Notes under the pieces: generated by a model | The model's input: the letters and a program-made list of their open reading frames with translations, nothing else | What the model was told of the DNA's origin: nothing | Databases searched by the model: none | Source: Nitrospiraceae bacterium | Lineage (GTDB): Bacteria; Nitrospirota; Thermodesulfovibrionia; UBA6902 | Length of the DNA: 64,000 bases | Assembly (NCBI GenBank): GCA_003599275.1 | Contig: QZJG01000065.1 | Coordinates: forward strand, 1,410 to 65,409 | Direction of reading: 5' to 3' | Program-made: the position numbers and the translations under genes | In this document: one piece after another, positions 1 through 64,000 of the stretch | Numbering within the stretch: position 1 is the stretch's first letter | Layout of the letters: each line of letters opens with the position of its first letter

Positions 1-1536
1 ATAGCCCCATGCACTTACTACTATAAGGCTTGTCACAATATTGCCCGGAAGCCAGCCGGTCCTTGACAGTGGTTTATACACGCATCCTCCAAGCTCCTGA
101 AGGAGAAACCTTGCGACCCTTGTGCCCGTATCAACGGTCGTAAGGATAAACAGGGCTTCAAACATCAGCGCGAAGTTATACCAATACGGCATAAGCCCTT
201 TCATGCCGGGGAGGCCTGAAAATATTGACGCCATTCCAACTGCAAGCGAGACGGCCCCGCCCGGCCTTCCGGCGACATCGACGCCGACAGTTTTTGAAAG
301 CACGGCAATTTTATCCACAGGGAAACCGAGCGCTGCAATGGCGTCAAATGAAAGCTTTGTATTTATCGCAAAATAATCACCGGGGACCAGTATCGTAGCG
401 GCTATCAACGCCATAATGGACACAAACCCCTCAACAAGCATCGCGCCGTAACCGATGGCGGGGATATGGCTTTCACTCATGATCATCTTCGGTGTTGTTC
501 CCGAGGAAATCAGAGAATGAAATCCGGATATCGCTCCGCATGCAATTGTTATGAACATGAAGGGGAACAATTTTCCCGGAATAACGGGGCCGCCGCCTTC
601 GACAAATTTTGTAACAGCAGGCATTTGTATTGCCGGAGCTATAAAGACTACGCCGAATGCAAGGAGAAGGACGGTGCCGATCTTCATGTAAGTTGAAAGA
701 TAATCCCTGGGACAAAGCAGCATCCATACGGGGAGCACTGATGCAACAAAACCATAGAGCGCAATCGAGAAGACGAGGCTGTTTTGAGAAAGATTGAAAT
801 AGGGCTCAAGAAATGAACCGGGAATATAATGCCCCATAAATACGGCCGCAAAAAGCAGTATGACCCCCAGGACTGTGACCTCTCCGACCTTTCCGGGTCT
901 TATGCGATAGAGATATGTCCCCATGAAAAAAGCGATGGGTATCGTCAGGAATATGGTGAATGTCCCCCATGGACTCTTTGCAAGCGCATTCACGACAGCA
1001 AGGCCAAGCCCCGCCAATGCGACAATGATGATAAACAAAATCGCGAATGCCGCTGCAATGCCCCCAACCGGCCCGATCTCGTCCCTCGCTATACCGGCGA
1101 GGGACCTGCCGTCTTTTCTGACAGAGGCAAACAGGACCACCATATCATGGACGGCGCCGCCGAGCGCCGAGCCTATCAGTATCCAGAGGAACCCCGGCAG
1201 ATATCCGAATTGCGCGGCGAGCATCGGGCCGATCAACGGACCGGCTCCTGCTATTGCGGCAAAGTGATGGCCGAACAGTACCCATCTGTTTGTCGGATGG
1301 AAGTCAATCCTGTCCGCAAGCCTCATTGCCGGCGTGACGCGGTTCTCATCAATGGAAAGCACCTTTGCTGCCAGAAAAGAGGCATAGAACCTGTAAGATA
1401 TCGCATAGAAGCATGCGGCTGCGGCAATCAGCCAGAGGGCGTTGATTTTTTCAGCGGGGTTGATGGCCCCGGCAACTATCGAAAGTGCAATCGCAGCGGT
1501 TATCGATATGATTATCCATACGGCCTTTTTGAGCAT
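1..1536 (-). CDS. cstA: Carbon starvation protein A (CstA), 3'-partial at window edge
   Basis: Reverse-strand translation from ATG at 1534-1536 gives MLKKAVWIIISITAAIALS..., a polytopic membrane protein typical of the CstA family. The ORF runs off the window start with no stop. The listed + strand ORFs 829-1548 and 923-1267 are antisense artefacts. Confidence 0.75.
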   Translation of the reverse strand, partial: MLKKAVWIIISITAAIALSIVAGAINPAEKINALWLIAAAACFYAISYRFYASFLAAKVLSIDENRVTPAMRLADRIDFHPTNRWVLFGHHFAAIAGAGPLIGPMLAAQFGYLPGFLWILIGSALGGAVHDMVVLFASVRKDGRSLAGIARDEIGPVGGIAAAFAILFIIIVALAGLGLAVVNALAKSPWGTFTIFLTIPIAFFMGTYLYRIRPGKVGEVTVLGVILLFAAVFMGHYIPGSFLEPYFNLSQNSLVFSIALYGFVASVLPVWMLLCPRDYLSTYMKIGTVLLLAFGVVFIAPAIQMPAVTKFVEGGGPVIPGKLFPFMFITIACGAISGFHSLISSGTTPKMIMSESHIPAIGYGAMLVEGFVSIMALIAATILVPGDYFAINTKLSFDAIAALGFPVDKIAVLSKTVGVDVAGRPGGAVSLAVGMASIFSGLPGMKGLMPYWYNFALMFEALFILTTVDTGTRVARFLLQELGGCVYKPLSRTGWLPGNIVTSLIVVSAWGY

Positions 1537-1577
1537 TTTTTATTGTAGCCGAATGTGTGGTCCAAATCCAGCGGGAT

Positions 1578-4424
1578 TTATTGAGTTGTAAAGCGTTGCA
1601 CCTGACTCTCTGTTATTCCTCCCTTACCATCATCAACAGTGACTTTCCAGTAGTATGTAGTGCCTGTTTCTAATCCTGATACACTCCGGGTAACTTCATC
1701 ACTTGTCACCCCTCCGCCTCCATTACCGCCACCGCCACCCCCTCCGCCGCCACCGCATGAAACAAAGAGCATGGTGAACATCGTAATTATTACGATCAGG
1801 AGGAACATTTTTTTTCTGGTCCTTGCATCAGCGGCAAACACCATTCCGAACAACAACAGGCCGAGACCGGTCCCTGCATAGTGGACAGTTTTATTTCCGG
1901 CAGAAGCCTGTATGGAGGTAACGCCTATAAAATCCGGATCTTCACTATAGTAAAAGTGATAGGTTATCTGGTCCAGATCGGGGTCTGTGCAATTTTTCCA
2001 TCTGAATGACAGAGTTGTTCCCATATTTATCTGACCATTTGCAGGATAAACAAGCTCAGGCGAGGAAGGCGGATTATTATCGGCTGATGAAAGCCCTGTT
2101 CCACTTACTGCAACCATTACCGGATTTTCATCCGAATCATTTGACGGGATGTCAAAGCTGTCACTGAATGTGCCGGTCGCAGTCGGGGTAAAATTAACTG
2201 TAATGGTGCAGTCCTCTGTCGGCAACAGGACTTTTCCTGAGCAGTTGTCATTCAATATCTCAAATGGCGGTGTGAGCTGGTCATTCAGCGCTATGGCTCC
2301 TATAACAAGATTTGCAGTCCCGTAATTGGCTATCTTGACGGCCCTTGCCATGACGAGGCCTTCCGTTAAATTCTCAAAAGGCATTTGAAGGTCATCGGCA
2401 GGTCCCCTGGCATCGGACACCTTAATGTCCGGCGTCGGCAGAGTTCCTGTCCCACTCACACTTACGGTCACCGTGCTTTCATCGGGATCGTCAGAAGGAA
2501 TATCAAAGCTGTCGGCAGACATTATCAATGCTGACGGGGCGAAGGTCACTTTGAAAGTACACGTTGCCGCCGGGACCAGGACTTTGTTTGAGCAGTTGTC
2601 ATTTGATATTTCAAACGGCGTCGCAACGGGATTTGCACCTGCAATCTGACCGATATTAAAATCCGCATTGCCGCTGTTGGCAACCGTCACTGTCTGACTC
2701 GATAAACTGCCGGCTGATATATTACCGAAGGGCATGTTCCTGTCATCAACGGGTGGGATGGTGTCTGTCACTGAAATGTCAGGCTGAAGTATCTGTGAAG
2801 CAGGCAGATCTAATCTTCCATAGCCATAAACATTATCTTTTCCTGTCGCCCCCATATCTACTGCCTGATCAGTCAGGGCGTCCCATAACTGCGAGACAGA
2901 ATAACCGGGCTTATGGGAAAGGATTAAGGCCGCTGCCCCTGCAACATGCGGACTGGATGCGCTTGTGCCGAAAAAAGAACCATACGAATAACTTGATACA
3001 CCATCAGGGCCGCTGATATCCGGTTTTATTCTGCTGTCATTAGACGGGCCTTGCGAACTGAAACTCTCATAGGGACCGGTGCTCCATTTGTCCTTATTTA
3101 TGGCGGCAACGGCCATTGCATTAACTGCGTCTGCCGGGCCTATAAGACTGCTTGAGGCAACTGCGGGATTCAGGTTGTGATTGAAACTGTAAACCTCAAG
3201 CTTATGGTTTCCGGTTGCGGAACTTTTTTTGATTTTCAGATAATAAGTGCCGGAGGCCGGTACAGGATAATAAATATCTTCTATCGGCAGTTGTGTCCCG
3301 GTCTGAGATGTGTTGCTTGATGCCACCGGTGAAATTGAACTGTAACTATTATAAAGGAGCAAGTCATAGTCCTGATCGGTAGCAGGCCATGCATTCCATG
3401 TCAAAAAGGCCTGAATTGTCGATCCCGCACTTGCATAAATGGTTACAGCCTCATTGCTTCCGGATACGTTATGCCATTTGTCTGCATCAGGGTCTGAAAA
3501 GGCAGCTTCGTAGTGTTGCTGTGCTGAATTCCCTGCGGAATTTACCCACAGAATGCCGCTCGAATAGGCATCGTTAACAGTGCAGACCGGGTTGTCGTAA
3601 TAACATTCGCCGCTATAGAAATTTGTATTTACCCATCCTACTGAGTGGTTTATGATTTTAATCCCGTTATTTTTGCAGTAATCTTTTGCATCCTTTAAAT
3701 CTAAATTGTCGTCGATCTTCATAAGATACAATTGCGCCTCCGGGGCCATGTCGTAGACAATCTCGGCAACAGCGGTCCCGTGGTCTTCCGTCTCATTGGA
3801 GAAAGTTGTCGAAGTACATGAGCTCGTACAGTCGATTTTTGCAACACTGCCCGGCAATTCGCCTGCGGATATAGCTGAAGATAATCCTTTAAATCCGACG
3901 TCTATTATCGCGATTTTTACCCCTGCGCCTTTATATCCTGTGGAATGATAAACGGACGCCCCTGTCAGGCCCACTCCCTCACTTGTATATGATAACGGCA
4001 GGGGCTTATCAGGTAATTTTATAAACGATATCCCTGCCACATTATCTGCTATCTGTTTAATCATATTGACCGGGACCTTTGCTTTCATCACCTTATCGCC
4101 GCTCTTTACGATCTCAACTCCATAAGACTGAAGGGCATTCCTGTCAATTGCGTCAACGGTCCCGTCAGGTTTTGAAATCAGAAACACTGTGACTTTGTCC
4201 CGGTATTCAATTTTTATGTCTCTCTCCCGAGCAAAACTTTGAATATTGATTACGTCTGTTTCATATTTGTCCTGCAATTCCGCAAGGACACTTGCTACTT
4301 TTGGATGTACATTCCCGTTCTTGTAAACACCTTGCGCATTTGACGAAGCAGTGAAGACACAAACAATAAATACGGCTATCGTAAAAAATATTGCTGATTG
4401 CCTCACGTACCATTTCCTGTTCAT
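1578..4424 (-). CDS. Secreted subtilisin-like (S8) serine protease, with prodomain, two ~110-aa tandem beta-domain repeats and a C-terminal FN3-like/poly-Gly region
   Basis: N-terminal signal peptide. Catalytic triad motifs are present: DVGF (Asp), HGTAVAEIV (His), GTSASSPHVAGAAALI (Ser). An internal tandem repeat has the pattern ...FDIPSDDPDESTVTVSVSGTG / ...FDIPSNDSDENPVMVAVSGTG. A G10NG4 run sits near the C-terminus. Confidence 0.85.
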   Translation of the reverse strand: MNRKWYVRQSAIFFTIAVFIVCVFTASSNAQGVYKNGNVHPKVASVLAELQDKYETDVINIQSFARERDIKIEYRDKVTVFLISKPDGTVDAIDRNALQSYGVEIVKSGDKVMKAKVPVNMIKQIADNVAGISFIKLPDKPLPLSYTSEGVGLTGASVYHSTGYKGAGVKIAIIDVGFKGLSSAISAGELPGSVAKIDCTSSCTSTTFSNETEDHGTAVAEIVYDMAPEAQLYLMKIDDNLDLKDAKDYCKNNGIKIINHSVGWVNTNFYSGECYYDNPVCTVNDAYSSGILWVNSAGNSAQQHYEAAFSDPDADKWHNVSGSNEAVTIYASAGSTIQAFLTWNAWPATDQDYDLLLYNSYSSISPVASSNTSQTGTQLPIEDIYYPVPASGTYYLKIKKSSATGNHKLEVYSFNHNLNPAVASSSLIGPADAVNAMAVAAINKDKWSTGPYESFSSQGPSNDSRIKPDISGPDGVSSYSYGSFFGTSASSPHVAGAAALILSHKPGYSVSQLWDALTDQAVDMGATGKDNVYGYGRLDLPASQILQPDISVTDTIPPVDDRNMPFGNISAGSLSSQTVTVANSGNADFNIGQIAGANPVATPFEISNDNCSNKVLVPAATCTFKVTFAPSALIMSADSFDIPSDDPDESTVTVSVSGTGTLPTPDIKVSDARGPADDLQMPFENLTEGLVMARAVKIANYGTANLVIGAIALNDQLTPPFEILNDNCSGKVLLPTEDCTITVNFTPTATGTFSDSFDIPSNDSDENPVMVAVSGTGLSSADNNPPSSPELVYPANGQINMGTTLSFRWKNCTDPDLDQITYHFYYSEDPDFIGVTSIQASAGNKTVHYAGTGLGLLLFGMVFAADARTRKKMFLLIVIITMFTMLFVSCGGGGGGGGGGNGGGGVTSDEVTRSVSGLETGTTYYWKVTVDDGKGGITESQVQRFTTQ

Positions 4425-4433
4425 TTTGTCCCC

Positions 4434-4871
4434 TTACCGTACTACCGGTTTGTCAGGCAATTTTATCGACCGTATAATGGGTTCTTTTGATAGAGAGGTC
4501 AGCGCTTCTACAGGGACCGACGCCCTCAATAAATCTTTTGATTTTTTTTCTTCAACGATGCCGTGACTTTTAATTATCTCTTCTCTCTTTGAATCGTCAG
4601 AGGCCGGATCAAATATTATAAAGACCCTGACTTTCCCATTGGACAAGAAGATGTCATGTTGCTTTGCAAAGTTTTCCCGGTCTGCTGCAAGTGTAAGTTC
4701 ATAAAGTACTGAGCTGAGTTTCGCATATTCTCCGGGTTGCTTGTGTTGTGTCACTTTTTCCGGGAGGGCAGATTGTTGCGCAGATGTGCAGGACGCTATT
4801 AAAAGCAGATGGAGAAATAAAAAAGCGCTTTTGATTGTTCCGGATTTATAAACCCTGCTTGCCCTTTTCAT
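4434..4871 (-). CDS. Stand-alone lipoprotein homologous to the protease's own N-terminal prodomain (I9-inhibitor-like)
   Basis: Lipobox LLIASC. It aligns with residues ~40-140 of the downstream protease (SSVLYEL/ASVLAEL, KVRVFIIFDP/KVTVFLISKP, SIKLPDKP/SFIKLPDKP). Its stop lies 7 bp before the protease start. Confidence 0.7.
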   Translation of the reverse strand: MKRASRVYKSGTIKSAFLFLHLLLIASCTSAQQSALPEKVTQHKQPGEYAKLSSVLYELTLAADRENFAKQHDIFLSNGKVRVFIIFDPASDDSKREEIIKSHGIVEEKKSKDLLRASVPVEALTSLSKEPIIRSIKLPDKPVVR

Positions 4872-4990
4872 TGAGACGGCCCCCGGTTAATTTCAAGAAT
4901 CGACTTAAATTTTATATCAGACTCCCATCCCATTGTCAAACAGCCGGGGCGGGTTAAACGCACAATTCTTTATTTTGTATAATATAAACC

Positions 4991-6406
4991 ATGTCAAACA
5001 TCAAACATGATTTAAACGGACTTTCTATTCTCGTAATTGAAGATGATACGGCTTCAGTGAAAAGTATCGAGGGTGAGCTGAGGGATTACGGCGCAAATGT
5101 CTTTACGGCATCGGGAGCTGAAAGGGCGTCGGAGATTTTATCAAAGGAGCATATCAGCGTGATACTCGTCTCCCTCATGCTTGCAGACGAGAAATGCCTG
5201 AATGCCGTAAAGGATTACAAGGCAAGATATCCGGACACCCTGTTTTATTTATTGGCCGAGCATAATTACTGCCTCGTGGAACCGGTTGAAGAATCCATAA
5301 GGCAGATATTGGATGATTACTTCCGGAAGCCCCTTGATATTGAAAGATTTGCAAGTATAGTTGGGGCGAGTTTCGGAAGGCCCCGTTCTTCGATAACGGC
5401 GTTGTCCGTAATCGAGCCTTTAGCCAACAGGACAAAGCCGTATTTTATCTTCCGGTCCTATACCATGCGCCTGGCGCTCTCCAGCCTTCCACAGATCGCA
5501 GCTTCGGAACAGACCGTCCTTGTTTCGGGAGAAACAGGGACAGGGAAGGAACTGGTCGCCCGCGCCATTCATATGCTGAGTCCACGTTCGAACGGTCCGT
5601 TTGTCCCCATCAACTGCGGCGCCATACCCGAGAGCCTCATTGAGAGCGAGCTCTTCGGCCATGAAAAAGGGGCCTTCACAGGGGCGTTCAAGAGCCGGAA
5701 GGGGAAGTTCGAGGCCGCAGACAACGGGACGTTATTTCTCGATGAGATCGGCGACATGCCGCTTGTTCTGCAGATCCGCCTTCTCAGGGTGCTGGAAGAC
5801 AGGGAGGTCTATCGTATCGGCAGTGATAAGCGCATACCCGTCAGCGTCAGGGTCATAACCGCTACTCATATGGACCTTGAAGGCGCGGTGAGGAACGGCC
5901 TTTTCAGGGAAGACCTCTACTACCGTTTGAATGTACTCCGCATCCACCTGCCGCCGCTCAGAGAGCGTGTTGACGACATTCCGATACTCGCTTTGCATTT
6001 CCTCGAAAGGGCGTTTGATGAGATGCGGCGCGCTCAGCCCTATCCTTCCCTTTCACCTGAGACGGTCTACCTCCTTCAGCGCCATCCCTGGAATGGCAAT
6101 GTCAGGGAACTCAGAAACGTCATGACCCGTGTGGCCACATTATTGCCTCCCGACACAAAACATGTATTCCCGATACATGTCTCGCCTCATCTTGAAGGTA
6201 TAAACAGGGCAAAGAAAAGTCCGGACATCCCGGTAAGTTCGCAGGGGATATTCATCCCGAAAGGAACATCCCTCGAAAAGGCTGAAGACATGCTGATACA
6301 GGAGACATTAAAACAGACCGGCGGCAATCGCACAAAGGCCGCAAAACTTCTCGGCATCAGCATCAGGACCCTCAGAAGAAAGCTCCCCGGCATCCCCTCC
6401 CCATAG
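4991..6406 (+). CDS. Sigma-54-dependent transcriptional activator (NtrC family) with a non-phosphorylatable receiver-like domain
   Basis: AAA+ sigma-54 interaction motifs GETGTGKELVARAIH, GAFTGA and ESELFGHEKGAFTGA. C-terminal Fis-type HTH AAKLLGISIRTLRRKL. In the N-terminal REC-like domain the phospho-Asp position reads VILVSLMLAD (Ser) and the Thr position reads LLAEH (Ala). Confidence 0.85.
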   Translation: MSNIKHDLNGLSILVIEDDTASVKSIEGELRDYGANVFTASGAERASEILSKEHISVILVSLMLADEKCLNAVKDYKARYPDTLFYLLAEHNYCLVEPVEESIRQILDDYFRKPLDIERFASIVGASFGRPRSSITALSVIEPLANRTKPYFIFRSYTMRLALSSLPQIAASEQTVLVSGETGTGKELVARAIHMLSPRSNGPFVPINCGAIPESLIESELFGHEKGAFTGAFKSRKGKFEAADNGTLFLDEIGDMPLVLQIRLLRVLEDREVYRIGSDKRIPVSVRVITATHMDLEGAVRNGLFREDLYYRLNVLRIHLPPLRERVDDIPILALHFLERAFDEMRRAQPYPSLSPETVYLLQRHPWNGNVRELRNVMTRVATLLPPDTKHVFPIHVSPHLEGINRAKKSPDIPVSSQGIFIPKGTSLEKAEDMLIQETLKQTGGNRTKAAKLLGISIRTLRRKLPGIPSP

Positions 6407-6513
6407 GTCATAATGACTTGTGGGACATGTTGGCCTGACGTAATCGGGACATATTGGCCTATACTCAATAAAATGTTTAATCCAACCGGTTGAAGTTTCA
6501 GGAAATATAATCC

Positions 6514-6529
6514 TGGCATCCGTTTTGCT
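6514..6529 (+). promoter_or_regulatory. Sigma-54 (-24/-12) promoter upstream of the hsp20 operon
   Basis: TGGCATCCGTTTTGCT matches TGGCAC-N5-TTGC, with GG at 6515-6516 and GC at 6527-6528. It lies 50 bp upstream of hsp20 (RBS GGAGG at 6565) and directly downstream of the sigma-54 activator gene. Confidence 0.65.
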
Positions 6530-6577
6530 TTTTAAATTATATGAAATTTAATTTAAACCTGAGAAGGAGGTGGGACC

Positions 6578-7009
6578 ATGTTAATCAGAGAACTTGAGAG
6601 ACTGGAAAATTTTTTAGAGCCGTGGAGGGACTTTGAGCGTCTGAACCGGGAGTTGTTTGGGACGTTTTCTCCGGTCAGGACCGAATTCCCTCCAGTGAAT
6701 GTCCGGAAGAATGAAGAGAAGGCCGTTGTAACGGCGGAGCTGCCAGGAGTTGATCCTGAAAGCGTCGATATCAGTGTTGCAGAGAGGAAACTTACGTTGC
6801 GCTTTGAGCGCAAACCCGAGGAGCTTAAGGAAGGAGAATCCTTCACAAGGAAGGAGCGCTGGCACGGTGAGTTCAGCAGGACAATAGAACTGCCCTTCAA
6901 TATCCAGGCAGAAAAAGTTGAGGCGAGGTTTTCAAGAGGTATTCTCGATATCGAGCTGCCTCGCGCAGAGGCCGAGAAACCGAGAAAGATAACCGTGAAA
7001 CCGGAATAA
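6578..7009 (+). CDS. Hsp20/alpha-crystallin family small heat-shock protein
   Basis: Alpha-crystallin domain with AELPGVDPESVDISV ... GILDIELPR; good RBS. Confidence 0.85.
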   Translation: MLIRELERLENFLEPWRDFERLNRELFGTFSPVRTEFPPVNVRKNEEKAVVTAELPGVDPESVDISVAERKLTLRFERKPEELKEGESFTRKERWHGEFSRTIELPFNIQAEKVEARFSRGILDIELPRAEAEKPRKITVKPE

Positions 7010-7021
7010 CCCAATAAGGAG

Positions 7022-7420
7022 GTGTTTGAAATGGCGGAGACAATAAAAGACATAAAGACTTCTGAAGGCGGGCATAGAAAGGAGAGAAGGATCTATGTCC
7101 CCGCAGTGGATGTGATAGAGACGGCAAACAACATTCTTGTGATCGCTGATATGCCGGGTGTGGATGAGAAATCCGTAGACATTACAGTGGAAAAGGATCT
7201 CCTTACAATTTACGGGATGATAGATACGCCGGTTTCTCATGACCTTGGACCGGCGGTTGCCGAATACGGCATCGGAGATTACAGGAGGGCGTTCAGTCTT
7301 TCCGATGAAATCGACAGTGAAAAAATAAAGGCCTCTTTCAAAGACGGCGTGTTGAAGCTCGTTCTGCCTAAATCGGACAAAGTCAGGACAAGAAAGATAC
7401 AGGTGATCAGCGAGGCTTGA
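7022..7420 (+). CDS. Hsp20/alpha-crystallin family small heat-shock protein (second copy)
   Basis: ADMPGVDEKSVDITV ... GVLKLVLPK; RBS AAGGAGG. Confidence 0.85.
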   Translation: MFEMAETIKDIKTSEGGHRKERRIYVPAVDVIETANNILVIADMPGVDEKSVDITVEKDLLTIYGMIDTPVSHDLGPAVAEYGIGDYRRAFSLSDEIDSEKIKASFKDGVLKLVLPKSDKVRTRKIQVISEA

Positions 7421-7446
7421 CCAGTTAACATCTGAACAATAAAGGG

Positions 7447-7487
7447 CCGGTGCGTGAGCAGACAATATTCATGCACCGGCTCTTTTT
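7447..7487 (+). terminator. Rho-independent terminator after the hsp20 operon
   Basis: Stem CCGGTGCGTGA/TCATGCACCGG followed by CTCTTTTTGTTT. Confidence 0.6.
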
Positions 7488-7516
7488 GTTTGTTCTTATG
7501 ACCCGCGCAACCGACT

Positions 7517-7930
7517 TCAGGTTGCTGCAGTTATCATATCGTCCCCGTTCATTTTCATGCCTTTTATCTTCCATCCCTCAAAAAATGTGTCAAAACGGTG
7601 GGGCCTTGAGACATCAAATTTCGGGGGCATCCTGAAGGTCTTCCTTGAAATCGCCGGGCTGTTGTCCGCCTTTCCAAGCAGCACAGTAACTTCTCCTTCC
7701 GCCGCGTTGATACTCACGATCATCTGGAATACGGGCTTATTAATGATTGTACTCATGATGGGGTTGATCTTTGCCATTGCCTGGGGCTCCAGGACTGTTA
7801 TAAATGTCCCGCTGCCGATGTTGTCTTCATCCGGGATAAGGATTTCTGAAAACTCTATGCCGGGCAGTGGTTTGTCTTCACGGCTTCTTATCTCTGCCAA
7901 TTTTACCTCCTGATATCGAAAGGTTTGCAC
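7517..7930 (-). CDS. Hypothetical protein (137 aa)
   Basis: Intact ORF with no recognisable motif. It sits between the hsp20 terminator and lpxB. Confidence 0.35.
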   Translation of the reverse strand: MQTFRYQEVKLAEIRSREDKPLPGIEFSEILIPDEDNIGSGTFITVLEPQAMAKINPIMSTIINKPVFQMIVSINAAEGEVTVLLGKADNSPAISRKTFRMPPKFDVSRPHRFDTFFEGWKIKGMKMNGDDMITAAT

Positions 7931-8086
7931 GTGTTATTCATTAAGGTCACACAGATTTTATCTGTACGGGCAGATTTTTTCAATTCATACTACGGTGTTA
8001 TGAATAATGGGGGACCAGATGATTATCACATCATGCGCATTGAATTACCCTTCTGTTTAATGATATTTTATCGGGTGTCGAAGAAG

Positions 8087-9187
8087 ATGATGATAAGCGC
8101 GGGCGAGGCCTCAGGAGAGTTATACGGCGCGCTGCTGAGCAGGGAGGTCAAAAGGCTCTGGCCCGATACGGAGATCTTCGGCATCGGCGGCCCACGGATG
8201 AAAAATGAAGGCGTCACGCTGATCGCCCCCATTTCGCAGGTAGTCGGAATTGTTGAGGCCGTCAAACATACAGGAGAAGTCAGGGACACCTTCAGAAAGG
8301 CGAAAGAGGCGCTGGTCACTAAAAGACCCGATGTGCTCGTCCTTATTGATTATCCCGATTTCAATATCGCACTTGCCAAAAGGGCAAAGGCCGCAGGTAT
8401 TCCGATTCTTTATTACGTAAGTCCTCAAGTGTGGGCATGGAGGCGCGGACGGGTGAAAACTATTGCTTTGTTGGCGGACAGGATCGCCGTGCTTTTCCCC
8501 TTTGAATGTGAATATTATAAGGAGACCGGGCTGCCCTGCGAGTTTGTAGGACATCCTGTTGCCGAGACAATCAATATTACGCAGACAAAAGAAGAGCTGA
8601 AAAAGGACCTCGGCCTTGCCCCGGACAGGGATGTGGTCACACTGCTTCCGGGGAGCAGGCCTGCAGAGATCAAAAGGCATCAGGCAATCATTAAAGGGAC
8701 CGCTGAAAAATTCCATCACGAATTTCCCGGCGTACAGGTAGTCGTCCCTCTCACTGCCGAATCGAATCTCCCGGAAGGGCTTCCGGATTATGTCAAAGTC
8801 ATCCGCGCCCGCACTACCGAGGCTGTCGCCTGTTCAGAGGCAGCGGCAGTGGCGTCAGGCACTGTAACGTTTGAAACCGCGCTCACCGGCACACCCATGG
8901 TGGTTTTTTACAGGGTCTCCCCGGTAACATATTTTCTTGCAAAACTGCTGGTAAAGGTTGAATTCATTTCTCTCGTCAACATCCTCTCCGGCAAAAGGGT
9001 CGTCCTGGAGCTGCTGCAGGAAAAAGCAAGTCCCGACAGAATTTTTGCCGAGATGAAAAGAATCCTGCATGACATGCCGTACCGGAATGACATGATATCG
9101 GACCTGGGCAAGATTAAAGCCCTTATGTCCGGGAAGAAACCGTCTCAGCGTATCGCCCGGATGGCCGGTGAGATGGCTGGATGGTAG
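8087..9187 (+). CDS. lpxB: Lipid-A-disaccharide synthase LpxB
   Basis: N-terminus MMISAGEASGELYGALL...FGIGGPRM and the GT19 fold pattern. The start was chosen at ATG 8087; the ORF is open from 7925. Confidence 0.8.
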   Translation: MMISAGEASGELYGALLSREVKRLWPDTEIFGIGGPRMKNEGVTLIAPISQVVGIVEAVKHTGEVRDTFRKAKEALVTKRPDVLVLIDYPDFNIALAKRAKAAGIPILYYVSPQVWAWRRGRVKTIALLADRIAVLFPFECEYYKETGLPCEFVGHPVAETINITQTKEELKKDLGLAPDRDVVTLLPGSRPAEIKRHQAIIKGTAEKFHHEFPGVQVVVPLTAESNLPEGLPDYVKVIRARTTEAVACSEAAAVASGTVTFETALTGTPMVVFYRVSPVTYFLAKLLVKVEFISLVNILSGKRVVLELLQEKASPDRIFAEMKRILHDMPYRNDMISDLGKIKALMSGKKPSQRIARMAGEMAGW

Positions 9188-9190
9188 AGA

Positions 9191-10441
9191 ATGCTGCTAT
9201 ATAATCTTCTTTCAGCCATAGGGGTTGTTTTTTACCTCCCGAAACTTATCTTTAAAAAAGGCCCTGAAAACAGGCGCTCCTTCATCAGTGAACGCCTCGG
9301 CATGTCTTCTTATGCAAGGACAGACATATGGGTGCATGCCGTTTCCGTCGGGGAAGTGATTGCGTGCGTGCCTTTTTTGAAGATGCTGAAGAAGGAATTT
9401 CCCGGCGAAAGAATTCTACTCTCCACAACAACTTATACCGGACAAAAGGTCGCGCGGGAGAAATTCCCCGAGGCCGACAGGACAATGTACTCGCCTCTGG
9501 ATACGGCATTCTGCGTCAGACGCGCAGTCAACTCATTGAAACCCAAAATATTCATCACGATAGAGACCGAGCTCTGGCCGGCCCTCTTTCATAGACTGAA
9601 ACGGTCAGGTTCTTCAGTAATCGTTCTGAACGGCAGGATATCGGACAAATCATTCAAAGGCTACAGGCGGCTTGGTTTTCTTATGAAGAGGGTCCTGTCG
9701 CACATTGATTTTTTTTATATGCAGACCGGGGCGGACGCTGAAAGGATAATGACCATCGGCGCACCTGGACATAAAGTGGGCGTGATGGGGAATTTTAAAT
9801 TCGATATCACGTTTGACACATCGAAACACTTAGACTGGCTGGATGAAGTCAAGGGCAGGACACTGCTTGCCGCAAGCACTCACAAAGGTGAAGAAGAAAT
9901 AATCATTGACGCTTATGCGTCTGTAAAACGGGACCATCCTGATTTAAAACTCATCATCGCCCCGAGACACCCTGAGAGGTTTGACGAAGTTGGGGAAATT
10001 ATAAGCAGGAGAAACCTGAAATTCATCAGGCGAACGGAAATGAATGAGGGACAAGGGGCAAGAGACAAGGAGCAAGACATCATCCTTCTTGATACCATAG
10101 GCGAATTGCCGCGAGTTTTTTCCGGAGTCGCCATGGCCTTTATCGGCGGAAGCCTTGTGCCGAAAGGGGGGCACAATATCCTTGAGCCTGCTTACTGGTC
10201 AAGGCCGGTAATCTTCGGGCCGCACATGAACAACTTTCCTTTTGCGAAGGAATTCATAGACCGGGGCGCGGCCCTTCAGGTCAATAACGCAGACGATGTC
10301 GCGAAAACGGTCCAATATCTTTTGGATAATGAGGCAAAAGCGGTCAACATGGGACAAAATGCAAAAAAAATTTTAGACAACAACATCGGCGCGGTAAACA
10401 GGGCAATCGAGCTCGTCAGAGGTTACCTTGGGACTGCTTAG
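9191..10441 (+). CDS. waaA: 3-deoxy-D-manno-octulosonic acid (Kdo) transferase WaaA/KdtA
   Basis: HAVSVGEVIACVPFLKMLKKEFP...LSTTTYTG, typical of KdtA, within the lpxB-kdtA-lpxK synteny. Confidence 0.8.
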   Translation: MLLYNLLSAIGVVFYLPKLIFKKGPENRRSFISERLGMSSYARTDIWVHAVSVGEVIACVPFLKMLKKEFPGERILLSTTTYTGQKVAREKFPEADRTMYSPLDTAFCVRRAVNSLKPKIFITIETELWPALFHRLKRSGSSVIVLNGRISDKSFKGYRRLGFLMKRVLSHIDFFYMQTGADAERIMTIGAPGHKVGVMGNFKFDITFDTSKHLDWLDEVKGRTLLAASTHKGEEEIIIDAYASVKRDHPDLKLIIAPRHPERFDEVGEIISRRNLKFIRRTEMNEGQGARDKEQDIILLDTIGELPRVFSGVAMAFIGGSLVPKGGHNILEPAYWSRPVIFGPHMNNFPFAKEFIDRGAALQVNNADDVAKTVQYLLDNEAKAVNMGQNAKKILDNNIGAVNRAIELVRGYLGTA

Positions 10442-11444
10442 CGGACTATACGGACTCGGACTAAAATGCAAGAGGTCACTTGTTAAGCCGTGCAGATTGC
10501 CTGCGAAGGTCATCAGCGCAGGCAATCTGACCCTCGGCGGAACGGGCAAGACGCCTGCCGCGATTGCAATTGCAGAGGAGGCAAAAAAGCGGGGCCTCAA
10601 ACCTTGCATTTTAACACGAGGATATAAAGGCAAAGTGAAAGGGCCGTGCTTTGTCGAGGGCAAAGGGCAAAGGACAAAGGGCAAAGACATTGTTTGCTTC
10701 GGTGTTGACGCCGGGGACGAGCCCGCGTTAATGGCTGAGAGATTAAAAGATGTGCCAATCGTGAAATGCGCGGACAGATACAAAGGCGGCATGTTTGCTC
10801 TTAACTCTCAACTCTTAACTCTCAACTCTCAACTCGTTTTCATCCTCGATGACGGCTTTCAGCACTGGGCGCTTCACAGGGATGTTGACATAGTCCTCGT
10901 TGACGCGGGCAATCCTTTCGGGAATGAAAAACTCTTTCCCGAAGGCAGTCTGAGAGAACCTCTTGAATCTCTAAGGCGGGCGGGTATCATTGTCATCACA
11001 AAAGCTGATATGGTCAGCGGGGAGTCTCTCTCAAAGCTTGTTCAAAAAATTAAACGATATAATCAGGAAGCGCCGGTATACACAGCGTCACATAAAGCCG
11101 CCGCCATTGTTAACGTGTCAGGGGAGCCTATGGGCCTCGAAATCCTGAAGAGTAAAAACGTCCATGCGTTTGCCGGCATTGCCAATCCTGAATATTTCAA
11201 AGACACATTAATTTCAAACGGCGCAAGTATCGCAGAGTTCAAATCCTTCAGGGACCATTATATTTACAAACAGCGTGACATTGATAAAATAAAATCCGCT
11301 GCGGCGGGGCTGGACATCATTACAACCGAGAAAGATTTGGTGAAGCTCAAAGGTTTGCGATTGCCGGACAACATATTCGCCCTCAGGGTCGATTTTTCCA
11401 TTGAGGAAGGTTTTTATAATTTAATTTTTGGAGGGGTAAGGTGA
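10428..11444 (+). CDS. lpxK: Tetraacyldisaccharide 4'-kinase LpxK (contains an in-frame heptanucleotide tandem repeat)
   Basis: Walker-A-like GNLTLGGTGKTP and the ILDDGFQH motif. Overlaps kdtA by 14 nt. Confidence 0.8.
   Translation: MGLLSGLYGLGLKCKRSLVKPCRLPAKVISAGNLTLGGTGKTPAAIAIAEEAKKRGLKPCILTRGYKGKVKGPCFVEGKGQRTKGKDIVCFGVDAGDEPALMAERLKDVPIVKCADRYKGGMFALNSQLLTLNSQLVFILDDGFQHWALHRDVDIVLVDAGNPFGNEKLFPEGSLREPLESLRRAGIIVITKADMVSGESLSKLVQKIKRYNQEAPVYTASHKAAAIVNVSGEPMGLEILKSKNVHAFAGIANPEYFKDTLISNGASIAEFKSFRDHYIYKQRDIDKIKSAAAGLDIITTEKDLVKLKGLRLPDNIFALRVDFSIEEGFYNLIFGGVR
10801..10835 (+). repeat. Five tandem copies of heptamer YYAACTC inside lpxK
   Basis: ttaactc tcaactc ttaactc tcaactc tcaactc, encoding LNSQLLTLNSQL. 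Three related copies lie at 49068-49088. Confidence 0.8.
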
Positions 11445-11839
11445 TAAAAAACATCAACATCAGGACAAAATCACGGAACGAGTTCGTTGACATTACCTCT
11501 GAATTGCAAACGCTCATAGATGAAGCCGGGATAAAAGGCGGTATATGCCTTGTCTACGTCCCTCACACGACGGCAGGAGTGACAATAAACGAAGGGGCGG
11601 ACCCTTCTGTTGTAAAAGATATTCAGAATACCCTCAGTAAGCTGGTCCCCCGGGAAGGGCATTATCTGCATTCGGAAGGGAATTCAGACGCTCACGTCAA
11701 AGCGACCCTTGCCGGCTCTTCACAGAGCATCATCATCGACGGCGGCAAGCTCCTCCTCGGCACCTGGCAGTCCGTGTTCTTCTGCGAATTCGACGGCCCG
11801 CGTCACAGAAGGGTGACGGTGAAGATCGTGAGTGATTAA
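11441..11839 (+). CDS. YjbQ/UPF0047 family protein (secondary thiamine-phosphate synthase-like)
   Basis: VYVPHTTAGVTINE...DAHVKATLAGSS matches the YjbQ family. Confidence 0.7.
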   Translation: MIKNINIRTKSRNEFVDITSELQTLIDEAGIKGGICLVYVPHTTAGVTINEGADPSVVKDIQNTLSKLVPREGHYLHSEGNSDAHVKATLAGSSQSIIIDGGKLLLGTWQSVFFCEFDGPRHRRVTVKIVSD

Positions 11840-11862
11840 TAATGCGTGGTTACCGCAGCCTC

Positions 11863-11961
11863 TTAAGAGTTTTCATCCCCCTCCACAATGGCAATCTCTT
11901 CCGGCGTGAGGCCGTAGAGGGTGTAAACCAGTTGGTTTATCTCTGCTTCGAGACGCGGGAC
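11863..11961 (-). pseudogene. C-terminal remnant of an R-M N6-adenine methyltransferase / type IIG enzyme
   Basis: The only conserved part of the 112-aa ORF is its C-terminus, EAEINQLVYTLYGLTPEEIAIVEG. This is the characteristic C-terminal helix of many R-M methyltransferases and PglX-like proteins. The upstream part has no similarity and no RBS. Confidence 0.5.
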
Positions 11962-12074
11962 TGGCTTTGGATTACTCTTTATACGAATTGAGTATGCTAT
12001 AATGAACCAATTAAAAATTATCAAATCTATGTGTTCTGATGTTTGCAGAATCGAATGATTATTGAGGAGACGCG

Positions 12075-13208
12075 ATGCCGGGAAAAATCCCAGGTTATGG
12101 TGGGAAAAGGCCTCAGTTGAAAATAGAGGTTGACCGACTTCATCTCGACGCAGAAAACCCTCGTCTTCCTGAATCAATACAAGGACAGAAGGAAGCCACA
12201 ATTCTTCAGGAACTATTTGAAGAGTTCAATCTGGAAGAAATTTCAGACTCGATTTCTCAAAATGGCTACTTTGATGAAGAGCCGCTTGTCGCAATACCTC
12301 TTGGCCTTACCGCGAAACTTCTCCGCAAGTCTGAAAGCGAAAATTATGACGCATTCATTCATAAAAAAACGACTCAGTTTACTGTCGTCGAGGGGAATAG
12401 ACGATTAGCAACAATCAAAATACTCCTCGATAAGGGCACTCAGAACTCTTTAGGTATTCGCTCTTGGCCTGAAATCAGCAAAGAGGTTCGCGAAGATATT
12501 TCTAAATTGCCGGTTATTGTCTATCCAGAACGCAAAGAGGTAATTCCATATCTCGGTGTGCGACATATAACTGGTATAAAGAAGTGGGATGCTTATGCAA
12601 AAGCACGATATATAATTCATATGATAGAAAGTGGGCTATCAATAGAAAACATAGAACTGCGAATTGGTGATAAACAGGGATCGGGCAGGAAAAATGTTAT
12701 CTGCTATAAAATGATCAAGCAAGCCCACGAGGAATTTGATTACGATGTCAGTTTAGCGACGCAATACTTTTCGTATCTGATGTTATCAATTGGACAACTC
12801 CCTATAAGAAATTACCTGGGGATGGGAAAGCTTAAGGAAATATCATTAGATGAGCCTATACCAAATACTAAGATAGAGGAATTGAAAAACCTCTTGTCTT
12901 GGCTTTTTGGTGAAGATAAAAATAGGAAACCTGTAATAGATGATTCAAGAGAGATTACGCAATATTTAACGCATGTTGTTAAAAGCCCTGAAGCAGTGGA
13001 GTACCTGAATAAGACCCGACGATTGCAGGATGCGTATGAATTAACCGATGGTGAGGAGACAATGCTGAAGAAAACCCTATCATCTGCCGGGTTCAAGCTT
13101 GAAAAAGCTTTAGGAATTATACATAGACATAAAACTCTTGAAATAAAAGCGGAAGTCGAGAAATGCTTTGAGACGGCTAACCGGCTTCGTAAAACAATTA
13201 ATGAGTAG
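12075..13208 (+). CDS. ParB/Srx-fold (ParB-like nuclease domain) protein
   Basis: LHLDAENPR and VVEGNRRLATIKIL match the ParB N-terminal domain motifs (DPxNPR / GxRR). AT-rich context. Confidence 0.6.
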   Translation: MPGKIPGYGGKRPQLKIEVDRLHLDAENPRLPESIQGQKEATILQELFEEFNLEEISDSISQNGYFDEEPLVAIPLGLTAKLLRKSESENYDAFIHKKTTQFTVVEGNRRLATIKILLDKGTQNSLGIRSWPEISKEVREDISKLPVIVYPERKEVIPYLGVRHITGIKKWDAYAKARYIIHMIESGLSIENIELRIGDKQGSGRKNVICYKMIKQAHEEFDYDVSLATQYFSYLMLSIGQLPIRNYLGMGKLKEISLDEPIPNTKIEELKNLLSWLFGEDKNRKPVIDDSREITQYLTHVVKSPEAVEYLNKTRRLQDAYELTDGEETMLKKTLSSAGFKLEKALGIIHRHKTLEIKAEVEKCFETANRLRKTINE

Positions 13209-13210
13209 CT

Positions 13211-14068
13211 ATGATAGAGATTCCTGACGCACAATCTCACCGCGCTGTTGCCGATTGGCTTGAAATTCACCTATCAATTTTTGCTGCATCGATATCTAAG
13301 GCTGAGCTTTCTTCATATTTAGAAGGGCTGTCTGGAGACGAAAGCACCGAGGCATTCTTAAGTAGCGTTTGGAACGAATTGCTATCAAGGCAGAGTCAAT
13401 ATATGCGACCGCCTTTTATCGTATCTGAGAGGCGCATAATCAAGAATACTGCTGTAACGTATGGTGTTGAATATCTTACATGTTTGATTCTTTCTCTATA
13501 TGGTGTGAATGATCATGATATTTCCGGAAGGAGAATGCGCTCAGCTAAATTATTTGAAAGACTCTCCGGATTTGCTCTCCAAGAATATTTAGGTGGGAGA
13601 TTTTTTTTATTTGGCTGGCCTGCGTTAGATGGCACAGAGCCCGCAATTCAAGCTCGTATTCAGCAAGTTTCTACTGAATTGAACGAACGATTTGTCGAAG
13701 CACCTGCAGCGACCTATAAAGATAGGGGCGTAGATATAATTGCATGGAAGCCTTTCGCTGAAGGCAGAAGCTGCCAATGCGTCATTTTAGCGCAATGCGC
13801 TGCTGGTAAGGATTGGCGAAATAAGACGACTACTCTGCCAATGGATGCCTGGACTAAATACATACATTGGGCATCTAATCCAATCAAAGCATTTTTTGTT
13901 CCTTGTGTGATTCCTGATAATTTGTGGCTTGAAGCTTCGTGGGAAGCCGGAATCTTATTTGATCGAATCAGGATAATGAATTTATTAAATGGTGGAATTC
14001 CTGACGAACAACTCAATCAAGATCTTTTGACATGGACAACCGAGCAGCTTAGTGAGCATGAGGTATGA
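13211..14068 (+). CDS. Hypothetical protein, candidate type II restriction endonuclease partner of Dcm
   Basis: No conserved family was recognised. Its stop overlaps the Dcm start (ATGA), which implies translational coupling. There is a possible PD-(D/E)xK-like segment, KDRGVDIIAWK. Confidence 0.35.
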   Translation: MIEIPDAQSHRAVADWLEIHLSIFAASISKAELSSYLEGLSGDESTEAFLSSVWNELLSRQSQYMRPPFIVSERRIIKNTAVTYGVEYLTCLILSLYGVNDHDISGRRMRSAKLFERLSGFALQEYLGGRFFLFGWPALDGTEPAIQARIQQVSTELNERFVEAPAATYKDRGVDIIAWKPFAEGRSCQCVILAQCAAGKDWRNKTTTLPMDAWTKYIHWASNPIKAFFVPCVIPDNLWLEASWEAGILFDRIRIMNLLNGGIPDEQLNQDLLTWTTEQLSEHEV

Positions 14069-15402
14069 AATTTATTGACTTATTTGCAGGACTCGGTGGA
14101 TTTCACATTGCACTCAGGCAACTTGGGCATAGTTGTGTCTTCGCGAGTGAGTTAGACCCGCTGCTGCGTGATTTATACAACGAGAATTTCAGCATATTGC
14201 CTGCTGGTGATATTCGTACCATAAAGGTATCCGACATCCCATCACATGACATTTTGTGTGCAGGCTTCCCTTGTCAACCATACTCAAAAGCCGGAGAGCA
14301 GCAAGGCACATCATGCCCACGCTGGGGGGATCTGTTTGAGCATCACGTTATCAGAATAGTAAAAGCTCATGAGCCAAAATATGTTTTACTGGAGAATGTG
14401 CCTAACCTAGTCAGACACAATAATGGACGCACATGGGATCAGATGCAGCAAAGGCTTGCTAAGTGCGGTTATGAGGTTGCGTCCGAAATTCTATCACCCC
14501 ATCATTTTGGTATCCCACAGATTCGTGAGCGCATGTTTGTTGTTGGCAGTCGCACGGGGCTTGATAAATTTAAATGGCCCCAAAAAACAAGCGTTCAGTG
14601 CTCAATAGGCTCTATTCTTGATCTGAAGCCTCCGGATGCAAAGCCATTGTCAGCGCAGGTAACAAAATGTATGGAGGTATGGCAAGACTTTTTAGATCGC
14701 TCACCGCATGATGAGGGGCTGCCGTCTTTTCCAATCTGGACAATGGAATTTGGGGCAGACTATCCTTTCGAAGACACAACGCCATACGCCATCGGCACAA
14801 AGAGACTGCGACAATATAAAGGATCTCATGGGTTTAAACTTTCAAAGGCTGGACCAAAGCAGAGATTTGATTGCCTACCCTCTTATGCAAGGACAAAAGA
14901 GAAGCTATTCCCTGACTGGAAGATTCAGTTTATTCGACAGAACCGTGACTATTACAACAAGAATAAACGGTGGATAAAGCCGTGGCTTCCCAAAATCCTT
15001 GAATTTCCTCCGAGCTTGCAGAAGTTTGAATGGAATTGCAAAGGCGAAGAGAGGGACATATGGCAATTTATAATACAGTTTCGCGCTTCAGGAGTCAGAG
15101 TTAAACGGCCGACCACTGCTCCTTCTTTAGTAGCAATGACATCAACCCAAGTGCCAATCATTGCATGGGAGAAACGTTATATGACGCCTCGGGAATGCAG
15201 CCGCCTTCAAAACATGGAGTCTTTGCGCGACCTTCCGGGGTCACAAACAAAAGCATATAAAGCTCTTGGCAATGCCGTTAATGCTGAAGTTGTAAGGAAG
15301 ATTGTTGAATCCCTTTGTGTATCAGGACACCGATACACAGACATGATTGCTGTATCTCGACTGCAACAGATATCGCCTGTAGTTTTGATAGATAGCTTAT
15401 AA
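14065..15402 (+). CDS. dcm: DNA (cytosine-5)-methyltransferase (Dcm family)
   Basis: Motif I FAGLGGF, motif IV GFPCQPYS, motif VI ENVPNL, motif X ALGNAVN. Confidence 0.9.
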   Translation: MKFIDLFAGLGGFHIALRQLGHSCVFASELDPLLRDLYNENFSILPAGDIRTIKVSDIPSHDILCAGFPCQPYSKAGEQQGTSCPRWGDLFEHHVIRIVKAHEPKYVLLENVPNLVRHNNGRTWDQMQQRLAKCGYEVASEILSPHHFGIPQIRERMFVVGSRTGLDKFKWPQKTSVQCSIGSILDLKPPDAKPLSAQVTKCMEVWQDFLDRSPHDEGLPSFPIWTMEFGADYPFEDTTPYAIGTKRLRQYKGSHGFKLSKAGPKQRFDCLPSYARTKEKLFPDWKIQFIRQNRDYYNKNKRWIKPWLPKILEFPPSLQKFEWNCKGEERDIWQFIIQFRASGVRVKRPTTAPSLVAMTSTQVPIIAWEKRYMTPRECSRLQNMESLRDLPGSQTKAYKALGNAVNAEVVRKIVESLCVSGHRYTDMIAVSRLQQISPVVLIDSL

Positions 15403-15420
15403 CTTATAAAGGGGGCTGAC

Positions 15421-16980
15421 ATGACCGGTGGGAAACCAGTACATCGAGTTAACATTAGACCGGGTGTCAGTGTTCTTTCGGTTCTCCGACATCTAAATTA
15501 CAAGCCATGGTTCGCATTAGCAGAATTTATTGATAATGCCTTGCAAAGTTATTTTGAATCCAAAGAAAATCTTTTGAAAATTGAAGGCAACGACTTTAAG
15601 CTGCGTATAAATATTGACATTGATTCTACTGATGCCGGAAGGATTTCTGTTCGTGACAATGCGGGAGGGATAGATAAAAAAGACTTCCCACGCGCTTTTA
15701 GGCCTGCAGAGCTACCTCCTAACCGTAGCGGTTTAGGAGAATTCGGCATGGGGATGAAAAGCGCTGCTTGTTGGTTTTCTCCAATGTGGTCAGTGAGGAC
15801 GTCTGCCCTCGGTGAAAGCGACGAGAAAACTGTTGCCTTTGATATCTCAAGAATAGTGCAAGATGAGATTGAAGAGCTTGACGTGGATGCTCGACCTGCT
15901 GACAAAACAGCACATTTCACAGAAATTGTCTTATCCAGCCTTTATCATGTGCCTGCTGGCCGTACCCTTGGGAAAATCAAAGATCATCTTAGGGATATAT
16001 ATCGTGTTTTTACGCAGCAAGGGCTAATGGTTTTGAAATTTAACGGTGAGGAATTGATACACCAAGAGCCCGATATATTGATGGCGCCTTCATATCGCAA
16101 TGAGAACGGGCCAGCCATTCTCTGGCGAAAAGGCGTTGAGTTTAATTTTGGCAATGGATTGCGTGCCCACGGTTTTGCAGCAATCAGGAAAACGGCCAGC
16201 ACTTCTTTTGCAGGATTTTCCTTATTTCGTAGAAATCGTCTAATACAGGGAAGCGGTGATGAAGGTTATAGGCCTGAGACTATTTTTGGAAAACCCAACA
16301 GCTTTGTTTATCAGCGTTTATTTGGCGAGCTACATCTTGAAGGGTTTGAGGTAAGCCATACAAAAGATGGCTTACAGTGGGATGAGAATGAGGAGCCATT
16401 TTTAGAGCTTTTAAAGGAAGAGTTGTCGAAGCCCGAAATTCCCCTTTTGCAGCAAGCACGAGAATACCGCGTGCAGCCCAGACAACTCGATCTTAGGCGG
16501 GGAGCGGAAGGAGCTTTGTCGCATACTTCTGATGCTATAAAGAACTATGTGCCTCCTGTGTTTTTAGCTCTAAGCACAGAGCCCCCAGTACAAACGCCTT
16601 CTGATGATCTTTCACAGTCAAGCATAGCATCTCGAAGAATAATTGACGTTGAGCTACAGGGCAAGCCATGGCGAATCGTAATAGAGTTGTCAGATGATCC
16701 TGCCATTGGAGATTGGCTTGAGATAAACGATCAGATCGCGAAAGAGCGAGCACAGACAGGCAATACTTCGCGCCGAACTATAGGCCTTCGTCTTTCCCTG
16801 AGGCATCCTTTTATGGAGCGATTTAGTGGCGTTGACCCAGACCAGATCGAGCCACTTTTGCGCGTTGCAGCAGCACTGGGACTTGCAGAAGTGGCAGCCC
16901 GTGAAAGCGGCGTTAGATATGCTGGGACAGTGAGGCGTAATGTGAACGAGCTATTGCGAAATGCCTTATGGCGAACTTAG
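15421..16980 (+). CDS. GHKL-superfamily ATPase (HATPase_c_3 / MORC-MutL-like), Dcm-associated
   Basis: Bergerat-fold motifs EFIDNALQ (N-box), VRDNAGGI (G1), GEFGMGMKSAA (G2). Confidence 0.75.
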   Translation: MTGGKPVHRVNIRPGVSVLSVLRHLNYKPWFALAEFIDNALQSYFESKENLLKIEGNDFKLRINIDIDSTDAGRISVRDNAGGIDKKDFPRAFRPAELPPNRSGLGEFGMGMKSAACWFSPMWSVRTSALGESDEKTVAFDISRIVQDEIEELDVDARPADKTAHFTEIVLSSLYHVPAGRTLGKIKDHLRDIYRVFTQQGLMVLKFNGEELIHQEPDILMAPSYRNENGPAILWRKGVEFNFGNGLRAHGFAAIRKTASTSFAGFSLFRRNRLIQGSGDEGYRPETIFGKPNSFVYQRLFGELHLEGFEVSHTKDGLQWDENEEPFLELLKEELSKPEIPLLQQAREYRVQPRQLDLRRGAEGALSHTSDAIKNYVPPVFLALSTEPPVQTPSDDLSQSSIASRRIIDVELQGKPWRIVIELSDDPAIGDWLEINDQIAKERAQTGNTSRRTIGLRLSLRHPFMERFSGVDPDQIEPLLRVAAALGLAEVAARESGVRYAGTVRRNVNELLRNALWRT

Positions 16981-19237
16981 TTTTATAGAGCTATTTATGC
17001 CGGGGAAAAATATCCCTAACGAAGAAATAATTCAGATAGTAGGTAATGCTGATAAGGGCTTGCAGCCATGGCAGCCTGCTGTTGGTCCAGAAACAATTGA
17101 GCTCCTGCAGAGATCTCGCTTGTCCTATGAGAGCCAGCGAAGTATGCGTGACGAGGCAGTTGCTATCCTGCGGAAATGTGTTACGCCAGATGGAAGAGGA
17201 GGAGATGAGACTGGACTTGTCGTTGGATATGTCCAGAGTGGAAAGACAATGTCTTTTACGACGCTGGCGGCTCTTGCGCGAGATAATGGCTATCCTTTAG
17301 TTATTGTTATAGCAGGAACAAGCACTCCACTGACAAATCAATCGAGGGAACGGCTTAGACGGGATCTCCGATTGACTGAGCGAGATGACCGTAAGTGGCT
17401 TCACATCCACAATCCGAGAGGGCAGGAGAACGCGCGGACTCTAACAGATACGCTTACGGATTGGCGTGATCCAACAGTTCCAAATAATGAAAAAAGGACC
17501 GTGCTTATAACGGTCATGAAACATCACAGGCGTTTGGATCACCTCATCAATGCGCTACGAAATATTGATTTAAGTAATGTGCCTGTCTTGCTCATTGATG
17601 ACGAGGCGGATCAGGCTGGACTTAATAATCTAATTCGACAAGGAGATGAAAGCACAACCTATCAGCGGCTATGTACCCTGAAAGGAGGCTTACCGATTCA
17701 TAGTTTCCTGCAATACACAGCTACTCCTCAAGGCCCCTTGCTGATAAACATTATTGATGTGCTATCACCGGGCTTTGCTGCTGTTTTGACACCAGGGGCA
17801 GATTACGCTGGCGGGAGCGATTTTTTCATGGGAAATGACAGTCCCGTGAGGGATATCCCATCAAGTGAAATTCCAACGCAGATAAATCCTCTGCATGAGC
17901 CTCCTTCGAGCTTGCTTCATGCGCTTAGACTTTTCTTCCTCGGAGTAGCGGCAGGCTTGATGAGAGACGGAGGCCGGGGCAATCGATCAATGATGGTTCA
18001 TCCATCTCAACGGACTCTTGGCCATAGACGTTATCATGATTGGATTGTTGCCATACGCGATAACTGGATGGGTATTCTTCATAATTCTGATGACCCCGAC
18101 CGTATAGAGCTCATAGAGGATTTTCGCCAGGCATATAATGATCTACAAGAGACTATTCGGGGTTTGGAGCCATTTGATCAGCTTGTGTCTCGCCTATTAC
18201 ACGCCATTCGACGGACGGAATTGCATCTTGTTAACACAGCGCAAGGTAGAACTCCGCAGATCGATTGGTCAAGCGCATACTCTCACATACTTGTGGGCGG
18301 ACAGGCTATGGATCGGGGCTATACAGTCGAGGGCTTGACAGTCACTTATATGCCGAGGGGGGTTGGAGCTGGAAATGCCGATACAGTACAGCAGCGCGCC
18401 CGCTTTTTCGGGTATAAGCGTCCATATCTGGGCTTCTGCCGAGTCTTTCTTGAGCCTGCGGTATCGCAGGCATTTCACCGCTATGTTGAGCATGAGGAAG
18501 ATGTACGCCATCAACTGCTGACTCATTCCTCAACAGGCCGTCCCCTTAATGAGCTGCGGCGTGCTTTTCTTTTGACGCGATCTCTCCGCCCAACCCGGGA
18601 CAGTATTATTGATATTGATTACGTTCGAGCAAGCTTTAGCGAAGGCTGGTTTTCCCCTAAAGCCCCCCATGATTCAGCACAAGCTATTGATGCTAACAAT
18701 CTTGCCATAGAACGTTTTTTCCAGGGGATGACATTATCATCCGATGATGGGCATCCAGACAGAACAGAAACACAAAAGCATTTGGTAGCGCAAAATCAAT
18801 CACTTGACCATGTCTATGAGAAGCTGCTGACAGAGTTGAGATTCTCTCGCTTGAATGATGCACAGAATTTCTTGGGGGCATTAGTTATTCTCCGCAGATA
18901 CCTTAATGATCATCCGGCGGCAGAGTGCACTATTTACTTGATGAGCCAAGGTGATACGCGTTTTAGAACATTAAATCAGCAAGATGAGATTCCAACTCTT
19001 TTCCAGGGCGCGGCTCCCGTAAATCCTCCTGAGCGACGTGGAGAAGTTTATCCTGGTGACGGGCAAATTCGCGCAGAAGACGGAGTCTCCATCCAAGTTC
19101 ATAGACTGGATCTAAGCGAGCAGGGTAGTAAAGAAATCCAGTATCGTAATGTCCCGAATATAGCAATATATATACCGCGAGAAATGGGGGGAGATGTAAT
19201 CATACAAAACCAGGGCAGCTTAACGGAGCTGCACTAA
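16961..19237 (+). CDS. Z1-domain P-loop NTPase (Dcm-associated)
   Basis: Walker A VVGYVQSGKTMSFT and Walker-B-like VLLIDDEADQAG. The size and architecture match Z1-domain proteins that co-occur with cytosine methylases. Confidence 0.65.
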   Translation: MPYGELSFIELFMPGKNIPNEEIIQIVGNADKGLQPWQPAVGPETIELLQRSRLSYESQRSMRDEAVAILRKCVTPDGRGGDETGLVVGYVQSGKTMSFTTLAALARDNGYPLVIVIAGTSTPLTNQSRERLRRDLRLTERDDRKWLHIHNPRGQENARTLTDTLTDWRDPTVPNNEKRTVLITVMKHHRRLDHLINALRNIDLSNVPVLLIDDEADQAGLNNLIRQGDESTTYQRLCTLKGGLPIHSFLQYTATPQGPLLINIIDVLSPGFAAVLTPGADYAGGSDFFMGNDSPVRDIPSSEIPTQINPLHEPPSSLLHALRLFFLGVAAGLMRDGGRGNRSMMVHPSQRTLGHRRYHDWIVAIRDNWMGILHNSDDPDRIELIEDFRQAYNDLQETIRGLEPFDQLVSRLLHAIRRTELHLVNTAQGRTPQIDWSSAYSHILVGGQAMDRGYTVEGLTVTYMPRGVGAGNADTVQQRARFFGYKRPYLGFCRVFLEPAVSQAFHRYVEHEEDVRHQLLTHSSTGRPLNELRRAFLLTRSLRPTRDSIIDIDYVRASFSEGWFSPKAPHDSAQAIDANNLAIERFFQGMTLSSDDGHPDRTETQKHLVAQNQSLDHVYEKLLTELRFSRLNDAQNFLGALVILRRYLNDHPAAECTIYLMSQGDTRFRTLNQQDEIPTLFQGAAPVNPPERRGEVYPGDGQIRAEDGVSIQVHRLDLSEQGSKEIQYRNVPNIAIYIPREMGGDVIIQNQGSLTELH

Positions 19238-20247
19238 TGAATGAACTCGTTCTCCTGTTTAATGGCCTCCAAACACCCTCAAGTGGCTCTGATTTTCCTG
19301 AGACATTCAGTGGCATACAAATCCCCAGTCGCCCTTCATGGCATCTATGTAAAGACCGATACGGGCGTCCCGCGCTGCTGGTATCTATTCCAACTGAAGG
19401 ATCGAGAATTAATACCCCGCCAAGTATTGCTCTGGAAAATCTAAGGGTTGAGCACAATATTCAGTGTCGAATAGCTCAAGCCAAGAAACAAGGAGATATT
19501 ATTATAAGGCACTTCTCCATTCTCCAGTGCTTATCAGATGAGAGAGCGCTACATGAATATTTTCTTTTAACAATGAGTGCGATTATAAAATCGCTTCCAG
19601 AAGCATTATCTGTTGATCAATTATCTGACACAGTTGATGTATTGGCTGATTTATTTCATACGCTTCAGCAAGCTCCAAAACAGTCAGTTCAGGGTCTTTG
19701 GGCCGAGTTGTTTGTGATAGCATTCGCCCAACTCCCAGAGGTAATGCTTCAGGCGTGGCATGATAACACCGATGAGCGGTATGATTTCAGCTTGGGGGCA
19801 CAGCGCGTTGAAGTCAAAAGCTCTGGAGATAGGACACGCCGCCATCATTTTGCACTTGAGCAGGCTTATCCACCGACAGGCACTGATGTTTTGGTAGCAT
19901 CAATTCTTGTTGAGCAAGCAGCAAACGGCATGGCACTCGGTGAATTATGGGACAAGGTAAGAGAGATTGCTGGCGCAGATTCAGATTTACTGCTGAAGGT
20001 GGAAAGTATCTGCATAAATGCTCTTGGAGCATCATGGTCAACAGCAAGGTCAAAACGGTATGATCGTTATTTGGCAGAGCAATCATTGCTTTGCTTCGAT
20101 ATCCGCTCTATGCCTCGCGTCTCTGAAGATCAGCCACATGGAATAACAGATGTTCGATTTCGAGCAGACCTTTCTTTTTCAAGACCTATTGATAAGTATT
20201 CCTATCGCGGCTTGGGACCACTTTTTAATGCATGTCTTACAGGATAG
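19237..20247 (+). CDS. PD-(D/E)xK family nuclease (AIPR-like position in the Dcm/Z1 cassette)
   Basis: GLWAELFVI ... ERYDFSL ... RVEVKSS gives the E / D / ExK triad. Confidence 0.55.
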   Translation: MNELVLLFNGLQTPSSGSDFPETFSGIQIPSRPSWHLCKDRYGRPALLVSIPTEGSRINTPPSIALENLRVEHNIQCRIAQAKKQGDIIIRHFSILQCLSDERALHEYFLLTMSAIIKSLPEALSVDQLSDTVDVLADLFHTLQQAPKQSVQGLWAELFVIAFAQLPEVMLQAWHDNTDERYDFSLGAQRVEVKSSGDRTRRHHFALEQAYPPTGTDVLVASILVEQAANGMALGELWDKVREIAGADSDLLLKVESICINALGASWSTARSKRYDRYLAEQSLLCFDIRSMPRVSEDQPHGITDVRFRADLSFSRPIDKYSYRGLGPLFNACLTG

Positions 20248-20314
20248 ACTTGCTTTTGTTTTTTTTGAAAACTGATGAGCTTTTAATTATGCGTAATATG
20301 TTGGAGCATGAGAA

Positions 20315-20764
20315 ATGAGACGTAAAGCTCCAGCATACGATTTATTTAAACCGTCTTCTGAGCTGTCATCATTAATTAAGAAGCGCACCAAAAGTAAAAA
20401 TACATCCGCTGAATTAATCCTACGGCGTTACGTTTGGAAGCTTGGACTTCGATACCGAATACATGTCAAGAATCTTCCGGGCAAGCCGGATTTGGTATTA
20501 CCATCTGCGAAGGTGGTAGTATTTTGTGATGGGGATTTTTGGCATGGAAGAAATTGGGATAAGCTGAAGAAGCAATTAAGGAACAGAAAGAATTATAAGT
20601 ATTGGATTTCTAAAATTAAGTACAATATCGAAAGGGACATTTTACAGGAGAAAGAGCTTAAAGGTATGGGGTGGCGTGTTCTGCGCTTTTGGGAAACAGA
20701 TGTTTTGAAAAATCCTGAGTTTTTTGCATTGAAAATTTATGAGATCGTAAGATCAACAAAATAA
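20315..20764 (+). CDS. vsr: Very-short-patch repair endonuclease Vsr
   Basis: TSAELILRRYVWKLGLRYR...PGKPDLVLPSAKVVVFCDGDFWHG is the classic Vsr signature. Vsr is a usual companion of Dcm. Confidence 0.9.
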   Translation: MRRKAPAYDLFKPSSELSSLIKKRTKSKNTSAELILRRYVWKLGLRYRIHVKNLPGKPDLVLPSAKVVVFCDGDFWHGRNWDKLKKQLRNRKNYKYWISKIKYNIERDILQEKELKGMGWRVLRFWETDVLKNPEFFALKIYEIVRSTK

Positions 20765-20957
20765 TGAAGACTCAAGGAAGCTTACATGAATAGGAAGAGA
20801 CTATAATTTGCAAACATATTGGCAATTGTCAGATAATGTCGGGATATCAAATTCCCTCTTTCATGCCGGAAGGAAGAAACGATTCTTTGCTTGCAATGAT
20901 AATTTCTTGTCGTCGGATTCGGTATTTGTTTGTCTCGCAAGAGTGTCTTCCATCTTC

Positions 20958-23561
20958 TTACCCCTCAAGTACTTGCCGAAGGGTTTTCAGGAGGACATCC
21001 GGAGAAACCGGTTTTGAGAGGAAGGTGGGGCTGTCATCGAATAAGATACCACCGGTATTAATGATATCCGGGGCATAACCACTCATGAAGACTGCCTTCA
21101 CATCGGGGGAAATCTTTTTTATTTCTTGATAAGCCTCCCTCCCGTTTTTCCCCGGCATGACCATATCTAATAAAAGGACATGTATCCTGTCCCTGTTCTC
21201 CATGAATTTTTCCACGGCATCCTGCCCGTTTGCGGCCTCTATGACCGCATAACCGTATTCCTGTAGTATCCCTCTCATGGCTTCCCTCACTTCCGCCTCG
21301 TCTTCTGCCAAAAGTACGGTCTCGGCGCCCATGGGAAGAGGGGCCGTCTCCCCATGCTCCAGGTCTTCAGCCTTTTTGTTAATGAGCGGCAAGTATATCT
21401 TGAATACCGTTCCTTTTCCGGGTCCACTATGGACTTTAATATAGCCATTATGCTGTTTGACTATTCCGTAGCTTATCGCAAGTCCGAGGCCGGTGCCTTT
21501 CCCCGTTTCCTTGGTCGTGAAAAAAGGTTCAAATATCTTTTTGACAGTTTCTTCATCCATGCCCGCGCCGTTATCGGCCACCGAGATCATGGCATATCTG
21601 CCCGGCAAACCAAAGCCATGTTTCCTTATGAACTCCCTTTCTATCTCCATGTTCCCTGTTTTGACAACAAGTATTCCGCCTTCGGGCATGGCATCGCGCG
21701 CATTTGTGGCAAGATTAAACAACACCTGTTCTATCTGGTTCGGATCTGCCAGCACTGTAAGGTTTTCGCCCGCACATTTGATTCTCAGTTCGATGGTTTC
21801 GCCGATAAGTCTCCGCAGGAATTTTGCCGCATTTTCGATGGTCCTGTTAATGTCCGTCTCTCTTAAGGTCATTACCTGTTTCCTGCTGAATGCAAGGAGG
21901 CTTTGCGTGATATTCGCCCCCCGCTGTGTTATTGAAAGTATCTGATCAACGTAGTGCAGCAGCGGATCATCCATCTTTGTTTTTATTTTTAACAGATTTG
22001 CATAGTTTATGATTGCAGTGAGTATATTGTTGAAATCATGCGCGATCCCCCCTGTCAGTGTCCCGACAGCCTCCATCTTCTGGGCATGTCTGAGCTGTTC
22101 CTCAAGCTTGCGGTGCTCCGTGATGTTCCTGACGACTTTAATGACGTTAATTACTTCCCCTTCGTCGTTTTTTACCGGGACTGTCCTCATTTCCCACGTC
22201 CTGCCGTCAGGTGTTTTTATCTCCGCGCTTTCCGGATTTTCCGTAAGGAACGTCTTTTCTACCGGACAATTTTCACACGGACTTGTTCGTTCATGCCGCA
22301 ATGTATAACAGTAATGGCCGTCAGGAGATGACGTATCCATTTTTAAATCCATAACGGCTGAATGGTTTGCCCAGATTACGCTGAAGTCCTTCGCCTGTAA
22401 AATGATATTGTCGGGGATGGCGTCCAGGAGCGCCTTAAATTCCTGCGAGAGTTTTCTGAATTTTGTTTCGTTTTCGGCAAGGGCGTCCTCCATCCGGCTG
22501 CGTTCGAGTATCTCCGCCTTTAATTGCCTGTTCGCCTGGTTCAGGTCCGTGGTCCTTTCCGTCACACGATTTTCAAGCTCCTCATACGCCGCTGACAGCT
22601 TGTCTTCTGCAAGCCTGCGGGCGATTATGTCGCCGTTTGCCTTTCTATAAAGGAAAAAAACCGACAGGCCGATAACCACGCAAAGCGCCATAATGATGTA
22701 ACCGGCGGTCCTTAACAGCGGATTGATAAGTTTCTCGGAAATTGCCCTGATGTCCCAAAGATAGATAAAATTCCAGCCCGGACTATTTGTAATTTCCATC
22801 TGATGGACCATGTACGTCACGCCCGATTTGTCAACGGCATGATCGGCATCTTTCCTCGTTATACCTGTCCATCCCCAGGGCCCTTCGCCGAATTGTTGTG
22901 TCTTTGCAATCTCTGACGCTTCTTCGGGCGGGATCTTCCATAAGACGTGGTAAAGCCACTCATTGCGGTTGGATGCGAAAATTATGCCGTGAGGGTCGGT
23001 CATAAGGAATATCCCATCGGATATTCTGCTGAATACCTTTTCAATGGGCCCGATAGATGCCTTGATGACAAAAACCCCTGACGGACCGTCAGCCCCGGCG
23101 CTGTAAACCGGATGGCTGGTGTAAATTCCACGCTTTTGGGACGTAACTCCGAGCGCCATATAAACTGCGGCAGAGCCTGCCATTGCCTGCCGGAAATAAG
23201 GGCGGAATGAATAATTCCTGTCTACAAAACTGTCCGGGGCGTCCCGGTTGGATGAGGCGATGGTATTGCCGTCCCGGTCCATCAAATAGCACACATCCAC
23301 GTCAAGTGAGCTCCGGAAGTTATCAAGGACAGTGTTTACTTCTGCGAGGCTGTTTTTATTTTTGCCCGTGAGAGATGTTTGCAGTATCTTCAGGCCCGCT
23401 GCCGCCCTGGCAGCCTTCTGATATTCGGTCAGTTTCGATGATATTCGGTCTACGGCGATTTTTGTGCGACCTTCCGCCGCTTGATAGGTATCACTGAAGG
23501 CATATTCTTTTAAGGAAGAATAGTAGAAATATCCACCTATGGCAGTTGACAATAACGACAA
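20958..23561 (-). CDS. Hybrid sensor histidine kinase (periplasmic sensor-TM-PAS-HisKA-HATPase-REC)
   Basis: TM helix [18 protein letters not shown]-box [21 protein letters not shown]. HATPase G-boxes DNGAGMD / GTGLGL. C-terminal receiver LLAEDE...[12 protein letters not shown]. Confidence 0.85.
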
Positions 23562-23749
23562 CAGCGCCAGGATCAGTATGATTATTCGAAGTCTGATTTT
23601 CTGCCCTCCGGATTAAGTATCTGTCCGCCCTGCAAAATCAGAATTATGACTTGTTACCGATTATGATACCTATAGTATGCCCGCATTTCAATCAGCCCGG
23701 AGGGATCATACTTTTACACGGCTACGCAGAGGCGGTTCGCGAACCGCCT

Positions 23750-25054
23750 CTACTTCTTCTGCGACAGGTACTTTGCTTCCTCTTTCCCTTTTTCTTCATT
23801 CACGAGAGATAATAATATCCCTCCGGCTATAAACAGAAGAGAGACGGATGTGATGCCCACCCGTGAGGCTATTTCGTTGCTGTGACCCATCGACCTTACT
23901 ATCAGGCCGGTCCCGCCCATCAGCACCGGTCCTATTACCGCGGCGAATTTGCCGATCATGTTGTAGAAACCGAAATACTCCGCTGATTTTTCAACGGGGA
24001 TTATCCGCGCGAAAAATGAACGGCTCAAGGCCTGGATGCCGCCCTGGACGAACCCTACGGTTATCGCAAGGATGTAGAATTCATTCCTGCTCTGCATGAA
24101 AGCCCCCCATATGGAAACGAACAGGTATACGGCAATTGCGATGAAGATGGACTTTTTTGCCCCGATCTTCCCGCCAAGATAACCGAACCCTATGGCACAC
24201 GGGAAACCCACAAACTGGGTGATAAGCAGGGCCACTATCAGATCATTTGACTGCAAGCCTATCGACATTCCGTAATCGACCGCCATTACTACGATTGTAT
24301 CGACGCCGTCAATGTAGAGCCAGTAAGCAAACAGGAAAAGAAAGATGGTCTTGAGATGGCGGATCTCGTGAAAGGTTTCCTTCAGTTGGGCAAGGCCGGC
24401 CCTGATCGCGCTGATGCCCGCGGCCTTTGAGCTCACCGGCTCTTTTACAAATACGAGCAGCGGGATTGAGAATACTGCCCACCAGACGCCGACTGAGATA
24501 AAAGAGACCCTCACTGCCTCCTGAACGTCCGCAAATCCGAAGGTCTCAGGCCTAAGGGTCATCCATACATTCATCGCAAAGAGGATGCCGCCGCCAAGAT
24601 ATCCGAGGGAGAAACCGAGCGCCGAGACGGAATGCAGCCTTTTCTCTGACGCTACAGCGGTTATCAGGGAGTCATAGAAGATGTTCCCTCCCGAAAATCC
24701 AATGACCGCGAAGATATACAAAACAATGGCGGCCGGCCAGTTTCCTCCTGAGACCAGATAAAGGGACAAAGTCATCACGACACCCATATAGGCAAAGAAC
24801 ATGAGAAATTTTTTCCGTGAAGTCCCTTTGTCGGCTATGGCCCCGAGTACAGGCGCGAGAAGGGCGACCGTGACGCCCGCGATGGAATTTGCCAGCCCTA
24901 ATCTGGCGGTGCTTACCGAAGTGTCGGAGCCGACGCTCCAGAACTGTTTGAAAAAAATGGGGAAGAAACCCGCCATGACCGTCGTTGCAAAGGCCGAGTT
25001 GGCCCAGTCATAAAGCGCCCATCCGATTGTCGCCTTCCTGTTGTCAGTCTGCAT
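23750..25054 (-). CDS. MFS transporter (UMF1-like)
   Basis: 12 predicted TM segments. N-terminus GWALYDWANSAFATTV is characteristic of the UMF1/Atg22-like MFS group. Confidence 0.7.
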   Translation of the reverse strand: MQTDNRKATIGWALYDWANSAFATTVMAGFFPIFFKQFWSVGSDTSVSTARLGLANSIAGVTVALLAPVLGAIADKGTSRKKFLMFFAYMGVVMTLSLYLVSGGNWPAAIVLYIFAVIGFSGGNIFYDSLITAVASEKRLHSVSALGFSLGYLGGGILFAMNVWMTLRPETFGFADVQEAVRVSFISVGVWWAVFSIPLLVFVKEPVSSKAAGISAIRAGLAQLKETFHEIRHLKTIFLFLFAYWLYIDGVDTIVVMAVDYGMSIGLQSNDLIVALLITQFVGFPCAIGFGYLGGKIGAKKSIFIAIAVYLFVSIWGAFMQSRNEFYILAITVGFVQGGIQALSRSFFARIIPVEKSAEYFGFYNMIGKFAAVIGPVLMGGTGLIVRSMGHSNEIASRVGITSVSLLFIAGGILLSLVNEEKGKEEAKYLSQKK

Positions 25055-25163
25055 TGTTTACCGGACCGCATGATTATTAAATTTACGGGACGCCTCAATT
25101 ATACTATTTGATATAATCTCAGTAAAGCAGGACAGCACTGCGGTTTTGTTAACCGGATGAATT

Positions 25164-25694
25164 ATGGTATTCTCAGACATGCTGAAAAAGATGAGATTTC
25201 TGGGGGGCCTGTACATATATAAATTACAGGGCGCACTCGGCATGAAGCGGGCGGACATTATGCCGGTGATCAATGAATATTACAGGGACGACTTCAGGAA
25301 ACTCGATAAAAGAGACATTGCCGTAATCCTTCCCCATTGCCTCATAAGCAGCAAGTGCCCCGCGAGGTTTTCAAAAGCGGACGGGATACTCTGCAGCAAA
25401 TGTACCCTTTGCGGGTGCGGGGAAATTTACAAAATCGCCTCACAAAAAGGCTATCAGTTCTACATCACCCCGAGTGTGGGTTTTACCAAGAGGCTTGTCG
25501 GCAGGAAAAAACTGAGGGGCGTCATCGGTGTCGCCTGTGACTACGAAATCGACAAAGGGATTGCCTCCGAGAAAATTACCAACAACGGTGTAGTGATAGA
25601 GAGCCGAAGGATCAAGACCCAGGGGATACGGCTTGACGTGTACGATTGCATTCAGAACAATGTCGACTGGGGAAAGATCAAAGAACTCCTTTAG
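25164..25694 (+). CDS. DUF116-family protein
   Basis: ILPHCLISSKCPARF...C..C..C Cys pattern typical of DUF116. The true start may be 25189 or 25243. Confidence 0.5.
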   Translation: MVFSDMLKKMRFLGGLYIYKLQGALGMKRADIMPVINEYYRDDFRKLDKRDIAVILPHCLISSKCPARFSKADGILCSKCTLCGCGEIYKIASQKGYQFYITPSVGFTKRLVGRKKLRGVIGVACDYEIDKGIASEKITNNGVVIESRRIKTQGIRLDVYDCIQNNVDWGKIKELL

Positions 25695-25697
25695 CGT

Positions 25698-26517
25698 CAT
25701 GCCCGATGAAATCAGGCTCCTGAAGGCGGAGATAAAACGCCTCCGCAAAAAAATGGCGGATATTGCCCCTTCGCTTGAGGCCATGCTTAAGCTGCGGGGT
25801 TTCAGGATTTATAAAAGGGAACCCTCAGAGGACCTGCTCCTGCCTCAAAAAAGATATTTGAGTCCCTATCTTGAAAAGCTCAGGAGGTACTCATTCAGGC
25901 TGTTCCTTCGTGATGTCATAAAGCGCCAGGACTTTTTCACTATAGCAGAGGTCACGAGATACGCAACGGAGGAAGTAACGTCGCAGTATGTCGATTTCCT
26001 TTTAAAGGCCGGCGTTGTCGAGCGAAGCGCCGGAGGTTATCGCGTAAGAAAACGCCCGGTAAAAAGTTTCGGGGAAACGCTTGAGTGGTTCGTCGCAAGA
26101 CTTATTCAAAGAGAATTCGAGACTGAAGCCGTGTGGGGAGTGAAATTCAAAAGGCCGAAGGTAGGCGGCGATTACGACCTCATAGCGAAGGTCGAGTCTT
26201 CGGTCCTCTACATGGAGATCAAGTCCTCCCCGCCGAAACAGATATATGACCGGGAGATAACCTCTTTTTTAAACAGGGTGGAAGACCTCAATCCCGATAT
26301 AACCATATTCTTTGTTGACACCGAGCTCCGGATGAAGGACAAGATCGTGCCGATGTTCGAGGCCGAGCTGCAGAGGCGTTACGAAAGGCCCGCGCCGGTA
26401 GAGCGGATCGTTAAGGAGCTATTTCATATAAACGGGAAAATCTTTATAATAAACTCGAAAGACAGCATCGAGTCCAACATCGCGACGGTGCTGTCATTTT
26501 ACTGGAACAAAAAGTGA
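25698..26517 (+). CDS. Hypothetical protein with winged-helix-like and PD-(D/E)xK-like segments
   Basis: DYDLIAKVESSVLYMEIKSS gives D...ExK. Putative wHTH FTIAEVTRYATEEV...GGYRV. The start was set at ATG 25698; the ORF is open from 25633. Confidence 0.4.
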
Positions 26518-26710
26518 GTCTGAAGAGCTCAAAAGGAGTTTGACATCAGTGGGAAAGACTATCTGTGTAATCTGTGCATGGAGGGAGACCTGCCAGAAGA
26601 AATTTTCGGTAAGCGGTAATGATACAAGGTGTGTGGATTTTGTAAAAGACCTCTCCATTAAAGAGGACCCTGAATAGCAGGCAACCATCTCTCATCACAG
26701 GATATTTGCA

Positions 26711-28504
26711 ATGAAAGGCATCATAAAGGCGCTGGGGCTTGTATTCGGCGACATCGGCACAAGCCCGATTTATACTTTAACTGTCGTATTTATTCTTCTT
26801 GAACCGACCCCTGACAATATTATTGGTGTTCTCTCCCTCATTGTCTGGACAATGATGGTCCTGGTTTCGCTGCAATATACATGGCTGGCGATGAGCCTTA
26901 GTATAAGGGGCGAAGGCGGTACGATAGTGCTCAGGAGCGCCCTTACATCGCTGCTTACACCCGGCAAAAAGTCCGTTCTTGTTTCAGTCCTTGCATTTGT
27001 GGGGGTTTCTCTTCTCATGGGAGACGGTGTGATCACGCCTGCAATCAGTATCCTAAGCGCGGTTGAAGGCGCTGTGCTGATACCGGGGTTTGAAAACCTC
27101 TCGGAGTCGACAATCATACTCGTATCCATGCTTATAGCTGTTGTCCTTTTCAGTTTTCAGAGCAAAGGGACGGAAAAGGTCGCCGTTGCCTTCGGCCCGA
27201 TCATGTGTGTGTGGTTTTTGTCGCTCGGATTATCAGGGATAATATCGATCTCCGAATCCCCGGAAGTGCTTTACGCGATTAATCCCTATTATGGAATAAA
27301 TTTTCTCTTGGAAAACGGCTGGAAAGGATACATTGTGCTCGGTGAAGTAATCCTTTGTGCAACAGGGGGTGAGGCGCTTTTTGCTGACATGGGGCATCTC
27401 GGGGGCAAACCGATCAGGAACGCATGGTTCGGGGTTTATGTTTTTCTTGTTCTGAATTATCTCGGTCAGGGATCTTTTCTACTTAGGCATCCGGAGGCAA
27501 AGAACATCCTCTTTGAGATGATATTCCATTATGCCGGGCTTCTGTATGTTCCATTCCTCCTGCTGAGCATAATGGCAACGGTCATAGCCTCCCAGGCAAT
27601 GATCAGCGGAATGTTTTCAATCATCTACCAGGCCATGACTACAAGGATCATGCCCCTTTTTAAAGTGGCATACACTTCTGTAGAAAGGAAATCACAGATT
27701 TATATCAGTTCGGTAAACTGGCTGCTGCTCATAGCTGTGTTAACGGTAATGCTGGTGTTCGGCAAGTCGTCAAGACTCGCGGCCGCATACGGTCTGGCAG
27801 TCACGGGAGACATGACCATTACAGGTATTATGATGACGTATATTTTTTATCTCAAGAAAAAACCGTATCTCTCCCTTTTGTCACTCTTCATTGCCGCTGT
27901 TGATCTGCTTTACTTTTCCGCCAACTTCCACAAAATACCCCACGGCGGGTACTGGTCTATAATTCTGGCTTCGGTCCCTCTTTCCATGATATTCCTTTAT
28001 ACACAGGGACAGAAGAGACTTTACAGGGCCATGAATTTTATGTCCTTTCAGGAATTCATTCCGAAATTCAAGGAAGCCTACGCAACATCTCCCAAAATAA
28101 AAGGCACCGCTCTTTTTCTCATACGCGACGTCAAAAATATCCCTTCTTATATTACGCAGACAATGTTTTCTCACGGCATCATTTATGAAGACAATGTCTT
28201 TGTTTCCATATCCGGCAGAAACGATCCATTCGGGATTACAGGATTTTACAGGGACGATATGGCCTTCGGTCTCAGGTCCTTCGAGATACAGGCCGGGTAC
28301 ATGGAGGTCATAGCCGCAGATGATATTCTCAGGGAAGCGGGGATAGACGAGAGGGCGGTTTATTACGGCCTTGAGGACATATCAGCCAAAAACCCTGCAT
28401 GGAAGGGGTTCTCTCTGATCAAAAGGGTCATGCCTACATTCATAAAGTTCTATGAATTCCCGCCGGAGAAACTGCATGGCGTTATAACAAAGGTGAATAT
28501 GTAA
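26711..28504 (+). CDS. kup: Potassium uptake protein Kup (KUP/HAK/KT family)
   Basis: ALGLVFGDIGTSPIYTL is the N-terminal signature; 12 TM segments plus a cytoplasmic C-domain. Confidence 0.85.
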   Translation: MKGIIKALGLVFGDIGTSPIYTLTVVFILLEPTPDNIIGVLSLIVWTMMVLVSLQYTWLAMSLSIRGEGGTIVLRSALTSLLTPGKKSVLVSVLAFVGVSLLMGDGVITPAISILSAVEGAVLIPGFENLSESTIILVSMLIAVVLFSFQSKGTEKVAVAFGPIMCVWFLSLGLSGIISISESPEVLYAINPYYGINFLLENGWKGYIVLGEVILCATGGEALFADMGHLGGKPIRNAWFGVYVFLVLNYLGQGSFLLRHPEAKNILFEMIFHYAGLLYVPFLLLSIMATVIASQAMISGMFSIIYQAMTTRIMPLFKVAYTSVERKSQIYISSVNWLLLIAVLTVMLVFGKSSRLAAAYGLAVTGDMTITGIMMTYIFYLKKKPYLSLLSLFIAAVDLLYFSANFHKIPHGGYWSIILASVPLSMIFLYTQGQKRLYRAMNFMSFQEFIPKFKEAYATSPKIKGTALFLIRDVKNIPSYITQTMFSHGIIYEDNVFVSISGRNDPFGITGFYRDDMAFGLRSFEIQAGYMEVIAADDILREAGIDERAVYYGLEDISAKNPAWKGFSLIKRVMPTFIKFYEFPPEKLHGVITKVNM

Positions 28505-28507
28505 CGC

Positions 28508-29860
28508 TTATTCCTCAAGCTTCCGGTGCTTTTTATTCTCATACATTAATTCATCGGCGCGGGACATAAGCTCATCAATGGAGGAAGGCCGTTCGGGATC
28601 AAAATGTGCAAAACCCGAGCTGACCGACAGCTTGTATTCCCGCTTCTCCTGTTCGTTGAAGGTCTTCAGGTTGTCATGAAGGTGCCGCATGACGGCCCTT
28701 TCGAGGCCCGCGCCGTTATGGTCGGTTATGAATACGGTGAACTCGTCGCCTCCCATCCGGGCGATTATATCGGCGGCGCGGAAGGTCTCTTTGAGGATTT
28801 TTGCCATGTCCATCAGCGCCTGGTCCCCTGCCTTGTGTCCAAACCTGTCGTTTATCGTCTTTAAATTATTCAGGTCCATGAAGAGAATGGAGAACACGCC
28901 TCTGTTCCGTTTGGCGATTTCGTACTGCTTTTCGGCGAGGGTAAAGAACCCCCAGCGGTTTAGAAGGCCGGTGAGCTGGTCTGTCACGGATGCCTTGAGC
29001 AGTTTCTCCTCCATCTTTTTGCGGCCGGTGATGTCCCGGATTGTGCCCGCGGAATGCCACTCTCCGTTTAACACGAAGGCCGATATCGAGAGTTCTATCG
29101 GGAAATTTGTGCCGTCTTTCTTTGTGGCGTTCAATTCAATGGTCTTGCCGATGACAATGCATTGCCCGGTTTCCTCAAACCCGGGCAGCCGCCGGTAATA
29201 TTCATCCCTGGCCTTCCTGGAGACAAGGAAGGAGTGCAGCTCCCTGCCCATGACCTCTTCCTTTCTGTACCCGAACATCTTTTCAGCGGCATGATTGAAA
29301 TAAGTGATAACGCCCTTGCCGTCTATCACGATGATGGCGTCCATGGAGCTGTCGGAGATGGCCCTCGCCCTTGCTTCACTTGCCTTAAGCACGTCCTCTG
29401 CGGTCTTTTGTTCTGTAATGTCCCGTGCGATTTCAACAACGCCGGTGTAATCGCCTTTATTGTCTTTCAACGGCGTTGCGCTGAAAAGGTAGTGGCCGTT
29501 CAGATTTTTCTCAAAGACTTCCGCGAAATGTTCCCTGTCGTCAGACAGTGCATTAAAATGAGGACAGTAGTCCGGCGGCTTCACGGTACCGTGTATGACG
29601 CTGTGGCACTGCTTACCGATAAGGTCCTCCCTTTTCATCCCCAGCTTTTCAGCCAAAGCTTTATTGGCTTTGGTGATTATGAAATGTTTGTCGATTACAG
29701 CTACGATGTCCGGGATCGCGTCGAAAGTCTGCTCCCACTCTTTTTTGGCATGAAAAAGTTTTTCCTGTACACGCTCCTGGACGTAAATGTCCTGTTTCAG
29801 TTCGCGGGTTTCCCTTATCAGGCCTTCAATGAGCCGGTTCTCATGGTCTTTATTTTTCAC
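28508..29860 (-). CDS. PAS/PAC-domain diguanylate cyclase (GGDEF)
   Basis: Two PAS domains followed by GGDEF with an intact active site RMGGDEFTVF and the RxxD I-site region. Confidence 0.85.
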   Translation of the reverse strand: MKNKDHENRLIEGLIRETRELKQDIYVQERVQEKLFHAKKEWEQTFDAIPDIVAVIDKHFIITKANKALAEKLGMKREDLIGKQCHSVIHGTVKPPDYCPHFNALSDDREHFAEVFEKNLNGHYLFSATPLKDNKGDYTGVVEIARDITEQKTAEDVLKASEARARAISDSSMDAIIVIDGKGVITYFNHAAEKMFGYRKEEVMGRELHSFLVSRKARDEYYRRLPGFEETGQCIVIGKTIELNATKKDGTNFPIELSISAFVLNGEWHSAGTIRDITGRKKMEEKLLKASVTDQLTGLLNRWGFFTLAEKQYEIAKRNRGVFSILFMDLNNLKTINDRFGHKAGDQALMDMAKILKETFRAADIIARMGGDEFTVFITDHNGAGLERAVMRHLHDNLKTFNEQEKREYKLSVSSGFAHFDPERPSSIDELMSRADELMYENKKHRKLEE

Positions 29861-29948
29861 GCAAGTCTTTCCTATGTGAAGTATTCAAAATTGTTGCACA
29901 GTTTGGATTAAATAGCAATTGCCCGTGATATGGCGGGATGTCCCCGGA

Positions 29949-31715
29949 TCAGGCGCAGGCGTCGTCCGCGTGGACTTTTTTGCCGGCCGCTTTGTCTCTT
30001 TTTTTCCATTCGTGCATGAAATGCGGATATGGTATCTTGGATATCACTTCCTCGACGGTCGTTGTGCCTTCCATTACTTTCTGCCAGCCGTCATCGAAAA
30101 GCGATTTTGTGCCTGATTCCCTCGCGCAATCCCACATGTCATCTATTGTGGAGCTCTTCGAGATCAGCCTCTTGAGCTTCGTATTTATCATCAATAACTC
30201 GTACACGCCAATCCTGCCTTTATACCCTGTATTGTTGCATTTGTCGCAGCCTGCCCCTTTATAGTAGGTCTTTGCCGGCGTAACATTGAATCTCGTCAAT
30301 TCCACGGGGGGGAGGGTCTCGACCTTGCAGTTATTGCAGATCTTCCTGATCAGCCTCTGGGCGATGACGCCTGTGACAGCGGCGGTCACCAGGAACGGCT
30401 CCAGGCCGATATCTATCAGCCGGGAGATAGTGGAAACGGTATCATTGGTATGCACCGTGCTCAGGACAAGGTGCCCTGTCAGGGCGGCCCTCGCGGCTAT
30501 CTCCGCAGTATCGAGGTCCCTGACCTCGCCGACCATTACGATATCGGGGTCCTGTCTCAGCACCGAGCGCAGGGCATTGGGAAATGTGAAGCCGATGCCG
30601 TCGTTTATCCCGACCTGTGTTATTTCGGCAAGCTTGTATTCCACAGGGTCTTCAAGCGTGACAATGTTTTTTGTCTCGGTCCTGAGCTGTTGAAGCACCG
30701 AATAAAGTGTTGTCGTCTTTCCGCTTCCGGTCGGGCCTGTGACCAGGAGCATTCCCTGCGGCTGACTGATGATATCGAGGAGGGGAGTCAGCAGGTAATC
30801 GGATATGCCTAATTGAGCGAGAGGGATCAGCCCCGTCGTAGGATCGAGGAGCCTGATGACGATCTTTTCCCCGTAAATAGAAGGCAAGGTCGATATCCTG
30901 AGATCGACATTTTTGTCCTGGAGGCGTAAAGCGCTCCTGCCGTCCTGGGGATATCTCCTGTTCGTTATATCGAGATTGGAAATGATCTTTATCCTCGAAA
31001 TTACGGCATCCTGTATCTGCTTTGGATAGCTTTGTATGTTCTTCAGTATCCCGTCAATCCTGTAGCGCACCTGCACGCTGCCTTCGCGCGGCTCGATATG
31101 GATATCGCTTGCGTCGTATTTTACGGCATCGGCTATGAGCATGGTCACAAGCTTCACTATCGGCGGGGCCTCGCTGTCTTTGAATATGGACTGAAAGCTG
31201 ACCGTCTGTGTATCGCTGACTTCTTCCTTGACAAATTCGACGTTGTCGTATGCAGGCAGCTCCTTGAGTACGTCCCATGTATCAGCGGAGGAGCCGTAAA
31301 GATGCTCTATAGCGTTGAGGATGCTGTATTCTGATGAGACTGCCACCATTACCTTGAGTCCGGTCTCAAATGAGATGTCCTCTATTGTCTCCCAGTCAAG
31401 GGGGTTGGCCATCGCTAACATCAGGCTCTTTCCCTTCATCTCAAGCGGCAGGACCAGCTTTTTCTCCGCGACCTCTTTCGGGACCAAAGAAAGCACCTCC
31501 GCGGAAGGTGAGTAGTCACTACAATCGACTAATTGAAGGGAAAGCTGTTTTGTGATGGCCTCGGCGACCTGCACGTCGTTAACATAACCCAGCTCGATAA
31601 GGACCTTGCCGAGCTTCTTGTTCCTGCCCTTCTGGGCAAGAAGGGCGCTGTCAAGCTGTTCCTGAGTTATCAGCTCAGCTTCAAGAAGTATTTCACCCAG
31701 TTTCTTCTTTCTCAT
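29949..31715 (-). CDS. GspE/PilB-family secretion ATPase with N-terminal MshEN-type (c-di-GMP-binding) domain
   Basis: Walker A GPTGSGKTTTLY and tetracysteine CNNCK...CDKCNNTG. The N-terminus has two 24-residue KLGEILLEAELITQEQLDSALLAQ / KLGKVLIELGYVNDVQVAEAITKQ repeats that match the MshEN motif. Confidence 0.8.
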   Translation of the reverse strand: MRKKKLGEILLEAELITQEQLDSALLAQKGRNKKLGKVLIELGYVNDVQVAEAITKQLSLQLVDCSDYSPSAEVLSLVPKEVAEKKLVLPLEMKGKSLMLAMANPLDWETIEDISFETGLKVMVAVSSEYSILNAIEHLYGSSADTWDVLKELPAYDNVEFVKEEVSDTQTVSFQSIFKDSEAPPIVKLVTMLIADAVKYDASDIHIEPREGSVQVRYRIDGILKNIQSYPKQIQDAVISRIKIISNLDITNRRYPQDGRSALRLQDKNVDLRISTLPSIYGEKIVIRLLDPTTGLIPLAQLGISDYLLTPLLDIISQPQGMLLVTGPTGSGKTTTLYSVLQQLRTETKNIVTLEDPVEYKLAEITQVGINDGIGFTFPNALRSVLRQDPDIVMVGEVRDLDTAEIAARAALTGHLVLSTVHTNDTVSTISRLIDIGLEPFLVTAAVTGVIAQRLIRKICNNCKVETLPPVELTRFNVTPAKTYYKGAGCDKCNNTGYKGRIGVYELLMINTKLKRLISKSSTIDDMWDCARESGTKSLFDDGWQKVMEGTTTVEEVISKIPYPHFMHEWKKRDKAAGKKVHADDACA

Positions 31716-31828
31716 ACGGATTGCCTGCTATTAATATCGGTCAATCCGGGCGTAAGCTTGAGCCCTGGTTATTTATGAAATCGTGCCTGCTCTGCAGAAA
31801 AATCTATGAATAATAATGCGGGCAAAGG

Positions 31829-33079
31829 TCACAGGGGACTAACTACGGAGGATTTGGCGATGAATTGCTTTAGGGAGGCGCTCGTACTCTCGTTCTCGTC
31901 CATTTCGACGAATTTCAGGCCCGATTCATAATCGGGCTGCCCGATTATTGTCCCCATTAAATAAGACCAGACCGTCTCGCCTCTTAGTGAAATCTTGTCT
32001 GACTCTGACGGCAGACTGAGCTCATGACGGCCTCCGGTCGCCATGAGTTTCCGGGTCTTCAGACATATGCCGTCCGCGCTTATGTCTATGACCCTGACTT
32101 TTTCCGAGTCGTCAAGCGTGACCCAGCAATTATCGCAGGCTGAGCGGACATGTTTACGTCTTTCCGTGCCGGCGGCCTCAGGCGGCTTTATCACTTCCCT
32201 CCGGGGGACGTGAGTTTTTATCTCTTCACGGATTAATTCGGCTGCATGGGAGAGGAGCTCATCCAGAGAGGACGGATACTCCGGGTCGTATCGGGCAATC
32301 CCCATGCTGGTCAGAAGTTTATAACTCCGGCCGCCCTGTTCGTTGTAGATCTGCAGGTTTTCCTGAAGATGCCCGGTTATTATGTTTTTAATGTCCGGCT
32401 CGGTCGGTCCCTCAAGGAGGACAACGAATTTGTCGCTTTCGATACGGCCTATTATGTCGGCTTCACGGAAAGTCCTTTTGAGGATATTGGCCATATCGAC
32501 CAGGGCCTGATCACCGGCCTCGCGTCCAAGCCTCTCGTTAATATCTTTCATGCCGTAAAGGTCCAGACAGAGCAGATACTGTCTTTTCTTGGTCCGGCTC
32601 GCCTGTTTGAACTGCTGTTCCGAGAGGGTGAAGAACCCGCGCCGGTCCGGAAGTCCGGTCAGGCTGTCGGTTATCGCCGTCTCCCTCAGCGTCTCCTCAT
32701 TGCGCCTGAGATCAGTAATGTCCCTGACAGCCTCGACTATTGCCACAATGTCCCCTTTGGTATCTTTTAAGGGTGCAGCGGTAAATTCAAATACCGATAA
32801 CCCTTTCCCGGTCTGAATGCTCTTTTCAGCCTTTTGGACAGAGCCGTTTTTAATGGTCAGGGCCGACGAACAATCCTCGCATGCGCCATCCTTTCCCTCA
32901 TATGCCTTCCGGCAATATTCTCCTGCCATCTCCCCGAAGAAATTTCTGTGGACATTGTTCTGATAAATAATCCGGAGGTCTGAGCCATGAACGCTGATGC
33001 CCTGTCCCGTCGCCTCATAAATATCGGAAAGAGTGAGGCTGTTTATGAACTGATTAATAACCCTGGTCCCTTTCTTCAT
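31829..33079 (-). CDS. PAS - degenerate GGDEF - PilZ c-di-GMP receptor protein
   Basis: The GGDEF-fold has active site RIESDKFVV in place of GG[DE]EF. C-terminal PilZ has RRKHVR ... DISADG. The start was set at ATG 33077-33079 (RBS GAGG); the ORF is open to 33220. Confidence 0.7.
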   Translation of the reverse strand: MKKGTRVINQFINSLTLSDIYEATGQGISVHGSDLRIIYQNNVHRNFFGEMAGEYCRKAYEGKDGACEDCSSALTIKNGSVQKAEKSIQTGKGLSVFEFTAAPLKDTKGDIVAIVEAVRDITDLRRNEETLRETAITDSLTGLPDRRGFFTLSEQQFKQASRTKKRQYLLCLDLYGMKDINERLGREAGDQALVDMANILKRTFREADIIGRIESDKFVVLLEGPTEPDIKNIITGHLQENLQIYNEQGGRSYKLLTSMGIARYDPEYPSSLDELLSHAAELIREEIKTHVPRREVIKPPEAAGTERRKHVRSACDNCWVTLDDSEKVRVIDISADGICLKTRKLMATGGRHELSLPSESDKISLRGETVWSYLMGTIIGQPDYESGLKFVEMDENESTSASLKQFIAKSSVVSPL

Positions 33080-33279
33080 TTTATGCCTCTGATTCCAAGT
33101 ATAGCAGGGCCCCGGTAAAAAGCAAGCGGGCAGGGGCAGACGCCGCATGGGCCGTGGTAAGGCCCGATCGGACTCAATCCGTAACACTGTCCGCCCGACC
33201 TCAATTAGGTATTTGCGCAACCGCGCAAATTTAAATTATTTATACCCGCTATAAGAAAATGAAAAAAATGAAAAAAGAG

Positions 33280-33308
33280 TTGACATTGTGACGTTGTCCC
33301 ATTATTGT
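33280..33308 (+). promoter_or_regulatory. Sigma-70-like promoter (TTGACA-N17-TATTGT)
   Basis: -35 TTGACA at 33280-33285, a 17-bp spacer, then -10 TATTGT at 33303-33308. It lies upstream of the secreted-protein gene cluster. Confidence 0.45.
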
Positions 33309-33487
33309 TTTATATCAGCTTTTCTTTTAATTCCTTTGAACTGAAATGAGGGACCGTCGTCTTGCGGTATTTTATGCTTCGTGGCAGTTCAAAGAGAAAG
33401 GGGGTAAGGATACAAGCGGACATAAAAACTTCCTTTACGGAAATATGTTTCGCTCGGAACAGAATTAAAAATCAGGGAGGTTTATTT

Positions 33488-33841
33488 ATGAGGGAGATTA
33501 TACAGAGGAACGTTTTTACCAAACAATTTTTCATTGGACTGATGTTTGGCCTGACGACGTTGATATCGATGCTTCCAGTAAGCGCCAATGCAATTGTTGG
33601 TTGCTCTCCGGGGTCTGCTGAAATCTGCACCGGGAACAGCGGGTCTGAGATCATTGCCCCCGATGTCTCCGGCTGTGTCGAGCTTCAGGGCTCTCCTTTG
33701 GCCGGCAGCACGGTCATTCTTAAACAGGCCGGCGAATTAAACCAGACTACGACAACAGACGCCAACGGGTGTTATGAATTTCCAACTGCCGTATCGGGTA
33801 AAAAATTCAAGGTGCTGATCAAGGGCCCTGTGGCGCCTTAA
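33488..33841 (+). CDS. Small secreted protein with carboxypeptidase-regulatory-like (CarbopepD_reg/Cna-B-like) beta domain
   Basis: Signal peptide. The C-terminal 55 aa (CVELQGSPLAGSTVILKQAGELNQTTTTDANGCYEFP...KFKVLIKGPVAP) is about 60% identical to the C-terminus of the 34152 protein. Confidence 0.6.
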   Translation: MREIIQRNVFTKQFFIGLMFGLTTLISMLPVSANAIVGCSPGSAEICTGNSGSEIIAPDVSGCVELQGSPLAGSTVILKQAGELNQTTTTDANGCYEFPTAVSGKKFKVLIKGPVAP

Positions 33842-33874
33842 CAAACTGACTTAAGCTGAATATTCTTCTGAAAG

Positions 33875-34132
33875 ATGAAGCGTTATATTTTTGTTGTGTT
33901 GCTAATAAGCGGAATAATTATTAGCGCATGTGACCACACCGGGTTGAAAGGGGAGCAAGAGCCGGGGATGAAAGAAGATGGAAGCGGTCGAATATGCATC
34001 CGCGATGCGGACTGTGAAAAAGATCACTCGTGCTGGTATAAAATTCCCCGAGGGCCGTTGCCCGGAATTCCGGGCTCTGAAGAAAACCCCGGAACGTGCT
34101 GGAGTAATGACATAATAAATCGCACTGAATGA
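33875..34132 (+). CDS. Small Cys-rich lipoprotein
   Basis: Lipobox IISAC; six Cys; RBS present. Confidence 0.45.
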   Translation: MKRYIFVVLLISGIIISACDHTGLKGEQEPGMKEDGSGRICIRDADCEKDHSCWYKIPRGPLPGIPGSEENPGTCWSNDIINRTE

Positions 34133-34151
34133 AAAAGGAGGAGGTCATCTT

Positions 34152-35876
34152 ATGAAAAAGTTGTTTCTGACAATTATTGCAGTCGCGGCTTTAACTGCCT
34201 TTATGCCGTGGCAGGAAGCATATGCTGAAAAGCCTGACGGGTGCAGCCTGCTCAACAATCCGGAGATCAGGGCAGGTATGAGTAATGCACTTGAAATGAA
34301 ACTGATGGTGCAGTGCGGCGAGATATCGCAGGAGGAGCTGGACCAGCGCCGCAGCGAAGTGACGGGAGACTCATCAATAAAACCTCTCGGCGCAGACATC
34401 CCGGTCAGTAATCCGGCCATGGATACAGGCGGGACTACTCAGAGTGAATCCTCTATTGTAGTTGTCGGCAATGTTGTTTGCGCTGCCTGGAACGACAGCG
34501 GTGAGGGTTATGGGGCCAACGGCTTCAGCGGTTTTGCATCCTCAGGTAACGGAGGTCTTACCTTCACCGATCACGGACCCTTTCCCACCGGGACCGGCTC
34601 TGATAAAAACTGGGGCGATCCCAGTCTGGCTTACAGCGTAAGAGACAGCGCCTTTTATTATGCTGCACTGAGTGATCAAGGCCTTTCTTTGTGGAAATCC
34701 ACAAACAGTTGCCAATCTTTCAGTTATGTAGGCCCCATACATGTCGGAAGCGGAGACGACAAGGAGTTGATGGCTGTTGATAATAACCCTTCCAGCCCTT
34801 ATTACGGCCGCATATATGTCGGCTGGACCAATTTTTCACTCGGCGCCAATAGAAACCAGACAACGTATTCTAATAATGGCGGGGCTTCATGGTCTGCAGC
34901 CGTATCTTTACCCAGTTCAGGGGTAAACGGGCAGGGCATGTGGCCTGCGGTCGCACCGAATGGTGATGTATATTTCGCCGTGTTGAACCGGGCATCTTCC
35001 ATTGGAGGTCTGCAGGACCAGTGGGTTTACAAATCCACTAACGGCGGCGTGTCCTGGACCAAAATGACCAATATCGGCACCGGCCAGTTGCGGCCCGAGA
35101 ATGCTGCGAGCTCATCGGCTTGCGGGCGACAGGCGCTGAATGCGGACATTCGTAACCTGTCATCGCCGCAGATAGCCATCCACGCTGACGCTGCGGCCCC
35201 GGCCGGTTACGTGGTCCATGCCATTTATCCCTATGACTCGGACGGCGCCGGCGCGGATCAGTCAAATGTCTTCTACCGCAGATCGACCGACGGCGCTGTA
35301 AGCTGGTCAGCCGAAGTCAAGCTCAACGATGATGGGACCAGCAGGGACCAGTGGTTCCCTGCCATTGCGGTCAATTCAAATGGCGCGGTAGCGGCCTCCT
35401 GGTATGACAGGCGTCTCGATACGGGTAACGTGAATTTTGACCGTTATGCCGCAATATCAATGGATGGCGGCCTGACATGGAGCTCAAATGTCAGGATCAG
35501 CGACGTCTCCTCGCCCGTGTCTACAAACAGACCGCACTTCGACGGTCTGGCCACATGCTATCACGGCGATTACGATCAGGTGGTTGTCGATGCCAATAAG
35601 GTACATATATTATGGTCCGATGACAGACGCATCACGGCAACCGGCCCTAACCCGGACATGTACTATGACCAATTGACTCTCGGCGTTATCGTTCCTGATG
35701 TTTGGGGAAACATTAATCTGCAGGGTTCGCCTGTTGCCGGCAGCAAGGTCATACTTAAGCAGACAGGGGAGCTTAACCAGACTATAAAGACCGATTCGGG
35801 CGGGGAATATAAGTTCAATTCAGTTGTCCCCGGCAAGAAGTTCAAGATAATTATCAACGGCCCGGTTGTCCCTTGA
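34152..35876 (+). CDS. Secreted BNR/Asp-box repeat (sialidase-fold) protein with C-terminal CarbopepD_reg-like domain
   Basis: Signal peptide. Five SxDGGxSW-type Asp-boxes: SNNGGASW, STNGGVSW, STDGAVSW, SMDGGLTW, and others. Confidence 0.75.
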   Translation: MKKLFLTIIAVAALTAFMPWQEAYAEKPDGCSLLNNPEIRAGMSNALEMKLMVQCGEISQEELDQRRSEVTGDSSIKPLGADIPVSNPAMDTGGTTQSESSIVVVGNVVCAAWNDSGEGYGANGFSGFASSGNGGLTFTDHGPFPTGTGSDKNWGDPSLAYSVRDSAFYYAALSDQGLSLWKSTNSCQSFSYVGPIHVGSGDDKELMAVDNNPSSPYYGRIYVGWTNFSLGANRNQTTYSNNGGASWSAAVSLPSSGVNGQGMWPAVAPNGDVYFAVLNRASSIGGLQDQWVYKSTNGGVSWTKMTNIGTGQLRPENAASSSACGRQALNADIRNLSSPQIAIHADAAAPAGYVVHAIYPYDSDGAGADQSNVFYRRSTDGAVSWSAEVKLNDDGTSRDQWFPAIAVNSNGAVAASWYDRRLDTGNVNFDRYAAISMDGGLTWSSNVRISDVSSPVSTNRPHFDGLATCYHGDYDQVVVDANKVHILWSDDRRITATGPNPDMYYDQLTLGVIVPDVWGNINLQGSPVAGSKVILKQTGELNQTIKTDSGGEYKFNSVVPGKKFKIIINGPVVP

Positions 35877-35885
35877 TTCTGTAAT

Positions 35886-35931
35886 GTCCACCTCCCCGCT
35901 GTTCGAGATCAGGGGAGGTGGACATTTGTTT
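35886..35931 (+). terminator. Rho-independent terminator
   Basis: TGTCCACCTCCCC ... GGGGAGGTGGACA followed by TTTGTTT. Confidence 0.7.
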
Positions 35932-36014
35932 ATCTTCCGATACCGGAACCATAAATATCTTTGCCAAAAAACTTTCGGCTAATTATACTATTCATCATTT
36001 AAGCTGGTCCCGGA

Positions 36015-36884
36015 ATGCAAATCATCACTGCCATAGAAGACATGCAGGCATTGAGCAGCAGGCTCTTGTCGGAGAAAAAAAACATCGGCCTGGTCCCTAC
36101 GATGGGGGCATTGCATGAAGGTCATCTGGGTCTTGTAAGGCGCTCAAAAGATGAAAACGATTTTACGGTTGTCAGCATATTTGTAAATCCGTCACAGTTC
36201 GGGCCGAATGAGGATTTCAACGAGTATCCTCGCGACACGGAAGGAGATTTGGACAAACTCTCTCCTTGCAAGGTTGACGCTGTTTTTATTCCCGGTGCTG
36301 ATGAGATGTATCCGGAAGGTTTTTCCACTTCGATCAACATCGGCAATATCGGAACAATACTTTGCGGAGCGTCAAGGCCGGGGCACTTCAACGGCGTGGC
36401 AACGGTGGTCGCAAAGCTTTTCAACATTGTCATGCCCGGCAGGGCGTATTTCGGTCAGAAGGACTTTCAGCAGACGGTTGTTATCGGGAAGTTGGTCCGT
36501 GAACTGGATTTCGGCGTTGATATTGTTGTATGCCCCACAGTCAGGGGACCCGACGGGCTTGCGATGAGTTCGAGAAACGGTTATTTGAGCGATGAAGAAA
36601 GAAAGGCGGCCCCGATTTTGTATAAAGCGCTAAAGTTCGGGGAGGAGCTTATTGTATCCAATGGTATTGTTAATGCGGTATTAATCAAAGAGGAAATGCG
36701 AAAGCTCATTCACACCGAACCGCTTGCAGCCGCCGACTACGTCGAGATCGTCACCTTGGGCCGGCTTGAGGGAGTGGAGAAAATTGAGCTGCCCGTGGCA
36801 ATATGTATTGCCGTGAAAATAGGGAAGACAAGACTGATCGATAATATTGTCGTGGAGAAAAAGCAGGTGGAGGACGTCCGTTGA
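36015..36884 (+). CDS. panC: Pantoate--beta-alanine ligase PanC
   Basis: VPTMGALHEGHLGLV (HIGH-like motif) and VSIFVNPSQFGPNEDF. Confidence 0.85.
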   Translation: MQIITAIEDMQALSSRLLSEKKNIGLVPTMGALHEGHLGLVRRSKDENDFTVVSIFVNPSQFGPNEDFNEYPRDTEGDLDKLSPCKVDAVFIPGADEMYPEGFSTSINIGNIGTILCGASRPGHFNGVATVVAKLFNIVMPGRAYFGQKDFQQTVVIGKLVRELDFGVDIVVCPTVRGPDGLAMSSRNGYLSDEERKAAPILYKALKFGEELIVSNGIVNAVLIKEEMRKLIHTEPLAAADYVEIVTLGRLEGVEKIELPVAICIAVKIGKTRLIDNIVVEKKQVEDVR

Positions 36885-37354
36885 CAGAGCGCAAAAATGA
36901 GATACTGGAGCTTGCTTCCGGATTTGTCAGTCTGGCTGAACAACAGCTTGACACCGGGCATAAGACAATTTCAAAGGAGGCGGAAGATTTCCTCCTTAAT
37001 AACGATTGGCCCGGCGGGGATAAAGAACTTGAGACCGCTGTAAAAAGGGCATGTATTATGTCGGACGGCCCGGTCCTTCAGATTGAGGATTTCGATCTGA
37101 AACAGGGGAAGGTAAAGTCCATCGGAAAATTCGTTGAAACCAGGCTGACGGGCTTTATGCGGAACATTAACCGGTTCGAAAAATTCAACCTTTACGATAT
37201 GGTCATCCCCGAGGTCGAAAAGTCTCTCATATTGATGGTATTGAAAGAGACAAAGGGAAACCAGATAAAGGCCTCAAGGCTGCTCGGCATAAACCGCAAT
37301 ACATTGCGAAGCAAGATAAGGATCCTGAAGATAAAATTAAAAGATTTGAAGTAG
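36881..37354 (+). CDS. Truncated sigma-54-activator-like protein: C-terminal end of the AAA+ domain plus Fis-type HTH only
   Basis: WPGGDKELETAVKRACIMS resembles the WPGNVRELEN tail of the sigma-54 interaction domain. HTH NQIKASRLLGINRNTLRSKIR. No Walker motifs. Confidence 0.5.
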   Translation: MTERKNEILELASGFVSLAEQQLDTGHKTISKEAEDFLLNNDWPGGDKELETAVKRACIMSDGPVLQIEDFDLKQGKVKSIGKFVETRLTGFMRNINRFEKFNLYDMVIPEVEKSLILMVLKETKGNQIKASRLLGINRNTLRSKIRILKIKLKDLK

Positions 37355-37392
37355 GGGCGGTTTTGAAACCCGCCCCTGCAAGACCATAATTA

Positions 37393-37830
37393 TTAAATCT
37401 TCAGCAGCACCATCCCTGAAACAGGGTCAATCTCCCTCTCGGCGGTAATTCCTTCCATCTCTATAATGACAGCTTCAAGCACGAGGAAGGTCTCTGATTT
37501 TTCCCTGAGGCATCCGACCTTGACCATGTCCTTCTTGCCAAAGGCGCCGTGGAAGTGGAGCTTCGGTCCATCCTTCAGCCAGAAGATGGTCCCAAGTCCG
37601 ACGACCTCATGAATTTCCCCGAGCTGTTTCCACACAGGGACCGGTGGAAACTCATCTTTGTCCGGGCCGACGACGATTTTCCCTTCGCGCATCCCGCCGA
37701 TGAGATAGAAAACTGCGGCCCTGATATTTTCTTTTTTTGCGATGTCCTCCAGGTTCCCGATCACATCTTCCCTGTCTTCGAATCTTGCGACAACTACCCG
37801 TCCTGTCCTGCCGATCTGGTATTTCATCAT
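37393..37830 (-). CDS. PPC/DUF296 domain protein
   Basis: Size and pattern (GRVVVARFEDREDVIGNLEDIAKKENIRAAVFYLIGGM...LKDGPKLHFHGAFG) match the DUF296/PCC family. Confidence 0.5.
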   Translation of the reverse strand: MMKYQIGRTGRVVVARFEDREDVIGNLEDIAKKENIRAAVFYLIGGMREGKIVVGPDKDEFPPVPVWKQLGEIHEVVGLGTIFWLKDGPKLHFHGAFGKKDMVKVGCLREKSETFLVLEAVIIEMEGITAEREIDPVSGMVLLKI

Positions 37831-38112
37831 GCCTCCTTCGATATTTCAATAGCCTTCATTTATACCATAAGTAATTTTATTTTTTAAACTCATTAACTCC
37901 GCAAAAATCAAAGAAATTGATATTCCTGTAGCAAGCTACAGGGAATCTAATGTAAGGAATATATTTCATTTCATTCGCTCGCTTGCCTCCCCAGCAAGCT
38001 GAGGGGAATACACTCGCTATCCATTTGTTGACAACTGCCGTGATTTATGATAAAAACGTAGGTAACTAAATATCCCCGGGCTGCATATTTTTTAACAAAA
38101 GGAGGTGGCTGA

Positions 38113-39219
38113 ATGAAATTTTTATCTGACGATTCACTTGATGAAGGACCGGAATCAATGGTTGCAATCGGCGATAAAAAAGTATCGCGCAGGGACTTTA
38201 TGAAGTTTTGCACTGCGATGGCTGCCGTTCTCGCCTTGCCGGAGACATTTGCGGGCACAATAGCCGAGGCCATTGAGAAGAAGCAGAGGCCGTATGTCGT
38301 GTGGCTGGAGTTCCAGGATTGCGCAGGTGATTCCGAATCAATGCTGAGGGCCAGCAAACCGACGATTTCCCAGATAGTGTTAGATGTGATTTCCCTCGAT
38401 TATCATGAGACGATTATGGCGCCCTCCGGGAAGCAGGCCGAGAAATCGCTCATGGACGTTGTAAAAAATCAGAAGGGCAAATATATTGCGATAGTCGAGG
38501 GCGCGATACCCTTGAAGGACGGAGGAGTCTACTGTTGCATCGGCGGCAGGACGGCCCTCGATATAGCAAAGGAAGTGTGCGGCAACGCCGCCTTTACAAT
38601 CAATGTAGGTTCCTGCTCCTGCTGGGGAGGCATAGCCAGCGCGAACCCCAATCCCACGGGCGCGGTAGGCGTCGGAGAGGCAGTCCCCGGAATTACTTAT
38701 GTAAATCTTCCAGGCTGCCCGATGAATGTCGAGAACGTAACGGCCACGATAGTCCATTATCTTACTTTCGGGAACCTGCCCGTACTTGACTCCCGTCATC
38801 GTCCTTACTTCGCGCATGGAAAGACAGTGCACGAGAACTGCGAACGCAGGGCGCATTATGACGCGGGGCAGTTTGTTCGCCAATGGGGAGATGAGGGACA
38901 CAGGCAGGGGTGGTGTCTCTATGAGATGGGCTGCAAGGGGCCTGTTGCTCACTTTAACTGTCCCTCTGTCAGGTGGAACGGCGCAACGAGCTGGCCTGTC
39001 CAGGGAGGACACGGCTGCATAGCCTGCGCCTCCGACCACAACTGGGACGTGGCGTATCCGTTTTACGGCAGGCTTCCCAAGGTGCCGGGATTCGGCATTG
39101 AAAGCACAGCAGACAAGATCGGCGCGGGACTTGCCGCCGCAACAGCCGCAGGTCTTTTGGTACATGGAATCGGCAGGGCAATATCGCCCAAAAAAGATAA
39201 GGAAGAGGGAGGTGAATGA
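38113..39219 (+). CDS. hyaA: [NiFe] hydrogenase small subunit (Tat-exported)
   Basis: Twin-arginine motif SRRDFMKF. Medial and distal cluster cysteines present ([45 protein letters not shown]). The proximal motif reads DCAGDSES instead of ECTGCSES. Confidence 0.85.
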
Positions 39220-40931
39220 CATTGGCAAAAATAGTTATTGACCCAATTACAAGGATCGAAGGTCATCTCAGGATTGAGGCAAAGGTGGAAAACGGGAAGG
39301 TCGTTGACGCCTGGAGCTCGAGCACGATGTTCAGGGGAATAGAGATTATCCTGAAAGGGAGGGACCCGAGAGACGCCTGGCTTTTTACGCAGCGAATATG
39401 AGGCGTCTGAACAACGGTTCACGCAACCGCCTCGGTGAGAGCGGTCGAAGACGCATTAGGCATCACAATTCCCGATAACGCAAGGATCATCAGGAACCTT
39501 ATTTCCGGCATCCAGTACGTGCAGGACCACGTTATCCATTTTTATCATCTGCACGCCCTTGACTGGGTGGACATTATAAGCGCTTTAAAGGCTGACCCTG
39601 CAAAGACGTCGGCGCTTGCGCAATCAATTTCCGACTGGCATAACTCAAGCACATCTTACTTTAAAGGCGTTCAGGACAAGTTGAAGGCATTCGTGGAAGG
39701 CGGCCAGCTTGGACTTTTTGCCAATGGCTACTGGGGACATGCTGCATACAAATTGCCTGCAGAGGCCAATCTGATGGCAGTCGCGCACTATCTCGAGGCG
39801 CTGGACTGGCAGAGAGAAGTCATAAAGATGCAGGCGCTGCTTGGCGCGAAAAACCCTCACGCTCAGACATACCTTGCCGGAGGGATGTCCATACCGATTG
39901 ATCCCAACAGTCAGAATGCGCTGAACGCAGGAAGCATCGCCTTTATGAAGAAGGTCGCGGGGGAGGCCCATGCCTTTGTCGAGAAGGTCTACATTCCCGA
40001 CCTTCTGGCGGTTGCGTCTTTCTATAAGGATTGGGCCGGTCATGGAAGCGGCGTCGGCAATTATCTCTCGTACGGACAATTCCCGAACGACAATGAGAGC
40101 AATACCGCCAACACATGGTTGCCGCGTGGCATAATCCTGAACAGGGACCTCTCAAGGGTGCATCCCGTGGACCATAGCAAGGTCACGGAATATGTCACTC
40201 ATTCATGGTATGAATATTCCGACGGCGATGAAAAGGCAAGGCATCCGTGGGAAGGCGAGACAAAGTACAAATACACAGGTCCCAAACCGCCTTATGAGTA
40301 TCTGAATACGGATGAAAAGTATTCATGGCTGAAGGCGCCGCGTTACGACGATAAAGCGATGGAGGTCGGCCCGCTTTCGAGGATGCTCGTGGCCTACGCA
40401 TCCGGACACAAGAGGGTGCAGGAGGTAGTAAACCACGTCCTTAAGACATTGGGGGTCGGTCCTGCTGCTTTATTCTCTACACTTGGAAGAGTCGGCGCGA
40501 GAGGGATCGAAACACTGGTCACGGCGGAGATGCTCCCGGTGTGGATTGACCAGCTTGCCGAAAACATGAAAAAGGGCGACCTCAAAATCCACAACGGTGA
40601 AAAGTGGGACCCGTCAACATGGCCTAAGGAAGCGCAGGGTTACGGTTTCTATGAGGCCCCGCGAGGCTCGTTAGGCCACTGGGTGAAGATCAAAGACGGC
40701 AAGATAGAAAACTACCAGTGCGTTGTTCCGGGTACATGGAACGGTTCGCCAAGAGACGCCAAAAACCAGAGGGGCCCATATGAAGAGGCCTTGATCGGGA
40801 CGCCTGTAGCAAATGCCGAACAGCCGGTCGAAATCCTCAGGACCGTCCACTCGTTTGATCCCTGCATGGCGTGCGCGGTGCACGTGCTCGATCCCGAGGG
40901 CAACGAGGTGACGAGAATAAGGGTGAAATAG
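39216..40931 (+). CDS. hyaB: [NiFe(Se)] hydrogenase large subunit with two in-frame TGA codons at the N-terminal RxCGxC motif (putative Sec-Sec)
   Basis: [49 protein letters not shown]-[TGA]-GV-[TGA][18 protein letters not shown]... continues in the same frame. C-terminal DPCMACAVH motif plus a cleavable extension. The start overlaps hyaA by 4 nt. Confidence 0.75.
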
Positions 40932-40946
40932 GAAAGGGGGTTGGAT

Positions 40947-41609
40947 ATGAAATACGAGAGGGGAAGAGTCTATACATGGGAGTTCCCGGTGAGATTTACC
41001 CACTGGATCAATTTTCTCTGCGTCCTGGCCCTTTCGGTTACCGGTTATTATGTGGGTAGACCGTTTATTCATGCCTATTCCTCAACACAGTACATAATGG
41101 GCTGGATGCGTTTCATTCACTTTGTCGCAGCTTACGCGTTCCTCATGAGCATTATCATAAGGCTGTACTGGTCGCTTGTCGGGAACAAACATGCGTGCAT
41201 CTGCGAGTGGCTGCCGTTTACGGGAGAAAAGCTCAAAAGGGTGGCGGACGACATCAAATGTTATCTGTTCCTCAGTAAATCAAGCTGCCATGTCGGGCAT
41301 ACGGCCCTTGGAGGCTTGACATATCTCCTGCTTTTTCTGGTTTTCCTCTTTGAAGTATTTTCCGGTTTCGCCCTGTATTCGGTAAATCATTCCGGGGTCA
41401 TCTGGGCGCTTTTGGGAGGATGGCTGAAAAGCATCATGGAGCTTTCGACCATAAGACTGTACCATCACCTCTTCATGTACGTGATTCTCGTATTTGCTAT
41501 GGTGCATGTTTACATCGCGTGGTTTTCCGACAGCAGGGACAAGACCGGTTTGATGGGCTCCATCTTCACCGGTTACAAGTTTATTGCTGAGAAGGACATG
41601 AAGCAGTAA
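40947..41609 (+). CDS. hyaC: Ni/Fe-hydrogenase b-type cytochrome subunit
   Basis: RFTHWINFLCVLALSVTGYYV plus four TM helices with conserved His. It immediately follows the large subunit. Confidence 0.8.
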   Translation: MKYERGRVYTWEFPVRFTHWINFLCVLALSVTGYYVGRPFIHAYSSTQYIMGWMRFIHFVAAYAFLMSIIIRLYWSLVGNKHACICEWLPFTGEKLKRVADDIKCYLFLSKSSCHVGHTALGGLTYLLLFLVFLFEVFSGFALYSVNHSGVIWALLGGWLKSIMELSTIRLYHHLFMYVILVFAMVHVYIAWFSDSRDKTGLMGSIFTGYKFIAEKDMKQ

Positions 41610-41627
41610 CGGACTTGCGAATAAGTT

Positions 41628-41668
41628 AAACGCCCCGGCAAATCGGATTCGATTTCCCGGGGCGTTTT
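41628..41668. terminator. Bidirectional rho-independent terminator between hyaC and clpB
   Basis: AAACGCCCCGG ... CCGGGGCGTTTT, with a T-run on the + strand and an A-run upstream for the - strand. Confidence 0.65.
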
Positions 41669-41678
41669 GGTTTGTTGT

Positions 41679-44288
41679 TTAAACTTCTATCGTCTGTTCT
41701 GCCCCGACCCTCCTGAAAACAACTTTGCCCTCTTCCATGCCGACCTCAACGGCATCGCCTTCACGGAAGGTCCCGTCAAGAAGTTTTGTGGCCAGAGGGG
41801 TGAGTATCTCTTTCTGGACCGCCCTCTTGAGCGGACGCGCGCCGTAGATCTGGTCGTATCCGATCTCTGCGAGGAAAGCCTTTGCTTTTTCGGTCAGGAC
41901 GATGTTTACATTCTTGTCTTTCAGATAGCGCTTCATCCGTCCTATCTGTATATCTACGATGCTCATGAGCAGTTCTTTCGTAAGTGCGTGGAATATGATT
42001 GTCTCATCCACCCTGTTGAGGAATTCGGGCCTGAAGAATTTCTTCAGCTCCTCCATTACGCCCTTGCGGATTTGAACCTCTTCCGTCCATTCGGTGAGCA
42101 TCTCCTGGATATGCTGGCTTCCAAGGTTGGATGTCATGATGACGACGGTATTTCTGAAATCGACCGTTCTGCCGTGTCCGTCGGTGAGTCTCCCGTCATC
42201 AAGCAGTTGCAGCAGGACGTTGAACACCTCTGGATTGGCCTTTTCCACTTCATCAAAGAGGACGACCGCATAGGGTCTTCTCCGTATCGCCTCTGTCAAC
42301 TGACCGCCCTCTTCATATCCTACATAACCCGGAGGCGCTCCGATGAGCCTTGAGACCGTATGCCTCTCCTGATACTCCGACATGTCGATCCTTACCATCG
42401 CCTCTTCGTCGTCAAAGAGAAATTCGGCAAGCGCCCTCGCAAGCTCTGTTTTCCCTACCCCCGTAGGGCCAAGGAATATGAAAGAGCCGATGGGCCTGTT
42501 TGGGTCCTGTATCCCGGCGCGCGCCCTCCTCACAGCATCCGAGACCGCCTTTATCGCTTCGTCCTGCCCGACCACGCGGAGCTTCAGTCTCTCCTCCATC
42601 TTCAAAAGCTTTTCGACCTCTCCTTCCAGCATCCTGCTTACGGGAATGCCTGTCCATTTCGAGACAATCCGGGCAACGTCCTCTTCATCAACCTCTTCCT
42701 TGAGCAGTCTGCCTTTGTCCTGCTGCAGAAGCTTCCGGTTTTCCTCCGCAAGCCTTTTTTGAAGCTCAGGGAGCCTGCCGTACTTCAATTCGGAAGCCTT
42801 GTTGAGATTGCCTTCCCTTTCCGCTTTTTCGGTCTCGATCTTCGCCCGCTCGATTTCTTCTCTGATGGAGCCTATTTTCCCTATGGCCTCTTTTTCTCTC
42901 ATCCATTGGGCCTTAAGGACGTCGCGTCTTTCCGAAAGTCCGGCAATTTCTTCATTTATCCCGTTGAGCCTCTCCTTTGACGCCTCGTCCTTCTCTTTCA
43001 TGACCGCCTGCTTCTCGATTTCAAGCTGTCTTAATTTTCTTTCAAGCTCGTCAAGCTCTGTGGGCATGCTGTCTATCTCCATCTTCAGCCTCGATGCCGC
43101 TTCATCGATGAGATCGATGGCCTTGTCAGGAAGAAACCTGTCGGATATGTACCTGTTGCTCAAAACCGCAGCGGCCACAAGCGACGAGTCTTTTATCTTC
43201 ACCCCGTGATGTACTTCATAACGCTCTTTGAGGCCCCGGAGTATCGATATCGTATCTTCCACATTCGGCTCCTGTATGTAGATGGGCTGGAACCTTCTTT
43301 CGAGCGCCGGGTCTTTCTCGATGTACTTCCTGTATTCCGAAAGGGTTGTCGCTCCCACGCATTTGAGCTCTCCCCTCGCAAGCGCGGGCTTGAGCATGTT
43401 TGATGCGTCGATTGCGCCTTCGGCAGCGCCTGCGCCCACTACTGTATGAAGCTCGTCGATAAAGAGGATGACGTTGCCCTGGGCCTCTTCAATTTCCTTT
43501 AACACCGCCTTAAGTCTTTCCTCAAACTCTCCCCTGAATTTAGCCCCGGCGACAAGCGCTCCCATATCGAGGGCGACAACCCTTTTGTCTTTGAGGCCCT
43601 GAGGGACGTCGCCCGATGTTATCCTCTGGGCAAGCCCTTCGGCTATAGCGGTTTTACCGACGCCCGGCTCTCCAATGACGACGGGGTTGTTTTTTGTCCT
43701 GCGCGACAGGACCTGTATGACCCTTCTTATCTCTTCGTCTCTTCCAATAACGGGATCGAGCCTGCCCCGCTTGGCAAGGTCCGTCAAATCCCGCGCGTAT
43801 CTCTTGAGCGCCTGGTACTTGTCTTCGGGCGTAGGGTCGGTCACGCGCTGCGCTCCCCTTATTTCGCGCATCGCGGCGAGGATTTTATCATCCGTAACGC
43901 CGTGGCGCTTCAACAACTTTTCCGATCTGTTCTTTGTCTTGATGGTCCCAAGGAGCAAATGCTCAACGCTGACGTAATCGTCTTTTAAATGTTCCGCCTC
44001 CCGGAATGCGCCTTCAAAAACGTTTTTTAATTCCTGCGTGATGTACAATTGACCGACGGGAGAAGGACCGAGGACTTTCGTAAATTTCTCTATCTCGGCC
44101 TCTATCTCTTTCCTGAGCTCGGCGGCATTTATTCCGAGCGACTTTATGATTTCAAGCGCGATGCCTTCCTCAAGCAGCACATACATCAGATGCTCTGCGT
44201 CAACCTGCTGGTTGCCTTTTTGCTGCGCAAGGTCCTGTGCCTTTTGTATGGCCTCCTGGCTCTTCGTTGTAAATTTGTCTGTTCTCAT
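41679..44288 (-). CDS. clpB: Chaperone ClpB (Hsp100 disaggregase)
   Basis: N-domain [18 protein letters not shown]. Two AAA+ modules: [15 protein letters not shown] and [15 protein letters not shown]. Coiled-coil M-domain. Confidence 0.95.
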
Positions 44289-44356
44289 TTTCCCTCCGGC
44301 ATATATGACAGTTTGAACGGCTTAAACAGCGCAGGCCGTCTGGGGCCGCTTTCGTA

Positions 44357-44698
44357 TCAGTCCTCATCAAAGGCGTCATTTATTTTTTTTTGAAATCTGC
44401 TTCTTATGTCCCTTTCGAGGTAGTCCATCATTTCCTCCATCTCCCTGTGAAGGGTTTCCATCCTGTGTTTCATCCTGAGAATGATGTCAACCCCGGCCCT
44501 GTTGACCCCGAGGTCCTTGGTCAGATTCAGTATAGTCCTGATACGTTCGAGGTCTTCCTGCGAGTACAACCGCGCCCCGCCGACCCTTCTCGGACGAAGG
44601 AACCCCTCTTTCTCATATAACCTCAAGGTCTGTGGATGGATATGAAACATTTCACAGACCACGCCGATCATAAATAAGGGACGTTTTTTATCTTCCAT
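44357..44698 (-). CDS. hspR: MerR-family heat-shock repressor HspR
   Basis: MerR HTH MIGVVCEMFHIHPQTLRLYEKEGFLRPRR. Position between dnaJ and clpB. Confidence 0.75.
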   Translation of the reverse strand: MEDKKRPLFMIGVVCEMFHIHPQTLRLYEKEGFLRPRRVGGARLYSQEDLERIRTILNLTKDLGVNRAGVDIILRMKHRMETLHREMEEMMDYLERDIRSRFQKKINDAFDED

Positions 44699-44719
44699 AT
44701 TCCCCGGTCCAGGATTGAA

Positions 44720-45775
44720 CTAAGTGCTTTTGTATGCCTTCTCCAATTCCTGGAGCGCCTCCTTCATTCCGGCGTTGACCGTCTTCGGAACTACTATTTT
44801 TATGACCGCAAATTCATCTCCCTTTATTCCTGTTTTCCTGTCCGGGATACCCTTGCCTTTCAGCCTGAATTTCTTTCCGCTGTCCGTCCCCGGAGGAAGG
44901 GTCATGGCGACAGTGCCGTCAAGCGTCGGGACCTTGATCTTCCCTCCAAGCACCGCCTCAACAACGGTAACAGGGATCTCTATGTAAATATCGTCTCCGT
45001 CTCTTTTAAAAAGGGGATGAGGTCTCACCGTCAATTCGATATACAGGTCCCCGGCCGGCGCCCCTTTAACGCCCGCCCCTCCCATACCTTTCAGTTTGAT
45101 CCTGCTGCCTGTGTCGGCGCCCGGGGGAATCTTGACCTTTATGCCCTCAGTTGACACTGTTGTGCCGTTGCCCCTGCATGCCTTACAGACCCTTGTTATA
45201 ATTTTGCCGCTTCCGTTGCAGGCAGGACAGGGCTGGCTCAATCTGAAAATCCCCCTGCTTTGCTTTACTGCTCCGGCGCCTTTGCACTGGGAGCACGTTT
45301 GAAAAGCCTCCGCTCCGCTTCCGCCGCAGGTCTTGCAGGAGGCCTCCTTTGTGAGGCTGATGGTTTTTGTCACGCCCCTGTAAGCCTCTTCAAGGGTAAT
45401 ATCGAGCGATGCGGACAGGTCGGCGCCCTTCAGAGGGATGTCCTCGTGTCTGAACCCGCTAAAAATATTTGAAAAGATATCTTCGGTCCCCCCGAAACCG
45501 AAATCAAAGCCGTGTGCCCTGGACCCCTCAAAACCAGGTCCTGCCTCGAACCCTGTCTTTCCATACTGGTCATATTCCGCCCTCTTTTTGGCGTCGCTGA
45601 GGACTTCGTAAGCCTCGTTGATTTCCTTGAATTTTTTTTCGGAGTTTTTGTCGCCCGGATTTAAGTCCGGGTGGTACTTGCGCGCAAGGCGGCGGTATGT
45701 CTTTTTTATTTCCTCTACTGAAGCGTCTCTCGGAACTCCGAGTGTCTCGTAATAGTCTTGAGTTGCAGCGGCCAT
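44720..45775 (-). CDS. dnaJ: Chaperone DnaJ (type I, with CxxCxGxG zinc-finger repeats)
   Basis: J-domain YYETLGV...HPDLNP with HPD. Four CxxCxG repeats. C-terminal beta domains. Confidence 0.85.
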
Positions 45776-45828
45776 TCTATGATCCCTTCTTTTCGTATTT
45801 TTGCTTCTATGAAATTTATCATATCAAT

Positions 45829-45849
45829 TGATATGAATCATGTCAAGTT
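45829..45849. promoter_or_regulatory. HAIR-like HspR operator (TTGA-N11-TCAAG) overlapping an 18-bp perfect palindrome
   Basis: aTTGAtatgaatcatgTCAAg compared with the HAIR consensus CTTGAGT-N7-ACTCAAG. It lies upstream of dnaJ-hspR-clpB on the - strand. The perfect palindrome TCATATCAATTGATATGA is at 45821-45838. Confidence 0.45.
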
Positions 45850-46011
45850 CATTGTGCCGCGTCGTTCATATGATGTTCTTACATTTTACAACTCATATAA
45901 CACACATGATGGAACAAAGCAAGTTGGCATTAACCTGGTGCAAGTATAGTGAGAAGACGCTTGCTCCAAATAAAATTCATGAATAATCCGGGTAAAGGGA
46001 AAGACAAAAGA

Positions 46012-46656
46012 TCAGAAGCCTGAAAGGGGAAGTTTTCTGTTCAGATATCTGAGGTGTCTTTTCAGGAACCTCAGCTCTGCAATCGTATCAACATCATACC
46101 AGAAGGGCAGCAGGAATAATTTCATCTCAAGCGGTTCTATATTGTCGAGGGTCTTATTCAGAACATTGGATGTATCCCAGGGAATATCCTGAAATATCCC
46201 GGGGATTATTTTATTTTTCGCCCCTATGAGATACAACCCTCCGTCACAACAGGGACCGAGTACGAAATCGTTCTTTTCGAGGGCTGTAAATGCTTTTTTT
46301 ATGTAGCCTAAGGGAATGGTAGGACTGTCGCTGCCGATCAGGACTATTTCAGTGTAGCCCTTCCTGAAATGGTCTTTGAATGCATTAATGATCTTATCTC
46401 CGAGGGTTGCGCCCCGCTGGTTAAAACTTTTCAGTTTGTATTTCTTTGCAGTCTCCCTGAGAAAATCATGATTTTTCGCAGGGGCGCAGCCCAGTAACCT
46501 GTCCACATCCTTCAGCCGCGCGCACTGAGAAATTATTTCGGTCACAAAGGCCTTGTAGATTTCAGCAACCATTTCCGGTTCCAGGTCCGCCTGCAGTCTT
46601 GTTTTTACAGTTCCGGGGACCGGGGCCTTAACAAAAGTAATGAGGGCTTTTTTCAC
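46012..46656 (-). CDS. DUF2064 / TIGR04282-type nucleotidyltransferase-fold protein
   Basis: ALITFVKAPVPGTVKTRL ... IGSDSP ... CDGGLYLIG pattern of the DUF2064 family. Confidence 0.5.
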   Translation of the reverse strand: MKKALITFVKAPVPGTVKTRLQADLEPEMVAEIYKAFVTEIISQCARLKDVDRLLGCAPAKNHDFLRETAKKYKLKSFNQRGATLGDKIINAFKDHFRKGYTEIVLIGSDSPTIPLGYIKKAFTALEKNDFVLGPCCDGGLYLIGAKNKIIPGIFQDIPWDTSNVLNKTLDNIEPLEMKLFLLPFWYDVDTIAELRFLKRHLRYLNRKLPLSGF

Positions 46657-46664
46657 AATATGGA

Positions 46665-47123
46665 TTAATTGATATCGAGTCCGGGGTTCCTGTTTAATTC
46701 ATCGAGGAGCTTGTCAGGGTCTTTTGAGTTGTAGACCAGCAGGTTTTTGAATTGCCGGTATCCGTTCATATCGACGCTGATGAATCTTATGCCCGCTCCC
46801 GACTTATCGGTACGGACCACCCTGCACTGAAAACTGATTATGTTCGGGTTCGGTCCGGATTGCAGAATAAGTTTTAAAGTACACGGGTCGTTCACTACGG
46901 GAATAGCAGACGACTTGAGACACTCAAGATAAACACCGCTGAAACTTATATTTTTTGTCTTCCCACGATAAACAGCGTCGCCCGGCAAGTGCAGCTCGGC
47001 TTCAAGCTGAATGGAGAGTCTTGTATTTTTTCTTCTGTCCTCAGGTCTTTCCATTAACGTAATCTTTCCAGGGCCATCAATGAATCCCAAACAATATAGA
47101 CGTAATAATAACAGCACATCCAC
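46665..47123 (-). CDS. PilZ domain protein
   Basis: RRKNTRLSI ... NISFSGVYLE (RxxxR ... [DN]xSxxG). Confidence 0.6.
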   Translation of the reverse strand: MDVLLLLRLYCLGFIDGPGKITLMERPEDRRKNTRLSIQLEAELHLPGDAVYRGKTKNISFSGVYLECLKSSAIPVVNDPCTLKLILQSGPNPNIISFQCRVVRTDKSGAGIRFISVDMNGYRQFKNLLVYNSKDPDKLLDELNRNPGLDIN

Positions 47124-47239
47124 ATTTTTTCAATGAAAATGTTTGAAATGCCGCTGAGCGCCGGGCGGCTTGACCTGGAAATACATTATTCATTAGGAAG
47201 GATGAAGTGGAAAAGTGTGCTATATTATGAATTGAGACG

Positions 47240-47983
47240 ATGAACCCCCTCGAAGTTTATAAGAAACTGCCGGGAAAAAACTGCGGCAGATGCCCTGCAA
47301 AGACCTGCATGTCTTTTGCGGTGCAATTTTCAGGAAAGATGGTCCCCGCTTCCGATTGCCCGGAACTTGACAGCCAGGCACGAAGCGAAATCGGGGCCAT
47401 GCTCTTCGCCCCCGGTGACTGGAAGGAGAGGCGGCTGCAGGAATTGTTTGACGAGATTTCCGGATTAAATTTCGCCTTGATCGCGGAGGGCATCGGCGCA
47501 ACAATTAAAGATGACGGGCTGAAAATTCATTACATGGGGAAAGACATTGCCGTGACCCGCTCCGGTTTCAGCGCTGACCTGAATATTTGGGACAAGCTCC
47601 TTGTCCTCATGTATGTAAAAACTGCGGGTAGCAAACCCCTCACAGGCAAGTGGGTCGCATTCAGAGAATTAAAAGACGGCTTTATCAGATCAGAAAGTTT
47701 TCATGAAGCGTGTGAACTCTCGCTTGCAAGGATGTTCGAAGAAAATCCGGCGGGCTTTATTCAGAGGCTGTCGGGATTAGGCGCAAAGGAGTCGCCGGGT
47801 TTTTCAGCAAAATACAGCCACGTAGTTTGTCCCCTGCCTAAAATCCCCTTTCTCGTGCTTCTCTGGCCGGGAGATGAAGAGTTCGGGCCGGATTGCAAGG
47901 TCCTCTTTGACTCGACAGTTACGGAATATATTGATGTCGAGGCCCTGCTATATCTCGGGATTGCGTTTGTGAGGGCCTTATAA
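47240..47983 (+). CDS. DUF3786-family protein with N-terminal CFeSP-like Cys motif
   Basis: LPGKNCGRCPAKTCMSFA resembles the 4Fe-4S-binding N-terminus of corrinoid iron-sulfur proteins and DUF3786. Confidence 0.5.
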   Translation: MNPLEVYKKLPGKNCGRCPAKTCMSFAVQFSGKMVPASDCPELDSQARSEIGAMLFAPGDWKERRLQELFDEISGLNFALIAEGIGATIKDDGLKIHYMGKDIAVTRSGFSADLNIWDKLLVLMYVKTAGSKPLTGKWVAFRELKDGFIRSESFHEACELSLARMFEENPAGFIQRLSGLGAKESPGFSAKYSHVVCPLPKIPFLVLLWPGDEEFGPDCKVLFDSTVTEYIDVEALLYLGIAFVRAL

Positions 47984-48598
47984 CTCTTTCCTGCCTTCTA
48001 TGGATTTTGAAAGCGTTACCTCATCGGCAAATTCGATATCTCCACCGATCGGCAGCCCGTAAGCGATACGGGATATTTTTATTCCAGCCGGTTTCAGCGC
48101 CTGTGATAAATATTGTGCGGTGGTTTCACCCTTTGTATTGGGATTTGTGGCGATAATGACCTCGGAAATGCCGCCCTGTTTCACTCTTTCCACAAGTTCA
48201 TTGATTTTAAGTCGTTCGGGAGTGATGCCGTCAATCGGGGAAAGCGCTCCGAGGAGGACATGATAAAGTCCGTTATAGATTTTTGTGTTCTCGATGACAA
48301 TGAGGTTGCTCGGCTCTTCGACCACGCAGATGGTGTCCCTGTTCCTGCGGGGGTCCCGGCAGATGGAACAAACCTCCTCTTCGGTAATGTTGAAGCAGAT
48401 CCTGCAGAAGCGGGCCTTTTTCTTTATCTCGATTATGGCATTTGCTATCGACATGGCCTCTTCCTCAGGCATCCCCATAATGAAAAAGGAAAGCCTCTGG
48501 GCGGTCTTCCTGCCGATGCCCGGAAGTTTGGAAAGTTCGTTTATAAGGTTTCCAACAACACCGTTATTCATAGAATAAAAACAATCCGCAGATTCCAC
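47978..48598 (-). CDS. recR: Recombination protein RecR
   Basis: HhH LPGIGRKTAQRL. C4 zinc finger CRICFNITEEEVCSIC. Toprim domain. Confidence 0.9.
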   Translation of the reverse strand: MESADCFYSMNNGVVGNLINELSKLPGIGRKTAQRLSFFIMGMPEEEAMSIANAIIEIKKKARFCRICFNITEEEVCSICRDPRRNRDTICVVEEPSNLIVIENTKIYNGLYHVLLGALSPIDGITPERLKINELVERVKQGGISEVIIATNPNTKGETTAQYLSQALKPAGIKISRIAYGLPIGGDIEFADEVTLSKSIEGRKEL

Positions 48599-48668
48599 AG
48601 ATTAATAAAAAGACTTCTAAAAAAATCTGTGTTGATCTGTGTAATCTGTGGATAATAAATTCTGCTCA

Positions 48669-48998
48669 TTATCCGAACATATTCCCCAATCCCGGTATAT
48701 TCATCCCGCCGGTAAGCTTGCTCATGTCCTCTGAAACCATCTGCTGCGCGCGCCGGAGGGCTTCATTTACCGCCGCAACGATCAGGTCCTGAAGCATTTC
48801 CATATCATCGGGATTGACAACGTCACGCTCGATCTTTACCGATATGATCTCCATTGCCCCGTTTGCAGTTACAACGACCATGCCGCCTCCGGATGATGCC
48901 TCAACGGTCTTCTTTTTTGATTCTTCCTGTATCTTCCCCATTTCCTGTTGCATTTTCTGCGCCTGTTTCATAAGGTCGCCAAGCATTTTCTTCGACAT
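48669..48998 (-). CDS. ybaB: Nucleoid-associated protein YbaB/EbfC
   Basis: MSKKMLGDLMKQAQKMQQEM...; RBS GGAGG before ATG 48996-48998. Confidence 0.85.
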   Translation of the reverse strand: MSKKMLGDLMKQAQKMQQEMGKIQEESKKKTVEASSGGGMVVVTANGAMEIISVKIERDVVNPDDMEMLQDLIVAAVNEALRRAQQMVSEDMSKLTGGMNIPGLGNMFG

Positions 48999-49101
48999 AT
49001 ATCCTCCGTTCAAGATTAGGGTCAAGAGTAAAGAGTTACGTCAGGAACATCCGTAAAATTTTTATGCCTAACTCTTAACTCACAACTCTTTACTTTTCTA
49101 T

Positions 49102-50811
49102 TCATTCTGTCTCTCCGAGCGGTTTTACATTTATCAGAGAACCATTGAAAATCCTTATCGCGTCCTGCACTAAAGGCTCGGAGAAGACCTTTTCCTTTAC
49201 TTCGCTAATGTTTTTTTTTGTTTCTTTTTTGGGAAGCGAAAGTATTTTCAGTTTAATGCCGTGCCCGCTCAGCTTCCTGAGTATCCGTTCAATGACAGGG
49301 GCGCCTTTCTTTATCAAATCTGCAAACACGGCCATGCCGCCGTTTAAACCTATGGACATCTCCGTCGTTGTCAGCCCTAACAAGGACGCCTCCGCGAGTT
49401 TGCCTGAAAGGAGATGGTCTTCGGAATCGAGGTGTTCGAGCAGCTTCCGCCACAGTTCTTCCTTGTTCGCGACAACCGATTTTATGTCGGTGTCAAGCTG
49501 TGCTATCAGTTCCGTTTTTTTTTCTGCAGGTGGGACAGCAGATTTTTCAGAAAGCGTTTCACGTCCCTGTATGTCATCCTCCGGCTTCACCGTGGGACCC
49601 GGCGCTTTTTCCCGGACCACTGCCGGGGTCTGCCTTCGAATGTCGTAATCGGGGGCGGGGATGACGTTTTTACTCAGCCCCTGCTCCCCGTTGAACATTT
49701 TCATGACCTCTGTAATTGAAGTCATGCCTTTTACAAAGGATGTTCTCAGCAGGCCGAGTTCAAGCGTATATCTCGGATTTATCGCGTTCCTGACCTCTCC
49801 CTCAAGCCTGAGAAGCTCGGTAAGGAGCAATGTTAATTCTTCAATGCTGACAGTCGATGCGGTGTTCAGCAGTCTTTGCACTTCCTCCCGCGAAAACTCC
49901 AGGAGGTCTTCCGCGTCCCCGGTCACCTTTACGACGGCTATGTTCCTGAAATGCTCGACAAGCTCTTTTGTCAGTTGCCGCAGGTCATTGCCCCGGTCGG
50001 TAAGCTCCTTTATTATGGAAAGCGTACCGGATATGTCGCCCTTCAGAATGGTTTCTGAAAGGTTTGCGATGATTTCCGCGTCAGGCAGACCGAGAAGGGA
50101 CTGAAGCTCCTTTTCCGTTATTTCATCACTGTAAGAGCATGCCTGGTCCAGAAGAGTAAGCGCGTCCCTCATGCTGCCGTCAGCGGCCCTCGCTATCATG
50201 TCCAGCGCCGCATCTTTGATATTGATTTTTTCAGCGACCGTAATCTTTCCGAGCTGCTCCCTTATCCTGTTCCTTGTGACCCTGCGGAACGAGTGGTGCT
50301 GGCATCTCGAAAGGATAGTGGCCGGTATCTTTTTGGGTTCGGTCGTGGCAAAGATGAAGACCACGTGAGGCGGGGGTTCTTCAAGCGTCTTCAGTAAGGC
50401 ATTGAATGCCGAAGCGCTCAGCATATGCACTTCGTCAATTATATATATTTTATACTTGCCGCCTGACGGCGCATATTTAACGGTCTCTCTCAGCTCTCTC
50501 ACGGCTTCAACACTGTTGTTGGAAGCGCCGTCAATTTCGAATACGTCTACAGAGGCCCCATCCGTTATTGCCTTGCAGCTTGGGCATTCCCCGCAGGGTC
50601 CGCTGTCCGTACTCTGCTGACAGTTCAGCGCTTTGGCAAGTATTCGCGCGGAAGAGGTCTTGCCGACCCCTCTCGGTCCGGAGAACAGATAGGCATGCGC
50701 AACTTTCCCGCCGGACAGGGCGTTCTTGAAGGTCTTAACTACCGTCTCCTGTCCTACGAGGTCGTCAAAGCCCTGCGGCCGCCATTTTCTTGCAAGTACG
50801 ATATAGCTCAT
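49102..50811 (-). CDS. dnaX: DNA polymerase III subunit gamma/tau DnaX
   Basis: MSYIVLARKWRPQGFDDLVGQE...AYLFSGPRGVGKTSSARILAKALNC. Confidence 0.9.
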   Translation of the reverse strand: MSYIVLARKWRPQGFDDLVGQETVVKTFKNALSGGKVAHAYLFSGPRGVGKTSSARILAKALNCQQSTDSGPCGECPSCKAITDGASVDVFEIDGASNNSVEAVRELRETVKYAPSGGKYKIYIIDEVHMLSASAFNALLKTLEEPPPHVVFIFATTEPKKIPATILSRCQHHSFRRVTRNRIREQLGKITVAEKINIKDAALDMIARAADGSMRDALTLLDQACSYSDEITEKELQSLLGLPDAEIIANLSETILKGDISGTLSIIKELTDRGNDLRQLTKELVEHFRNIAVVKVTGDAEDLLEFSREEVQRLLNTASTVSIEELTLLLTELLRLEGEVRNAINPRYTLELGLLRTSFVKGMTSITEVMKMFNGEQGLSKNVIPAPDYDIRRQTPAVVREKAPGPTVKPEDDIQGRETLSEKSAVPPAEKKTELIAQLDTDIKSVVANKEELWRKLLEHLDSEDHLLSGKLAEASLLGLTTTEMSIGLNGGMAVFADLIKKGAPVIERILRKLSGHGIKLKILSLPKKETKKNISEVKEKVFSEPLVQDAIRIFNGSLINVKPLGETE

Positions 50812-50889
50812 AATTTAGGAATTAGGGATCAGGGAGTAGGGGGTAGCGAACACGTCTTCACTACTCCCTATACCCTACCCCCTGTTTTA

Positions 50890-50998
50890 AAGGCCGGGCC
50901 TTCAGGTGATCCTGCGGCACCCAGGATAACCGCTTACCGTTGCTTCCTTCCGGACCTGGCGGGGTTTGCAGCATACTGTTGCACAGGGCCCGAAGACC
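50890..50998 (-). ncRNA. ffs: Signal recognition particle RNA (4.5S/ffs)
   Basis: The reverse complement contains the domain IV motif CCAGGUCCGGAAGGAAGCAACGG, flanked by complementary 5' and 3' ends. It sits upstream of dnaX, as in many bacteria. Confidence 0.75.
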
Positions 50999-51135
50999 CG
51001 ACCCAAAATACAGTTGTTAGGGAATAGGGGGCAGGAATTAGAAAAAAGATTAAAAACTCCTTCACTTCTCCTGTCGTTTCACTAACAACTGACCTCTAAT
51101 AACTAACAACTGTTCAATCTGAACAGCAGATTGAA

Positions 51136-51223
51136 CGGAGAGGGAGGGAGTCGAACCCTCGAGACGGTATTAGCGTCTACACGATTTCCAGTCGTGCTCC
51201 TTCGGCCACTCGGACACCTCTCC
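51136..51223 (-). tRNA. tRNA-Ser (anticodon GGA), type II with long variable arm
   Basis: Reverse complement GGAGAGGTGTCCGAGTGGCCGAAGGAGCACGACTGGAAATCGTGTAGACGCTAATACCGTCTCGAGGGTTCGACTCCCTCCCTCTCCG. Acceptor stem GGAGAGG/CCTCTCC, anticodon loop CTGGAAA, T-loop GGTTCGACT. Confidence 0.85.
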
Positions 51224-51420
51224 AGTAAAGACAGCGATCACTAAACCCTGACTACTGTCGAATTTGTGCTGCGAAGATAAAGACCGTTTGCAGACGCAAA
51301 TAATTTTGCAGTAGTTTAACATTTTTAAAACCGCTTTTGTATCCTCCGGACTTCAGTCTTTCGCACCCGGCTTACGCGCATTATTATTCATAAATTCGGC
51401 CATTGGGGTATAATTAACAC

Positions 51421-54069
51421 GTGCCAACCCTTTATCTCATAGACGGCAACTCGTATATGTACCGCGCATTTTTTGCGATAAGAAACCTGTCCGCTTCGGA
51501 CGGTTTTCCCACAAATGCCATATACGGCTTCACCAGCATGATATTGAAGATACTGCGGGAGAAAAAGCCGGAGTACTTTGCCATAGTCTTTGACACGCCC
51601 GCGCCGACCAAGAGGCACGAGGTCTATGAGGCGTACAAGGCGCACAGGCCAGGCATGCCTGATGATCTCAGGCGGCAGGTCCCTTTTATCAAGGAAATAA
51701 TCCAGGCCTTCAATATCGAATCAATTGAAAAACCCGGGTACGAGGCCGATGACATCCTGGGCGTCCTCGCAAAAGAAGGCGAAGCAGAAGGGCTTGATGT
51801 TTATATCGTTACGGCAGACAAAGACATGTGCCAGGTCGTGAGTCCGAAGATCAGACTCTATGACACCATGAAAGAGAAGTTCACGGAGGAGAAGGACGTC
51901 ATAGAGAGGTTCGGAGTCGGACCATCGCGCTTCCCTGAAATTATAGCCCTTATGGGCGATGTATCGGACAATATCCCCGGCGTGCCCGGTATCGGAGAGA
52001 AGACCGCGGTCAGGCTTTTGAAGGAGTTCGGCAGTCTTGAGAATCTGGTCGAGAATTATTCGAGGGTAAAAAACCCTAAACTCAAAGAGGCGATATCCCA
52101 AAACATGGAGAACATCAAACTCAGCAGGGAACTCGCCACATTTCATCCCGACGTGCCGCTGGACAAATCGGTCAAAGACCTGAGACCGGGGGAGCCGGAC
52201 TGGGGGAAACTGCTAAGTTCTTTCCGCAGGTTCGGGTTCGGCAGTCTGCTCAAGCTCATACCTGAGACATCAGGCCCGGACAAAACCGAGTACATCGCAG
52301 TCCTCGATGCGGACGCTCTCGAAGAGGCCCTTTCGCCGGTCCGGGACGAGGTGACCGTTGATACGGAAACCACTTCGCAGTCCCCGATGACCGCGGAGCT
52401 TGTGGGCATATCGCTTTCACGGGAAGAGGGGAAGGCCTATTATGTCCCGGTCGCGCACTCATACCCCGGAGCTCCGGAGCAGCTTTCAAAGCGGCAAGTC
52501 CTCGACCGTATGAAAGGGATGCTCGAAAACCCTGAGATAAAAAAGACCGGGCACAACATAAAATACGACCTCATCGTATTAAAAAATGAAGGCATTGATT
52601 TGCAGGGTATAGCCTTTGATACCATGTTGGCCTCATATCTGCTGAATCCCAACAAGACCAATCACAATCTGGCTGATGTGTCATTAGAATACCTCGGGAT
52701 CAAGAAGCTTTCATTCAATGATGTGATCGGCAAAGGAAGAAATTTCAGCGAGGTTTCCGTTTCCGACGCCGCGCGGTATTCAGGCGAAGACGCTGCAGTA
52801 ACATTGAAATTGAAAGAGCATTTTGGCCCCAGGCTTGAAGATGAAGGCCTCTCAAAATTATTCCATGAGATGGAATTGCCCCTGATTGAAGTCCTCGCGG
52901 ACATGGAAATGGCGGGCGTGAAGATCGACATTCCACTGATGGACACACTTTCCCGGAGACTCGCCAGTGAACTTGTGAGCATTGAGAAGAGGATATACTT
53001 TATCGCGGGAGAGGAGTTCAATATCAATTCGCCGAAACAGCTCCAGGAAATCCTGTTTGAAAAGCTCGGGCTCAGGACCTTGAGAAAGACGAAAACGGGA
53101 TTTTCAACGGACGCTGATGTGCTTGAACAATTGGCCCTTGAACATGAGCTTCCCAGAGAGATCATTGAATACAGGATGCTGGCCAAGCTCCGGAACACGT
53201 ATGTCGATGCGCTGCCGAGGACCATTAACCCAAAGACCGGAAGGCTGCACACTTCCTTCAACCAGACAATTACGGCCACGGGAAGGCTGAGCAGTTCGGA
53301 GCCTAACCTGCAAAATATACCGGTCAGGGGGGAATGGGGCACGAGGATCAGGGAGGCATTTATCGCAGATGAGGGGAACCTGCTTATTTCTTCGGACTAC
53401 TCGCAGATAGAACTGCGCGTGCTCGCCCATCTGAGTCAGGACAAGGGGTTTATGGAAGTTTTCAGGCATGACGGAGATATCCATACAAGGACCGCAACAG
53501 AGCTGTTCGGCGTTTCCGCGGCGGAGGTCACCCCCGAAATGAGAAGGCGTGCCAAGACAGTGAATTTCGGCATCGTCTACGGCATCAGCCCGTATGGATT
53601 GAGCAGGCAGTTGGGGATCCCGCCGGACGAGTCGAGAGATTACATTGACACCTATTTTGCAAGGCACTGCGGGGTAAAAGAATACATGGAAAAGATGATT
53701 GAAGTGGCGACCGAAACCGGATTTATCTCGACTATTTTCAACAGAAAAAGGCCGATACCGGAACTCAGGAGCACGAACAAAAATACGAGACAGCTTGGGG
53801 AGAGGCTTGCGATAAACACCCCGGTGCAGGGCTCCGCCGCCGATATAATAAAAGTCTCGATGCTCAATATCCGGAAGAGGCTGAAAAAGGAAAGACTCAG
53901 GACAAGGATGCTCCTGCAGGTCCACGATGAATTGCTGTTTGAAGCGCCGGAGGAAGAGAAGGACATGATCAGGGCGTTAGTGAAGGAAGAAATGGAAAAC
54001 GCGGTGACGCTCGATGTCCCGCTTAAAGTAGATATCGGCATCGGGAAAAACTGGGCCGGGGCGCATTGA
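51421..54069 (+). CDS. polA: DNA polymerase I
   Basis: 5'-nuclease N-terminus LYLIDGNSYMYRAFFA. 3'-5' exonuclease domain. Polymerase motifs DYSQIELR and QVHDELLFE. Probable GTG start. Confidence 0.95.
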   Translation: MPTLYLIDGNSYMYRAFFAIRNLSASDGFPTNAIYGFTSMILKILREKKPEYFAIVFDTPAPTKRHEVYEAYKAHRPGMPDDLRRQVPFIKEIIQAFNIESIEKPGYEADDILGVLAKEGEAEGLDVYIVTADKDMCQVVSPKIRLYDTMKEKFTEEKDVIERFGVGPSRFPEIIALMGDVSDNIPGVPGIGEKTAVRLLKEFGSLENLVENYSRVKNPKLKEAISQNMENIKLSRELATFHPDVPLDKSVKDLRPGEPDWGKLLSSFRRFGFGSLLKLIPETSGPDKTEYIAVLDADALEEALSPVRDEVTVDTETTSQSPMTAELVGISLSREEGKAYYVPVAHSYPGAPEQLSKRQVLDRMKGMLENPEIKKTGHNIKYDLIVLKNEGIDLQGIAFDTMLASYLLNPNKTNHNLADVSLEYLGIKKLSFNDVIGKGRNFSEVSVSDAARYSGEDAAVTLKLKEHFGPRLEDEGLSKLFHEMELPLIEVLADMEMAGVKIDIPLMDTLSRRLASELVSIEKRIYFIAGEEFNINSPKQLQEILFEKLGLRTLRKTKTGFSTDADVLEQLALEHELPREIIEYRMLAKLRNTYVDALPRTINPKTGRLHTSFNQTITATGRLSSSEPNLQNIPVRGEWGTRIREAFIADEGNLLISSDYSQIELRVLAHLSQDKGFMEVFRHDGDIHTRTATELFGVSAAEVTPEMRRRAKTVNFGIVYGISPYGLSRQLGIPPDESRDYIDTYFARHCGVKEYMEKMIEVATETGFISTIFNRKRPIPELRSTNKNTRQLGERLAINTPVQGSAADIIKVSMLNIRKRLKKERLRTRMLLQVHDELLFEAPEEEKDMIRALVKEEMENAVTLDVPLKVDIGIGKNWAGAH

Positions 54070-54074
54070 TCCTC

Positions 54075-54731
54075 TTACATCAATTCCCTGAAATCATGGA
54101 TGGTCAGGAACTTCTCAGTCTTCTTCGGCTCCGCCTTTGAGCTTGCGCGCGCCTTGAACAGCAGGTACCTGATGCCGTACTCCTTCGCGGTCTTCAGGAC
54201 GTCTTCGGTATCGTCGATGAAGAGGGAATGCTCCTTCTCGAATTTCAGCTTCTTCTCTGCCTTTTGCCAGAATTCGATGAACTCCTTCGGATGGCCTACG
54301 TCAAAGGAGCAGAGCACGTCATCAAAATATTTCCCTATCTGTGTCTTGTTGAACTTTATCTTCACCGTCTTGAAATGTGCGTTTGTCAGGAGGAATATCT
54401 TTTTCCTGTGCCGTCTCATCATCTTCAGGAAATCAATGACGTGGGGATGGACTTCTATAAGATGCCTTATCTGTTCCTTGAGGGCCGGGATGTCGAGGTG
54501 CAGCTCCTTCGACCAGAAATCTATGTCGCACCAGTTCAGCGTCTTTTCATGTGATTTGTAGGTCGTGAATAAATGCTCCTTTGCTGCGCCGAAGGTCATG
54601 TCATGCTTTTCCGCGTACTTCTCCGGCACGAGATGCCCCCAGAAATAGTCGTCGAAATAGAGGTCCAGCAATGTGCCGTCCATGTCGAGGAGGACATATT
54701 TGATTTCATCAAGCGGTATCTGTCTGAGCAT
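54075..54731 (-). CDS. HAD-superfamily hydrolase (nucleotidase-like)
   Basis: Motif I VLLDMDGTLLD. Convergent with polA. Confidence 0.7.
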   Translation of the reverse strand: MLRQIPLDEIKYVLLDMDGTLLDLYFDDYFWGHLVPEKYAEKHDMTFGAAKEHLFTTYKSHEKTLNWCDIDFWSKELHLDIPALKEQIRHLIEVHPHVIDFLKMMRRHRKKIFLLTNAHFKTVKIKFNKTQIGKYFDDVLCSFDVGHPKEFIEFWQKAEKKLKFEKEHSLFIDDTEDVLKTAKEYGIRYLLFKARASSKAEPKKTEKFLTIHDFRELM

Positions 54732-54920
54732 TGTTTTCCTTTGGGAGATTGGTTATGATGGAAATTATTGTAACATTTTCAGAATGAAAGGAGACCAGAG
54801 AGATAAATTTTTACATCCACAGATTACTCGGATTTACACGGATTTTTTATACGGGTTACTTAATCAGTGCAATCTGCGGACGATGTTATTTTTCTCTGTG
54901 TCCTCTGTGGTTAAACAATT

Positions 54921-55808
54921 ATGAAAAAACTCCTCGTGACAGGCGCAAGCGGTTTTTTAGGCTGGAACATCTGCAACCTTGCGGGAAAAGAATGGGACGT
55001 TTGCGGAACGGTCTTTTCTCATCCGGTTGAAATCGCCGGCGCTAATATTTTAAAAGTAGATTTGACGGATTATGGGGAGATGAAGAAGGTCTTCAACGAG
55101 ATACGCCCCGATGCGGTCATTCACACGGCTGCGGCTGCGGACCCCAATTACTGCCAGTCAAACAGGGCGGAGACACGAAGGACCAATGTTGACGCCTCCG
55201 TCAATATTGCGGGACTTTGCTCGGATGCAGGAACTCCCTTTGTCTTCACCTCGACCGACCTTGTCTTTGACGGTCTGAACGCGCCCTACCGCGAAGATGA
55301 CCCGGTCAGTCCGATAAATATTTACGGTGAGCAAAAGGTGACGGCTGAACGGGAGATTTTAAAGAGGTACCCAGATGCAGCCGTTTGCCGCATGGCCCTG
55401 ATGTTCGGCTTGTCCGGCCCTTCGTCGGAAAGTTTCATTCAGCCCATGCTGCGTGCGATGAGGGAAGGGCGTGAGTTGCGGCTGTTCGTTGACGAGATCA
55501 GGACGCCAATCAGCGCGGCAACCGCGGTCTGGGGTCTTTTAATTGCTCTGCAAAAAGCAAAGGGCCTGCTTCATCTTGGCGGCTCCGAGCGTATTTCCCG
55601 CTATGACTTCGGCAGGCTTATGGCCAATGTCTTCGGAGTTCCGGACGCAAAGCTCGTACAGTGCCGGCAGAAAGACATGACTATGGCCGCGCCGAGAGCG
55701 CCTGACGTCTCGTTCGACAATTCAAAGGCATCGGCACTGGGCTTCAGTCCTTTGCCTCTGAGGGACGAGCTGACGGCGATAATACACAGATTGTCGTATC
55801 GGGGCTGA
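54921..55808 (+). CDS. NAD(P)-dependent epimerase/reductase (RmlD-like SDR)
   Basis: Rossmann motif LVTGASGFLGWNI and catalytic YGEQK. Confidence 0.75.
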   Translation: MKKLLVTGASGFLGWNICNLAGKEWDVCGTVFSHPVEIAGANILKVDLTDYGEMKKVFNEIRPDAVIHTAAAADPNYCQSNRAETRRTNVDASVNIAGLCSDAGTPFVFTSTDLVFDGLNAPYREDDPVSPINIYGEQKVTAEREILKRYPDAAVCRMALMFGLSGPSSESFIQPMLRAMREGRELRLFVDEIRTPISAATAVWGLLIALQKAKGLLHLGGSERISRYDFGRLMANVFGVPDAKLVQCRQKDMTMAAPRAPDVSFDNSKASALGFSPLPLRDELTAIIHRLSYRG

Positions 55809-56049
55809 CGCCCTATCGGTTTATCACTTCTCTCAGGGTATGGGGAGGGCGACTTTTCAGGACTCGACACTTGTCGCTGATCACTTAGCACTACTCCCTT
55901 TAATTAAATCCAAATATTTCTCTTGAAATTGCACGCTGATCGCTGATTGCTTAAGGCTGCTTTTTGCCTTTCACGCTTTCGCACTTACGCGCTTGGAATA
56001 TTCTTGCTGTTTCTCAGGGAGTTGATTAAAATTAAGCGGTGATTTTTAG

Positions 56050-56220
56050 AAGGGGGAAAGGGAAGAAAGATCCGAAGACAACGCCCGCGAAATAATTGAT
56101 GAGATACTTATTGCCAATCTCAAACGCGCTGAACGACTGCGGCAGTCGATATTGAAGAAGGCGTTTTCGGGGAGGCTTGTAGAGCAGGAGAAGAACTATA
56201 ACACTATGGGAAATACCTAA
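56050..56220 (+). pseudogene. hsdS: 3' remnant of type I R-M specificity subunit hsdS
   Basis: A 57-codon open frame with no start. It ends ...EDNAREIIDEILIANLKRAERLRQSILKKAFSGRLVEQEK, the conserved C-terminal coiled-coil of HsdS (LRQSILKxAFxGxL). Confidence 0.65.
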
Positions 56221-56244
56221 CGCAATAAAGTTGTAGGAGATAGC

Positions 56245-58209
56245 ATGAGTAATCTAAGAGCCTTTGTAGGTCATAGCTTTACAGATAATGATAAAGATGT
56301 AGTTCGTGAGTTCCTTGATTTTTTTGATCGAGTTCAAAGGATGGGGCTCGGATTCACATGGGATCATGCTGAGCCTGCTGCTCCAAAGATTCTTTCTGAG
56401 AAAGTATTAAGATTAATGGAAGATAAAAATCTGTTTATTGCAATATGTACGGCAAAGGAACAGGTCATAGATCCAAAGAATCTAAAAGAATCATGGCTAA
56501 ATAAGACAATTTTGAAAGCAAAAAAAGATGCTTTTAATTGGAAAACATCTGACTGGATTATTCAAGAAATAGGAGTTGCTGTTGGGAAGAAAATGGAGAA
56601 AATTATTTTACTTGAAGAGGGGTTAAGAAAACCTGGAGGACTCCAAGGAGATTTAGAATATATTCTTTTTAAACGTAACGAGCCATCAAAATCCTTTAAT
56701 AAAATAATTGAGATGTTAACAGCACTTTCACCAAAGGAGACATTGATCAAAGCTTCTCAATCGGAATCATCTGAAAAAACAGAAGTTGAGGCAATGCAAC
56801 AAGAGAAAGAAGAAAAGGTGGAGCCATCTACCTCTTGGGGAAAAAATGATTATGAATTTGCACTGTTTCGAGCCATTATCAAAGATGATAAAGAACAAGA
56901 ACAGAAAATAATTAAGGCATATAACGATTCAGAAGAAGGACAAAAAGACTCTAATAAAGCATCTTTTGAGGCCTTGAAATACTATTTCCGAAGATTGCAA
57001 GGTAAGGGAGTATACATAGAAGAACTAAAAGCATTGGCCAGCAAACATCCTGATAAGAGTGAAATTTCTTATTATTTAGGAAAAGCATACGAGGAATATA
57101 AAGACAATGATAAAGCTACCGTTCAATATGAAAAATCTGCTGAGTATACGCAAAGCCCTGAAGACAAGCTTGATCGTTATTGTTATGCTGCATTGGCAAA
57201 ATGTAAAAATGGTTCTAAGGACAGTGAAGACTGGCTGTTAAATAAGGTACGAATTTTGATTCCTGAGGTTGACGGTGGGGAATTTAGACTTTTAACGGCA
57301 CTAAGAGATATTGCTTTAATCGACGATAATAATGACAATTATTTAGCATTTGCAGAAAGGATGCTCGATATTAAGCCCGATGATAAAGATTTAAGATTTT
57401 CATTGGCATATAAGTATTCGGAGCTAAATAATAACGAATTAGCATTATTTCATTATTTGCTAATCCCGAATAGGGATCGTAACTCTGCAACTTGGAATAA
57501 TATAGGTGTTGCATGTGCAGAGCTTGGAATGCATGGAAAGGCAGTAGATGCATATCGTGAATCTGAAAAACTGGGGGGAACACTTGCTATGAGTAACCTA
57601 TCACATAAATTTATAACAGCCGGCTTCTTAAAGGAAGCAGAAGAAATTTGTGATAACGCTGTGAAAATAGAAAACTATAACAAACAAGTAGGAACTGCTA
57701 TCACGAGCATTAAAGAAACCAAAGACAATGACGATCAAAAACAAAAAAAGATATTAGATGATTATGAAAAAAGACGTAAGTTCTATATTGATTATGGGAA
57801 AGCAAGTATAAACCATCCGCCTGAAAATCATGAGGGTGTATGGGCTGGACCTGAATGTGAGCTCAATATCGAAGTTAAAGGAAGGACCTTTATTGCAAAA
57901 GGAAGTTATGAGAAAAAGGAGCGATTAAGGGTTGGGCTTGCTCCTCTTGCTTTTAGTTATGCATATAGTCAGGCAGAAAAGTCAGTGAAAATAAATGTCC
58001 GCTATGAAGGCGTCATAATAGGACGGGGAATAGAATATAAACTATTCATAGATAGAGAAGGTGGACAATCTACCGGGATAACAGCCTTTATTGATGGCGG
58101 ACCATCTAATGAGGGATTAATGATTATTGATGAAAATATGAAAACAATTAAGGTATATCAAAAAGGATCAAAAGAGACGGAGAAATTTTATGAGCTACGG
58201 AGAAAATAA
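56245..58209 (+). CDS. TIR-like domain / TPR-repeat protein (candidate antiphage effector)
   Basis: N-terminus RAFVGHSFTDNDKDVV ... LFIAICTAKEQ ... SDWIIQEIGVAVG resembles bacterial TIR (SxW..E motif). Then multiple TPR-like repeats and a beta-rich C-domain. Very AT-rich gene. Confidence 0.5.
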   Translation: MSNLRAFVGHSFTDNDKDVVREFLDFFDRVQRMGLGFTWDHAEPAAPKILSEKVLRLMEDKNLFIAICTAKEQVIDPKNLKESWLNKTILKAKKDAFNWKTSDWIIQEIGVAVGKKMEKIILLEEGLRKPGGLQGDLEYILFKRNEPSKSFNKIIEMLTALSPKETLIKASQSESSEKTEVEAMQQEKEEKVEPSTSWGKNDYEFALFRAIIKDDKEQEQKIIKAYNDSEEGQKDSNKASFEALKYYFRRLQGKGVYIEELKALASKHPDKSEISYYLGKAYEEYKDNDKATVQYEKSAEYTQSPEDKLDRYCYAALAKCKNGSKDSEDWLLNKVRILIPEVDGGEFRLLTALRDIALIDDNNDNYLAFAERMLDIKPDDKDLRFSLAYKYSELNNNELALFHYLLIPNRDRNSATWNNIGVACAELGMHGKAVDAYRESEKLGGTLAMSNLSHKFITAGFLKEAEEICDNAVKIENYNKQVGTAITSIKETKDNDDQKQKKILDDYEKRRKFYIDYGKASINHPPENHEGVWAGPECELNIEVKGRTFIAKGSYEKKERLRVGLAPLAFSYAYSQAEKSVKINVRYEGVIIGRGIEYKLFIDREGGQSTGITAFIDGGPSNEGLMIIDENMKTIKVYQKGSKETEKFYELRRK

Positions 58210-58212
58210 ATT

Positions 58213-58284
58213 ATGAGCACAGCACAAATAGTTCAAAAACTTTAGAATTACTGCAACGTCCTCCGTGACGATGGGATGAGTTAA
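58213..58284 (+). pseudogene. hsdM: 5' fragment of type I R-M methyltransferase hsdM (copy 1, internal stop)
   Basis: MSTAQIVQKL*NYCNVLRDDGMS* is the highly conserved HsdM N-terminus (IVQKLWNYCNVLRDDG), with TAG in place of Trp. Confidence 0.6.
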
Positions 58285-58286
58285 AT

Positions 58287-58940
58287 ATGAAAAAATCAGG
58301 CAGGTATAATACAGCGCATTTAATTGAAGATCAATTCGAGCCGGGGTCGCGTGGCAGGGTGCTCAGAAATCTTTTGCATATCACTCGCAAGCGCGAGATG
58401 GATGTTATTGAGGCTGAACGATACGCGCTTGTGCAAACGAAACTCATGGGTATGTTCACGAAAGAGCATCGCTTTTCCGCATCCGATACCTGCACGATAC
58501 ATAGAGAATGGCTTAGCGATGTGTATGAGTGGGCCGGACAATACCGACAGGTGAACATATCAAAGAACGGCTTTAGCTTTGCTATGGCACCTTATGTCCC
58601 AAAGCTGATGCAAGACTTTGAAGCCGGAGCGTTGAAAAAATATACCCCTTGTCTCTTTAAAAGCGATGATGAAATTGTTGCCGCGCTCGCAGTAGTCCAT
58701 ACCGAACTTATGCTGATTCATCCCTTCCGTGAAGGAAACGGACGGGCAGGGAGACTGCTCGCAGTTTTAATGGCATTACAGGCAGGGCTACGGGGTCTTG
58801 ATTTTACTGATATACAAGGTAAAAAGCGGAAAGAATATTTTACTGCTGTGCAGGCAGGTATGGGGCAGGATTATGAACCGATGAAAAAAATTTTCAGGTC
58901 CGTGGTTTCCCGGACGAAACAGAAACATGTGCAGTGCTGA
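58287..58940 (+). CDS. fic: Fic-family protein (AMPylator/toxin), no intrinsic inhibitory helix
   Basis: Fic motif HPFREGNGRAGR. No [ST]xxxE[GN] motif anywhere in the protein. Confidence 0.85.
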   Translation: MKKSGRYNTAHLIEDQFEPGSRGRVLRNLLHITRKREMDVIEAERYALVQTKLMGMFTKEHRFSASDTCTIHREWLSDVYEWAGQYRQVNISKNGFSFAMAPYVPKLMQDFEAGALKKYTPCLFKSDDEIVAALAVVHTELMLIHPFREGNGRAGRLLAVLMALQAGLRGLDFTDIQGKKRKEYFTAVQAGMGQDYEPMKKIFRSVVSRTKQKHVQC

Positions 58941-59100
58941 AGACGGTTTTCGCCTTGGCTATATTTTTCATGGCTTTCCTCGCAGGCGCATGGACCCCCT
59001 CGATAGCCGAGGAAGAAATGGTAACAGTTTCGATGATCTGCCTGCGTACCTCAGGGTCTTTAAGGAAGGGGTTGGTTTCAAGTAATGACTTCTTTGACAT
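58894..59100 (-). CDS. Small protein carrying the Fic-inhibitory (S/T)xxxE(G/N) motif; candidate antitoxin or Fic N-terminal remnant
   Basis: MSKKSLLETNPFLKDPEVRRQIIETVTISSSAIEGVHAP... contains SSAIEG. It is convergent with fic and overlaps its 3' end by 47 nt. Weak RBS. Confidence 0.35.
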   Translation of the reverse strand: MSKKSLLETNPFLKDPEVRRQIIETVTISSSAIEGVHAPARKAMKNIAKAKTVFSTAHVSVSSGKPRT

Positions 59101-59145
59101 GCTATATCATACCATTTGATGACAGGATATCGAAAGGCATAATAA

Positions 59146-59217
59146 ATGACTAACGGCTCAGCCACTATAGTCCAAAAACTCTGGAACTATTGCAACGTCC
59201 TTCGTGACGACGGATGA
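59146..59217 (+). pseudogene. hsdM: 5' fragment of hsdM (copy 2)
   Basis: MTNGSATIVQKLWNYCNVLRDDG* is about 85% nt-identical to copy 1 and is truncated by TGA. Confidence 0.6.
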
Positions 59218-59361
59218 ACCGCGACGACATTACCGACTTCAACTGATCTTTCAATGTCAGGCGAAGTCTGACGCCCCCAAAAAATCTCTTGACAGGTCGG
59301 CTTTGGTCTCATATGATTTTATCAGGGAGTATTACAGGATTTTTATAGCAGTGCAAAGGAG

Positions 59362-59766
59362 GTGAATGAGGTGAGGTTTTCGCTTATTAAACATATTTCG
59401 TGGTATCTTGTTTTTGTCATGTTCCTGACCGGCATTGTGCCCCGCGTCGAAGCAGGGATTTCCCCTTCGGAGGCGATTGCCGCCGTGGGATTTGACAGGG
59501 GTTCCGATATCCAAACGATCCGGAAATTCATCGAAATGAAAATGGTGAGGGAAAGACTCGCGAAACTTGGATTCACTGCGGATGAGGTCCAGTCGAGACT
59601 CGGTCAATTAAGTGATGAGCGGATCCATCAGCTCGCACAGAGGCTCGATGACCTTAAGGTCGGCGCCGACGACGGGCTGGGGATCATAATCGCCTTACTT
59701 GTTATCGCGATTTTGATAGTCATTCTGATACAGCTTACGGGTCGCAAGATTATTATCACCAAATGA
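59362..59766 (+). CDS. PA2779-family small protein (signal peptide plus C-terminal TM)
   Basis: N-terminal signal and C-terminal hydrophobic LGIIIALLVIAILIVILIQL. Paired with a downstream C39-like peptidase, as in PA2779/PA2778 pairs. Confidence 0.45.
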   Translation: MNEVRFSLIKHISWYLVFVMFLTGIVPRVEAGISPSEAIAAVGFDRGSDIQTIRKFIEMKMVRERLAKLGFTADEVQSRLGQLSDERIHQLAQRLDDLKVGADDGLGIIIALLVIAILIVILIQLTGRKIIITK

Positions 59767-59781
59767 TTTTCAGGGACCTCT

Positions 59782-60348
59782 ATGTCAGGCAACGTCAGTT
59801 CTTATAGGACAAAAAAGGATGCAGCGCTGCATCCTTTTTTGTTTCTCGTGGTATTTTCTTTTGTCATTTCATGCTCCGGTGCGGCTGAGATAAGGGGGGG
59901 CGGCGTCGAAATTATCAGGGACGTCCCTTTCTATCCGCAGGAGGCCTACCAGTGCGGCCCTTCATCACTTGCCGGAGTAATGAATTATCTCGGAGCGGAT
60001 GCCACGCCTGAGGAGATCGCGGAGGAGATTTACAGTAAATCGGCAGGAGGGACGCTGGATATGGACATGGTCCTATACGCGGAGAAAAAGGGGTTGAGGG
60101 CGAGCCTGTATGAAGGCAGCTTTGAGGACATCAGGGACAAAGTCATGTCGCAGCAGCCGCTGATAGTCATGGTGGATTACGGTTTCTGGGTTTATCAGCA
60201 AAACCATTTTATGGTTGTTACAGGATTCGACAAAAACGGTGTTATAGTCAATTCCGGCAGAGAGCAACACAAGTTTCTGCCCATAAATAATTTTTTGAGG
60301 TCGTGGGAGAGGACAAAATTCCGGACACTCCTTATATTGCCCCAATGA
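59782..60348 (+). CDS. C39-like (PA2778-family) cysteine peptidase
   Basis: FYPQEAYQCGPSSLAGVMNYLG (Cys) and HFMVVTGFD (His) dyad. Signal peptide. Confidence 0.6.
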   Translation: MSGNVSSYRTKKDAALHPFLFLVVFSFVISCSGAAEIRGGGVEIIRDVPFYPQEAYQCGPSSLAGVMNYLGADATPEEIAEEIYSKSAGGTLDMDMVLYAEKKGLRASLYEGSFEDIRDKVMSQQPLIVMVDYGFWVYQQNHFMVVTGFDKNGVIVNSGREQHKFLPINNFLRSWERTKFRTLLILPQ

Positions 60349-60848
60349 TAAGATCTGCGAAATGCATAATATGCCTTAAACCCAGGACCCTGTTTTTACT
60401 TCTTCTCTTATCGCTGCTGATTTTTTCCGCATGCAGGCTTCCAAGGATAATCGTTCTGGACGACCCGCTTGCCCCGGAGGAACATTTAAACCTGGGGGTC
60501 GCATATGAAAAAAACGGCGAGTTTGATTCAGCATTAAAAGAATATGGTCTTGCCGCTAAAAGGCTTCCCCTTGCCTTTCTTTATCTCGGCAATGTTTATT
60601 TTCAGAAGAACGAATTTGATAAGGCTGAGGAATATTACGGGAAGGCCATCACGGCGGACCCTGCAAATGCCGACGCATATAATAATCTTGCATGGCTTTA
60701 CTACACACAAAAGGACAATCTCCCGGAAGCGGAAGGTCTTGTGCTGAAGGCAATTGAACTGGCCCCCTCGAAGGATGCTGTTTACAGGGACACCCTTGAA
60801 AAGATCAGGTCTTTAAGAAAGTCCTCACCACCTGATCTTTTTCTATAA
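60345..60848 (+). CDS. TPR-repeat lipoprotein
   Basis: Lipobox LLIFSAC followed by TPR repeats (LNLGVAYEKNGEFDSALKEY..., YLGNVYFQKNEFDKAEEYY..., YNNLAWLYY). The ORF is open from 60303. Confidence 0.6.
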   Translation: MIRSAKCIICLKPRTLFLLLLLSLLIFSACRLPRIIVLDDPLAPEEHLNLGVAYEKNGEFDSALKEYGLAAKRLPLAFLYLGNVYFQKNEFDKAEEYYGKAITADPANADAYNNLAWLYYTQKDNLPEAEGLVLKAIELAPSKDAVYRDTLEKIRSLRKSSPPDLFL

Positions 60849-61412
60849 CAACCTGTAAGGATAGGCCCTTTTTGTCCACTGGCTCTCCGGGTGCTTTGCC
60901 TGAAGCTCCTCATATGCCTTTTTGAGCGCTTTGGCGTCGTGGGTATTCTTGTATAAGTTAACGCCTTTCAAATATATCGCCTCAGGGACAAAATCGCTTT
61001 TGGGGTATTCCGTCATCAGGTTGTCAAGATATACGAGCGCTTTTTCGAACTGGCCGGTGTCGAAGCCGGATTTCGCCATTCCTAAATACAACGAGGGTAT
61101 CAGCTCTTCCGGCCCCAGGAAGCCCAGCGTCCTGTGGTGCTCCGTGCCTTCGGCGTCGAGCGTAATGAGCGTAGGGGTCCACTTTATATTGAAATCATCG
61201 GCAAGCGGTTTTGCATCAAACTGGACGCGGAGCGGCACGAAGTGCTGATTGACGAACCTTATGACTTTGCTGTCGGGATGCGTAACTGCATCCATCTGCT
61301 GACAGCCGATTCAGCCCGGGTTATAAAAATCGAGCAGCACATGTTTTTTTTCTGAACGCGCCCGTGACAGCGCCCTGCTCATATCGGTTTCCCATTGGGT
61401 CCTGTTTTCCAT
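60843..61412 (-). CDS. Thioredoxin-like (Thioredoxin_7/TlpA-like) selenoprotein with UxxC redox motif
   Basis: A single frame from ATG 61410-61412 (RBS GGAGG) reads MENRTQWETDMSRALSRARSEKKHVLLDFYNPG-[TGA]-IGCQQMDAVTHPD..., so TGA (61311-61313) sits at the first Cys of the CxxC motif. A SECIS-like stem-loop follows the UGA. Confidence 0.65.
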
Positions 61413-61447
61413 CGCCGACCTCCGGTTGTTTTTTTAATCTTCAGGCA

Positions 61448-61843
61448 CTACCTGGCCACGCTCGTCAGGGAACGGACATGTTCACATGCCTGCAAAACCT
61501 CTTTTTTGAATTTCTCGAAATCGATCTGCATGCCGTTGACATAGGTGCTCCATCCGGCGGTCGATTTGGCAAAATGGACCGCGTCCTCTATCTCTGCGTC
61601 GGTCGCTCCGTTTAATTTTGCCAGCTCCGTATGGTAAAACGAACAGTAGCGGCACTTGGTTGCGGCAGATATTGCGACACCGATGAGTTCCCTGTATTTA
61701 TTCGGTATCGGCCCCTCATCAAACTGTACGCGCTTAAAAAGCTGCCACTCCATCTCTAATGACGAATCCGGAAGCGGCTTGAACATGCTTGGGACCACCC
61801 CGAACATGTCTTCGATTTCCTTATAAACAGTTTCTCTTCTCAT
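61448..61843 (-). CDS. AhpD-like / carboxymuconolactone decarboxylase family protein
   Basis: TKCRYCSFYHTELAK (CxxC...H signature of AhpD/CMD). Start ATG 61841-61843 with RBS GGAGG. Co-directional with, and 36 bp upstream of, the selenoprotein gene. Confidence 0.65.
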   Translation of the reverse strand: MRRETVYKEIEDMFGVVPSMFKPLPDSSLEMEWQLFKRVQFDEGPIPNKYRELIGVAISAATKCRYCSFYHTELAKLNGATDAEIEDAVHFAKSTAGWSTYVNGMQIDFEKFKKEVLQACEHVRSLTSVAR

Positions 61844-62040
61844 AATTCCTCCTTCCTTGCATCCGGCAAATATGCCGGGAACATCCGCTGCTGCAGGCCT
61901 GTTCCCGCACAATAGTTTATTTTCTAACAATATCACCTGAAGGGAACTTTGATATGATTTAAATCATAGGATGCCCGGTCAGTCATGCAGGAGATTTTGG
62001 CAATCTGTGAAATCCTGCGATTGTAAGTTAAAATATCCGA

Positions 62041-64000
62041 ATGTCCATGCGTGAACTTATAATAGAAGGCGCGAAACAGAACAACCTGAGAAATATAAGC
62101 CTCCGGTTGCCTCACAATAAATTTATCACAATAACGGGCGTGTCAGGCTCCGGCAAGTCTTCACTTGCATTCGACACCATATTCGCCGAAGGACAGTGGA
62201 GATTTATAGAGTCCCTCTCGACCTACGCGAGGCTCTTCCTTGAAAAGCTTGACCGCCCCGACGTCGATGCGATCCGCAATATAAGGCCTGCGATCGCCCT
62301 TGAACAGCGCAATCCCGTTAAGACCTCGCGCTCGACGGTCGGCACATCCACTGAGATTTATGACTACCTCAGGCTTCTTTACGCAAAGATATCCCGGCCG
62401 CACTGTGCGAAATGCAGCCGGGTGCTGAAAGCATGGACCACATCAGCGGTGGTAAAAGAGCTTGTTGAGAAATATGCAGGAAGAAAGGCCGTAATAGTTT
62501 TTGATTCCGAAGGACCGCCGGAGAATCTCAGGCAAAGAGGGTTCAACAGGATATGGGTGAATGGTGAGATCAGGGACATTGCCTCATTCATTCCGGAACA
62601 CAGTAAGGACGTATCCGTTACTGTGCTCCTCGACAGGCTTGTTATTAAGGATGGGCCGCGTCTCTCTGATTCGATAGAGACCGCCTGGGAGAACGGTGGG
62701 AAAAGCGTGAAGGTGGAGCTGATCGGCGATTTGCCGGAAAATAATGAGCTGCTCCGGTTCAGCTCTGAATTGAGATGCCCTGATTGCGGTATTGAAATCC
62801 TGAGGCCCCAGCCTCTACTTTTCTCCTTCAACCATCCGCTCGGGGCGTGCCCTGAATGCAAAGGGTTCGGCAACACACTTGAATACTCTGAAGACTGCGT
62901 AGTCCCTGATAAAGACCTTACACTCGCAAAAGGGGCGATAGAACCCTGGAGCAAACCCGCTTACAGATGGTGGTACAGGCAGTTTGCAAAAGCCGCCAAA
63001 GCACACGGCATCAGGCTTGACGTCCCATATAACAGTCTTTCCCGCAAGGAAATAGAGCTCCTGACAAAAGGCTCGCCTGATTTTTACGGGATAGACGATT
63101 TTTTCGAAGAACTCGAAGGCAAACGGTATAAACTCCATGTCAGGGTATTCCTGAGCAGGTACAGGAAGGCCGTTACATGCGGGCATTGCGGCGGCAGCAG
63201 GCTGAGACCGGACGCACTCGCATTTACGATAGGCGGGCTTAACATTTCGCAGATGACGGAGATGTCCGTTATGCAATTGAATGATTACTTTTTGGCCCTT
63301 CCACTTACGGAATACGAACGCGAAATATCTTCCGAGATACTCAGACAGATCAATCTTAAATTGAGTTTTCTGATGCGGGTGGGTATAGGCTACCTTACCC
63401 TTAAGAGGGAAGCAAAGACGCTTTCGGGCGGCGAATCCCAGAGGATAAACCTCTCGAACCAGCTTGCGTCCCGGCTCACCGGAACGTTATATGTTCTGGA
63501 TGAGCCGACAGTCGGCCTTCATTCAAGGGACGTAAGCAGGATAGCCGACATACTCAAAGAGCTTGCGGCTGCAGGCAATACCGTTGTTGCGGTAGAGCAT
63601 GACAGGACCATAATCAATGCCTCGGACTGGATCGTCGAGCTCGGTCCCGGCGGAGGGGGCCTCGGTGGCAGGCTGCTGTTCTCCGGATGGAAAGAGGATT
63701 TCCTCAAGGCAGGTACGCTGACGGCGGATTATCTGAAAGGCGCCAGGTCAATTCCCGTGCCTAAAATCAGGAAAAAGGGAAGCGGGAAAAAATTGTCCGT
63801 GAAGGGCGCAAGGGGAAACAATCTGAAGAACGTAGACATAACTATCCCGCTTCAGACCCTCACCTGCGTAACGGGCGTCTCCGGCTCGGGGAAAAGTACT
63901 ATTGTGGAAGATACGGTTTACAAGGCGCTTGCCCGGCATTTCAAGACGGAATTTGAAGTCTCTCAGCCCTACGAAAAAATGGAGGGCGCCGAATACCTCA
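62041..64000 (+). CDS. uvrA: Excinuclease ABC subunit A (UvrA family), 3'-partial
   Basis: LRNISLRLPHNKFITITGVSGSGKSSLAFDTIFAEGQ, zinc-finger CPDCG...CPECKG, ABC signature LSGGESQR. The ORF is open to the window end. Confidence 0.85.
   Translation, partial: MSMRELIIEGAKQNNLRNISLRLPHNKFITITGVSGSGKSSLAFDTIFAEGQWRFIESLSTYARLFLEKLDRPDVDAIRNIRPAIALEQRNPVKTSRSTVGTSTEIYDYLRLLYAKISRPHCAKCSRVLKAWTTSAVVKELVEKYAGRKAVIVFDSEGPPENLRQRGFNRIWVNGEIRDIASFIPEHSKDVSVTVLLDRLVIKDGPRLSDSIETAWENGGKSVKVELIGDLPENNELLRFSSELRCPDCGIEILRPQPLLFSFNHPLGACPECKGFGNTLEYSEDCVVPDKDLTLAKGAIEPWSKPAYRWWYRQFAKAAKAHGIRLDVPYNSLSRKEIELLTKGSPDFYGIDDFFEELEGKRYKLHVRVFLSRYRKAVTCGHCGGSRLRPDALAFTIGGLNISQMTEMSVMQLNDYFLALPLTEYEREISSEILRQINLKLSFLMRVGIGYLTLKREAKTLSGGESQRINLSNQLASRLTGTLYVLDEPTVGLHSRDVSRIADILKELAAAGNTVVAVEHDRTIINASDWIVELGPGGGGLGGRLLFSGWKEDFLKAGTLTADYLKGARSIPVPKIRKKGSGKKLSVKGARGNNLKNVDITIPLQTLTCVTGVSGSGKSTIVEDTVYKALARHFKTEFEVSQPYEKMEGAEYL

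Follow-up and report, generated by a model that had tools for sequence, protein, structure and literature searches.

A predicted sigma-54 circuit for small heat-shock proteins with a pseudo-receiver activator in Nitrospirota

Results

The window, i.e. the whole 64-kb stretch of DNA that was analysed, contains a gene for a sigma-54 enhancer-binding protein (EBP) of 471 amino acids with an N-terminal pseudo-receiver (positions 4991–6406, forward strand). Two genes for small heat-shock proteins (sHsps) follow on the same strand. The first, hspA (6578–7009), encodes an Hsp20/alpha-crystallin protein of 143 amino acids (Pfam HSP20, PF00011, 69.2 bits) and is preceded by the Shine-Dalgarno (SD) sequence GAAGGAGGTG at 6564–6573. 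The second, hspB (7031–7420), encodes a related protein of 129 amino acids (HSP20, 58.5 bits) if translation starts at ATG 7031. The list of open reading frames begins this gene at GTG 7022; with an SD sequence AAGGAGG at 7016–7022, ATG 7031 is the likelier start. The I/V-x-I/V motif occurs at both C-termini (...KITVKPE in HspA and ...KIQVISEA in HspB). An intrinsic terminator lies behind hspB at 7441–7490 (forward strand) and consists of a long GC-rich hairpin followed by TTTTTGTT. The predicted folding energy of the hairpin is -33.6 kcal/mol (z = -7.58), and none of 200 shuffled sequences folded as well. Hence, the two Hsp20 genes closed by a clean terminator that the first-pass annotation had described were found again. 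Since an A-rich run precedes the hairpin, the terminator may act in both directions. The EBP gene and hspA are not separated by a terminator, and some read-through transcription is therefore possible.

The EBP is complete, with a receiver fold (Pfam Response_reg, 30.8 bits at a cut-off of 30.2), an AAA+ domain (Sigma54_activat, PF00158, 234.9 bits, with AAA_lid_14) and a Fis-type helix-turn-helix (HTH) DNA-binding domain at residues 427–465 (HTH_8, 56.1 bits; 6269–6385, forward strand). The AAA+ sigma-54 interaction domain and lid (5450–6199, forward strand) carry Walker A (GETGTGKE), Walker B (DEIG) and an intact GAFTGA loop for contact with sigma-54 at residues 227–232 (5669–5686, forward strand). 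Both Walker motifs are unchanged throughout the family, and Lys186, Gly227, Phe229, Thr230, Ala232, Asp251 and Glu252 are invariant across 80 aligned homologues. By sequence the protein is a sigma-54 activator, for which binding and ATP-dependent open-complex formation are predicted. Among solved structures, NtrC1, ZraR, FleQ and NtrX come closest. Because all top NCBIfam scores are far below their cut-offs (e.g. 368 versus 558.6 for ntrC), the EBP falls outside every curated equivalog. An exact-sequence look-up gave no match, although one database protein (P0001), titled 'MAG: sigma-54-dependent Fis family transcriptional regulator [Nitrospiraceae bacterium]' at NCBI, is 100% identical.

The pseudo-receiver comprises residues 11–128 (5021–5374, forward strand), as judged from alignment to NtrC1 and CheY and from an AlphaFold2 model. 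The model shows a confident (beta/alpha)5 fold at residues 12–128, with five strands alternating with helices and a pLDDT of about 90. In the phmmer alignment to Aquifex NtrC1 (1NY5/4L4U), 'VILVSLMLAD' of the EBP pairs with 'VVLLDLLLPD'. Ser61 (codon 5171–5173) is thereby located at the phospho-Asp position at the end of beta3, and Ala89 (5255–5257) faces the Thr of 'VITGHG' in NtrC1. Lys113 (5327–5329) with Pro114, Tyr110 and the acidic residues Glu17-Asp18-Asp19 are retained. These assignments agree with the earlier proposal of Ser at the phospho-Asp, Ala at the Thr and a retained Lys. Its conclusion that the domain is beyond canonical phosphorylation also holds across the family: among 120 close homologues (58–100% identical) position 61 is Ser in 55, Ala in 54, Pro in five, Val in three, Gly in two and Tyr in one, and Asp was never found. 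At position 89 Thr (69 sequences) and Ala (43) prevail, Lys113 is present in 113 of the 120 sequences, and Tyr110 is kept. The mean column identity of the domain in homologues is 60%, and it is therefore functional rather than decaying.

Histidine kinase genes flanking the EBP gene were found neither in the window nor in four metagenome loci (L001–L004), and the neighbours vary from locus to locus. The sole kinase of the window is a hybrid histidine kinase, 15 kb from the EBP gene. An exhaustive search with the N-terminal domain for a sister group with a working receiver gave only 22 matches below 1e-10, and identity to sequences beyond the own clade is only 23–35%. A few distant relatives with a (K/R)PYF-FRS motif were considered as such a sister group and rejected; they have Asp, Asn, Glu or Gly at the phospho-acceptor position, and the remaining pocket is degenerate. 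The only inspected locus of these relatives (protein P0125, loci L049/L050) has no hsp20 gene.

The linker between pseudo-receiver and AAA+ domain (residues 129–153; 5375–5449, forward strand) is conserved and predicted to be disordered (pLDDT 29–39). Its family signature is GRP...SLxV(I/V)(E/D)PL...K(V/T)KPYF(I/L)FRS, and Gly129, Leu138, Pro143, Phe152, Arg155 and Ser156 are invariant in this region. The peptide pattern [VT]KPYF[IL]FRS served as a retrieval probe and yielded 44 confirmed loci; every inspected one encodes an EBP of the same architecture. Since the linker is predicted to be disordered and not to form a coiled coil, negative control in the manner of NtrC1 or DctD cannot simply be assumed. 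An alternative role of the N-terminal domain would be in activation or assembly.

A TATAAT box that may serve the EBP gene as -10 element was read directly at 4978–4983 (forward strand) and ends 7 nt upstream of ATG 4991. The first-pass annotation had given this distance correctly, with coordinates shifted by one (4979–4984). A promoter scan missed the box because there is no good -35 element. No SD sequence was found between box and ATG, and, given the 7-nt spacing, the mRNA may be leaderless. The suggested leaderless start is plausible at this locus, and perhaps at L001, but it is not conserved in orthologues. As a family trait it was rejected, since in several orthologues the leader is longer or a GGAGG-like sequence is present. 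Most EBP orthologues have a weak SD sequence or none; the hsp20 genes have strong ones.

A sigma-54 promoter, TGGCAT-CCGTT-TTGCT (TGGCATCCGTTTTGCT), is located at 6514–6529 (forward strand), 64 nt upstream of hspA. With TGGCA at 6514–6518, six intervening nucleotides and TTGC at 6525–6528, it matches TGGCAY-N5-TTGCW perfectly and is the only perfect match on either strand of the 64 kb. Shuffled sequences gave a mean of 0.15 matches, and 14 of 100 shuffles contained at least one. Taken alone, this single match is suggestive; it is significant because of its position and conservation. Transcription of hspA-hspB is predicted to start near 6540. The -24/-12 promoter previously described here as near-consensus thus turned out to be perfect, and it recurs in related loci. 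A terminator-like hairpin at 6498–6516 overlaps the -24 element, is weak (six pairs) and is not obviously conserved, and was treated as chance.

Three candidate enhancer sites of the form GGnCA-N3-TGnCC precede the promoter. Site 1 (GGTCATAATGACT, 6406–6418) has one mismatch, begins at the final base of the EBP stop codon and is located 108 nt before TGGCA, equivalent to the distal site of other loci. Site 2 (GGACATGTTGGCC) lies at 6423–6435 and site 3 (GGACATATTGGCC) at 6447–6459, starting 67 nt before TGGCA. Between enhancer and promoter, an IHF-like site on the reverse strand (CAACCGGTTGAAG, 6483–6495) has two mismatches to the reverse complement of WATCAANNNNTTR. Most of the aligned loci have an element similar to YAA-N4-TTGAWW that precedes TGGCA by about 30 nt, and IHF may bind at 6483–6495. 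Palindromes and IHF-like site are additions to what had been noted for this DNA before.

Other modes of heat-shock control were also considered for the hsp20 operon. With up to three mismatches allowed, no CIRCE element was detected in the window, and control by HrcA/CIRCE was rejected. The intergenic region between the EBP gene and hspA contains no good sigma-70-type promoter: the sole match is weak (9/12) and overlaps enhancer site 3, and TTGAAG (6491–6496) and TATAAT (6507–6512) are too close to serve as -35 and -10 elements, with only 10 nt between them. An RNA thermometer in the hspA leader was discarded as well, as the 5'UTR has no stable fold (z = 0.44); an Rfam search of 4400–8100 gave no match at E <= 1. 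The claim that sigma-32 and HrcA are not involved stands for this operon only. No rpoN gene (judged by the RpoN box) was found in the 64-kb window or in about 50 related loci (about 350 kb). That the host has rpoN is an assumption based on the GAFTGA motif and on the conservation of the -24/-12 element.

The palindromes and the promoter form a module that is found upstream of every hsp20 operon in the 24 related loci with a promoter call, mostly from Thermodesulfovibrionia MAGs. An hsp20 gene lies immediately downstream of the EBP gene in 23 of 44 genome loci and also in metagenome loci L001–L004. This order recurs across EBPs that are 57–78% identical and have unrelated flanks. TGGCAY-N5-TTGCW precedes each hsp20 operon, 60–130 nt before hspA, and an alignment of 26 promoters shows no variation in GG, CA or TTGC. 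Strict palindrome matches numbered 59 in 172 kb, and 52 of them lie within 55–135 nt upstream of this -24/-12 element, where about 0.08 would be expected. Their start offsets are fixed at either about 120/102/77 or about 108/91/66 nt before the promoter, two classes that differ by one helical turn. Where hsp20 is displaced by 1.3–2.7 kb or inverted (L043, L047 and L048), the module stays with hsp20, and EBP genes without hsp20 have no such module next to them. In eleven loci whose downstream sequence is long enough, the EBP gene has neither hsp20 nor enhancer nearby; the targets of these EBPs could differ. Because the module tracks hsp20 in 24 loci, even when displaced, the regulatory link from EBP to hsp20 is well supported computationally. 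Together with the missing Asp and the conserved gene order, this upholds the core of the first-pass annotation, a phosphorylation-incompetent EBP placed to drive a sigma-54 hsp20 operon. A full-text literature search found no description of this EBP family or of sigma-54 control of hsp20 in Nitrospirota. The sequence data point to an undescribed, conventionally built stress circuit in this phylum.

Discussion

We interpret the locus as a dedicated sigma-54 circuit for sHsps, and we assign a probability of roughly 0.7 to this reading together with the mechanism and input step proposed here. EBP dimers would bind the three tandem palindromes, 55–110 nt upstream of the -24/-12 element, via the Fis-type HTH. 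Together, three dimers would make up an active ring with six AAA+ subunits. A bend at the A/T-rich IHF-like site, presumably introduced by IHF, would let the ring meet the closed sigma-54 holoenzyme complex, and ATP hydrolysis and the GAFTGA loops would then open the promoter. Transcription of hspA-hspB would begin at about 6540 and end at the terminator (7441–7490). Induction by heat or stress is suggested solely by what the target genes encode.

Since the N-terminal domain has a receiver fold with no Asp to be phosphorylated, and no partner kinase, it is probably a phosphorylation-independent control module. Our guess is that it keeps the ATPase off until proteotoxic stress occurs. The likeliest input would be feedback titration of a chaperone-type partner, either the sHsps themselves or DnaK/GroEL, with a logic as in PspA-PspF, sigma-32-DnaK and HrcA-GroEL; a temperature-dependent change within the N-terminal domain would be the next option. 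In its most specific form the proposal is that Thermodesulfovibrionia have placed their response to proteotoxic stress, or at least its sHsp branch, under sigma-54 and that pseudo-receiver and disordered linker motif dock a chaperone (the sHsps of the operon or DnaK), which is titrated by unfolded proteins. This form is speculative and, as it stands, rather unlikely. If true, the chaperone-docking EBP would establish a cytoplasmic PspA/PspF-like loop and would be the first dedicated sigma-54 heat-shock activator that senses damage without phosphorylation.

Within the same circuit, the pseudo-receiver could alternatively be a thermometer, heat loosening an inhibitory dimer of N-terminal domains or a contact of this domain with AAA+ and thus allowing partner-free hexamer formation. 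We regard this version, the direct sensing suggested in the first-pass annotation, as possible, though not probable. Besides hsp20, no conserved partner gene adjoins the EBP gene, and the beta4-alpha4 segment (residues 90–100) and the linker are the lowest-confidence parts of an otherwise confident domain, which fits a labile switch. A receiver of the NtrC1 type represses the ATPase in the off state, and 1NY5 and 3DZD are among the top matches. However, the linker differs from the coiled coil of NtrC1 and DctD. According to record titles, the family inhabits cold groundwater, deep mines and hot-spring-type sites, so that a fixed temperature set-point would have to be retuned lineage by lineage, which fits poorly with a domain conservation of about 60%.

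A constitutively active EBP appears distinctly unlikely. In this case the N-terminal domain would merely serve assembly or stability, and control would be exerted via the amount of EBP, translated from an mRNA that is leaderless or has no SD sequence, or via the supply of sigma-54. The start of the EBP gene, with its TATAAT box close to the ATG, the weak or missing SD sequences of most orthologues and the free exchange of Ser and Ala at position 61 are consistent with such control. The leader arrangement is not conserved, however, and the strong conservation of N-terminal domain and linker motif suggests a specific regulatory interaction. Furthermore, uncontrolled EBPs such as PspF are normally restrained by a separate protein.

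Sensing of c-di-GMP (cf. FleQ and VpsR), of another second messenger or of a small ligand by the N-terminal domain, with the operon answering a physiological state other than protein damage, is very unlikely. This idea draws on the structural neighbours FleQ and VpsR, on a sub-threshold match to the Pfam VpsR domain (16.8 bits at a cut-off of 23.7) and on GGDEF, PAS and PilZ genes in the window and beside L002; the GGDEF neighbours, however, are not conserved among loci. FleQ contacts c-di-GMP in its AAA+ domain through the post-Walker-A Arg-Asn, LFRS and ExxxR. Control of the FleQ type was rejected for the EBP, as the key Asn is absent (KELVARA versus KEVVARN in FleQ). In NtrC1 and ZraR, the residues opposite the 'FRS' of KPYFIFRS are the usual G-x-S at which the AAA+ domain begins; the 'FRS' lies N-terminal of the start of the phmmer alignment to FleQ (query residue 24), which leaves the LFRS equivalent uncovered.

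That the adjacency is coincidental, with true EBP targets elsewhere and another activator driving the hsp20 promoter, is hardly credible: the 11 loci without nearby hsp20 and the predicted nature of the binding to the palindromes leave room for it, but the gene order recurs among divergent EBPs with unrelated flanks, the surroundings of the EBP genes contain no further enhancer cluster or sigma-54 promoter, and many loci have site 1 in overlap with the stop codon of the EBP gene.

The dedicated sHsp circuit would constitute a sharply defined, clade-wide module of pseudo-receiver EBP, three palindromes, IHF-like site, -24/-12 element and hsp20 operon, which should lend itself to direct reconstruction in E. 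coli or in vitro. The module could serve as a simple model for signal transmission by a receiver domain that has lost its phosphorylation site, and for asking whether an AAA+ transcription factor can have sHsps or other chaperones as anti-activators. In addition, KPYF(I/L)FRS and GGnCA-N3-TGnCC permit regulon prediction in uncultured Nitrospirota. Should the input prove mundane, the circuit would still add another well-documented bEBP subfamily.

In architecture (receiver, AAA+ and HTH) the EBP resembles NtrC1 and NtrC4 from Aquifex aeolicus and other group-I bEBPs. The likeness to the Aquifex proteins is close (4L4U, E = 6e-81; top Foldseek matches NtrX, NtrC1 and NtrC4), and GAFTGA and Walker motifs are intact in both. 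In contrast to group-I bEBPs, the EBP has Ser61 in place of the phospho-Asp (Ser or Ala family-wide), Ala89 in place of the Thr and no cognate kinase, and its linker is Pro-rich and predicted to be disordered rather than a coiled coil. FleQ/FlrA and VpsR are structural neighbours that likewise combine a REC-like N-terminal domain with an EBP scaffold and act independently of Asp phosphorylation. Their targets, however, are flagellar or biofilm genes under FleN and c-di-GMP, while the EBP locus carries hsp20. The post-Walker-A RN of FleQ is RA in the EBP, and the VpsR-domain match stays below threshold.

The classical controls of heat-shock genes in bacteria are sigma-32, HrcA/CIRCE, HspR, CtsR and RNA thermometers. 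To our knowledge, sigma-54 has so far been only marginal in heat-shock control, with E. coli ibpB and Myxococcus lonD as the examples, and no EBP is known to be dedicated to E. coli ibpB. The ibpB gene has a sigma-54 promoter (Kuczynska-Wisnik 2001, as cited in PMC2831329). The NtrC-type HsfA of Myxococcus controls the heat-shock gene lonD (Ueki & Inouye, as cited in PMC3892784) and, according to the account in PMC3892784, is phosphorylated and has a cognate kinase. E. coli ibpB and Myxococcus xanthus HsfB/HsfA-lonD share with our locus the use of sigma-54 for heat-shock genes. They differ in that both have neither triple palindrome nor pseudo-receiver, and in that the EBP has neither the phosphorylation nor the cognate kinase of HsfA.

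PspF-PspA is likewise a sigma-54 stress operon with an unphosphorylated activator, and restraint of the activator by an operon product, relieved when stress titrates this product, is shared with our proposal. PspF lacks an N-terminal domain entirely, whereas the EBP has a conserved pseudo-receiver. The stress in the PspF system is membrane damage; in the EBP circuit it would be cytoplasmic protein damage, and a contact between sHsp and EBP is purely hypothetical. In E. coli NorR-norVW, three tandem enhancer sites precede a sigma-54 promoter, as at the hsp20 locus, and a dedicated stress-detoxification regulon adjoins its regulator gene. For NorR the three sites are required for ATPase activity and oligomerisation (PMC2831303). 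NorR differs in sensing NO through the iron centre of a GAF domain, in the sequence of its sites and in the divergent orientation of norR and norVW.

A maintained pseudo-receiver in an undescribed bEBP subfamily

The EBP gene (4991-6406, + strand) encodes a protein of 471 aa. Among its Pfam domains, Sigma54_activat is strong (234.9 bits) and accompanied by an AAA lid and a Fis-type HTH, and the Response_reg match is weak (30.8 bits vs a cut-off of 30.2). The GAFTGA motif (5669-5686, +) and both Walker motifs, A and B, are intact. By every sequence criterion the EBP belongs to the group-I bEBP family, and it would work like a member of it. The nearest NCBIfam models are NtrC, AtoC and ZraR, but all scores lie far below the curated cut-offs (368 for the ntrC model, cut-off 558.6), and the EBP is therefore a member of no named equivalog. 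Its Foldseek neighbours are NtrX, NtrC1, NtrC4, LuxO, FleQ and VpsR.

Receiver residues were assigned by a phmmer alignment to Aquifex NtrC1 (1NY5/4L4U) and a MAFFT alignment that included CheY. The former is confident throughout the receiver and places 'VILVSLMLAD' opposite 'VVLLDLLLPD'. Taken together, they put Ser61 in the place of the phospho-acceptor and Ala89 opposite the Thr, with Lys113 retained, as the first-pass annotation had proposed; Pro114, Tyr110 and the acidic Glu17-Asp18-Asp19 are kept as well. The AlphaFold2 prediction, for which 80 homologues were used, shows a confident (beta/alpha)5 fold for residues 12-128 (pLDDT about 90), followed by a disordered linker (129-150, pLDDT 29-39).

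None of 120 homologues carries Asp in the phospho-acceptor column (S55, A54, P5, V3, G2, Y1); 113 of the 120 retain Lys113, and the Thr position holds mainly T or A (T69/A43). The N-domain has a mean column identity of 60%, and the linker after it carries a strongly conserved signature, GRP...SLxV(I/V)(E/D)PL...K(V/T)KPYF(I/L)FRS. This pattern of conservation indicates that the N-domain is a maintained pseudo-receiver and not a decaying one. The loss of Asp phosphorylation has all the support that sequence comparison can give, and by the defining test the EBP does not qualify as a phosphorylatable response regulator. No kinase gene linked to the EBP gene was found in the window or in the homologue loci L001-L004.

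When the N-domain was searched exhaustively against 1.8 billion representative proteins, just 22 matches fell below 1e-10. Matches outside the EBP clade are generic receivers with 23-30% identity; in a few distant relatives with the FRS motif, the phospho-site is D, N, E or G and the other residues of the pocket are degenerate. One GenBank protein of a Nitrospiraceae MAG is 100% identical to the EBP, and there are at least 120 homologues (identity 58-78%), almost all of them from metagenomes of Nitrospirota or Thermodesulfovibrionia. A full-text literature search yielded no account of this family, nor of sigma-54-controlled hsp20 in Nitrospirota. The EBP family is thus a genuine and coherent subfamily of bEBPs that had not been described before; its operator and target are defined, and its machinery is conventional.

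The hsp20 operon and its regulatory module

The -24/-12 promoter anticipated downstream of the EBP gene is TGGCATCCGTTTTGCT (6514-6529, +), the sole perfect TGGCAY-N5-TTGCW match in 64 kb (shuffle mean 0.15). The promoter is 64 nt upstream of the start codon of hspA (6578-7009, +), which is followed by hspB (+); both proteins contain the HSP20 domain, in agreement with the earlier reading of two Hsp20 genes. For hspB, the ATG at 7031 behind an SD at 7016-7022 is a likelier start than the listed GTG at 7022, giving 7031-7420. The clean terminator also held up: the hairpin with T-run at 7441-7490 (+) has a folding energy of -33.6 kcal/mol (z = -7.6). Since an A-rich run precedes the hairpin and a T-run follows it, the terminator could also serve the convergent ORF 7517-7930 (-), whose 137-aa product matches nothing in Pfam or NCBIfam. 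Neither an RNA thermometer nor a convincing sigma-70 promoter was found for the hsp20 operon, and no CIRCE element was found in the window.

Alignment of the intergenic regions of related loci defines the regulatory module. In 26/26 aligned promoters GG, CA and TTGC are invariant. Upstream, the palindrome GGnCA-N3-TGnCC occurs in two or three copies per locus; in the window these lie at 6406-6418, 6423-6435 and 6447-6459, and the first of them begins on the final base of the EBP stop codon. Their geometry is fixed, with starts about 120/102/77 nt or about 108/91/66 nt before TGGCA. The proximal palindrome falls into two classes among loci L001-L048 (65-67 nt or 75-79 nt from TGGCA); the classes are one helical turn apart, and therefore the same helix face is kept. 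Strict palindrome matches number 59 in 24 related loci (172 kb), and 52 of these lie inside an 81-nt zone upstream of the promoter, against about 0.08 expected. Between enhancer and promoter, about 30 nt upstream of TGGCA, most loci have a YAA-N4-TTGAWW element resembling an inverted IHF site (6483-6495 in the window).

Three EBP homologues (62-74% identity) each have two or three HSP20 genes directly downstream within unrelated flanks. The family peptide [VT]KPYF[IL]FRS, scanned against GTDB species genomes, gave 44 loci, 23 with hsp20 downstream. The genes follow directly on the same strand in 20 of these, are 1.3-2.7 kb further on in two (L043, L047) and adjacent on the opposite strand in one (L048); in these three exceptions the module stays with hsp20. 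Eleven of the 44 have sufficient sequence yet no hsp20, and the module was not found beside EBP genes without hsp20. Apart from one further locus, L029, the rest are incomplete in sequence. In L029 (6542-6720 of that locus), from a Thermodesulfovibrionia MAG, an intact enhancer and sigma-54 promoter precede only a C-terminal hsp20 remnant (...AVVKDGVLRLTLPKAERAK); the operon has apparently decayed. Many orthologous operons (L002, L004, L009, L018, L023, L026, L036) contain a third, longer Hsp20 gene of about 165 aa that is missing from the window.

The architecture of the EBP and the connection from EBP through enhancer and sigma-54 to hsp20 are likewise as firm as such comparisons permit. rpoN was not found in the window or in any of the related loci searched.

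Leader of the EBP gene

A TATAAT box ends 7 nt before the EBP ATG; the distance noted in the first-pass annotation is correct, but the box lies at 4978-4983 (+) instead of 4979-4984. No SD is present between box and ATG in the window, and a leaderless mRNA is plausible here. The leader of the related locus L001 is similar (TAAGAT, 7 nt), that of L002 has 18 nt, and several orthologues have GGAGG-like sequences upstream. A leaderless start is not a family feature.

Other genes in the window

Upstream of the EBP gene, the - strand of 1578-4871 encodes an S8 subtilase of 948 aa that has Ig-like repeats and a long poly-Gly stretch. Immediately upstream of the subtilase gene, a 145-aa ORF (4434-4871, -) has no Pfam match and by eye resembles the N-terminal ~100 residues of the protease; it may be a pro-domain or inhibitor paralogue. 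At 7925-11839 (+), a UPF0047 gene comes after lpxB, a Kdo transferase gene and lpxK; the ~55-aa N-terminal extension of the listed lpxB ORF (TTG start) is probably not real. The co-oriented run 12075-20247 (+) looks like a restriction or defence island. Its first two ORFs have no Pfam match and are followed by a C5 cytosine DNA methylase (14065-15402), a HATPase_c_3 protein (15421-16980), a Z1-domain protein (16961-19237) and a DUF4420 PD-(D/E)XK protein (19237-20247), all +. A signalling cluster unlinked to the EBP (20958-33220) comprises a hybrid Cache-PAS histidine kinase with receiver (20958-23561), two PAS-GGDEF proteins, one with PilZ, and an MshE-type T2SSE ATPase.

Proposed control and known systems

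We propose that the N-domain acts as a phosphorylation-independent repressing module that would be relieved by proteotoxic stress. The three dimer sites would fit the six subunits of an EBP ring. The most likely input would be chaperone titration, favoured by analogy with PspA-PspF, sigma-32-DnaK and HrcA-GroEL; a set-point that senses load would also suit a family that spans cold and hot habitats. Intrinsic thermosensing by the EBP would be the next option. FleQ-style c-di-GMP binding is not supported, as the FleQ ligand residues are not shared.

There are earlier cases of sigma-54 acting at heat-shock genes: E. coli ibpB, as cited in PMC2831329, and the phosphorylation-dependent HsfA/HsfB-lonD system of Myxococcus, as cited in PMC3892784. 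In Planctomycetota and Bacteroidota, sigma-54 promoters are predicted for IbpA, GroEL and DnaK (PMC12316311). FleQ and VpsR have atypical receivers like the EBP, yet differ from it in both ligand residues and targets. PspF resembles it only in the proposed logic. The enhancer layout is similar to that of NorR, which also has three sites and needs all of them (PMC2831303).

Follow-up and report, generated by a model that had tools for sequence, protein, structure and literature searches.

Can a [NiFe] hydrogenase gene in which the codons for both N-terminal metal-binding cysteines are TGA still encode a working enzyme? The question arises in the window (the whole 64 kb stretch of DNA analysed here), where the large-subunit gene of a hya-type operon carries exactly this pair of stops. 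Our comparative sequence analysis suggests that it can: with a probability of roughly two in three, the product is a working Group 1 hydrogenase in which both UGAs are translated as selenocysteine (Sec) via a single hairpin, giving a NiFe(Se2S2) site.

The operon consists of three genes:

38113..39219, + strand: [NiFe] hydrogenase small subunit (PF01058, PF14720; TIGR00391, 411 bits)
39216..40931, + strand: [NiFe] hydrogenase large subunit (PF00374, E=7e-217; full-length alignment to 3myr and 4c3o)
40941..41609, + strand: hydrogenase b-type cytochrome, HyaC-like membrane anchor (PF01292; TIGR02125, 145 bits)

All partners have Pfam and TIGR matches, with the cutoffs of TIGR00391 (small subunit) and TIGR02125 (cytochrome b) both exceeded, and the initial annotation was right to describe the operon as intact. 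In translation the small subunit shows a Tat signal (SRRDFMKF) and, at its C-terminus, a membrane anchor; its gene ends in a TGA that runs into the start codon of the large subunit (ATGA), and the order small subunit, large subunit, cytochrome b is kept in Nitrospirota loci. Homology, a C-terminal DPCxxCxxH with extension, the Tat-type small subunit and the cytochrome b all place the enzyme in Group 1, and it is predicted to be a membrane-bound, periplasmic [NiFe] uptake hydrogenase that oxidises H2. It is not a canonical [NiFeSe] enzyme of the HysA type: there is no C-terminal Sec, and the NCBIfam HysA model NF045518 gives 432.5 bits where its cutoff is 780 (NF033181: 583.9 bits, cutoff 600). 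The large subunit is much nearer in sequence to standard [NiFe] hydrogenase (731 bits for 3myr) than to structures of the NiFeSe type (some 330–340 bits). At its N-terminus it is of the UXXU type, with UGA at both cysteines and a SECIS-like element; the Group 4 architecture is absent.

Three sites within the large-subunit gene define the problem:

39399..39401, + strand: first in-frame UGA, codon 62, at the first Cys of RxCGxC (terminal Ni ligand, Hyd-1 Cys76 position)
39408..39410, + strand: second in-frame UGA, codon 65, at the second Cys of RxCGxC (Ni–Fe bridging ligand, Hyd-1 Cys79 position)
40857..40883, + strand: C-terminal Ni-binding motif DPCMACAVH, with Cys codons at 40863–40865 and 40872–40874, followed by a 15-residue extension

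The frame opens with ATG 39216, closes with the stop codon 40929–40931 and is continuous only when both in-frame TGAs, nine nucleotides apart, are decoded; the read-through product has 571 aa (571 codons). Its residues 5–556 align to the Group 1 large subunits 3myr (E=6.5e-219), 4c3o and E. coli Hyd-1, and in the structure alignment the two stops coincide with the two Cys of RICGVCT. The N-terminal RxCGxCxxxH thus lacks its two cysteine codons, both TGA, with the rest of the motif intact (QRI-x-GV-x-TTVH). In the C-terminal motif both ligands are Cys, the one at 40863–40865 encoded by TGC/TGT, and its extension is of the kind removed by a maturation protease. The initial annotation had claimed a frame dependent on double read-through, stops on both N-terminal nickel-ligand cysteines and an all-Cys C-terminus; coordinates and translation, alignment to solved Group 1 structures and the motif as read at 40857–40883 agree with it on all three.

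Gene calling yields instead a 498-aa open reading frame from GTG 39435, in frame and 25 nt past the second TGA. Translation might truly terminate at the stops, leaving a 61-residue peptide and/or, by restart at this GTG, a protein of 498 residues without the N-terminal ligands. The choice of gene callers is in line with such a restart, but the product would keep only half of its four metal ligands, the called start lies elsewhere in some relatives (504 aa), conservation as coding sequence is complete in the stretch that separates the TGAs from the GTG, and GTG 39435 is the codon of Val74, located in the loop of the hairpin described below. We regard true termination as very improbable and GTG 39435 as a false start.

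The same pair of stops is widespread. Among 80 species-representative genomes, 30 others have TGA at exactly both codons and five more have TGY/TGA, with TGA at the second codon only, so that the second codon is TGA in 35 other genomes altogether and the first in 30. The TGA/TGA genes come from at least four phyla (Nitrospirota, Chloroflexota, Methylomirabilota and Thermodesulfobacteriota), and many close relatives carry TGC/TGT at these codons; both Sec-type and Cys-type relatives are thus found among large-subunit homologs. Of the 120 closest protein clusters, 76 are truncated here, to 498, 499 or 504 aa, and none is annotated with U. The C-terminal motif is of the CMAC type in all 36 Sec-type relatives with a readable gene end (one locus, L034, carries a masked stretch that covers its gene end). 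The proximal-cluster motif of the small subunit, CxG[D/N/C], does not follow Sec state.

These data bear directly on whether the TGAs are inactivating lesions of a pseudogene, or miscalls from sequencing or assembly. The truncated call would suit either, as would the apparent absence of the window's large subunit from the protein database (no 100% match), the gene having seemingly been dropped by NCBI as a pseudogene. Against this, the TGA pair recurs in 30 independently assembled species-level genomes, with the truncation in 76 protein clusters, and sharing of both TGAs among genomes far exceeds chance. No further in-frame stop occurs in the 30 other TGA/TGA genes with complete sequence, nor do frameshifts. 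Over the 31 TGA/TGA genes, mean identity is 77% for the 61 codons before the first TGA versus 75% for the rest of the gene; purifying selection acts across both stops. The hairpin covaries and the operon partners are intact. Pseudogene or error is effectively refuted, as had been anticipated from the improbability of two chance lesions on both ligands in an otherwise intact operon, and the large-subunit gene is mis-annotated as truncated.

A candidate signal for recoding lies downstream of the second UGA:

39426..39445, + strand: SECIS-like hairpin ACCGCCUC-GGU-GAG(A)GCGGU (single-sequence folds, covariation, bSECIS criteria)

This hairpin (A39426–U39445) has 8 bp, one bulge, a GGU or GGUGA loop at 39434–39438 and a fold energy of −10.1 kcal/mol. 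Its base lies 15 nt past the second UGA and 24 nt past the first; its loop starts 23 nt and 32 nt past them, respectively. The published bSECIS model calls for a loop of 3–9 nt, G in the first two loop positions, a spacing of 16–37 nt and MFE ≤ −7.5 (PMC13188914), and the window hairpin with its GGU loop lies within these bounds for both UGAs. A hairpin at this place had been proposed in the initial annotation; its existence is upheld by folds and covariation, whereas the stem as drawn there is not, the actual stem being longer and bulged.

In all 37 Sec-type sequences the apical loop begins exactly 23 nt downstream of the second codon and 32 nt downstream of the first. Loops read GGU or CGUGA/CGUGC, fold energies range from −6.6 to −11.3 kcal/mol, and stems have 6–8 bp, except in L024 (4 + 2 bp). 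Compensatory changes are seen at four of the seven pairs, a score reached in 0 of 500 shuffles, and RNAalifold on 26 sequences recovers the hairpin with four of six pairs compensatory and two broken cells. Run on all 36 Sec-type sequences, RNAalifold misses it and gives only a 5-bp alternative of low stability (−2.1 kcal/mol), since the set mixes two pairing registers, that of the Nitrospirota subgroup being bulged and shifted. In 17 Cys-type genes the corresponding columns show covariation no better than shuffles, so that the comparison of orthologs called for at the outset finds TGA kept in four phyla and a hairpin that covaries in the TGA type only. The window hairpin's own fold is unremarkable (z-score −0.9). 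A gathering search of the window against Rfam gave no match, and neither SECIS region of the window (the other is described below) had one at E≤10, as expected given the diversity of bacterial SECIS elements.

The hairpin also leaves a trace in the protein. The loop GUG (39435–39437) is the codon of Val74, the sole residue that tells proteins of the Sec type from those of the Cys type: all 36 of the former have Val here, and 37 of 46 of the latter have Ile. Val74 is invariant in the Sec type because its GUG codon supplies the loop GU, a constraint at the RNA level.

One hairpin probably serves both UGAs. E. coli SelB is strict about UGA–SECIS spacing, which counts against one element for two codons; the hairpin base lies 24 and 15 nt past the UGAs, so that the ribosome can decode each codon in turn with the hairpin still folded ahead of it. 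We also considered, and rejected, a separate hairpin serving UGA-62: the candidate, UGAAC-NACG-GUUCA, in which UGA-65 itself is embedded, occurs equally in Cys-type genes and shows no covariation, its pairs being fixed by the C/U-T-T-V-H codons.

Another gene of the window bears on Sec usage:

60843..61412, − strand: second selenoprotein gene, thioredoxin-like/TPR, with TGA at 61311–61313 (FYNPG-U-IGC)
61269..61306, − strand: SECIS-like hairpin of this gene (fold z=−2.6)

The TGA lies inside the PF13098 and PF13899 matches, homologs have Cys at the position or are truncated to 150 aa, and PF13098 UxxC is a listed selenoprotein family (PMC13188914); the initial annotation's second UxxC candidate therefore stands. 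In some database homologs of this protein the position is W, evidently because of code-4 gene calling. A third candidate, '*CGPC' at 62445 (− strand), proved to be the antisense strand of uvrA.

Such W residues would be expected if UGA were reassigned genome-wide, to Trp or Gly. Their evident origin in code-4 calling apart, TGA closes 12 of 36 well-supported window genes, the adjoining upstream small subunit among them, and both large-subunit positions match invariant metal-binding cysteines. TGA is normally a stop here, and reassignment is refuted by stop-codon usage.

Neither selA, selB, selD nor a gene for tRNA-Sec (selC) is present in the 64 kb window, and none occurs in the flanks of 35 related loci; we therefore infer the Sec capacity of the genome, for which there is phylum-level precedent in groundwater Nitrospirae with selB-selC. 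tRNA scans of the same window and loci found no tRNA-Sec and no tRNA-ReC. The latter (selC*), a tRNA-Sec-like tRNA(Cys), matters since it reads SECIS-dependent UGA as Cys (PMC13582414). SECIS/SelB recoding could then insert Cys at one or both UGAs, and the enzyme would be an ordinary or half-selenium [NiFe] hydrogenase. The sequence would be identical for both outcomes, and tRNA-ReC occurs in ∼56% of the genomes that encode UXXU-type Group 4 hydrogenases versus ∼2.3% of other Sec-type genomes (PMC13582414). Yet no tRNA-Sec-like gene was seen in the window or the 35 loci (a small share of each genome), keeping two costly UGAs and a hairpin across four phyla only for Cys has no evident benefit, and many close relatives have adopted TGC/TGT outright. 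We consider Cys insertion unlikely, while giving it far more weight than the other alternatives.

Sec insertion at both codons, which we infer from a UGA pair and a conserved hairpin kept in dozens of species, would proceed as follows. The large-subunit mRNA would be translated through both UGAs, the in-gene hairpin at 39426–39445 acting as a bacterial SECIS that recruits SelB.GTP.Sec-tRNA(Sec), with UGA-62 in the A site first and then UGA-65. Sec62 would become the terminal nickel ligand and Sec65 the Ni–Fe bridging ligand; Cys550 and Cys553 would supply the remaining two ligands of the NiFe(Se2S2) site.

The closest parallel is the UXXU-type Group 4 [NiFeSe] hydrogenases, described in silico in September 2026 (Takano et al., Front Microbiol 2026, PMC13582414). 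They likewise have a UGA pair at both Cys of the N-terminal CXXC nickel motif, CXXU relatives, Sec-type and Cys-type genes intermixed in the tree, and a SECIS-like hairpin with G at the first or second loop position; a single SECIS was proposed for both UGAs there too, and the tRNA-ReC caveat was raised (PMC13582414). They differ in being cytoplasmic, multi-subunit and energy-converting, whereas the enzyme here is a Tat-exported Group 1 hydrogenase with cytochrome b, and their taxa (16 UXXU sequences, none from Nitrospirota) contrast with a much larger clade here. Sec variants of Groups 1 and 3 are C-terminal save for CXXU in two Group 1 sequences and one of Group 3 (PMC13582414), the two from Group 1 being those of Baltazar 2011 as cited in that paper. 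The initial view that known hydrogenases carry Sec in the C-terminal motif thus has to give way for N-terminal CXXU and for Group 4 UXXU, and holds in that our literature search found no report of UXXU in Group 1, which is what appears to be new.

Canonical Group 1 [NiFeSe] hydrogenases (Desulfomicrobium baculatum; Desulfovibrio vulgaris HysAB; PDB 1cc1, 2wpn) share the periplasmic large and small subunits, and a UGA-encoded Sec in place of a nickel-ligand Cys with an in-frame SECIS, here predicted. Theirs is a single Sec that replaces the leading Cys of the DPUxxC motif at the C-terminus and serves as a terminal ligand beside the proton-gate Glu; here, by contrast, two Sec are predicted at the N-terminus, one of them bridging, with a C-terminus that is all Cys. 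Exactly the same two ligand positions have been engineered in E. coli Hyd-1, also of Group 1: the C76U and C79U variants assemble and oxidise H2 at 3% and 13% activity, with a lower KM for H2 and reduced O2 tolerance (Evans et al., PNAS 2021, PMC8020662). Each of those variants carries one artificial substitution, introduced by UAG suppression, whereas a natural double substitution is predicted here; their loss of activity counts against Sec at these sites, and their assembly and residual activity count for it. Closely spaced UGA decoding has precedent in bacterial UxxU selenoproteins, which also have two codons between two Sec codons: a Prx-like thiol:disulfide oxidoreductase, an FmdB-family protein and a metal-binding protein (PMC13188914). 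These are redox or metal-binding CxxC proteins with no kinship to hydrogenases, and in the same catalogue hydrogenases appear solely in the UxxC form with its one Sec (PMC13188914).

A stepwise origin is probable. The CXXU form with its SECIS would have come earliest, and a later single TGY-to-TGA change at the first cysteine would have used the existing hairpin. CU forms adjoin UU clades in the tree, and the whole JGI metagenome collection contains only one UXXC form.

Almost all known cases of Sec in natural hydrogenases concern a single ligand, a terminal one at the C-terminus. The genes described here appear, on balance, to represent an overlooked large clade of Group 1 respiratory uptake hydrogenases with two selenium ligands, one of them bridging, and one SECIS, spread over Nitrospirota (Thermodesulfovibrionales), Anaerolineae and other Chloroflexota, Methylomirabilota and Thermodesulfobacteriota; we hold this slightly less firmly than the reading of the window gene itself. 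If true, it would give the hydrogenase group that is best studied and can be crystallised its first natural di-seleno [NiFe] site. Members of this group are the most amenable to purification, electrochemistry and crystallography, and such an enzyme would reveal the role of selenium at the other terminal ligand and at the bridging ligand. Sec would have been kept in evolution at sites where single engineered Hyd-1 substitutions cut activity. UGAs 23 and 32 nt from one loop would offer a natural system for studying SelB/SECIS spacing tolerance and re-loading, and a natural test of how far one bacterial SECIS reaches. The published view that [NiFeSe] enzymes are confined to sulfate reducers and methanogens (PMC13188914) would have to be revised. 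Because roughly two in three of the nearest database entries are truncated calls and the window's own gene seems to have been dropped, surveys of H2 metabolism likely undercount or misclassify these hydrogenases.

From position 39390 the window reads CAG CGA ATA TGA GGC GTC TGA ACA ACG GTT CAC, and the frame beginning with the ATG at 39216 is open through 40931 except for these two TGA codons (in-frame codons 62 and 65, hereafter UGA-62 and UGA-65). ORF finders break this large-subunit gene in two, giving products of 61 aa and 498 aa, the latter from the GTG at 39435. The features concerned are:

38113–39219, + strand: hydrogenase small subunit, upstream of the large subunit, with twin-arginine signal SRRDFMKF and C-terminal anchor
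39216–40931, + strand: hydrogenase large subunit
39399–39401 and 39408–39410, + strand: in-frame TGA codons in the window sequence
39426–39445, + strand: hairpin ACCGCCUC-GGU-GAG(A)GCGGU, 8-bp stem with one bulged base, −10.1 kcal/mol
Downstream of the large subunit: hydrogenase b-type cytochrome gene, from family matches

Over residues 5–556 the read-through product (571 aa) aligns with Group 1 large subunits of known structure, namely 3myr from Allochromatium vinosum (E=6.5e-219), 4c3o (Salmonella Hyd-5) and Hyd-1 of E. coli. In these alignments both stops coincide with Cys residues of RICGVCT, bearing out the initial annotation, which had placed them on both cysteines of the N-terminal nickel site. 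It was also right that the C-terminal motif is all-Cys (DPCMACAVH, followed by a 15-residue extension) and that the operon is otherwise intact: small subunit and b-type cytochrome were both recovered, the small-subunit TGA stop overlapping the large-subunit ATG. By homology, residue 62 corresponds to Hyd-1 Cys76, the terminal Ni ligand, and residue 65 to Hyd-1 Cys79, which bridges Ni and Fe; the assignment is also made for CXXU and UXXU motifs (PMC13582414).

The small subunit has Asp at the second-Cys position of the standard CxGC proximal-cluster motif; across the family D, N or C occurs here, without tracking the large-subunit Sec/Cys state. Just upstream of the operon, overlapping the end of panC, a 157-aa ORF (36881–37354, + strand) resembles a sigma-54 activator reduced to its AAA+ lid and Fis-type HTH; it lacks the ATPase core and appears to be a gene remnant.

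Among 5.8 billion proteins searched, the 120 closest clusters (82–88% identical) were assessed, and none carries U. Seventy-six of them have lengths of 498, 499 or 504 aa and start just past the TGA site; the remaining 44 are complete and have Cys at each position. The GTG of the 498-aa ORF call (39435–40931, + strand) is the Val74 codon, lying within the apical loop of the SECIS-like hairpin, and its use as a start accounts for the numerous 498/504-aa ‘hydrogenase’ records in public databases. Truncation or re-initiation past the stops is contradicted by this placement, which marks the GTG as a false start.

At the nucleotide level, a survey of one-genome-per-species bacterial contigs recovered 80 loci encoding relatives. 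TGA occupies both codons in 30 and follows TGC/TGT in 5, all others being Cys/Cys; orthologs, whose codons the initial annotation had proposed to compare, thus often keep the TGAs. The TGA/TGA genomes belong to Nitrospirota (Thermodesulfovibrionales), Chloroflexota (Anaerolineae, Thermoflexus, Caldilineales), Methylomirabilia and Thermodesulfobacteriota. No further stops or frameshifts occur among the 31 TGA/TGA genes (the window's included), whose mean identity is 77% over the 61 codons before the first TGA versus 75% for the remainder, and 12 of 36 well-supported window genes end in TGA. Because the TGA pair recurs, the N-terminal codons are conserved, other lesions are lacking and TGA is a normal stop, sequencing error, pseudogene formation and codon reassignment are ruled out for practical purposes; the earlier argument against chance nonsense mutations or a pseudogene holds.

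Two features of related loci deserve mention. A Chloroflexi MAG (L071) has tandem large-subunit genes at 3991 and 5819, the first CXXU-type and the second all-Cys. Chloroflexota operons with TGA at one or both ligand codons (Sec-type; L023, L025–L029, L077 and L079, from Anaerolineae/Thermoflexus) keep the small subunit and have no downstream HyaC-like cytochrome b, so that the electron acceptor partner differs from that of the Nitrospirota version.

Folding placed a hairpin at the same place in all 37 TGA-bearing sequences (31 UU, 5 CU and 1 UC, denoting TGA or Cys at the first and second codons), its apical loop starting 32 nt past the first codon and 23 nt past the second. Most lineages have CGUGA or CGUGC as the loop, and the window's subgroup has GGU(GA). 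For both UGAs the window hairpin fits a bacterial SECIS model with a loop of 3–9 nt, a stem of 4–16 bp, G at loop position 1 or 2, a UGA-to-loop distance of 16–37 nt and MFE ≤ −7.5 (PMC13188914); its own fold z-score is only −0.9. In the 36 genome-derived sequences 78% of cells are paired, the unpaired cells arising because window-type sequences use a bulged register, and compensatory double changes occur in 4 of 7 pairs (AU/UA/GC, GC/CG, CG/UA, UA/GC); none of 500 shuffles attains the covariation score observed. RNAalifold missed the hairpin with all 36 sequences together because two registers coexist; on the 26 common-register sequences it independently predicted a 6-bp hairpin (−9.7 kcal/mol; 4 of 6 pairs compensatory, 2 of 156 cells broken). 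The same columns in 17 genes with Cys at both codons (Cys-type) are 51% paired and cannot be told from shuffles. The hairpin first noted as merely possible is therefore borne out by fold, model fit and covariation, the last seen in TGA-type but not Cys-type genes.

Some compensatory changes switch residues, among Ala/Ser/Cys in the 5′ arm and Ala/Ser/Gly in the 3′ arm. Val74, whose GUG codon supplies the loop G-U, is the sole residue separating the two protein types (Val in 36/36 Sec-type, Ile in 37/46 Cys-type genes). A small hairpin containing the second UGA was rejected as a second SECIS, being codon-dictated, without covariation and also found in Cys-type genes. In some Cys-type relatives adjoining Sec-type clades (L030, L033, L039) part of the hairpin survives at the SECIS position, perhaps as a fossil left by Sec-to-Cys reversion or as a pre-adaptation.

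It is nearly certain that both UGAs are recoded, summing the two scored recoding readings and a small mixed or unlisted remainder. The best reading, with a probability of roughly two-thirds, has one SECIS directing Sec into both positions; the initial observation is confirmed and its selenocysteine interpretation supported. The one competing reading to be taken seriously is delivery of Cys by tRNA-ReC (selC*) to one or both UGAs along the same SECIS/SelB route, such tRNAs being enriched in UXXU genomes (PMC13582414). Neither selA, selB, selD nor tRNA-Sec was found within the 64-kb window or in the DNA flanking 35 related loci; selB-selC is reported in groundwater Nitrospirae, at phylum level (PMC8124441).

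The organism does recode UGA elsewhere, in a second gene:

60843–61412, − strand: thioredoxin-like/TPR protein, TGA at 61311–61313 in FYNPG-U-IGC
61269–61306, − strand: hairpin after this TGA, −16.7 kcal/mol, z=−2.6

This UxxC candidate, already flagged at 61311, is upheld by Thioredoxin_2 and Thioredoxin_7 domains extending across the TGA, by the strong hairpin and by full-length homologs with Cys at the TGA position, or W under code-4 gene calling. The close homologs are mostly truncated versions of 150 aa, one of these being 100% identical. UxxC thiol:disulfide interchange proteins of PF13098 are a listed selenoprotein family (PMC13188914). An AhpD/CMD-family CxxC protein (61448–61936) adjoins the gene. 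The apparent ‘*CGPC’ read-through at 62161–62583 (− strand), which also has a strong hairpin, is an artefact, since it is antisense to uvrA, which runs off the window end; minus-strand ORFs of 191 and 153 aa in the same region are spurious.

Elsewhere, 12075–20764 is a restriction/defence-like islet with several ORFs matching no family and the following genes:

14065–15402: Dcm cytosine methylase
16961–19237: Z1-domain protein related to MzaC
20315–20764: Vsr mismatch endonuclease

The enzyme is most likely a periplasmic, membrane-anchored uptake hydrogenase. During large-subunit translation the single hairpin would recruit SelB with Sec-tRNA(Sec) for decoding of UGA-62, and then of UGA-65 three codons later. 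The hairpin base lies 24 nt downstream of the first UGA and 15 nt downstream of the second, a geometry in which it presumably need not unwind for either event. Engineered Hyd-1 C76U and C79U variants assemble, have a reduced KM for H2 and keep 3% and 13% of activity (PMC8020662); Sec is thus chemically tolerated at each site.

In an NJ tree, UU forms are seen in Caldilineales, in one lineage of Methylomirabilia and in two clades, a large one of Nitrospirota and one of Anaerolineae, and their closest neighbours are CU or CC forms. Scanning the whole JGI metagenome collection by pattern gave one UXXC-type gene only, with the same hairpin. Tree and UXXC rarity are compatible with the order CC to CU (with SECIS) to UU, the last step being a single TGY-to-TGA change, alongside reversions to Cys; as this is a quick distance tree, we only infer this order.

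Canonical HysA-type [NiFeSe] enzymes carry Sec at the C-terminal motif, where the window gene has Cys; its product falls below the HysA model cutoff and lies outside that family, although it shares the working principle. A 2026 prokaryotic selenoprotein catalogue lists hydrogenases solely as UxxC with one Sec and confines [NiFeSe] enzymes to sulfate reducers and methanogens (PMC13188914). Takano et al. (September 2026) found N-terminal CXXU, UXXC and UXXU in silico in Group 4 only, terming UXXU previously unrecognised; for Groups 1 and 3 they give the Sec variants as C-terminal, except for CXXU sequences from Baltazar 2011, two in Group 1 and one in Group 3 (PMC13582414). Motif and recoding logic are alike in our case, but the hydrogenase group differs and is far better studied; literature outside subscription-only sources yielded no report of Group 1 UXXU. 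N-terminal Sec motifs, UXXU included, having just been described in Group 4, the new element is the Group 1 setting, in which the UXXU form is evidently common in the environment. The weight of the finding lies in this context, in bridging-Se chemistry, in the question of two UGAs served by one SECIS and in the scale of mis-annotation.

Follow-up and report, generated by a model that had tools for sequence, protein, structure and literature searches.

The region between about 56,002 and 59,217 of the window (the whole stretch of DNA that was analysed, 64,000 nucleotides of a Nitrospiraceae bacterium) holds a 654-codon gene, a fic gene and a small convergent ORF, set among short pieces of type I restriction-modification (R-M) genes. 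The relatives with which it is compared, designated by L numbers, are metagenomic. The features are, in order:

56004 to 56032, plus strand: promoter-like element TTGCTG-17 nt-TAAAAT from the hsdR upstream region, read from the sequence, function putative
56059 to 56109, plus strand: hsdR 5' remnant of ~17 codons, REERSEDNAREIIDEIL, start codon lost; aligns to the N-terminus of L069 HsdR, MVNKPEDKAREVIDDML
56110 to 56220, plus strand: hsdS 3' remnant, last 36 codons and stop (...NLKRAERLRQSILKKAFSGRLV...), from tblastn and the L069 alignment
56245 to 58209, plus strand: 654-aa accessory gene, intact, NDT/TIR-like-TPR
58213 to 58284, plus strand: hsdM 5' stub 1, codons 1-23 of the hsdM allele whose native place is behind the 654-aa gene; TAG at codon 11, TAA 2 nt before the fic ATG
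58287 to 58940, plus strand: fic, 217 aa, catalytic motif HPFREGNGRAGR, candidate class I-type Fic toxin
58894 to 59100, minus strand: convergent 68-aa ORF, putative antitoxin, with SSAIEG and a 47-nt overlap with the 3' end of fic
59106 to 59133, minus strand: promoter-like site TCGATA-16-TATGAT with a TG, directly 5' of the 68-aa ORF, from a consensus scan only
59146 to 59217, plus strand: hsdM 5' stub 2, ~23 codons of a second allele (MTNGSAT...) associated with the fic module, its body apparently gone by lineage-specific deletion

A preliminary description of this DNA had placed three R-M fragments here. All are present and match annotated HsdM or HsdS, and the alignment to hsdM and hsdS of relatives that it proposed as a test does find similarity. 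The most upstream of them, however, which it had assigned to the end of hsdS, is not purely hsdS: this fragment (56050-56220) is an hsdR'::'hsdS deletion fusion, in which 56059-56109 aligns to the upstream region and first 17 codons of hsdR. The 56-aa translation of the fragment finds nothing in Pfam, NCBIfam or PADLOC, and its tblastn matches in plasmids lie only under genes annotated as subunit S or specificity subunit. At the DNA level, 55968-56108 aligns to the upstream region and first codons of L069 hsdR and 56116-56180 to the 3' end of L069 hsdS, the hsdS remnant being 89% identical to L069 hsdS 9829-9893. The identical junction is found in L068, an independent assembly whose homology with the window starts at 56002 and amounts to 93% identity over 1.4 kb, and in which the island adjoins dnaK-dnaJ, not the rmlD-like gene. 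The fusion of the window has no start codon; in L068 the ATG of the hsdR remnant is retained and the fusion is an ORF of 53 aa. Horizontal transfer of the island is suggested; the sole housekeeping gene that can be compared is of the DnaJ family, with 43-61% identity, and may be a paralog. When a genome collection was scanned with the rmlD-like flank, the best relatives were at most 74% identical and synteny ended right after the rmlD-like gene. The region 3' of that gene varies among relatives.

The hsdR portion of the fusion comes with the upstream promoter-like element, which the alignment shows to be conserved in L068 and L069 (L083 has, at the corresponding position, TTGACT-17-TAAAAT). 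It matches the consensus at 8 of 12 positions, below the threshold of the consensus scan, and the number of promoter-like sites in the region is not above shuffled expectation. The last 84 nt before the 654-aa gene differ from L068 at 2 positions, where ~10 would be expected at the synonymous rate. An earlier proposal that conserved gene ends were retained as promoters keeps some substance, at a different place: the end concerned is the 5' end of hsdR, and not those of hsdS and hsdM, which had been named.

The 654-aa gene is as AT-rich as first described, at 35% G+C against 48% for the whole window (fic has 47%). Its product begins with an NDT/TIR-like domain of flavodoxin fold (aa 1-161), followed by a TPR array (~aa 200-475, matched by profile and by fold), a long helix and, at the C-terminus, a beta domain (aa 529-653). 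The N-domain has a fold match to the nucleoside 2-deoxyribosyltransferase-like superfamily, and NDT structures score slightly above TIR structures, so that the original designation "TIR-like" holds at the level of fold only. Compared with known N-glycosidase domains of the TIR and NDT kinds (ThsB, SARM1 TIR, NDT, Rcl, MilB), it stands apart in sequence and in context: it matches no TIR or NDT family of Pfam (no TIR family among the hits at E up to 1), a profile of the N-domain matches no PDB sequence, and the domain is fused to the TPR array and the C-terminal beta domain, a combination that PADLOC does not have. Exact-sequence look-ups for this protein and for Fic gave no match. We predict that the 654-aa protein is probably an effector of the nucleotide- or NAD-glycosidase type, with the TPR array as its sensor. 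The gene is still under purifying selection, to judge by dN/dS of 0.33 (at dS 0.13) in comparison with L068 and by the retention of all 50 invariant columns of the family. That family has at least 831 homologs. Since ~59 of the 80 members examined are not beside this R-M family, only a subclade is linked to type I systems; ~18-20 of the 80 loci lie between hsdS and hsdM, and the upstream neighbour seen most often is Methylase_S (11/67). Purifying selection without R-M genes, together with the many stand-alone homologs, argues for a protein that is autonomous of R-M.

The neighbouring fic gene, already recognized in the preliminary description, encodes a protein with the catalytic motif HxFx(D/E)GNGRxxR (HPFREGNGRAGR in translation). 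It matches Pfam Fic (9.4e-18, above cut-off) and, over its full length, PADLOC PDC-S04 (5.2e-72; residues 6-208 cover positions 3-203 of the 205 in the profile); among solved structures, those closest to it are 8wt0, E. coli Fic (5jff) and VbhT (3shg). What had been missed is the 68-aa ORF on the minus strand (58894-59100). It is conserved beside fic in L069, L080 and L083; L120 has a convergent ORF of 78 aa with SSGIEG, and plasmid fic genes (L152 and L153 among them) have analogous small convergent ORFs with SS(S/T)AIE. The 68-aa ORF finds no match in Pfam, NCBIfam, PADLOC or PDB. Its SSAIEG presumably represents the Fic inhibitory motif, (S/T)xxxE(G/N). The prediction, then, is that Fic is probably an AMPylating toxin held in check by a small partner. 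Like the class I toxin-antitoxin pairs VbhT/VbhA and E. coli FicT/FicA, the module combines a Fic protein of ~200 aa, the HxFx(D/E)GNGRxxR motif and a separate, here putative, small partner of the (S/T)xxxE(G/N) type. The partner gene of class I systems usually lies upstream and is co-directional; here it is downstream and convergent, the two 3' ends overlapping by 47 nt, and it matches no known antitoxin family.

The two hsdM ends can be distinguished as alleles. Stub 1 reads MSTAQIVQKL, an in-frame TAG (where the preliminary description had read W), NYCNVLRDDGMS and a stop; stub 2 reads MTNGSATIVQKLWNYCNVLRDDG and a stop, so both do end in stop codons, as first reported. The identity of about 85% first given for the pair holds for a 44-nt core (84%) and falls to 79% over the full 58-nt repeat. 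A degenerate pattern of the core occurs at only two places in the 64 kb, both of them the stubs, and has 0 matches in 100 shuffles. In plasmids, stub 2 finds tblastn matches in 77 records. Among the 15 listed, 11 lie under genes annotated as N-6 DNA methylase, class I SAM-dependent DNA methyltransferase or type I subunit M, and the other four have no feature or annotation beneath them. Two unannotated plasmid matches to the HsdM N-terminus were considered as stubs in cultured organisms and set aside: one record is unannotated as such and the other resembles a mis-called methylase start. Ten of the 15 differences between stubs 1 and 2 are at third codon positions, and the codon changes are 8 synonymous versus 3 non-synonymous (P=0.0085). 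The two ends come from different hsdM alleles, and at least two events are therefore recorded, in agreement with the earlier suggestion. Stub 1 is 87% identical in DNA sequence to the first 71 nt of the intact hsdM of L069 and begins 3 nt downstream of the 654-aa stop codon; full hsdM begins at the equivalent position in L072. Over the first 15 codons, stub 2 and the orthologous L069 stub differ at 5 positions, all synonymous and all third. The junction between stub 1 and fic, ATGAGTTAAATATG, is common to the window and L069 only, among eight fic loci examined. Repeated microhomology with fic upstream sequence was rejected as its origin: the six other fic loci have unrelated upstream sequence.

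Nothing else of the R-M system is left. A 930-aa HsdR used in tblastn finds only the ~17-codon remnant in the 64-kb window, so the full-length helicase-nuclease is absent; a full-length HsdS with two target-recognition domains is likewise absent (no Pfam Methylase_S match, last 37 codons remaining), as is a full-length HsdM with an N6_Mtase domain, only the two ~23-codon stubs, one with an internal stop, being present in the 64 kb. Homology of the locus to hsdM stops at 59217, and beyond that point there is no match to any fetched locus. The fragments of hsdR, hsdS and hsdM stand in operon order, collinear with the intact L069 operon by blastn and tblastn; it is these collinear matches and the plasmid matches under annotated M and S genes that identify the locus as the relic of a type I R-M operon, and the reading of it as a dead one is supported.

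Intact relatives indicate what was lost. L069 has hsdR, hsdS, the 654-aa homolog, fic, the 68-aa minus-strand ORF, DUF6557, AbiEi, AbiEii and hsdM (R, S and M supported by Pfam), and L072 has hsdR-hsdS-homolog-hsdM with nothing else between. The intact operons of L069, L072, L076, L080 and L083 agree with the window in the genes that lie between hsdS and hsdM and in how these are ordered; L076, L080, L083, L086, L094 and L120 are variants with other cargo. Because intact operons already hold cargo and stubs, the earlier proposal that a dead locus was colonised is not supported: the cargo took its place in a system that was still working. We accordingly consider it likely that ~56,002-59,217 is a stripped-down derivative of a cargo-bearing type I operon, ancestrally P(hsdR)-hsdR-hsdS-[NDT/TIR-like-TPR gene]-[fic + convergent antitoxin]-hsdM. 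In the lineage of the window, one deletion would have run from about codon 18 of hsdR to 37 codons before the hsdS stop, and a second would have removed the body of hsdM from about codon 23 on. Together they would have abolished restriction and modification and spared the promoter of the operon, the 5' UTR that precedes the 654-aa gene and a self-stabilising fic toxin-antitoxin pair; the remainder probably functions as two accessory defence modules, each of them autonomous. A comparable loss is seen in L087 and L088, which keep only hsdR', 'hsdS and one hsdM stub around the homologous gene; with break-points that differ from those of the window, this is an independent event (L087 and L088 agree in genes and in spacing, and may be a single sequence that was sampled twice).

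Stubs inside intact operons are found in L069 (at 11977 and 12936), L076 (7552), L080 (2403 and 4224) and L074 (3025); there are four in L086 and two in L094. They are 11-30% diverged from the hsdM of their own locus, mostly at synonymous sites, and a third-position bias is seen in every comparison made of a stub with full hsdM. In L094, for example, 29 of 37 differences are at third positions, with 27 synonymous versus 6 non-synonymous codons (P=2.5e-8). Because the differences lie mainly at third codon positions, the stubs come from different, once-functional hsdM alleles, and are best read as insertion scars inherited with the cargo. The concentration at synonymous third positions also disposes of simple local duplication and decay as their origin, and the idea that those of the window arose by local decay fails on two further counts: intact operons already carry hsdM 5' stubs, and the junction of stub 1 with fic is shared with L069. 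The allele differences fit serial displacement of hsdM. A [cargo + hsdM] segment from another operon would recombine in, beheading the resident hsdM and leaving its 5' stub. The exchange would be homologous at one border, through a crossover within hsdM, and illegitimate at the other. Products much like these would also be expected from a deletion between operons in tandem.

One observation counts against this reading: the stubs have aged little. Between the window and L069, stub 1 is 76% and stub 2 79% identical, in contrast with only 35-50% for neighbouring third codon positions and intergenic DNA. Since the stubs are less decayed than scars as old as the flanking genes should be, mosaic recombination or gene conversion would be required, and would have kept them similar. 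Tentatively, and as a reading that we hold less likely than not, the highly conserved 5' end of hsdM in this family of operons would be a recombinase-free landing pad at which operons accrete defence modules singly, the stubs being both fossil record and homology anchors; their closeness to functional alleles might then be due to a continued role as anchors.

That same conservation above neighbouring neutral positions could be taken as a sign that the stubs are functional, as leader ORFs coupling translation of the cargo, as HsdM N-terminal peptides or as RNA elements regulating the operon. The stop of stub 1 does lie 2 nt before the fic ATG (TAAATATG), and several of the L086 and L094 stubs have kept an open reading frame. 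We regard this as very unlikely all the same: in-frame stops fall at different codons in window stub 1, L076 and L087/L088; L069 stub 2 is frameshifted and L069 stub 1 has a 30-nt replacement; lengths vary four-fold; Rfam finds no match in 55500-59800 at E up to 1; and in L083 fic directly follows the 654-aa homolog, without a stub. It is also highly improbable that the ~58-nt hsdM 5' core is an integron-like attachment site at which circular cargo integrates with duplication of the core. Direct core repeats on both sides of the fic module, arrays with up to four stubs between cargo modules, and the stub-cargo-intact hsdM order that Campbell-type integration would give are what one would look for; yet the end-points of the stubs vary from codon 17 to ~106 with differing downstream sequences, which argues against a site-specific mechanism or a fixed attachment site, the stubs have the mostly synonymous divergence from same-locus hsdM already given, no integrase or recombinase is found in or beside the arrays examined, and flanking direct repeats or target duplications, sought at the island ends, were not found. 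As to decay in place followed by separate insertion of the TIR-TPR gene and the fic module into a dead locus turned integration hotspot, the foreign base composition of the 654-aa gene (against window and fic), the non-identity of the hsdM ends and the variability 3' of the rmlD-like gene speak for it, and we give it very little credence in view of the identical gene order and the stubs inside intact operons, the start of stub 1 exactly at the full-hsdM start site of L072, the stub 1-fic junction shared with L069 and the recurrence of the whole R-M-less unit at another genomic site in L068.

The reading of the locus as the remains of a cargo-bearing operon places it next to known systems. PrrC sits within the EcoprrI type I operon (PMC12707154), and the VPI-2 T1RM of V. 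cholerae has two genes, TgvAB, embedded in a five-gene T1RM operon (bioRxiv 10.1101/2024.04.04.588119, citing Payne and colleagues). The relatives, like these and like the "embedded" candidates of PADLOC (with which the window shares a Fic matching PDC-S04), hold accessory genes co-transcribed between hsd genes; embedding of the kind known for the PrrC-type guard is seen in the relatives, not in the window, where the R-M genes are gone and the cargo alone survives. The family differs further in its order, hsdR-hsdS-cargo-hsdM, with cargo stacked at the hsdM 5' end and a stub for each step, for which we found no description in the literature searched. With integron cassette arrays it has in common promoterless-looking modules in line, with a recurring element between them, beside a fixed platform gene; it differs in having no integrase or fixed recombination point, and its element is a fragment of a protein-coding gene, derived from different alleles.

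Accessory defence genes embedded in R-M operons were already known; their route of arrival and their fate after loss of the host system are poorly documented. Here the cargo outlives the R-M system, and has done so independently at least twice, and the ordered series of stubs in intact operons directly records the successive capture of cargo and displacement of hsdM. Genomes can be searched throughout for the stub pattern, which offers a handle on the assembly of defence islands. The 654-aa protein, a recurrent passenger, is a reasonable candidate for a new defence effector. If the landing-pad reading is true, it would supply a concrete mechanism for assembling defence islands without mobile-element machinery, and the embedded NDT/TIR-TPR protein of 654 aa would be a defence effector yet to be characterised.

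Read out from the sequence, the three restriction-modification (R-M) fragments reported in the preliminary description are all present where it placed them. They lie among the following features, in which a stub is a leftover hsdM 5' end.

56004-56032: promoter-like element TTGCTG-17-TAAAAT
56245-58209: 654-aa ORF, 35% G+C (48% for the window)
58213-58284: hsdM 5' stub 1, translation MSTAQIVQKL-stop-NYCNVLRDDGMS-stop
58287-58940: fic, motif HPFREGNGRAGR, Pfam 9.4e-18
59106-59133: promoter-like site for the 68-aa ORF, just before stub 2
59146-59217: hsdM 5' stub 2, translation MTNGSATIVQKLWNYCNVLRDDG-stop
59289-59317: near-consensus sigma-70-type promoter TTGACA-17-TATGAT
59362-59766: DUF6627 gene, downstream of that promoter
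59782-60348: C39-like peptidase ORF
60303-60848: TPR protein gene

The stubs form a 58-nt direct repeat (79% identity), and stub 1 has TAG at the position of a Trp in functional HsdM. A degenerate pattern for the stub core occurs in the window at these two places only (0/100 shuffles). A tblastn search of 72,556 plasmids with stub 2 matched 77 records; among the 15 matches listed, 11 fall in genes annotated as DNA methylase or type I subunit M, and four have no feature or annotation at the match. The plasmid matches of the 56-codon fragment at 56050-56217 are to annotated S subunits only. The R-M fragments of the window are too short for Pfam to recognise.

The 654-aa protein belongs to a large, well conserved family of ~655 aa (831 of the scored candidates match at E<=0.001), and scanning metagenomes with an alignment of the family yielded 80 loci. 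One family member, in L069, sits in an intact operon in the order hsdR-hsdS-[654-aa homolog]-fic-[68-aa minus-strand ORF]-DUF6557-AbiEi-AbiEii-hsdM, its R, S and M subunits having precomputed Pfam support. Searching with the L069 proteins (tblastn) identified the simplest operon, hsdR-hsdS-homolog-hsdM, in L072, and variants with other cargo in L074, L076, L079/80/84, L083, L086, L094, L120 and L151. The R-M family of L069 flanks ~18-20 of the 80 loci, and Methylase_S is the commonest upstream neighbour of the family's genes (11/67); the remaining loci offer varied contexts, including integrases, AbiC, AbiJ and NERD. A type I locus with embedded genes is also found on the Aulosira laxa plasmid AP018311.1 (L155, 4511-13390): hsdR, a 309-aa TPR protein, hsdM, two hypothetical genes, VapC and hsdS. 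There the hsdM N-terminus is matched upstream of the start annotated for the methylase, so that this start has probably been mis-called.

Comparison with the intact operon changes the identity of the fragment that had been described as hsdS. Its 3' end is hsdS, but its beginning is hsdR: window 55968-56108 aligns to the upstream region and first codons of hsdR in L069, and 56116-56180 to the 3' end of hsdS, so that REERSEDNAREIIDEIL, the counterpart of MVNKPEDKAREVIDDML in HsdR, is joined to ...NLKRAERLRQSILKKAFSGRLV of HsdS. With L069 alignments on both sides of the junction, a single deletion of ~4 kb appears to have joined codon 17 of hsdR to the tail of hsdS, 37 codons ahead of its stop. 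The identical hsdR-hsdS junction is present in an independent assembly, L068 (GCA_016213945.1), where the fusion is kept as a 53-aa ORF; that of the window has lost its ATG. The two are 93% identical across 1.4 kb from window 56002, the homology starting exactly at the conserved element TTGCTG-17-TAAAAT, which is also found upstream of hsdR in L069 and, in a better form, in L083. The upstream neighbours in L068 are dnaK-dnaJ instead of the rmlD-like gene. The 65 nt just left of the island (55935-55999, …ctttcacgctttcgcacttacgcgctt…) match the region upstream of an hsdR of a different family in L004 (77%/66 nt) and match L069 twice (5534-5559 and 20083-20118); they may represent a short element, repeated or regulatory, that is associated with hsdR upstream regions. 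The only tRNA of the window, tRNA-Ser(GGA) (51135-51224, minus strand), lies 4.8 kb away from the relic, and no integrase is nearby.

The stubs appear to be older than the decay of the R-M system. Stub 1 starts 3 nt past the stop codon of the 654-aa gene, which is where a full hsdM starts in L072. Fragments of hsdM 5' ends lie between the cargo modules of intact operons, in L069 (at 11977 and 12936), L076 (7552), L080 (2403 and 4224), L074 (3025), L094 (two) and L086 (four). In the last of these the four stubs are spaced among at least 10 cargo ORFs (4616-14231), among them, as read from the translations, an RT-like ORF with YADD, an Mrr-like ORF and two HNH-like ORFs; the genes between the stubs appear to be additional defence cargo, and a ~240-aa gene is present twice, each copy ending at an hsdM start. 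Stubs break at codons 17-27, 41-46, 70-79 or 98-106, and the sequences 3' of the break-points are unrelated, which argues that there is no fixed crossover site. No recombinase gene is associated with the stubs of the L069 operon or of the arrays examined. Deletion between tandem operons could also generate stubs, but is not favoured: tblastn with the L069 proteins detects no hsdS or hsdR remnants inside the arrays.

Compared with each other or with the full hsdM of the same locus, stubs differ at 11-30% of nucleotides, and third codon positions are enriched among the differences in every comparison:

L094 stub 1 and full hsdM: 29/37 at third positions (27 synonymous and 6 non-synonymous codons), P=2.5e-8
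window stub 1 and stub 2: 10/15 at third positions, P=0.0085
window stub 2 and L069 stub 2: 5/5 at third positions, all synonymous, P=0.004

This bias indicates that most of the divergence built up while the sequences belonged to functional genes; it speaks against an origin of the stubs as decayed local duplicates of hsdM. Each stub is thus part of a separate hsdM allele, in support of the earlier proposal of at least two events. Serial displacement of a resident hsdM by an incoming segment comprising cargo and hsdM would fit this allelic origin. Each displacement would have combined a single homologous crossover in hsdM with a single illegitimate join, as in homology-facilitated illegitimate recombination.

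The window and L069 are 76% identical in stub 1 and 79% in stub 2; identity is 35-50% at third codon positions in the flanking genes and 49% in intergenic DNA. For stub 2 the similarity is simply explained by its having been within a functional hsdM until recently in both lineages. Stub 1 should be old, because its junction with fic (…GATGAGTTAAAT ATG) is common to the window and L069, and to these only among eight fic loci. Identity along the alignment is mosaic, peaking in the tail of hsdS (0.88), over the initial 60 nt of fic (0.90) and in the stubs; this may reflect recombination or gene conversion in which the stubs took part. Within fic, 58285-58344 is 90% identical to L069 and the rest 40-70%; a recombination break-point inside the gene is suggested.

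The 654-aa gene retains all 50 invariant columns of its family, with dN/dS of 0.33 relative to L068 (dS 0.13), which likewise lacks hsdR-hsdS, and of 0.21 relative to L072; AlphaFold models of the protein are confident (pLDDT 84.7 at full length, 89.0 for the N-domain). In the 84 nt before its start codon there are 2 differences from L068 where ~10 would be expected, and the hsdR' part differs at 13/80, suggesting that the 5' UTR is constrained and the relic in front of it is decaying. Fic matches the PADLOC candidate PDC-S04 (5e-72) and is most similar to E. coli Fic and VbhT, which are class I Fic toxins whose antitoxins are separate proteins. SSAIEG is carried by the convergent 68-aa ORF, which is kept beside fic in L069, L080, L083 and L120. 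The 3' ends of fic and this putative antitoxin overlap by 47 nt (58894-58940; 12688-12734 in L069), a convergent, 3'-overlapping layout that is unusual among Fic toxin-antitoxin modules. Plasmid fic genes of Marinomonas and Citrobacter are likewise accompanied by a small convergent ORF that contains SS(S/T)AIE.

Another pair of loci with the same genes at the same spacing, L087 and L088, which may be one sequence, keeps only hsdR' (~43 codons), the tail of hsdS and an hsdM stub of 27 codons that has a stop codon, around a 654-aa homolog (~9560-12060 in L088). Its break-points are unlike those of the window, marking it as an independent R-M-less derivative; R-M loss with retention of cargo has thus occurred at least twice. 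An internal deletion that spares cargo expression must retain the operon promoter and the sequence immediately 5' of the cargo gene, and that need is enough to explain the survival of gene ends. On the right, a deletion extending further left would cut into the putative antitoxin and so would probably be selected against. Directly to the right of the relic, the near-consensus promoter and the DUF6627, C39-like peptidase and TPR genes (59289-60848) seem to form a single native operon. Within the 5' end of the peptidase ORF lies a perfect 17+17-nt palindrome (ACAAAAAAGGATGCAGC/GCTGCATCCTTTTTTGT, 59809-59842).

Type I operons with embedded accessory genes are already established: PrrC is the accessory gene in EcoprrI (PMC12707154), TgvAB is embedded in the VPI-2 operon of V. 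cholerae (10.1101/2024.04.04.588119), and the embedded-gene concept is that of Payne and colleagues, whom the latter source cites. No description of hsdM stub arrays was found in the literature searched. The window element fails on all three subunits that define a type I system and therefore is not one; it is a relic with two probable stand-alone defence modules. The observation in the preliminary description thus holds, its interpretation only in part, and by itself the example in the window looks like an ordinary relic. Seen alongside its relatives, it provides a readable record of cargo stacking into type I operons, and it flags the 654-aa family as a widespread, uncharacterised family of putative effectors.

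Follow-up and report, generated by a model that had tools for sequence, protein, structure and literature searches.

A candidate single-protein defence gene with a TIR-like domain, TPR repeats and a C-terminal beta domain at a decayed type I restriction-modification locus

Genes embedded in type I restriction-modification (R-M) operons have repeatedly proved to be functional defences, and a gene that sits intact where such an operon has been lost raises the questions of what protein it encodes and whether that protein could act alone against phages. We address these questions for ORF X, which lies in a 64,000-nucleotide stretch of a Nitrospiraceae genome (contig QZJG01000065.1), referred to here as the window. 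A preliminary description of this DNA had proposed that the gene encodes a TIR-like domain fused to TPR-like repeats and a beta-rich tail, and that it is a plausible stand-alone defence protein. Here, we examine the gene and the scars that surround it, the placement of its N-terminal domain (N-domain) and the distribution of its homologues, and weigh the readings of its function.

The ORF X locus

ORF X is a real, intact gene that occupies exactly the coordinates and strand first given for it and begins with an ATG codon. It is flanked on both sides by remnants of R-M genes, as follows:

55968-56108, + strand: remnant of an R-M operon leader and the first ~17 hsdR codons, start codon lost; 76% nucleotide identity to positions 3707-3842 of the related locus L005
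56109-56220, + strand: hsdS 3′ remnant, the last ~27 codons matched plus a tail ('...IANLKRAERLRQSILKKAFSGRLV...*'), joined to the hsdR remnant in the same frame
56235-56239, + strand: Shine-Dalgarno-like AGGAG, read from the sequence, 5 nt before the ORF X ATG
56245-58209, + strand: ORF X, complete, 654 aa (from the ORF list), with TIR-like N-domain, linker, TPR region and C-terminal beta domain
58213-58281, + strand: hsdM 5′ stub 1, 23 codons, one of them an in-frame TAG; matches HsdM residues 1-25 at 81-91% identity (tblastn)
59146-59214, + strand: hsdM 5′ stub 2, ~23 codons and then a stop; matches HsdM residues 1-23 at 85-100% identity (tblastn)

The part of L005 matched by the first remnant lies upstream of hsdR and runs into it. 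The hsdS remnant was recognized by tblastn with the HsdS C-termini of loci L003 and L009, and has 89% nucleotide identity to L005 7829-7893. These two remnants form an hsdR′-′hsdS deletion scar spanning 55968-56220. Downstream of ORF X, a Fic toxin cassette is located between the two hsdM 5′ stubs, which carry the two copies of a 58-nt direct repeat, D1 (copy 1 in stub 1 and copy 2 in stub 2). The R-M genes at this locus have been deleted with only scars remaining, and hsdR, hsdS and hsdM have also been lost from the closest relative of the window copy. The preliminary description spoke of an R-M graveyard, and the deletion scar and the two stubs bear this out locally.

ORF X has 35.4% GC (GC3 26%), the lowest in the window, where 2-kb windows have 48.2 ± 3.3%, so that the extreme AT content noted earlier is real. 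Homologues of 642-673 aa align with ORF X over their full length at 38-71% identity, and are GC-poorer than their own flanks in 40 of 42 loci. The foreign origin that had been suggested for the gene is backed both by this family-wide GC deficit and by a patchy phylogeny. A scan for promoters and terminators gave counts at the level of shuffled sequence, and found none upstream of ORF X.

Domain architecture and placement of the N-domain

The protein divides into four parts, with the following domains and motifs:

56245-56754, + strand: TIR/NDT-type N-glycosidase-like domain, residues 1-170, a predicted distant PF10137 relative (AF2, Foldseek, Pfam and hhalign)
56263-56280, + strand: beta-A motif F-V-G-H-S-F, residues 7-12; F7, H10 and F12 invariant in the family alignment
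56449-56547, + strand: CC-loop beta-hairpin-like insertion of ~33 residues, residues 69-101; T69, E72 and K100 conserved at its flanks
56548-56574, + strand: alpha-C motif S-D-W-I-I-Q-E-I-G, residues 102-110; predicted catalytic E108 at codon 56566-56568
56755-56841, + strand: acidic, poorly conserved interdomain linker, residues ~171-199; column identity 0.42
56842-57759, + strand: TPR/helical-repeat region, residues ~200-505 (Pfam and NCBIfam TPR models)
57760-58206, + strand: C-terminal beta domain, residues 506-654; one helix and eight consecutive beta strands (AF2)

The AF2 model of residues 1-172 has an alternating beta-alpha fold with a pLDDT of 90.2, which falls beyond residue 160. FVGHSF and SDWIIQEIG are the best-conserved stretches of the family: W104 and Q107 are invariant in all 254 members, and D103 and E108 are each kept in 253. 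The first motif corresponds in alignment to FISHSW in ThsB-type TIRs and to FIGHG in PF10137, and E108 aligns to the catalytic-Glu columns both of validated ThsB-type TIRs and of PF10137 TIRs (the Glu of 'NVIHE'). By DSSP of the model alone, the CC-loop insertion has strands at residues 72-74, 81-82, 90-91 and 98-100, with block-mean pLDDT of 92-96. The TIR-type start motif and the SxWCxxEL-like helix of the preliminary description are thus both present; the helix Glu that it took to be catalytic is conserved, and the TIR/flavodoxin-like fold that it expected agrees with the N-glycosidase fold predicted here at pLDDT 90, with TIRs among the structural matches.

When the N-domain model was compared with the PDB using Foldseek, the CMP N-glycosidase BcmB (E 2.4e-4, TMt 0.73) and DNPH1 came top, just ahead of the TIRs of SARM1 and L6, EcThsB and SpbK; the SPARTA TIR was also matched. 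The NDT-type N-glycosidases as a group (NDT, DNPH1 and BcmB/MilB) matched at E 2.4e-4 to 1e-3, with TMq ~0.53 and 10-18% identity. TM-scores are just ~0.5, SfTIR-STING is absent from the best 50 PDB matches, and the top matches are N-glycosidases, TIRs included, whose catalytic Glu probably has the same place as E108. This ranking favours an alternative that we consider improbable, namely that ORF X is a nucleotide N-glycosidase and not an NADase, and would cleave (d)NMPs or another nucleotide to starve the phage of precursors, in the manner of DNPH1, BcmB/MilB and the 'CMP hydrolase' domain of ThsI. That ThsI pairs such a domain with a TPR domain fits this reading, as does the S-x4-E-[IL]-G-x-A motif of ORF X, which may resemble the NDT/DNPH1 nucleophile motif.

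The sequence profiles point elsewhere, favouring PF10137 over the NDT families. ORF X scores 16.2 bits against PF10137 (E 0.011, profile positions 2-112 of 119), not reaching the gathering score of 24.7 bits, and sub-threshold matches are found in 9 of 36 N-domains (best E 0.0015); NDT Pfam families match none of the 36 even at E <= 10. Using hhalign in local mode with low mact, the N-domain alignment (A2) matches 60 PF10137-annotated domains with 78.9% probability (E 1.6e-5, score 37.6) over 135 co-linear columns, whereas shuffled controls score 13.9 ± 2.6 with a maximum of 24.6, none of 150 reaching the real score (z ~9). An alignment of ThsB-type TIRs gives a probability of 7.6% over 93 co-linear columns, above all 200 shuffles. 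The F-x-G-H-S-F beta-A motif, common to ThsB and PF10137 TIRs, also speaks against the nucleotide-cleaving reading, and BcTpr, which joins a MilB-like domain to TPRs, is itself reported to be an NADase. We conclude, from profiles and the model, that the N-domain is probably a divergent TIR-type N-glycosidase nearest to the CAP12/Pycsar-effector TIR clade.

Curated models give ORF X no place among the TIR and defence families. No curated Pfam TIR model reaches its threshold; TIR (PF01582), TIR_2 (PF13676) and ThsB_TIR (PF08937) match neither the full protein (E <= 1) nor the 36 N-domains (E <= 10), and searching the PDB by sequence with the N-domain, as a single sequence or a profile, gave nothing relevant. 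The sole match of the full protein among PADLOC-DB v2.0.0 models is a spurious Csf2 (E 0.021), and the N-domain alone gives a weak ThsB1 match at the alpha-C motif in one member (E 0.011). Membership of the DUF4062/NIR group was rejected, with no match in the 36 N-domains (E <= 10) or the full protein. Membership of the ThsI/BcTpr group was likewise rejected: the comparator, a plasmid-borne protein of locus L079 found through its ThsB partner and called ThsI-like by architecture and context only, has TPR-S (PF20308, E 1.5e-17), whereas ORF X lacks TPR-S and shows no sequence relationship to it (hhalign probability 1.3%, no BLASTP match), which also weakens the analogy with ThsI drawn above. 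The family is absent from PADLOC v2 and belongs to neither of these two groups.

The linker contains a recombination breakpoint at ~56785, as located by mosaic mapping. The TPR-like repeats reported earlier for the middle of the protein were recovered: TPR_19 exceeds its cut-off (27.2 bits versus 25), TPR_12, TPR_2 and TPR_17 fall slightly under theirs, sub-threshold TPR matches span residues ~259-445, NCBIfam TPR families cover residues 200-506, and precomputed TPR Pfam matches are present in many homologues. The C-terminal half of this region (residues 376-475) is conserved to the same degree as the enzyme domain, and no other part outside that domain is better conserved. A constant partner or ligand would explain this no less well than a variable phage protein, which weighs against the phage-triggered switch proposed below. 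The beta-rich tail also exists, and comprises ~150 aa (505-654), not the ~200 aa first estimated. It is modelled with a pLDDT of 85.9 and is the most variable part of ORF X. Compared with PDB and viral structures it gave no significant match, the best being lipocalin, VtrC and GID4 barrels (E >= 0.07, TM ~0.35), and Pfam matches to it were absent in 36 members.

The ORF X family and its proposed function

The family to which ORF X belongs is large and unannotated, and its architecture is constant at ~655 aa. It is present at 69 reference-genome loci across more than 10 phyla, mainly in uncultured environmental lineages (Nitrospirota, Thermodesulfobacteriota and diverse Proteobacteria). A profile search with the N-domain recovered 1,154 representatives, the best 150 of which have the ORF X architecture or are shorter entries, probably fragments. 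Integrases are nearby in six loci and several copies are pseudogenised; homologues were not found in the plasmid or phage collections searched. The gene is mobile, horizontally spread cargo, often located inside type I R-M operons, and its homologues have Fic/PDC-S04, AbiEi/AbiEii and Peptidase_U49 (Lit-like peptidase) genes near them. Unbiased clustering of neighbours across the 69 loci revealed no recurrent cyclase, TIR, effector or partner gene; a Thoeris-like pairing was rejected, there being no recurrent TIR neighbour.

Given its combination of a TIR-type domain with TPRs and a beta domain, and the frequent embedding of its relatives in R-M operons, the most likely role of ORF X, as judged from sequence and models, is that of a new anti-phage suicide switch made of one protein. 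The more specific reading, that it is a self-contained abortive-infection defence in which a phage cue triggers a TIR-like NADase, we hold at somewhat better than even. The stand-alone defence role proposed in the preliminary description remains plausible, and gains contextual support from the lack of a conserved partner, the R-M embedding, the Fic, PDC-S04, AbiE and Lit-like neighbours, the patchy phylogeny and the GC deficit.

The switch could work as follows. In an uninfected cell the enzyme would be silent, either as a monomer or in an oligomer that inhibits itself. The cue would come from the phage, most probably as one of its proteins, and would be bound either by the N-terminal half of the TPR region or by the beta domain, the variable part of the protein. 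Once bound, it would make ORF X assemble into larger complexes by way of the C-terminal TPR half, which is conserved. The TIR domains may thereby form composite active sites, as they do in other TIRs of the PF10137 type, and ORF X would then hydrolyse NAD+, stopping growth before the phage cycle is completed.

The position of the gene within R-M operons bears on a different trigger. Of the 69 genome loci, 11 have the order hsdR-hsdS-X-(cargo)-hsdM, as have the metagenomic loci L003, L004 and L005. In about six or seven of the 11 embedded loci the start of X overlaps the stop of hsdS by 4 nt, and the remaining hsdS-X gaps are at most 41 nt, save one of 132 nt in L005. The PrrC/EcoprrI/Stp mechanism is well established, and ORF X could be a guard of the PrrC kind, although we think it unlikely; PrrC itself is listed as nearly always embedded in type I R-M systems. 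Cotranslated with HsdS, ORF X would be kept silent by its TPR array bound to HsdS/HsdM until a phage protein that counters restriction, such as one like Ocr, ArdA or Stp, disabled the complex and freed ORF X for TIR-like killing; solo copies such as that of the window would be orphaned or would sense the trigger directly. A constant host partner would fit the conservation of the C-terminal TPR half, which equals that of the enzyme domain. A fuller version of this idea is just as doubtful: a TIR-based PrrC analogue coupled to HsdS translation, docked through the C-terminal TPR half and freed to destroy NAD+, with hsdM-5′-stub cassettes swapping guards and cargo among R-M operons. However, hsd genes were not detected in 58 of the 69 reference loci (~84%) in the available flanks (up to 8 kb, some shorter). 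Moreover, the window copy and its closest relative, which lack hsdR, hsdS and hsdM, are still intact over the part compared (codons 171-385), with a dN/dS of 0.30, and unrelated cargo (Fic, AbiE, DarTG and TgvAB) that does not consist of R-M guards fills the same slot.

It is very unlikely that ORF X has no defence role and is a TPR scaffold, either housekeeping or belonging to a mobile element, with an N-domain that binds a nucleotide but does not catalyse a reaction. Many copies do adjoin ordinary metabolic genes (for example in L006 and L008, and ThiC in four loci), and source annotations say merely 'TPR repeat protein' or 'hypothetical'. Yet the catalytic-type residues are near-invariant, type I R-M operons with Fic and AbiE cargo repeatedly include the gene, its distribution is very patchy (~69 of 185,579 species), and the GC deficit extends throughout a family in which pseudogenisation is frequent. 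We regard as least probable a signalling role, either making an NAD-derived messenger for an effector elsewhere or responding to a messenger at the beta barrel or TPR array – as cADPR activates ThsI and cyclic nucleotides activate Cap12 and PycTIR – for although PF10137-type TIRs are typically cyclic-nucleotide-activated effectors (Pfam description and literature), cADPR is reported to be bound by, or to trigger a response in, BcTpr and ThsI, and the weak best matches of the C-terminal domain are ligand-binding up-and-down barrels, those matches are not significant, Pfam reveals no receptor domain, and the 69 loci share no cyclase, TIR or effector gene, with one marginal TIR match in a single locus.

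If ORF X is active, it would represent a new family of single-protein immune proteins that join a TIR-like enzyme to a repeat sensor, would add to the CAP12/Pycsar TIR clade a form that has neither a cyclic-nucleotide receptor domain nor a nearby cyclase, and would introduce as a candidate sensor a beta domain lacking known relatives. In R-M operons it lies tightly between hsdS and hsdM, often with translational coupling, and this allows the idea of a second, PrrC-like layer backing up type I restriction to be tested; the stub-bounded cassettes suggest a route by which R-M operons exchange defence cargo. The family has been missed by PADLOC v2 and falls under every curated Pfam TIR threshold.

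Comparison with known systems

The closest likeness is to the CAP12/Pycsar-effector TIRs of PF10137, including the SfTIR-STING TIR, with a co-linear profile match across the whole domain at 79% probability. Shared motifs are F-[VI]-G-H, T-x-[KG]-E-[D], [IV]-I-[QH]-E-[IV]-G, [LV]-L-L-E-x-G and Y/q-I-x-F; the Glu is at the start of alpha-C, and the N-domain of ORF X would, like these TIRs, occupy the effector position of a defence protein. The beta-hairpin-like insertion in the CC loop of the ORF X model may correspond to the hairpin reported as distinctive of PF10137-clade TIRs (SfTIR-STING and TirBCD), which are activated by oligomerisation. ORF X differs in scoring below the gathering threshold, in its longer CC-loop insertion (~33 residues), and in being fused to TPRs and a beta domain, not to STING, SAVED or cNMP-binding receptors, with no cyclase nearby.

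In overall design ORF X resembles Vulcan, which joins DUF4062/NIR to HEAT repeats, and Swarozyc (DUF4062). In both, a single protein depletes NAD+; they are activated by phage proteins, cause abortive infection and, together with Vesta and Evangelion, represent the DUF4062/NIR TIR-like NADases. Like Vulcan and Swarozyc, ORF X is a single gene whose product would begin with a TIR-like N-glycosidase, its predicted catalytic Glu lying close to residue 100, and would continue with an alpha-solenoid sensor on the C-terminal side. However, DUF4062 matches none of 36 ORF X members, the repeats are TPR and not HEAT, and there is an additional C-terminal beta domain.

BcTpr/ThsI, the Thoeris type VIII effector, couples a MilB-like 'CMP hydrolase' glycosidase to TPR-S. 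ORF X likewise has an N-terminal, putatively Glu-dependent N-glycosidase fold resembling MilB/BcmB followed by a TPR domain, and the BcTpr/ThsI family, like that of ORF X, can occur alone, as it does in 29 of 78 loci. The two differ in sequence and in TPR type, as described above, and ORF X is larger (654 aa versus ~400 aa), with an extra beta domain and no adjacent ThsB TIR gene. ThsB-type TIRs of Thoeris systems (PF08937-like) share with ORF X the beta-A motif F-x-[SG]-H-S-[WF] and the alpha-C motif S-[DK]-W-I-x-x-E-I; their profile match is much poorer, and ThsB is a small signal producer with a separate effector, whereas ORF X is a large multidomain solo protein. Finally, ORF X has neither sequence nor domains in common with PrrC, TgvAB, DarTG2, RloF and the PDC/HEC candidates, and most of its copies lie outside R-M operons, but its embedded relatives resemble this cargo in sitting between hsd genes, tightly coupled to hsdS, a pattern described as 'guilt-by-embedding'.

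TIR-type fold, fixed architecture and predicted catalytic residue

The gene at 56245-58209 (+), here called X, encodes 654 residues from an ATG with AGGAG 5 nt upstream, exactly where the preliminary description had placed it. No 2-kb stretch of the window is richer in AT than this one (GC 35.4%, GC3 26%, versus 48.2 ± 3.3% for 2-kb windows). Searched by word index, about 5.8 billion proteins gave 831 matches, and the best 120 of these are nearly all 640-670 residues long, with 100% query coverage, 38-71% identity, and uninformative names ('hypothetical', 'TPR repeat protein'). An exhaustive profile search with the N-terminal domain brought out 1,154 representatives (E ≤ 0.001); because the 150 listed all carry it at the N-terminus of the same ~650-residue protein – the shorter entries among them are probably contig-end fragments – the fusion of a TIR-type domain to a TPR array and a novel β domain is fixed. 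In a 56-sequence alignment mean column identity is 0.69-0.81 over the N-terminal ~160 residues, about 0.42 in the linker (171-200), 0.37-0.58 in the first half of the TPR region and the C-terminal domain, and 0.63-0.71 at residues 376-475.

Searches with the X sequence left the N-domain unplaced in Pfam, where only TPR models matched, and returned TPR families far under cut-offs in NCBIfam, no credible match in PADLOC v2 (which takes in embedded PDC/HEC candidates), and nothing relevant in PDB sequence and profile searches. The AlphaFold2 model of residues 1-172, built from a 36-sequence alignment (mean pLDDT 90.2, pTM 0.84), has an alternating β-α topology with a confident ~33-residue β-hairpin-like insertion between βC and αC. 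Foldseek comparison of this model with the PDB brings up Glu-dependent N-glycosidases as a block: the CMP N-glycosidase BcmB and DNPH1 lead (E 2.4e-4 to 1e-3), followed by the SARM1 TIR, EcThsB, flax L6 TIR, RPS4/RRS1 TIRs, NDT, SpbK and the SPARTA TIR, all at TM about 0.5 and 10-18% identity, and 'TIR' and 'NDT-like' are inseparable by fold search alone. The TIR-like fold class first proposed is right by this model and these matches. That X, like the leading structural matches, is a nucleotide glycosidase and not an NADase we regard as unlikely.

Profile comparison reveals a distant homology to PF10137, the CAP12/Pycsar effector TIR family. This was the one recurrent family in a permissive Pfam scan of 36 N-domains of the X family, matching 9/36 (best E 0.0015), and the classical TIR, ThsB_TIR, NDT and DUF4062 models matched none; X itself reaches 16.2 bits, across positions 2-112 of the 119 in the profile, under the 24.7-bit cut-off. 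The PF10137 protein of locus L071 seeded a collection of 120 annotated proteins, giving a 60-sequence domain alignment, against which the X N-domain alignment scores 37.6 in hhalign (probability 78.9%, E 1.6e-5), with 150 column-shuffled controls at 13.9 ± 2.6 (maximum 24.6). When the extension threshold was relaxed, 135 columns aligned co-linearly (residues 2-165 with positions 1-139), with the pairs FVGHSF/FIGHG, ICTxKE/VMTGED, IIQEIG/VIHEvG, LLLEeG/VLLEdG and YIxF/qIrF. The match to 17 published ThsB-type TIR domains (cluster 2734565194, Table S1, bioRxiv 10.64898/2025.12.03.692087), a cluster that includes experimentally validated type IV, VII and VIII TIRs, is weaker and also co-linear (score 23.2, probability 7.6%, reached by 0/200 shuffles). 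PF10137 TIRs are reported to form their own clade and to have a β-hairpin in the CC loop (preprint 10.64898/2026.04.30.722052), of which the insertion in the X model may be a counterpart. We conclude that the X N-domain stands to this clade as a divergent sister or an outlier, and is not a member by the Pfam threshold.

The predicted catalytic residue, E108, lines up with the αC-helix Glu column of the TIRs in both the PF10137 and ThsB-type alignments, and this column is invariant among the ThsB-type TIRs. The conserved Glu anticipated for this helix is borne out across the family, with E108 present in 253 of 254 members and replaced by Lys in one; H10, W104 and Q107 do not vary, and 253/254 retain D103.

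Pfam TPR models span residues ~259-445, TPR_19 exceeding its cut-off, and NCBIfam TPR families widen the helical-repeat region to ~200-506. Residues 505-654, modelled apart (pLDDT 85.9), form one helix and then eight consecutive strands with short loops, together with two low-confidence variable loops. Foldseek found nothing significant in the PDB (best were retinol-binding protein, VtrC and GID4 barrels, E ≥ 0.07, TM ~0.35) or among viral predicted structures, and no Pfam family matched the C-domains of 36 members; the original designation 'unknown beta domain' is therefore correct, and its length is revised from ~200 residues to the ~150 modelled. The likeness to up-and-down ligand-binding barrels may be taken as only a hint.

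Distribution, type I R-M embedding and recombination

With one genome per species, 69 X loci were found in 185,579 species, spanning Nitrospirota, Thermodesulfobacteriota, Nitrospinota, Bacteroidota, Chloroflexota, Latescibacterota, KSB1, Marinimicrobia, and Alpha-, Beta- and Gammaproteobacteria, including cultured Nitrosomonas communis Nm44 and Lysobacter hankyongensis; no homologue was found in the plasmid and phage collections.

X is recurrently embedded, as an operonic gene, in type I R-M systems. Among seven homologues on long contigs whose neighbourhoods were inspected, three to four lie inside intact operons (loci L003, L004, L005 and L009) arranged hsdR-hsdS-X-other cargo-hsdM, one adjoins a Lit-like Peptidase_U49 gene, another sits in a region resembling a mobile element, and two are beside housekeeping genes. 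When the HsdR, HsdS and HsdM proteins of the intact operons were mapped onto the 69 loci, hsdS lay immediately 5′ of X in 11, about 6 or 7 of which have a 4-nt overlap of hsdS stop and X start, and hsdM often follows X within 60-90 nt in these loci. Functional defence genes within type I R-M operons are well documented, among them TgvAB (PMC11411939) and DarTG2 (PMC12255303), and a 'guilt-by-embedding' survey gives PrrC as the classic R-M-embedded case (10.1101/2024.01.29.577857). A role for X as a PrrC-like guard of the R-M complex is improbable in our estimation, and a non-defence role, which the copies beside housekeeping genes would fit, is more doubtful still.

X otherwise has solo status. 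Unbiased clustering of all flanking ORFs at the 69 loci yielded no recurrent partner other than hsd genes, the clusters being antisense shadow ORFs, generic receiver domains at scattered distances, the tyrosine integrases of 6 loci, and lineage synteny (ThiC); nor was a recurrent ThsB-type TIR gene found near X. We consider it very unlikely that X is a component of a signalling system.

The family carries a signature of horizontal transfer: X homologues are more than 3 GC points below their flanks in 40/42 loci (mean difference -11.5 points), and tyrosine integrases lie 1.7-4.9 kb 3′ of X in 6 loci. The closest relative, in a Nitrospirae MAG (L006/L010), shares with the window an hsdS remnant 5′ of X but lies next to dnaJ. 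A 575-nt tract (window 56210-56784, L006 9966-10540), running from 35 nt 5′ of the ATG to about codon 180 and covering the whole TIR-like domain, is identical between the two, whereas both flanks have 72-97% identity; we therefore infer recent recombination (gene conversion or horizontal transfer) in which the enzyme module was exchanged, the breakpoint falling in the linker, while a chimeric MAG assembly may instead account for the tract. Codons 171-385 have dS 0.26 and dN/dS 0.30, indicating purifying selection on the rest; the L006 copy loses homology past codon 385 and ends at 401 residues.

Copies broken by frameshifts or insertions into 2-4 ORFs at six loci (L060, L061, L062, L068, L071 and L074) point to frequent pseudogenisation; the L068 match is spread over about 2.8 kb, which suggests an insertion. 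At L071, on a Bradyrhizobium MAG contig, a bona fide PF10137 TIR protein of 265 residues (1539-2336, +; E 5e-24) is encoded directly 5′ of the frameshifted X homologue (2714-3548), such that two PF10137-type genes lie side by side.

A decayed R-M operon around X

In the window, X is flanked by the following features.

55968-56108 (+): R-M operon leader and first ~17 hsdR codons, start codon lost; 76% nucleotide identity to the intact L005 operon
To TAA 56218-56220 (+): last ~27 hsdS codons; 89% identity to L005
58213-58281: first hsdM 5′ stub, 3′ of X; 23 codons, in-frame TAG
58287-58940 (+): Fic gene; Pfam Fic E 9e-18, PADLOC candidate PDC-S04 E 5e-72
58894-59100 (-): convergent 68-residue ORF; 47-nt overlap with the Fic 3′ end, no Pfam match
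59146-59214: second hsdM 5′ stub, 3′ of Fic and the 68-residue ORF

The hsdR remnant is joined in frame to the hsdS remnant at ~56108-56116, so ~4 kb (hsdR and most of hsdS) has been deleted, and X, 24 nt behind the hsdS TAA, now directly follows the old operon leader. No hsdR or full-length hsdS or hsdM akin to those of the three reference operons was detectable in the 64 kb. The hsdM stubs, of about 23 codons ('IVQKLWNYCNVLRDDG'), bracket the Fic cassette as a direct repeat of 58 nt (79% identity). In L003 (~9990, ~10900), L005 (~9960, ~10920, 14230), L039 (~6420, ~7320) and L051 (~11520, ~13200), too, such stubs come after X and after every subsequent cargo cassette, ahead of the real hsdM, which suggests that cargo is serially inserted or exchanged via recombination at the conserved hsdM 5′ end.

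The Fic gene and 68-residue ORF are also paired in L005 (61% identity over 36 residues), L012 and L051, and the ORF contains SSAIEG, in keeping with S/TxxxE(G/N), the inhibitory motif known from Fic antitoxins. Two unannotated cargo genes, of 231 residues (L003 10213-10908, L051 10825-11532) and 161 residues (L009/L012 7459-7944), occupy the X-hsdM slot in other operons; since they match no Pfam family, both are additional candidate embedded defence genes. Just past the island, 59362-60848 (+) encodes a DUF6627 membrane protein, a C39-like cysteine peptidase and a TPR protein, resembling a PA2778/PA2779-type set and apparently unrelated to X.

Proposed function and comparison with known systems

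The earlier interpretation of X as a stand-alone TIR-like/TPR defence candidate is supported by its fold, Glu, solo status and R-M embedding. We give somewhat better than an even chance to X being a putative abortive-infection effector-sensor, in which a phage cue would be sensed by the variable β domain or the N-terminal TPR half, leading X to assemble; assembly would in turn activate the TIR domain for NAD+ hydrolysis. CAP12/Pycsar TIRs are reported to 'become active NADases through oligomerization' (10.64898/2026.04.30.722052).

Two DUF4062 systems, Vulcan and Swarozyc, were rejected as assignments for X, which has no DUF4062 match. A ThsI-type assignment was likewise ruled out: a ThsI-like protein, obtained through its ThsB partner on an IncP plasmid, has TPR-S (PF20308), which X lacks, and the two are unrelated by hhalign (1.3%) and BLASTP. 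This conjugative E. coli plasmid, pKMi029_2 (L079; NZ_CP147111.1), has adjacent Thoeris-like modules at 2776-5972 – a ThsI-like (TPR-S) gene and a TIR gene, beside a second TIR gene and a DUF4231 gene – which would fit a type VIII Thoeris adjoining one of type VII.

In architectural logic X nonetheless matches several recently described systems: Vulcan (a single-gene DUF4062/NIR and HEAT-repeat protein with E98-dependent NAD+ depletion triggered by a small lambda protein), Swarozyc (activated by phage portal protein), and BcTpr/ThsI (a MilB-like glycosidase with TPRs, E86-dependent NADase activity and, in type VIII Thoeris, activation by cADPR). The design principle is already familiar; what is new and testable is the family itself with its C-terminal domain, a PF10137-like TIR without a cyclic-nucleotide receptor domain, and the tight coupling of X to hsdS.
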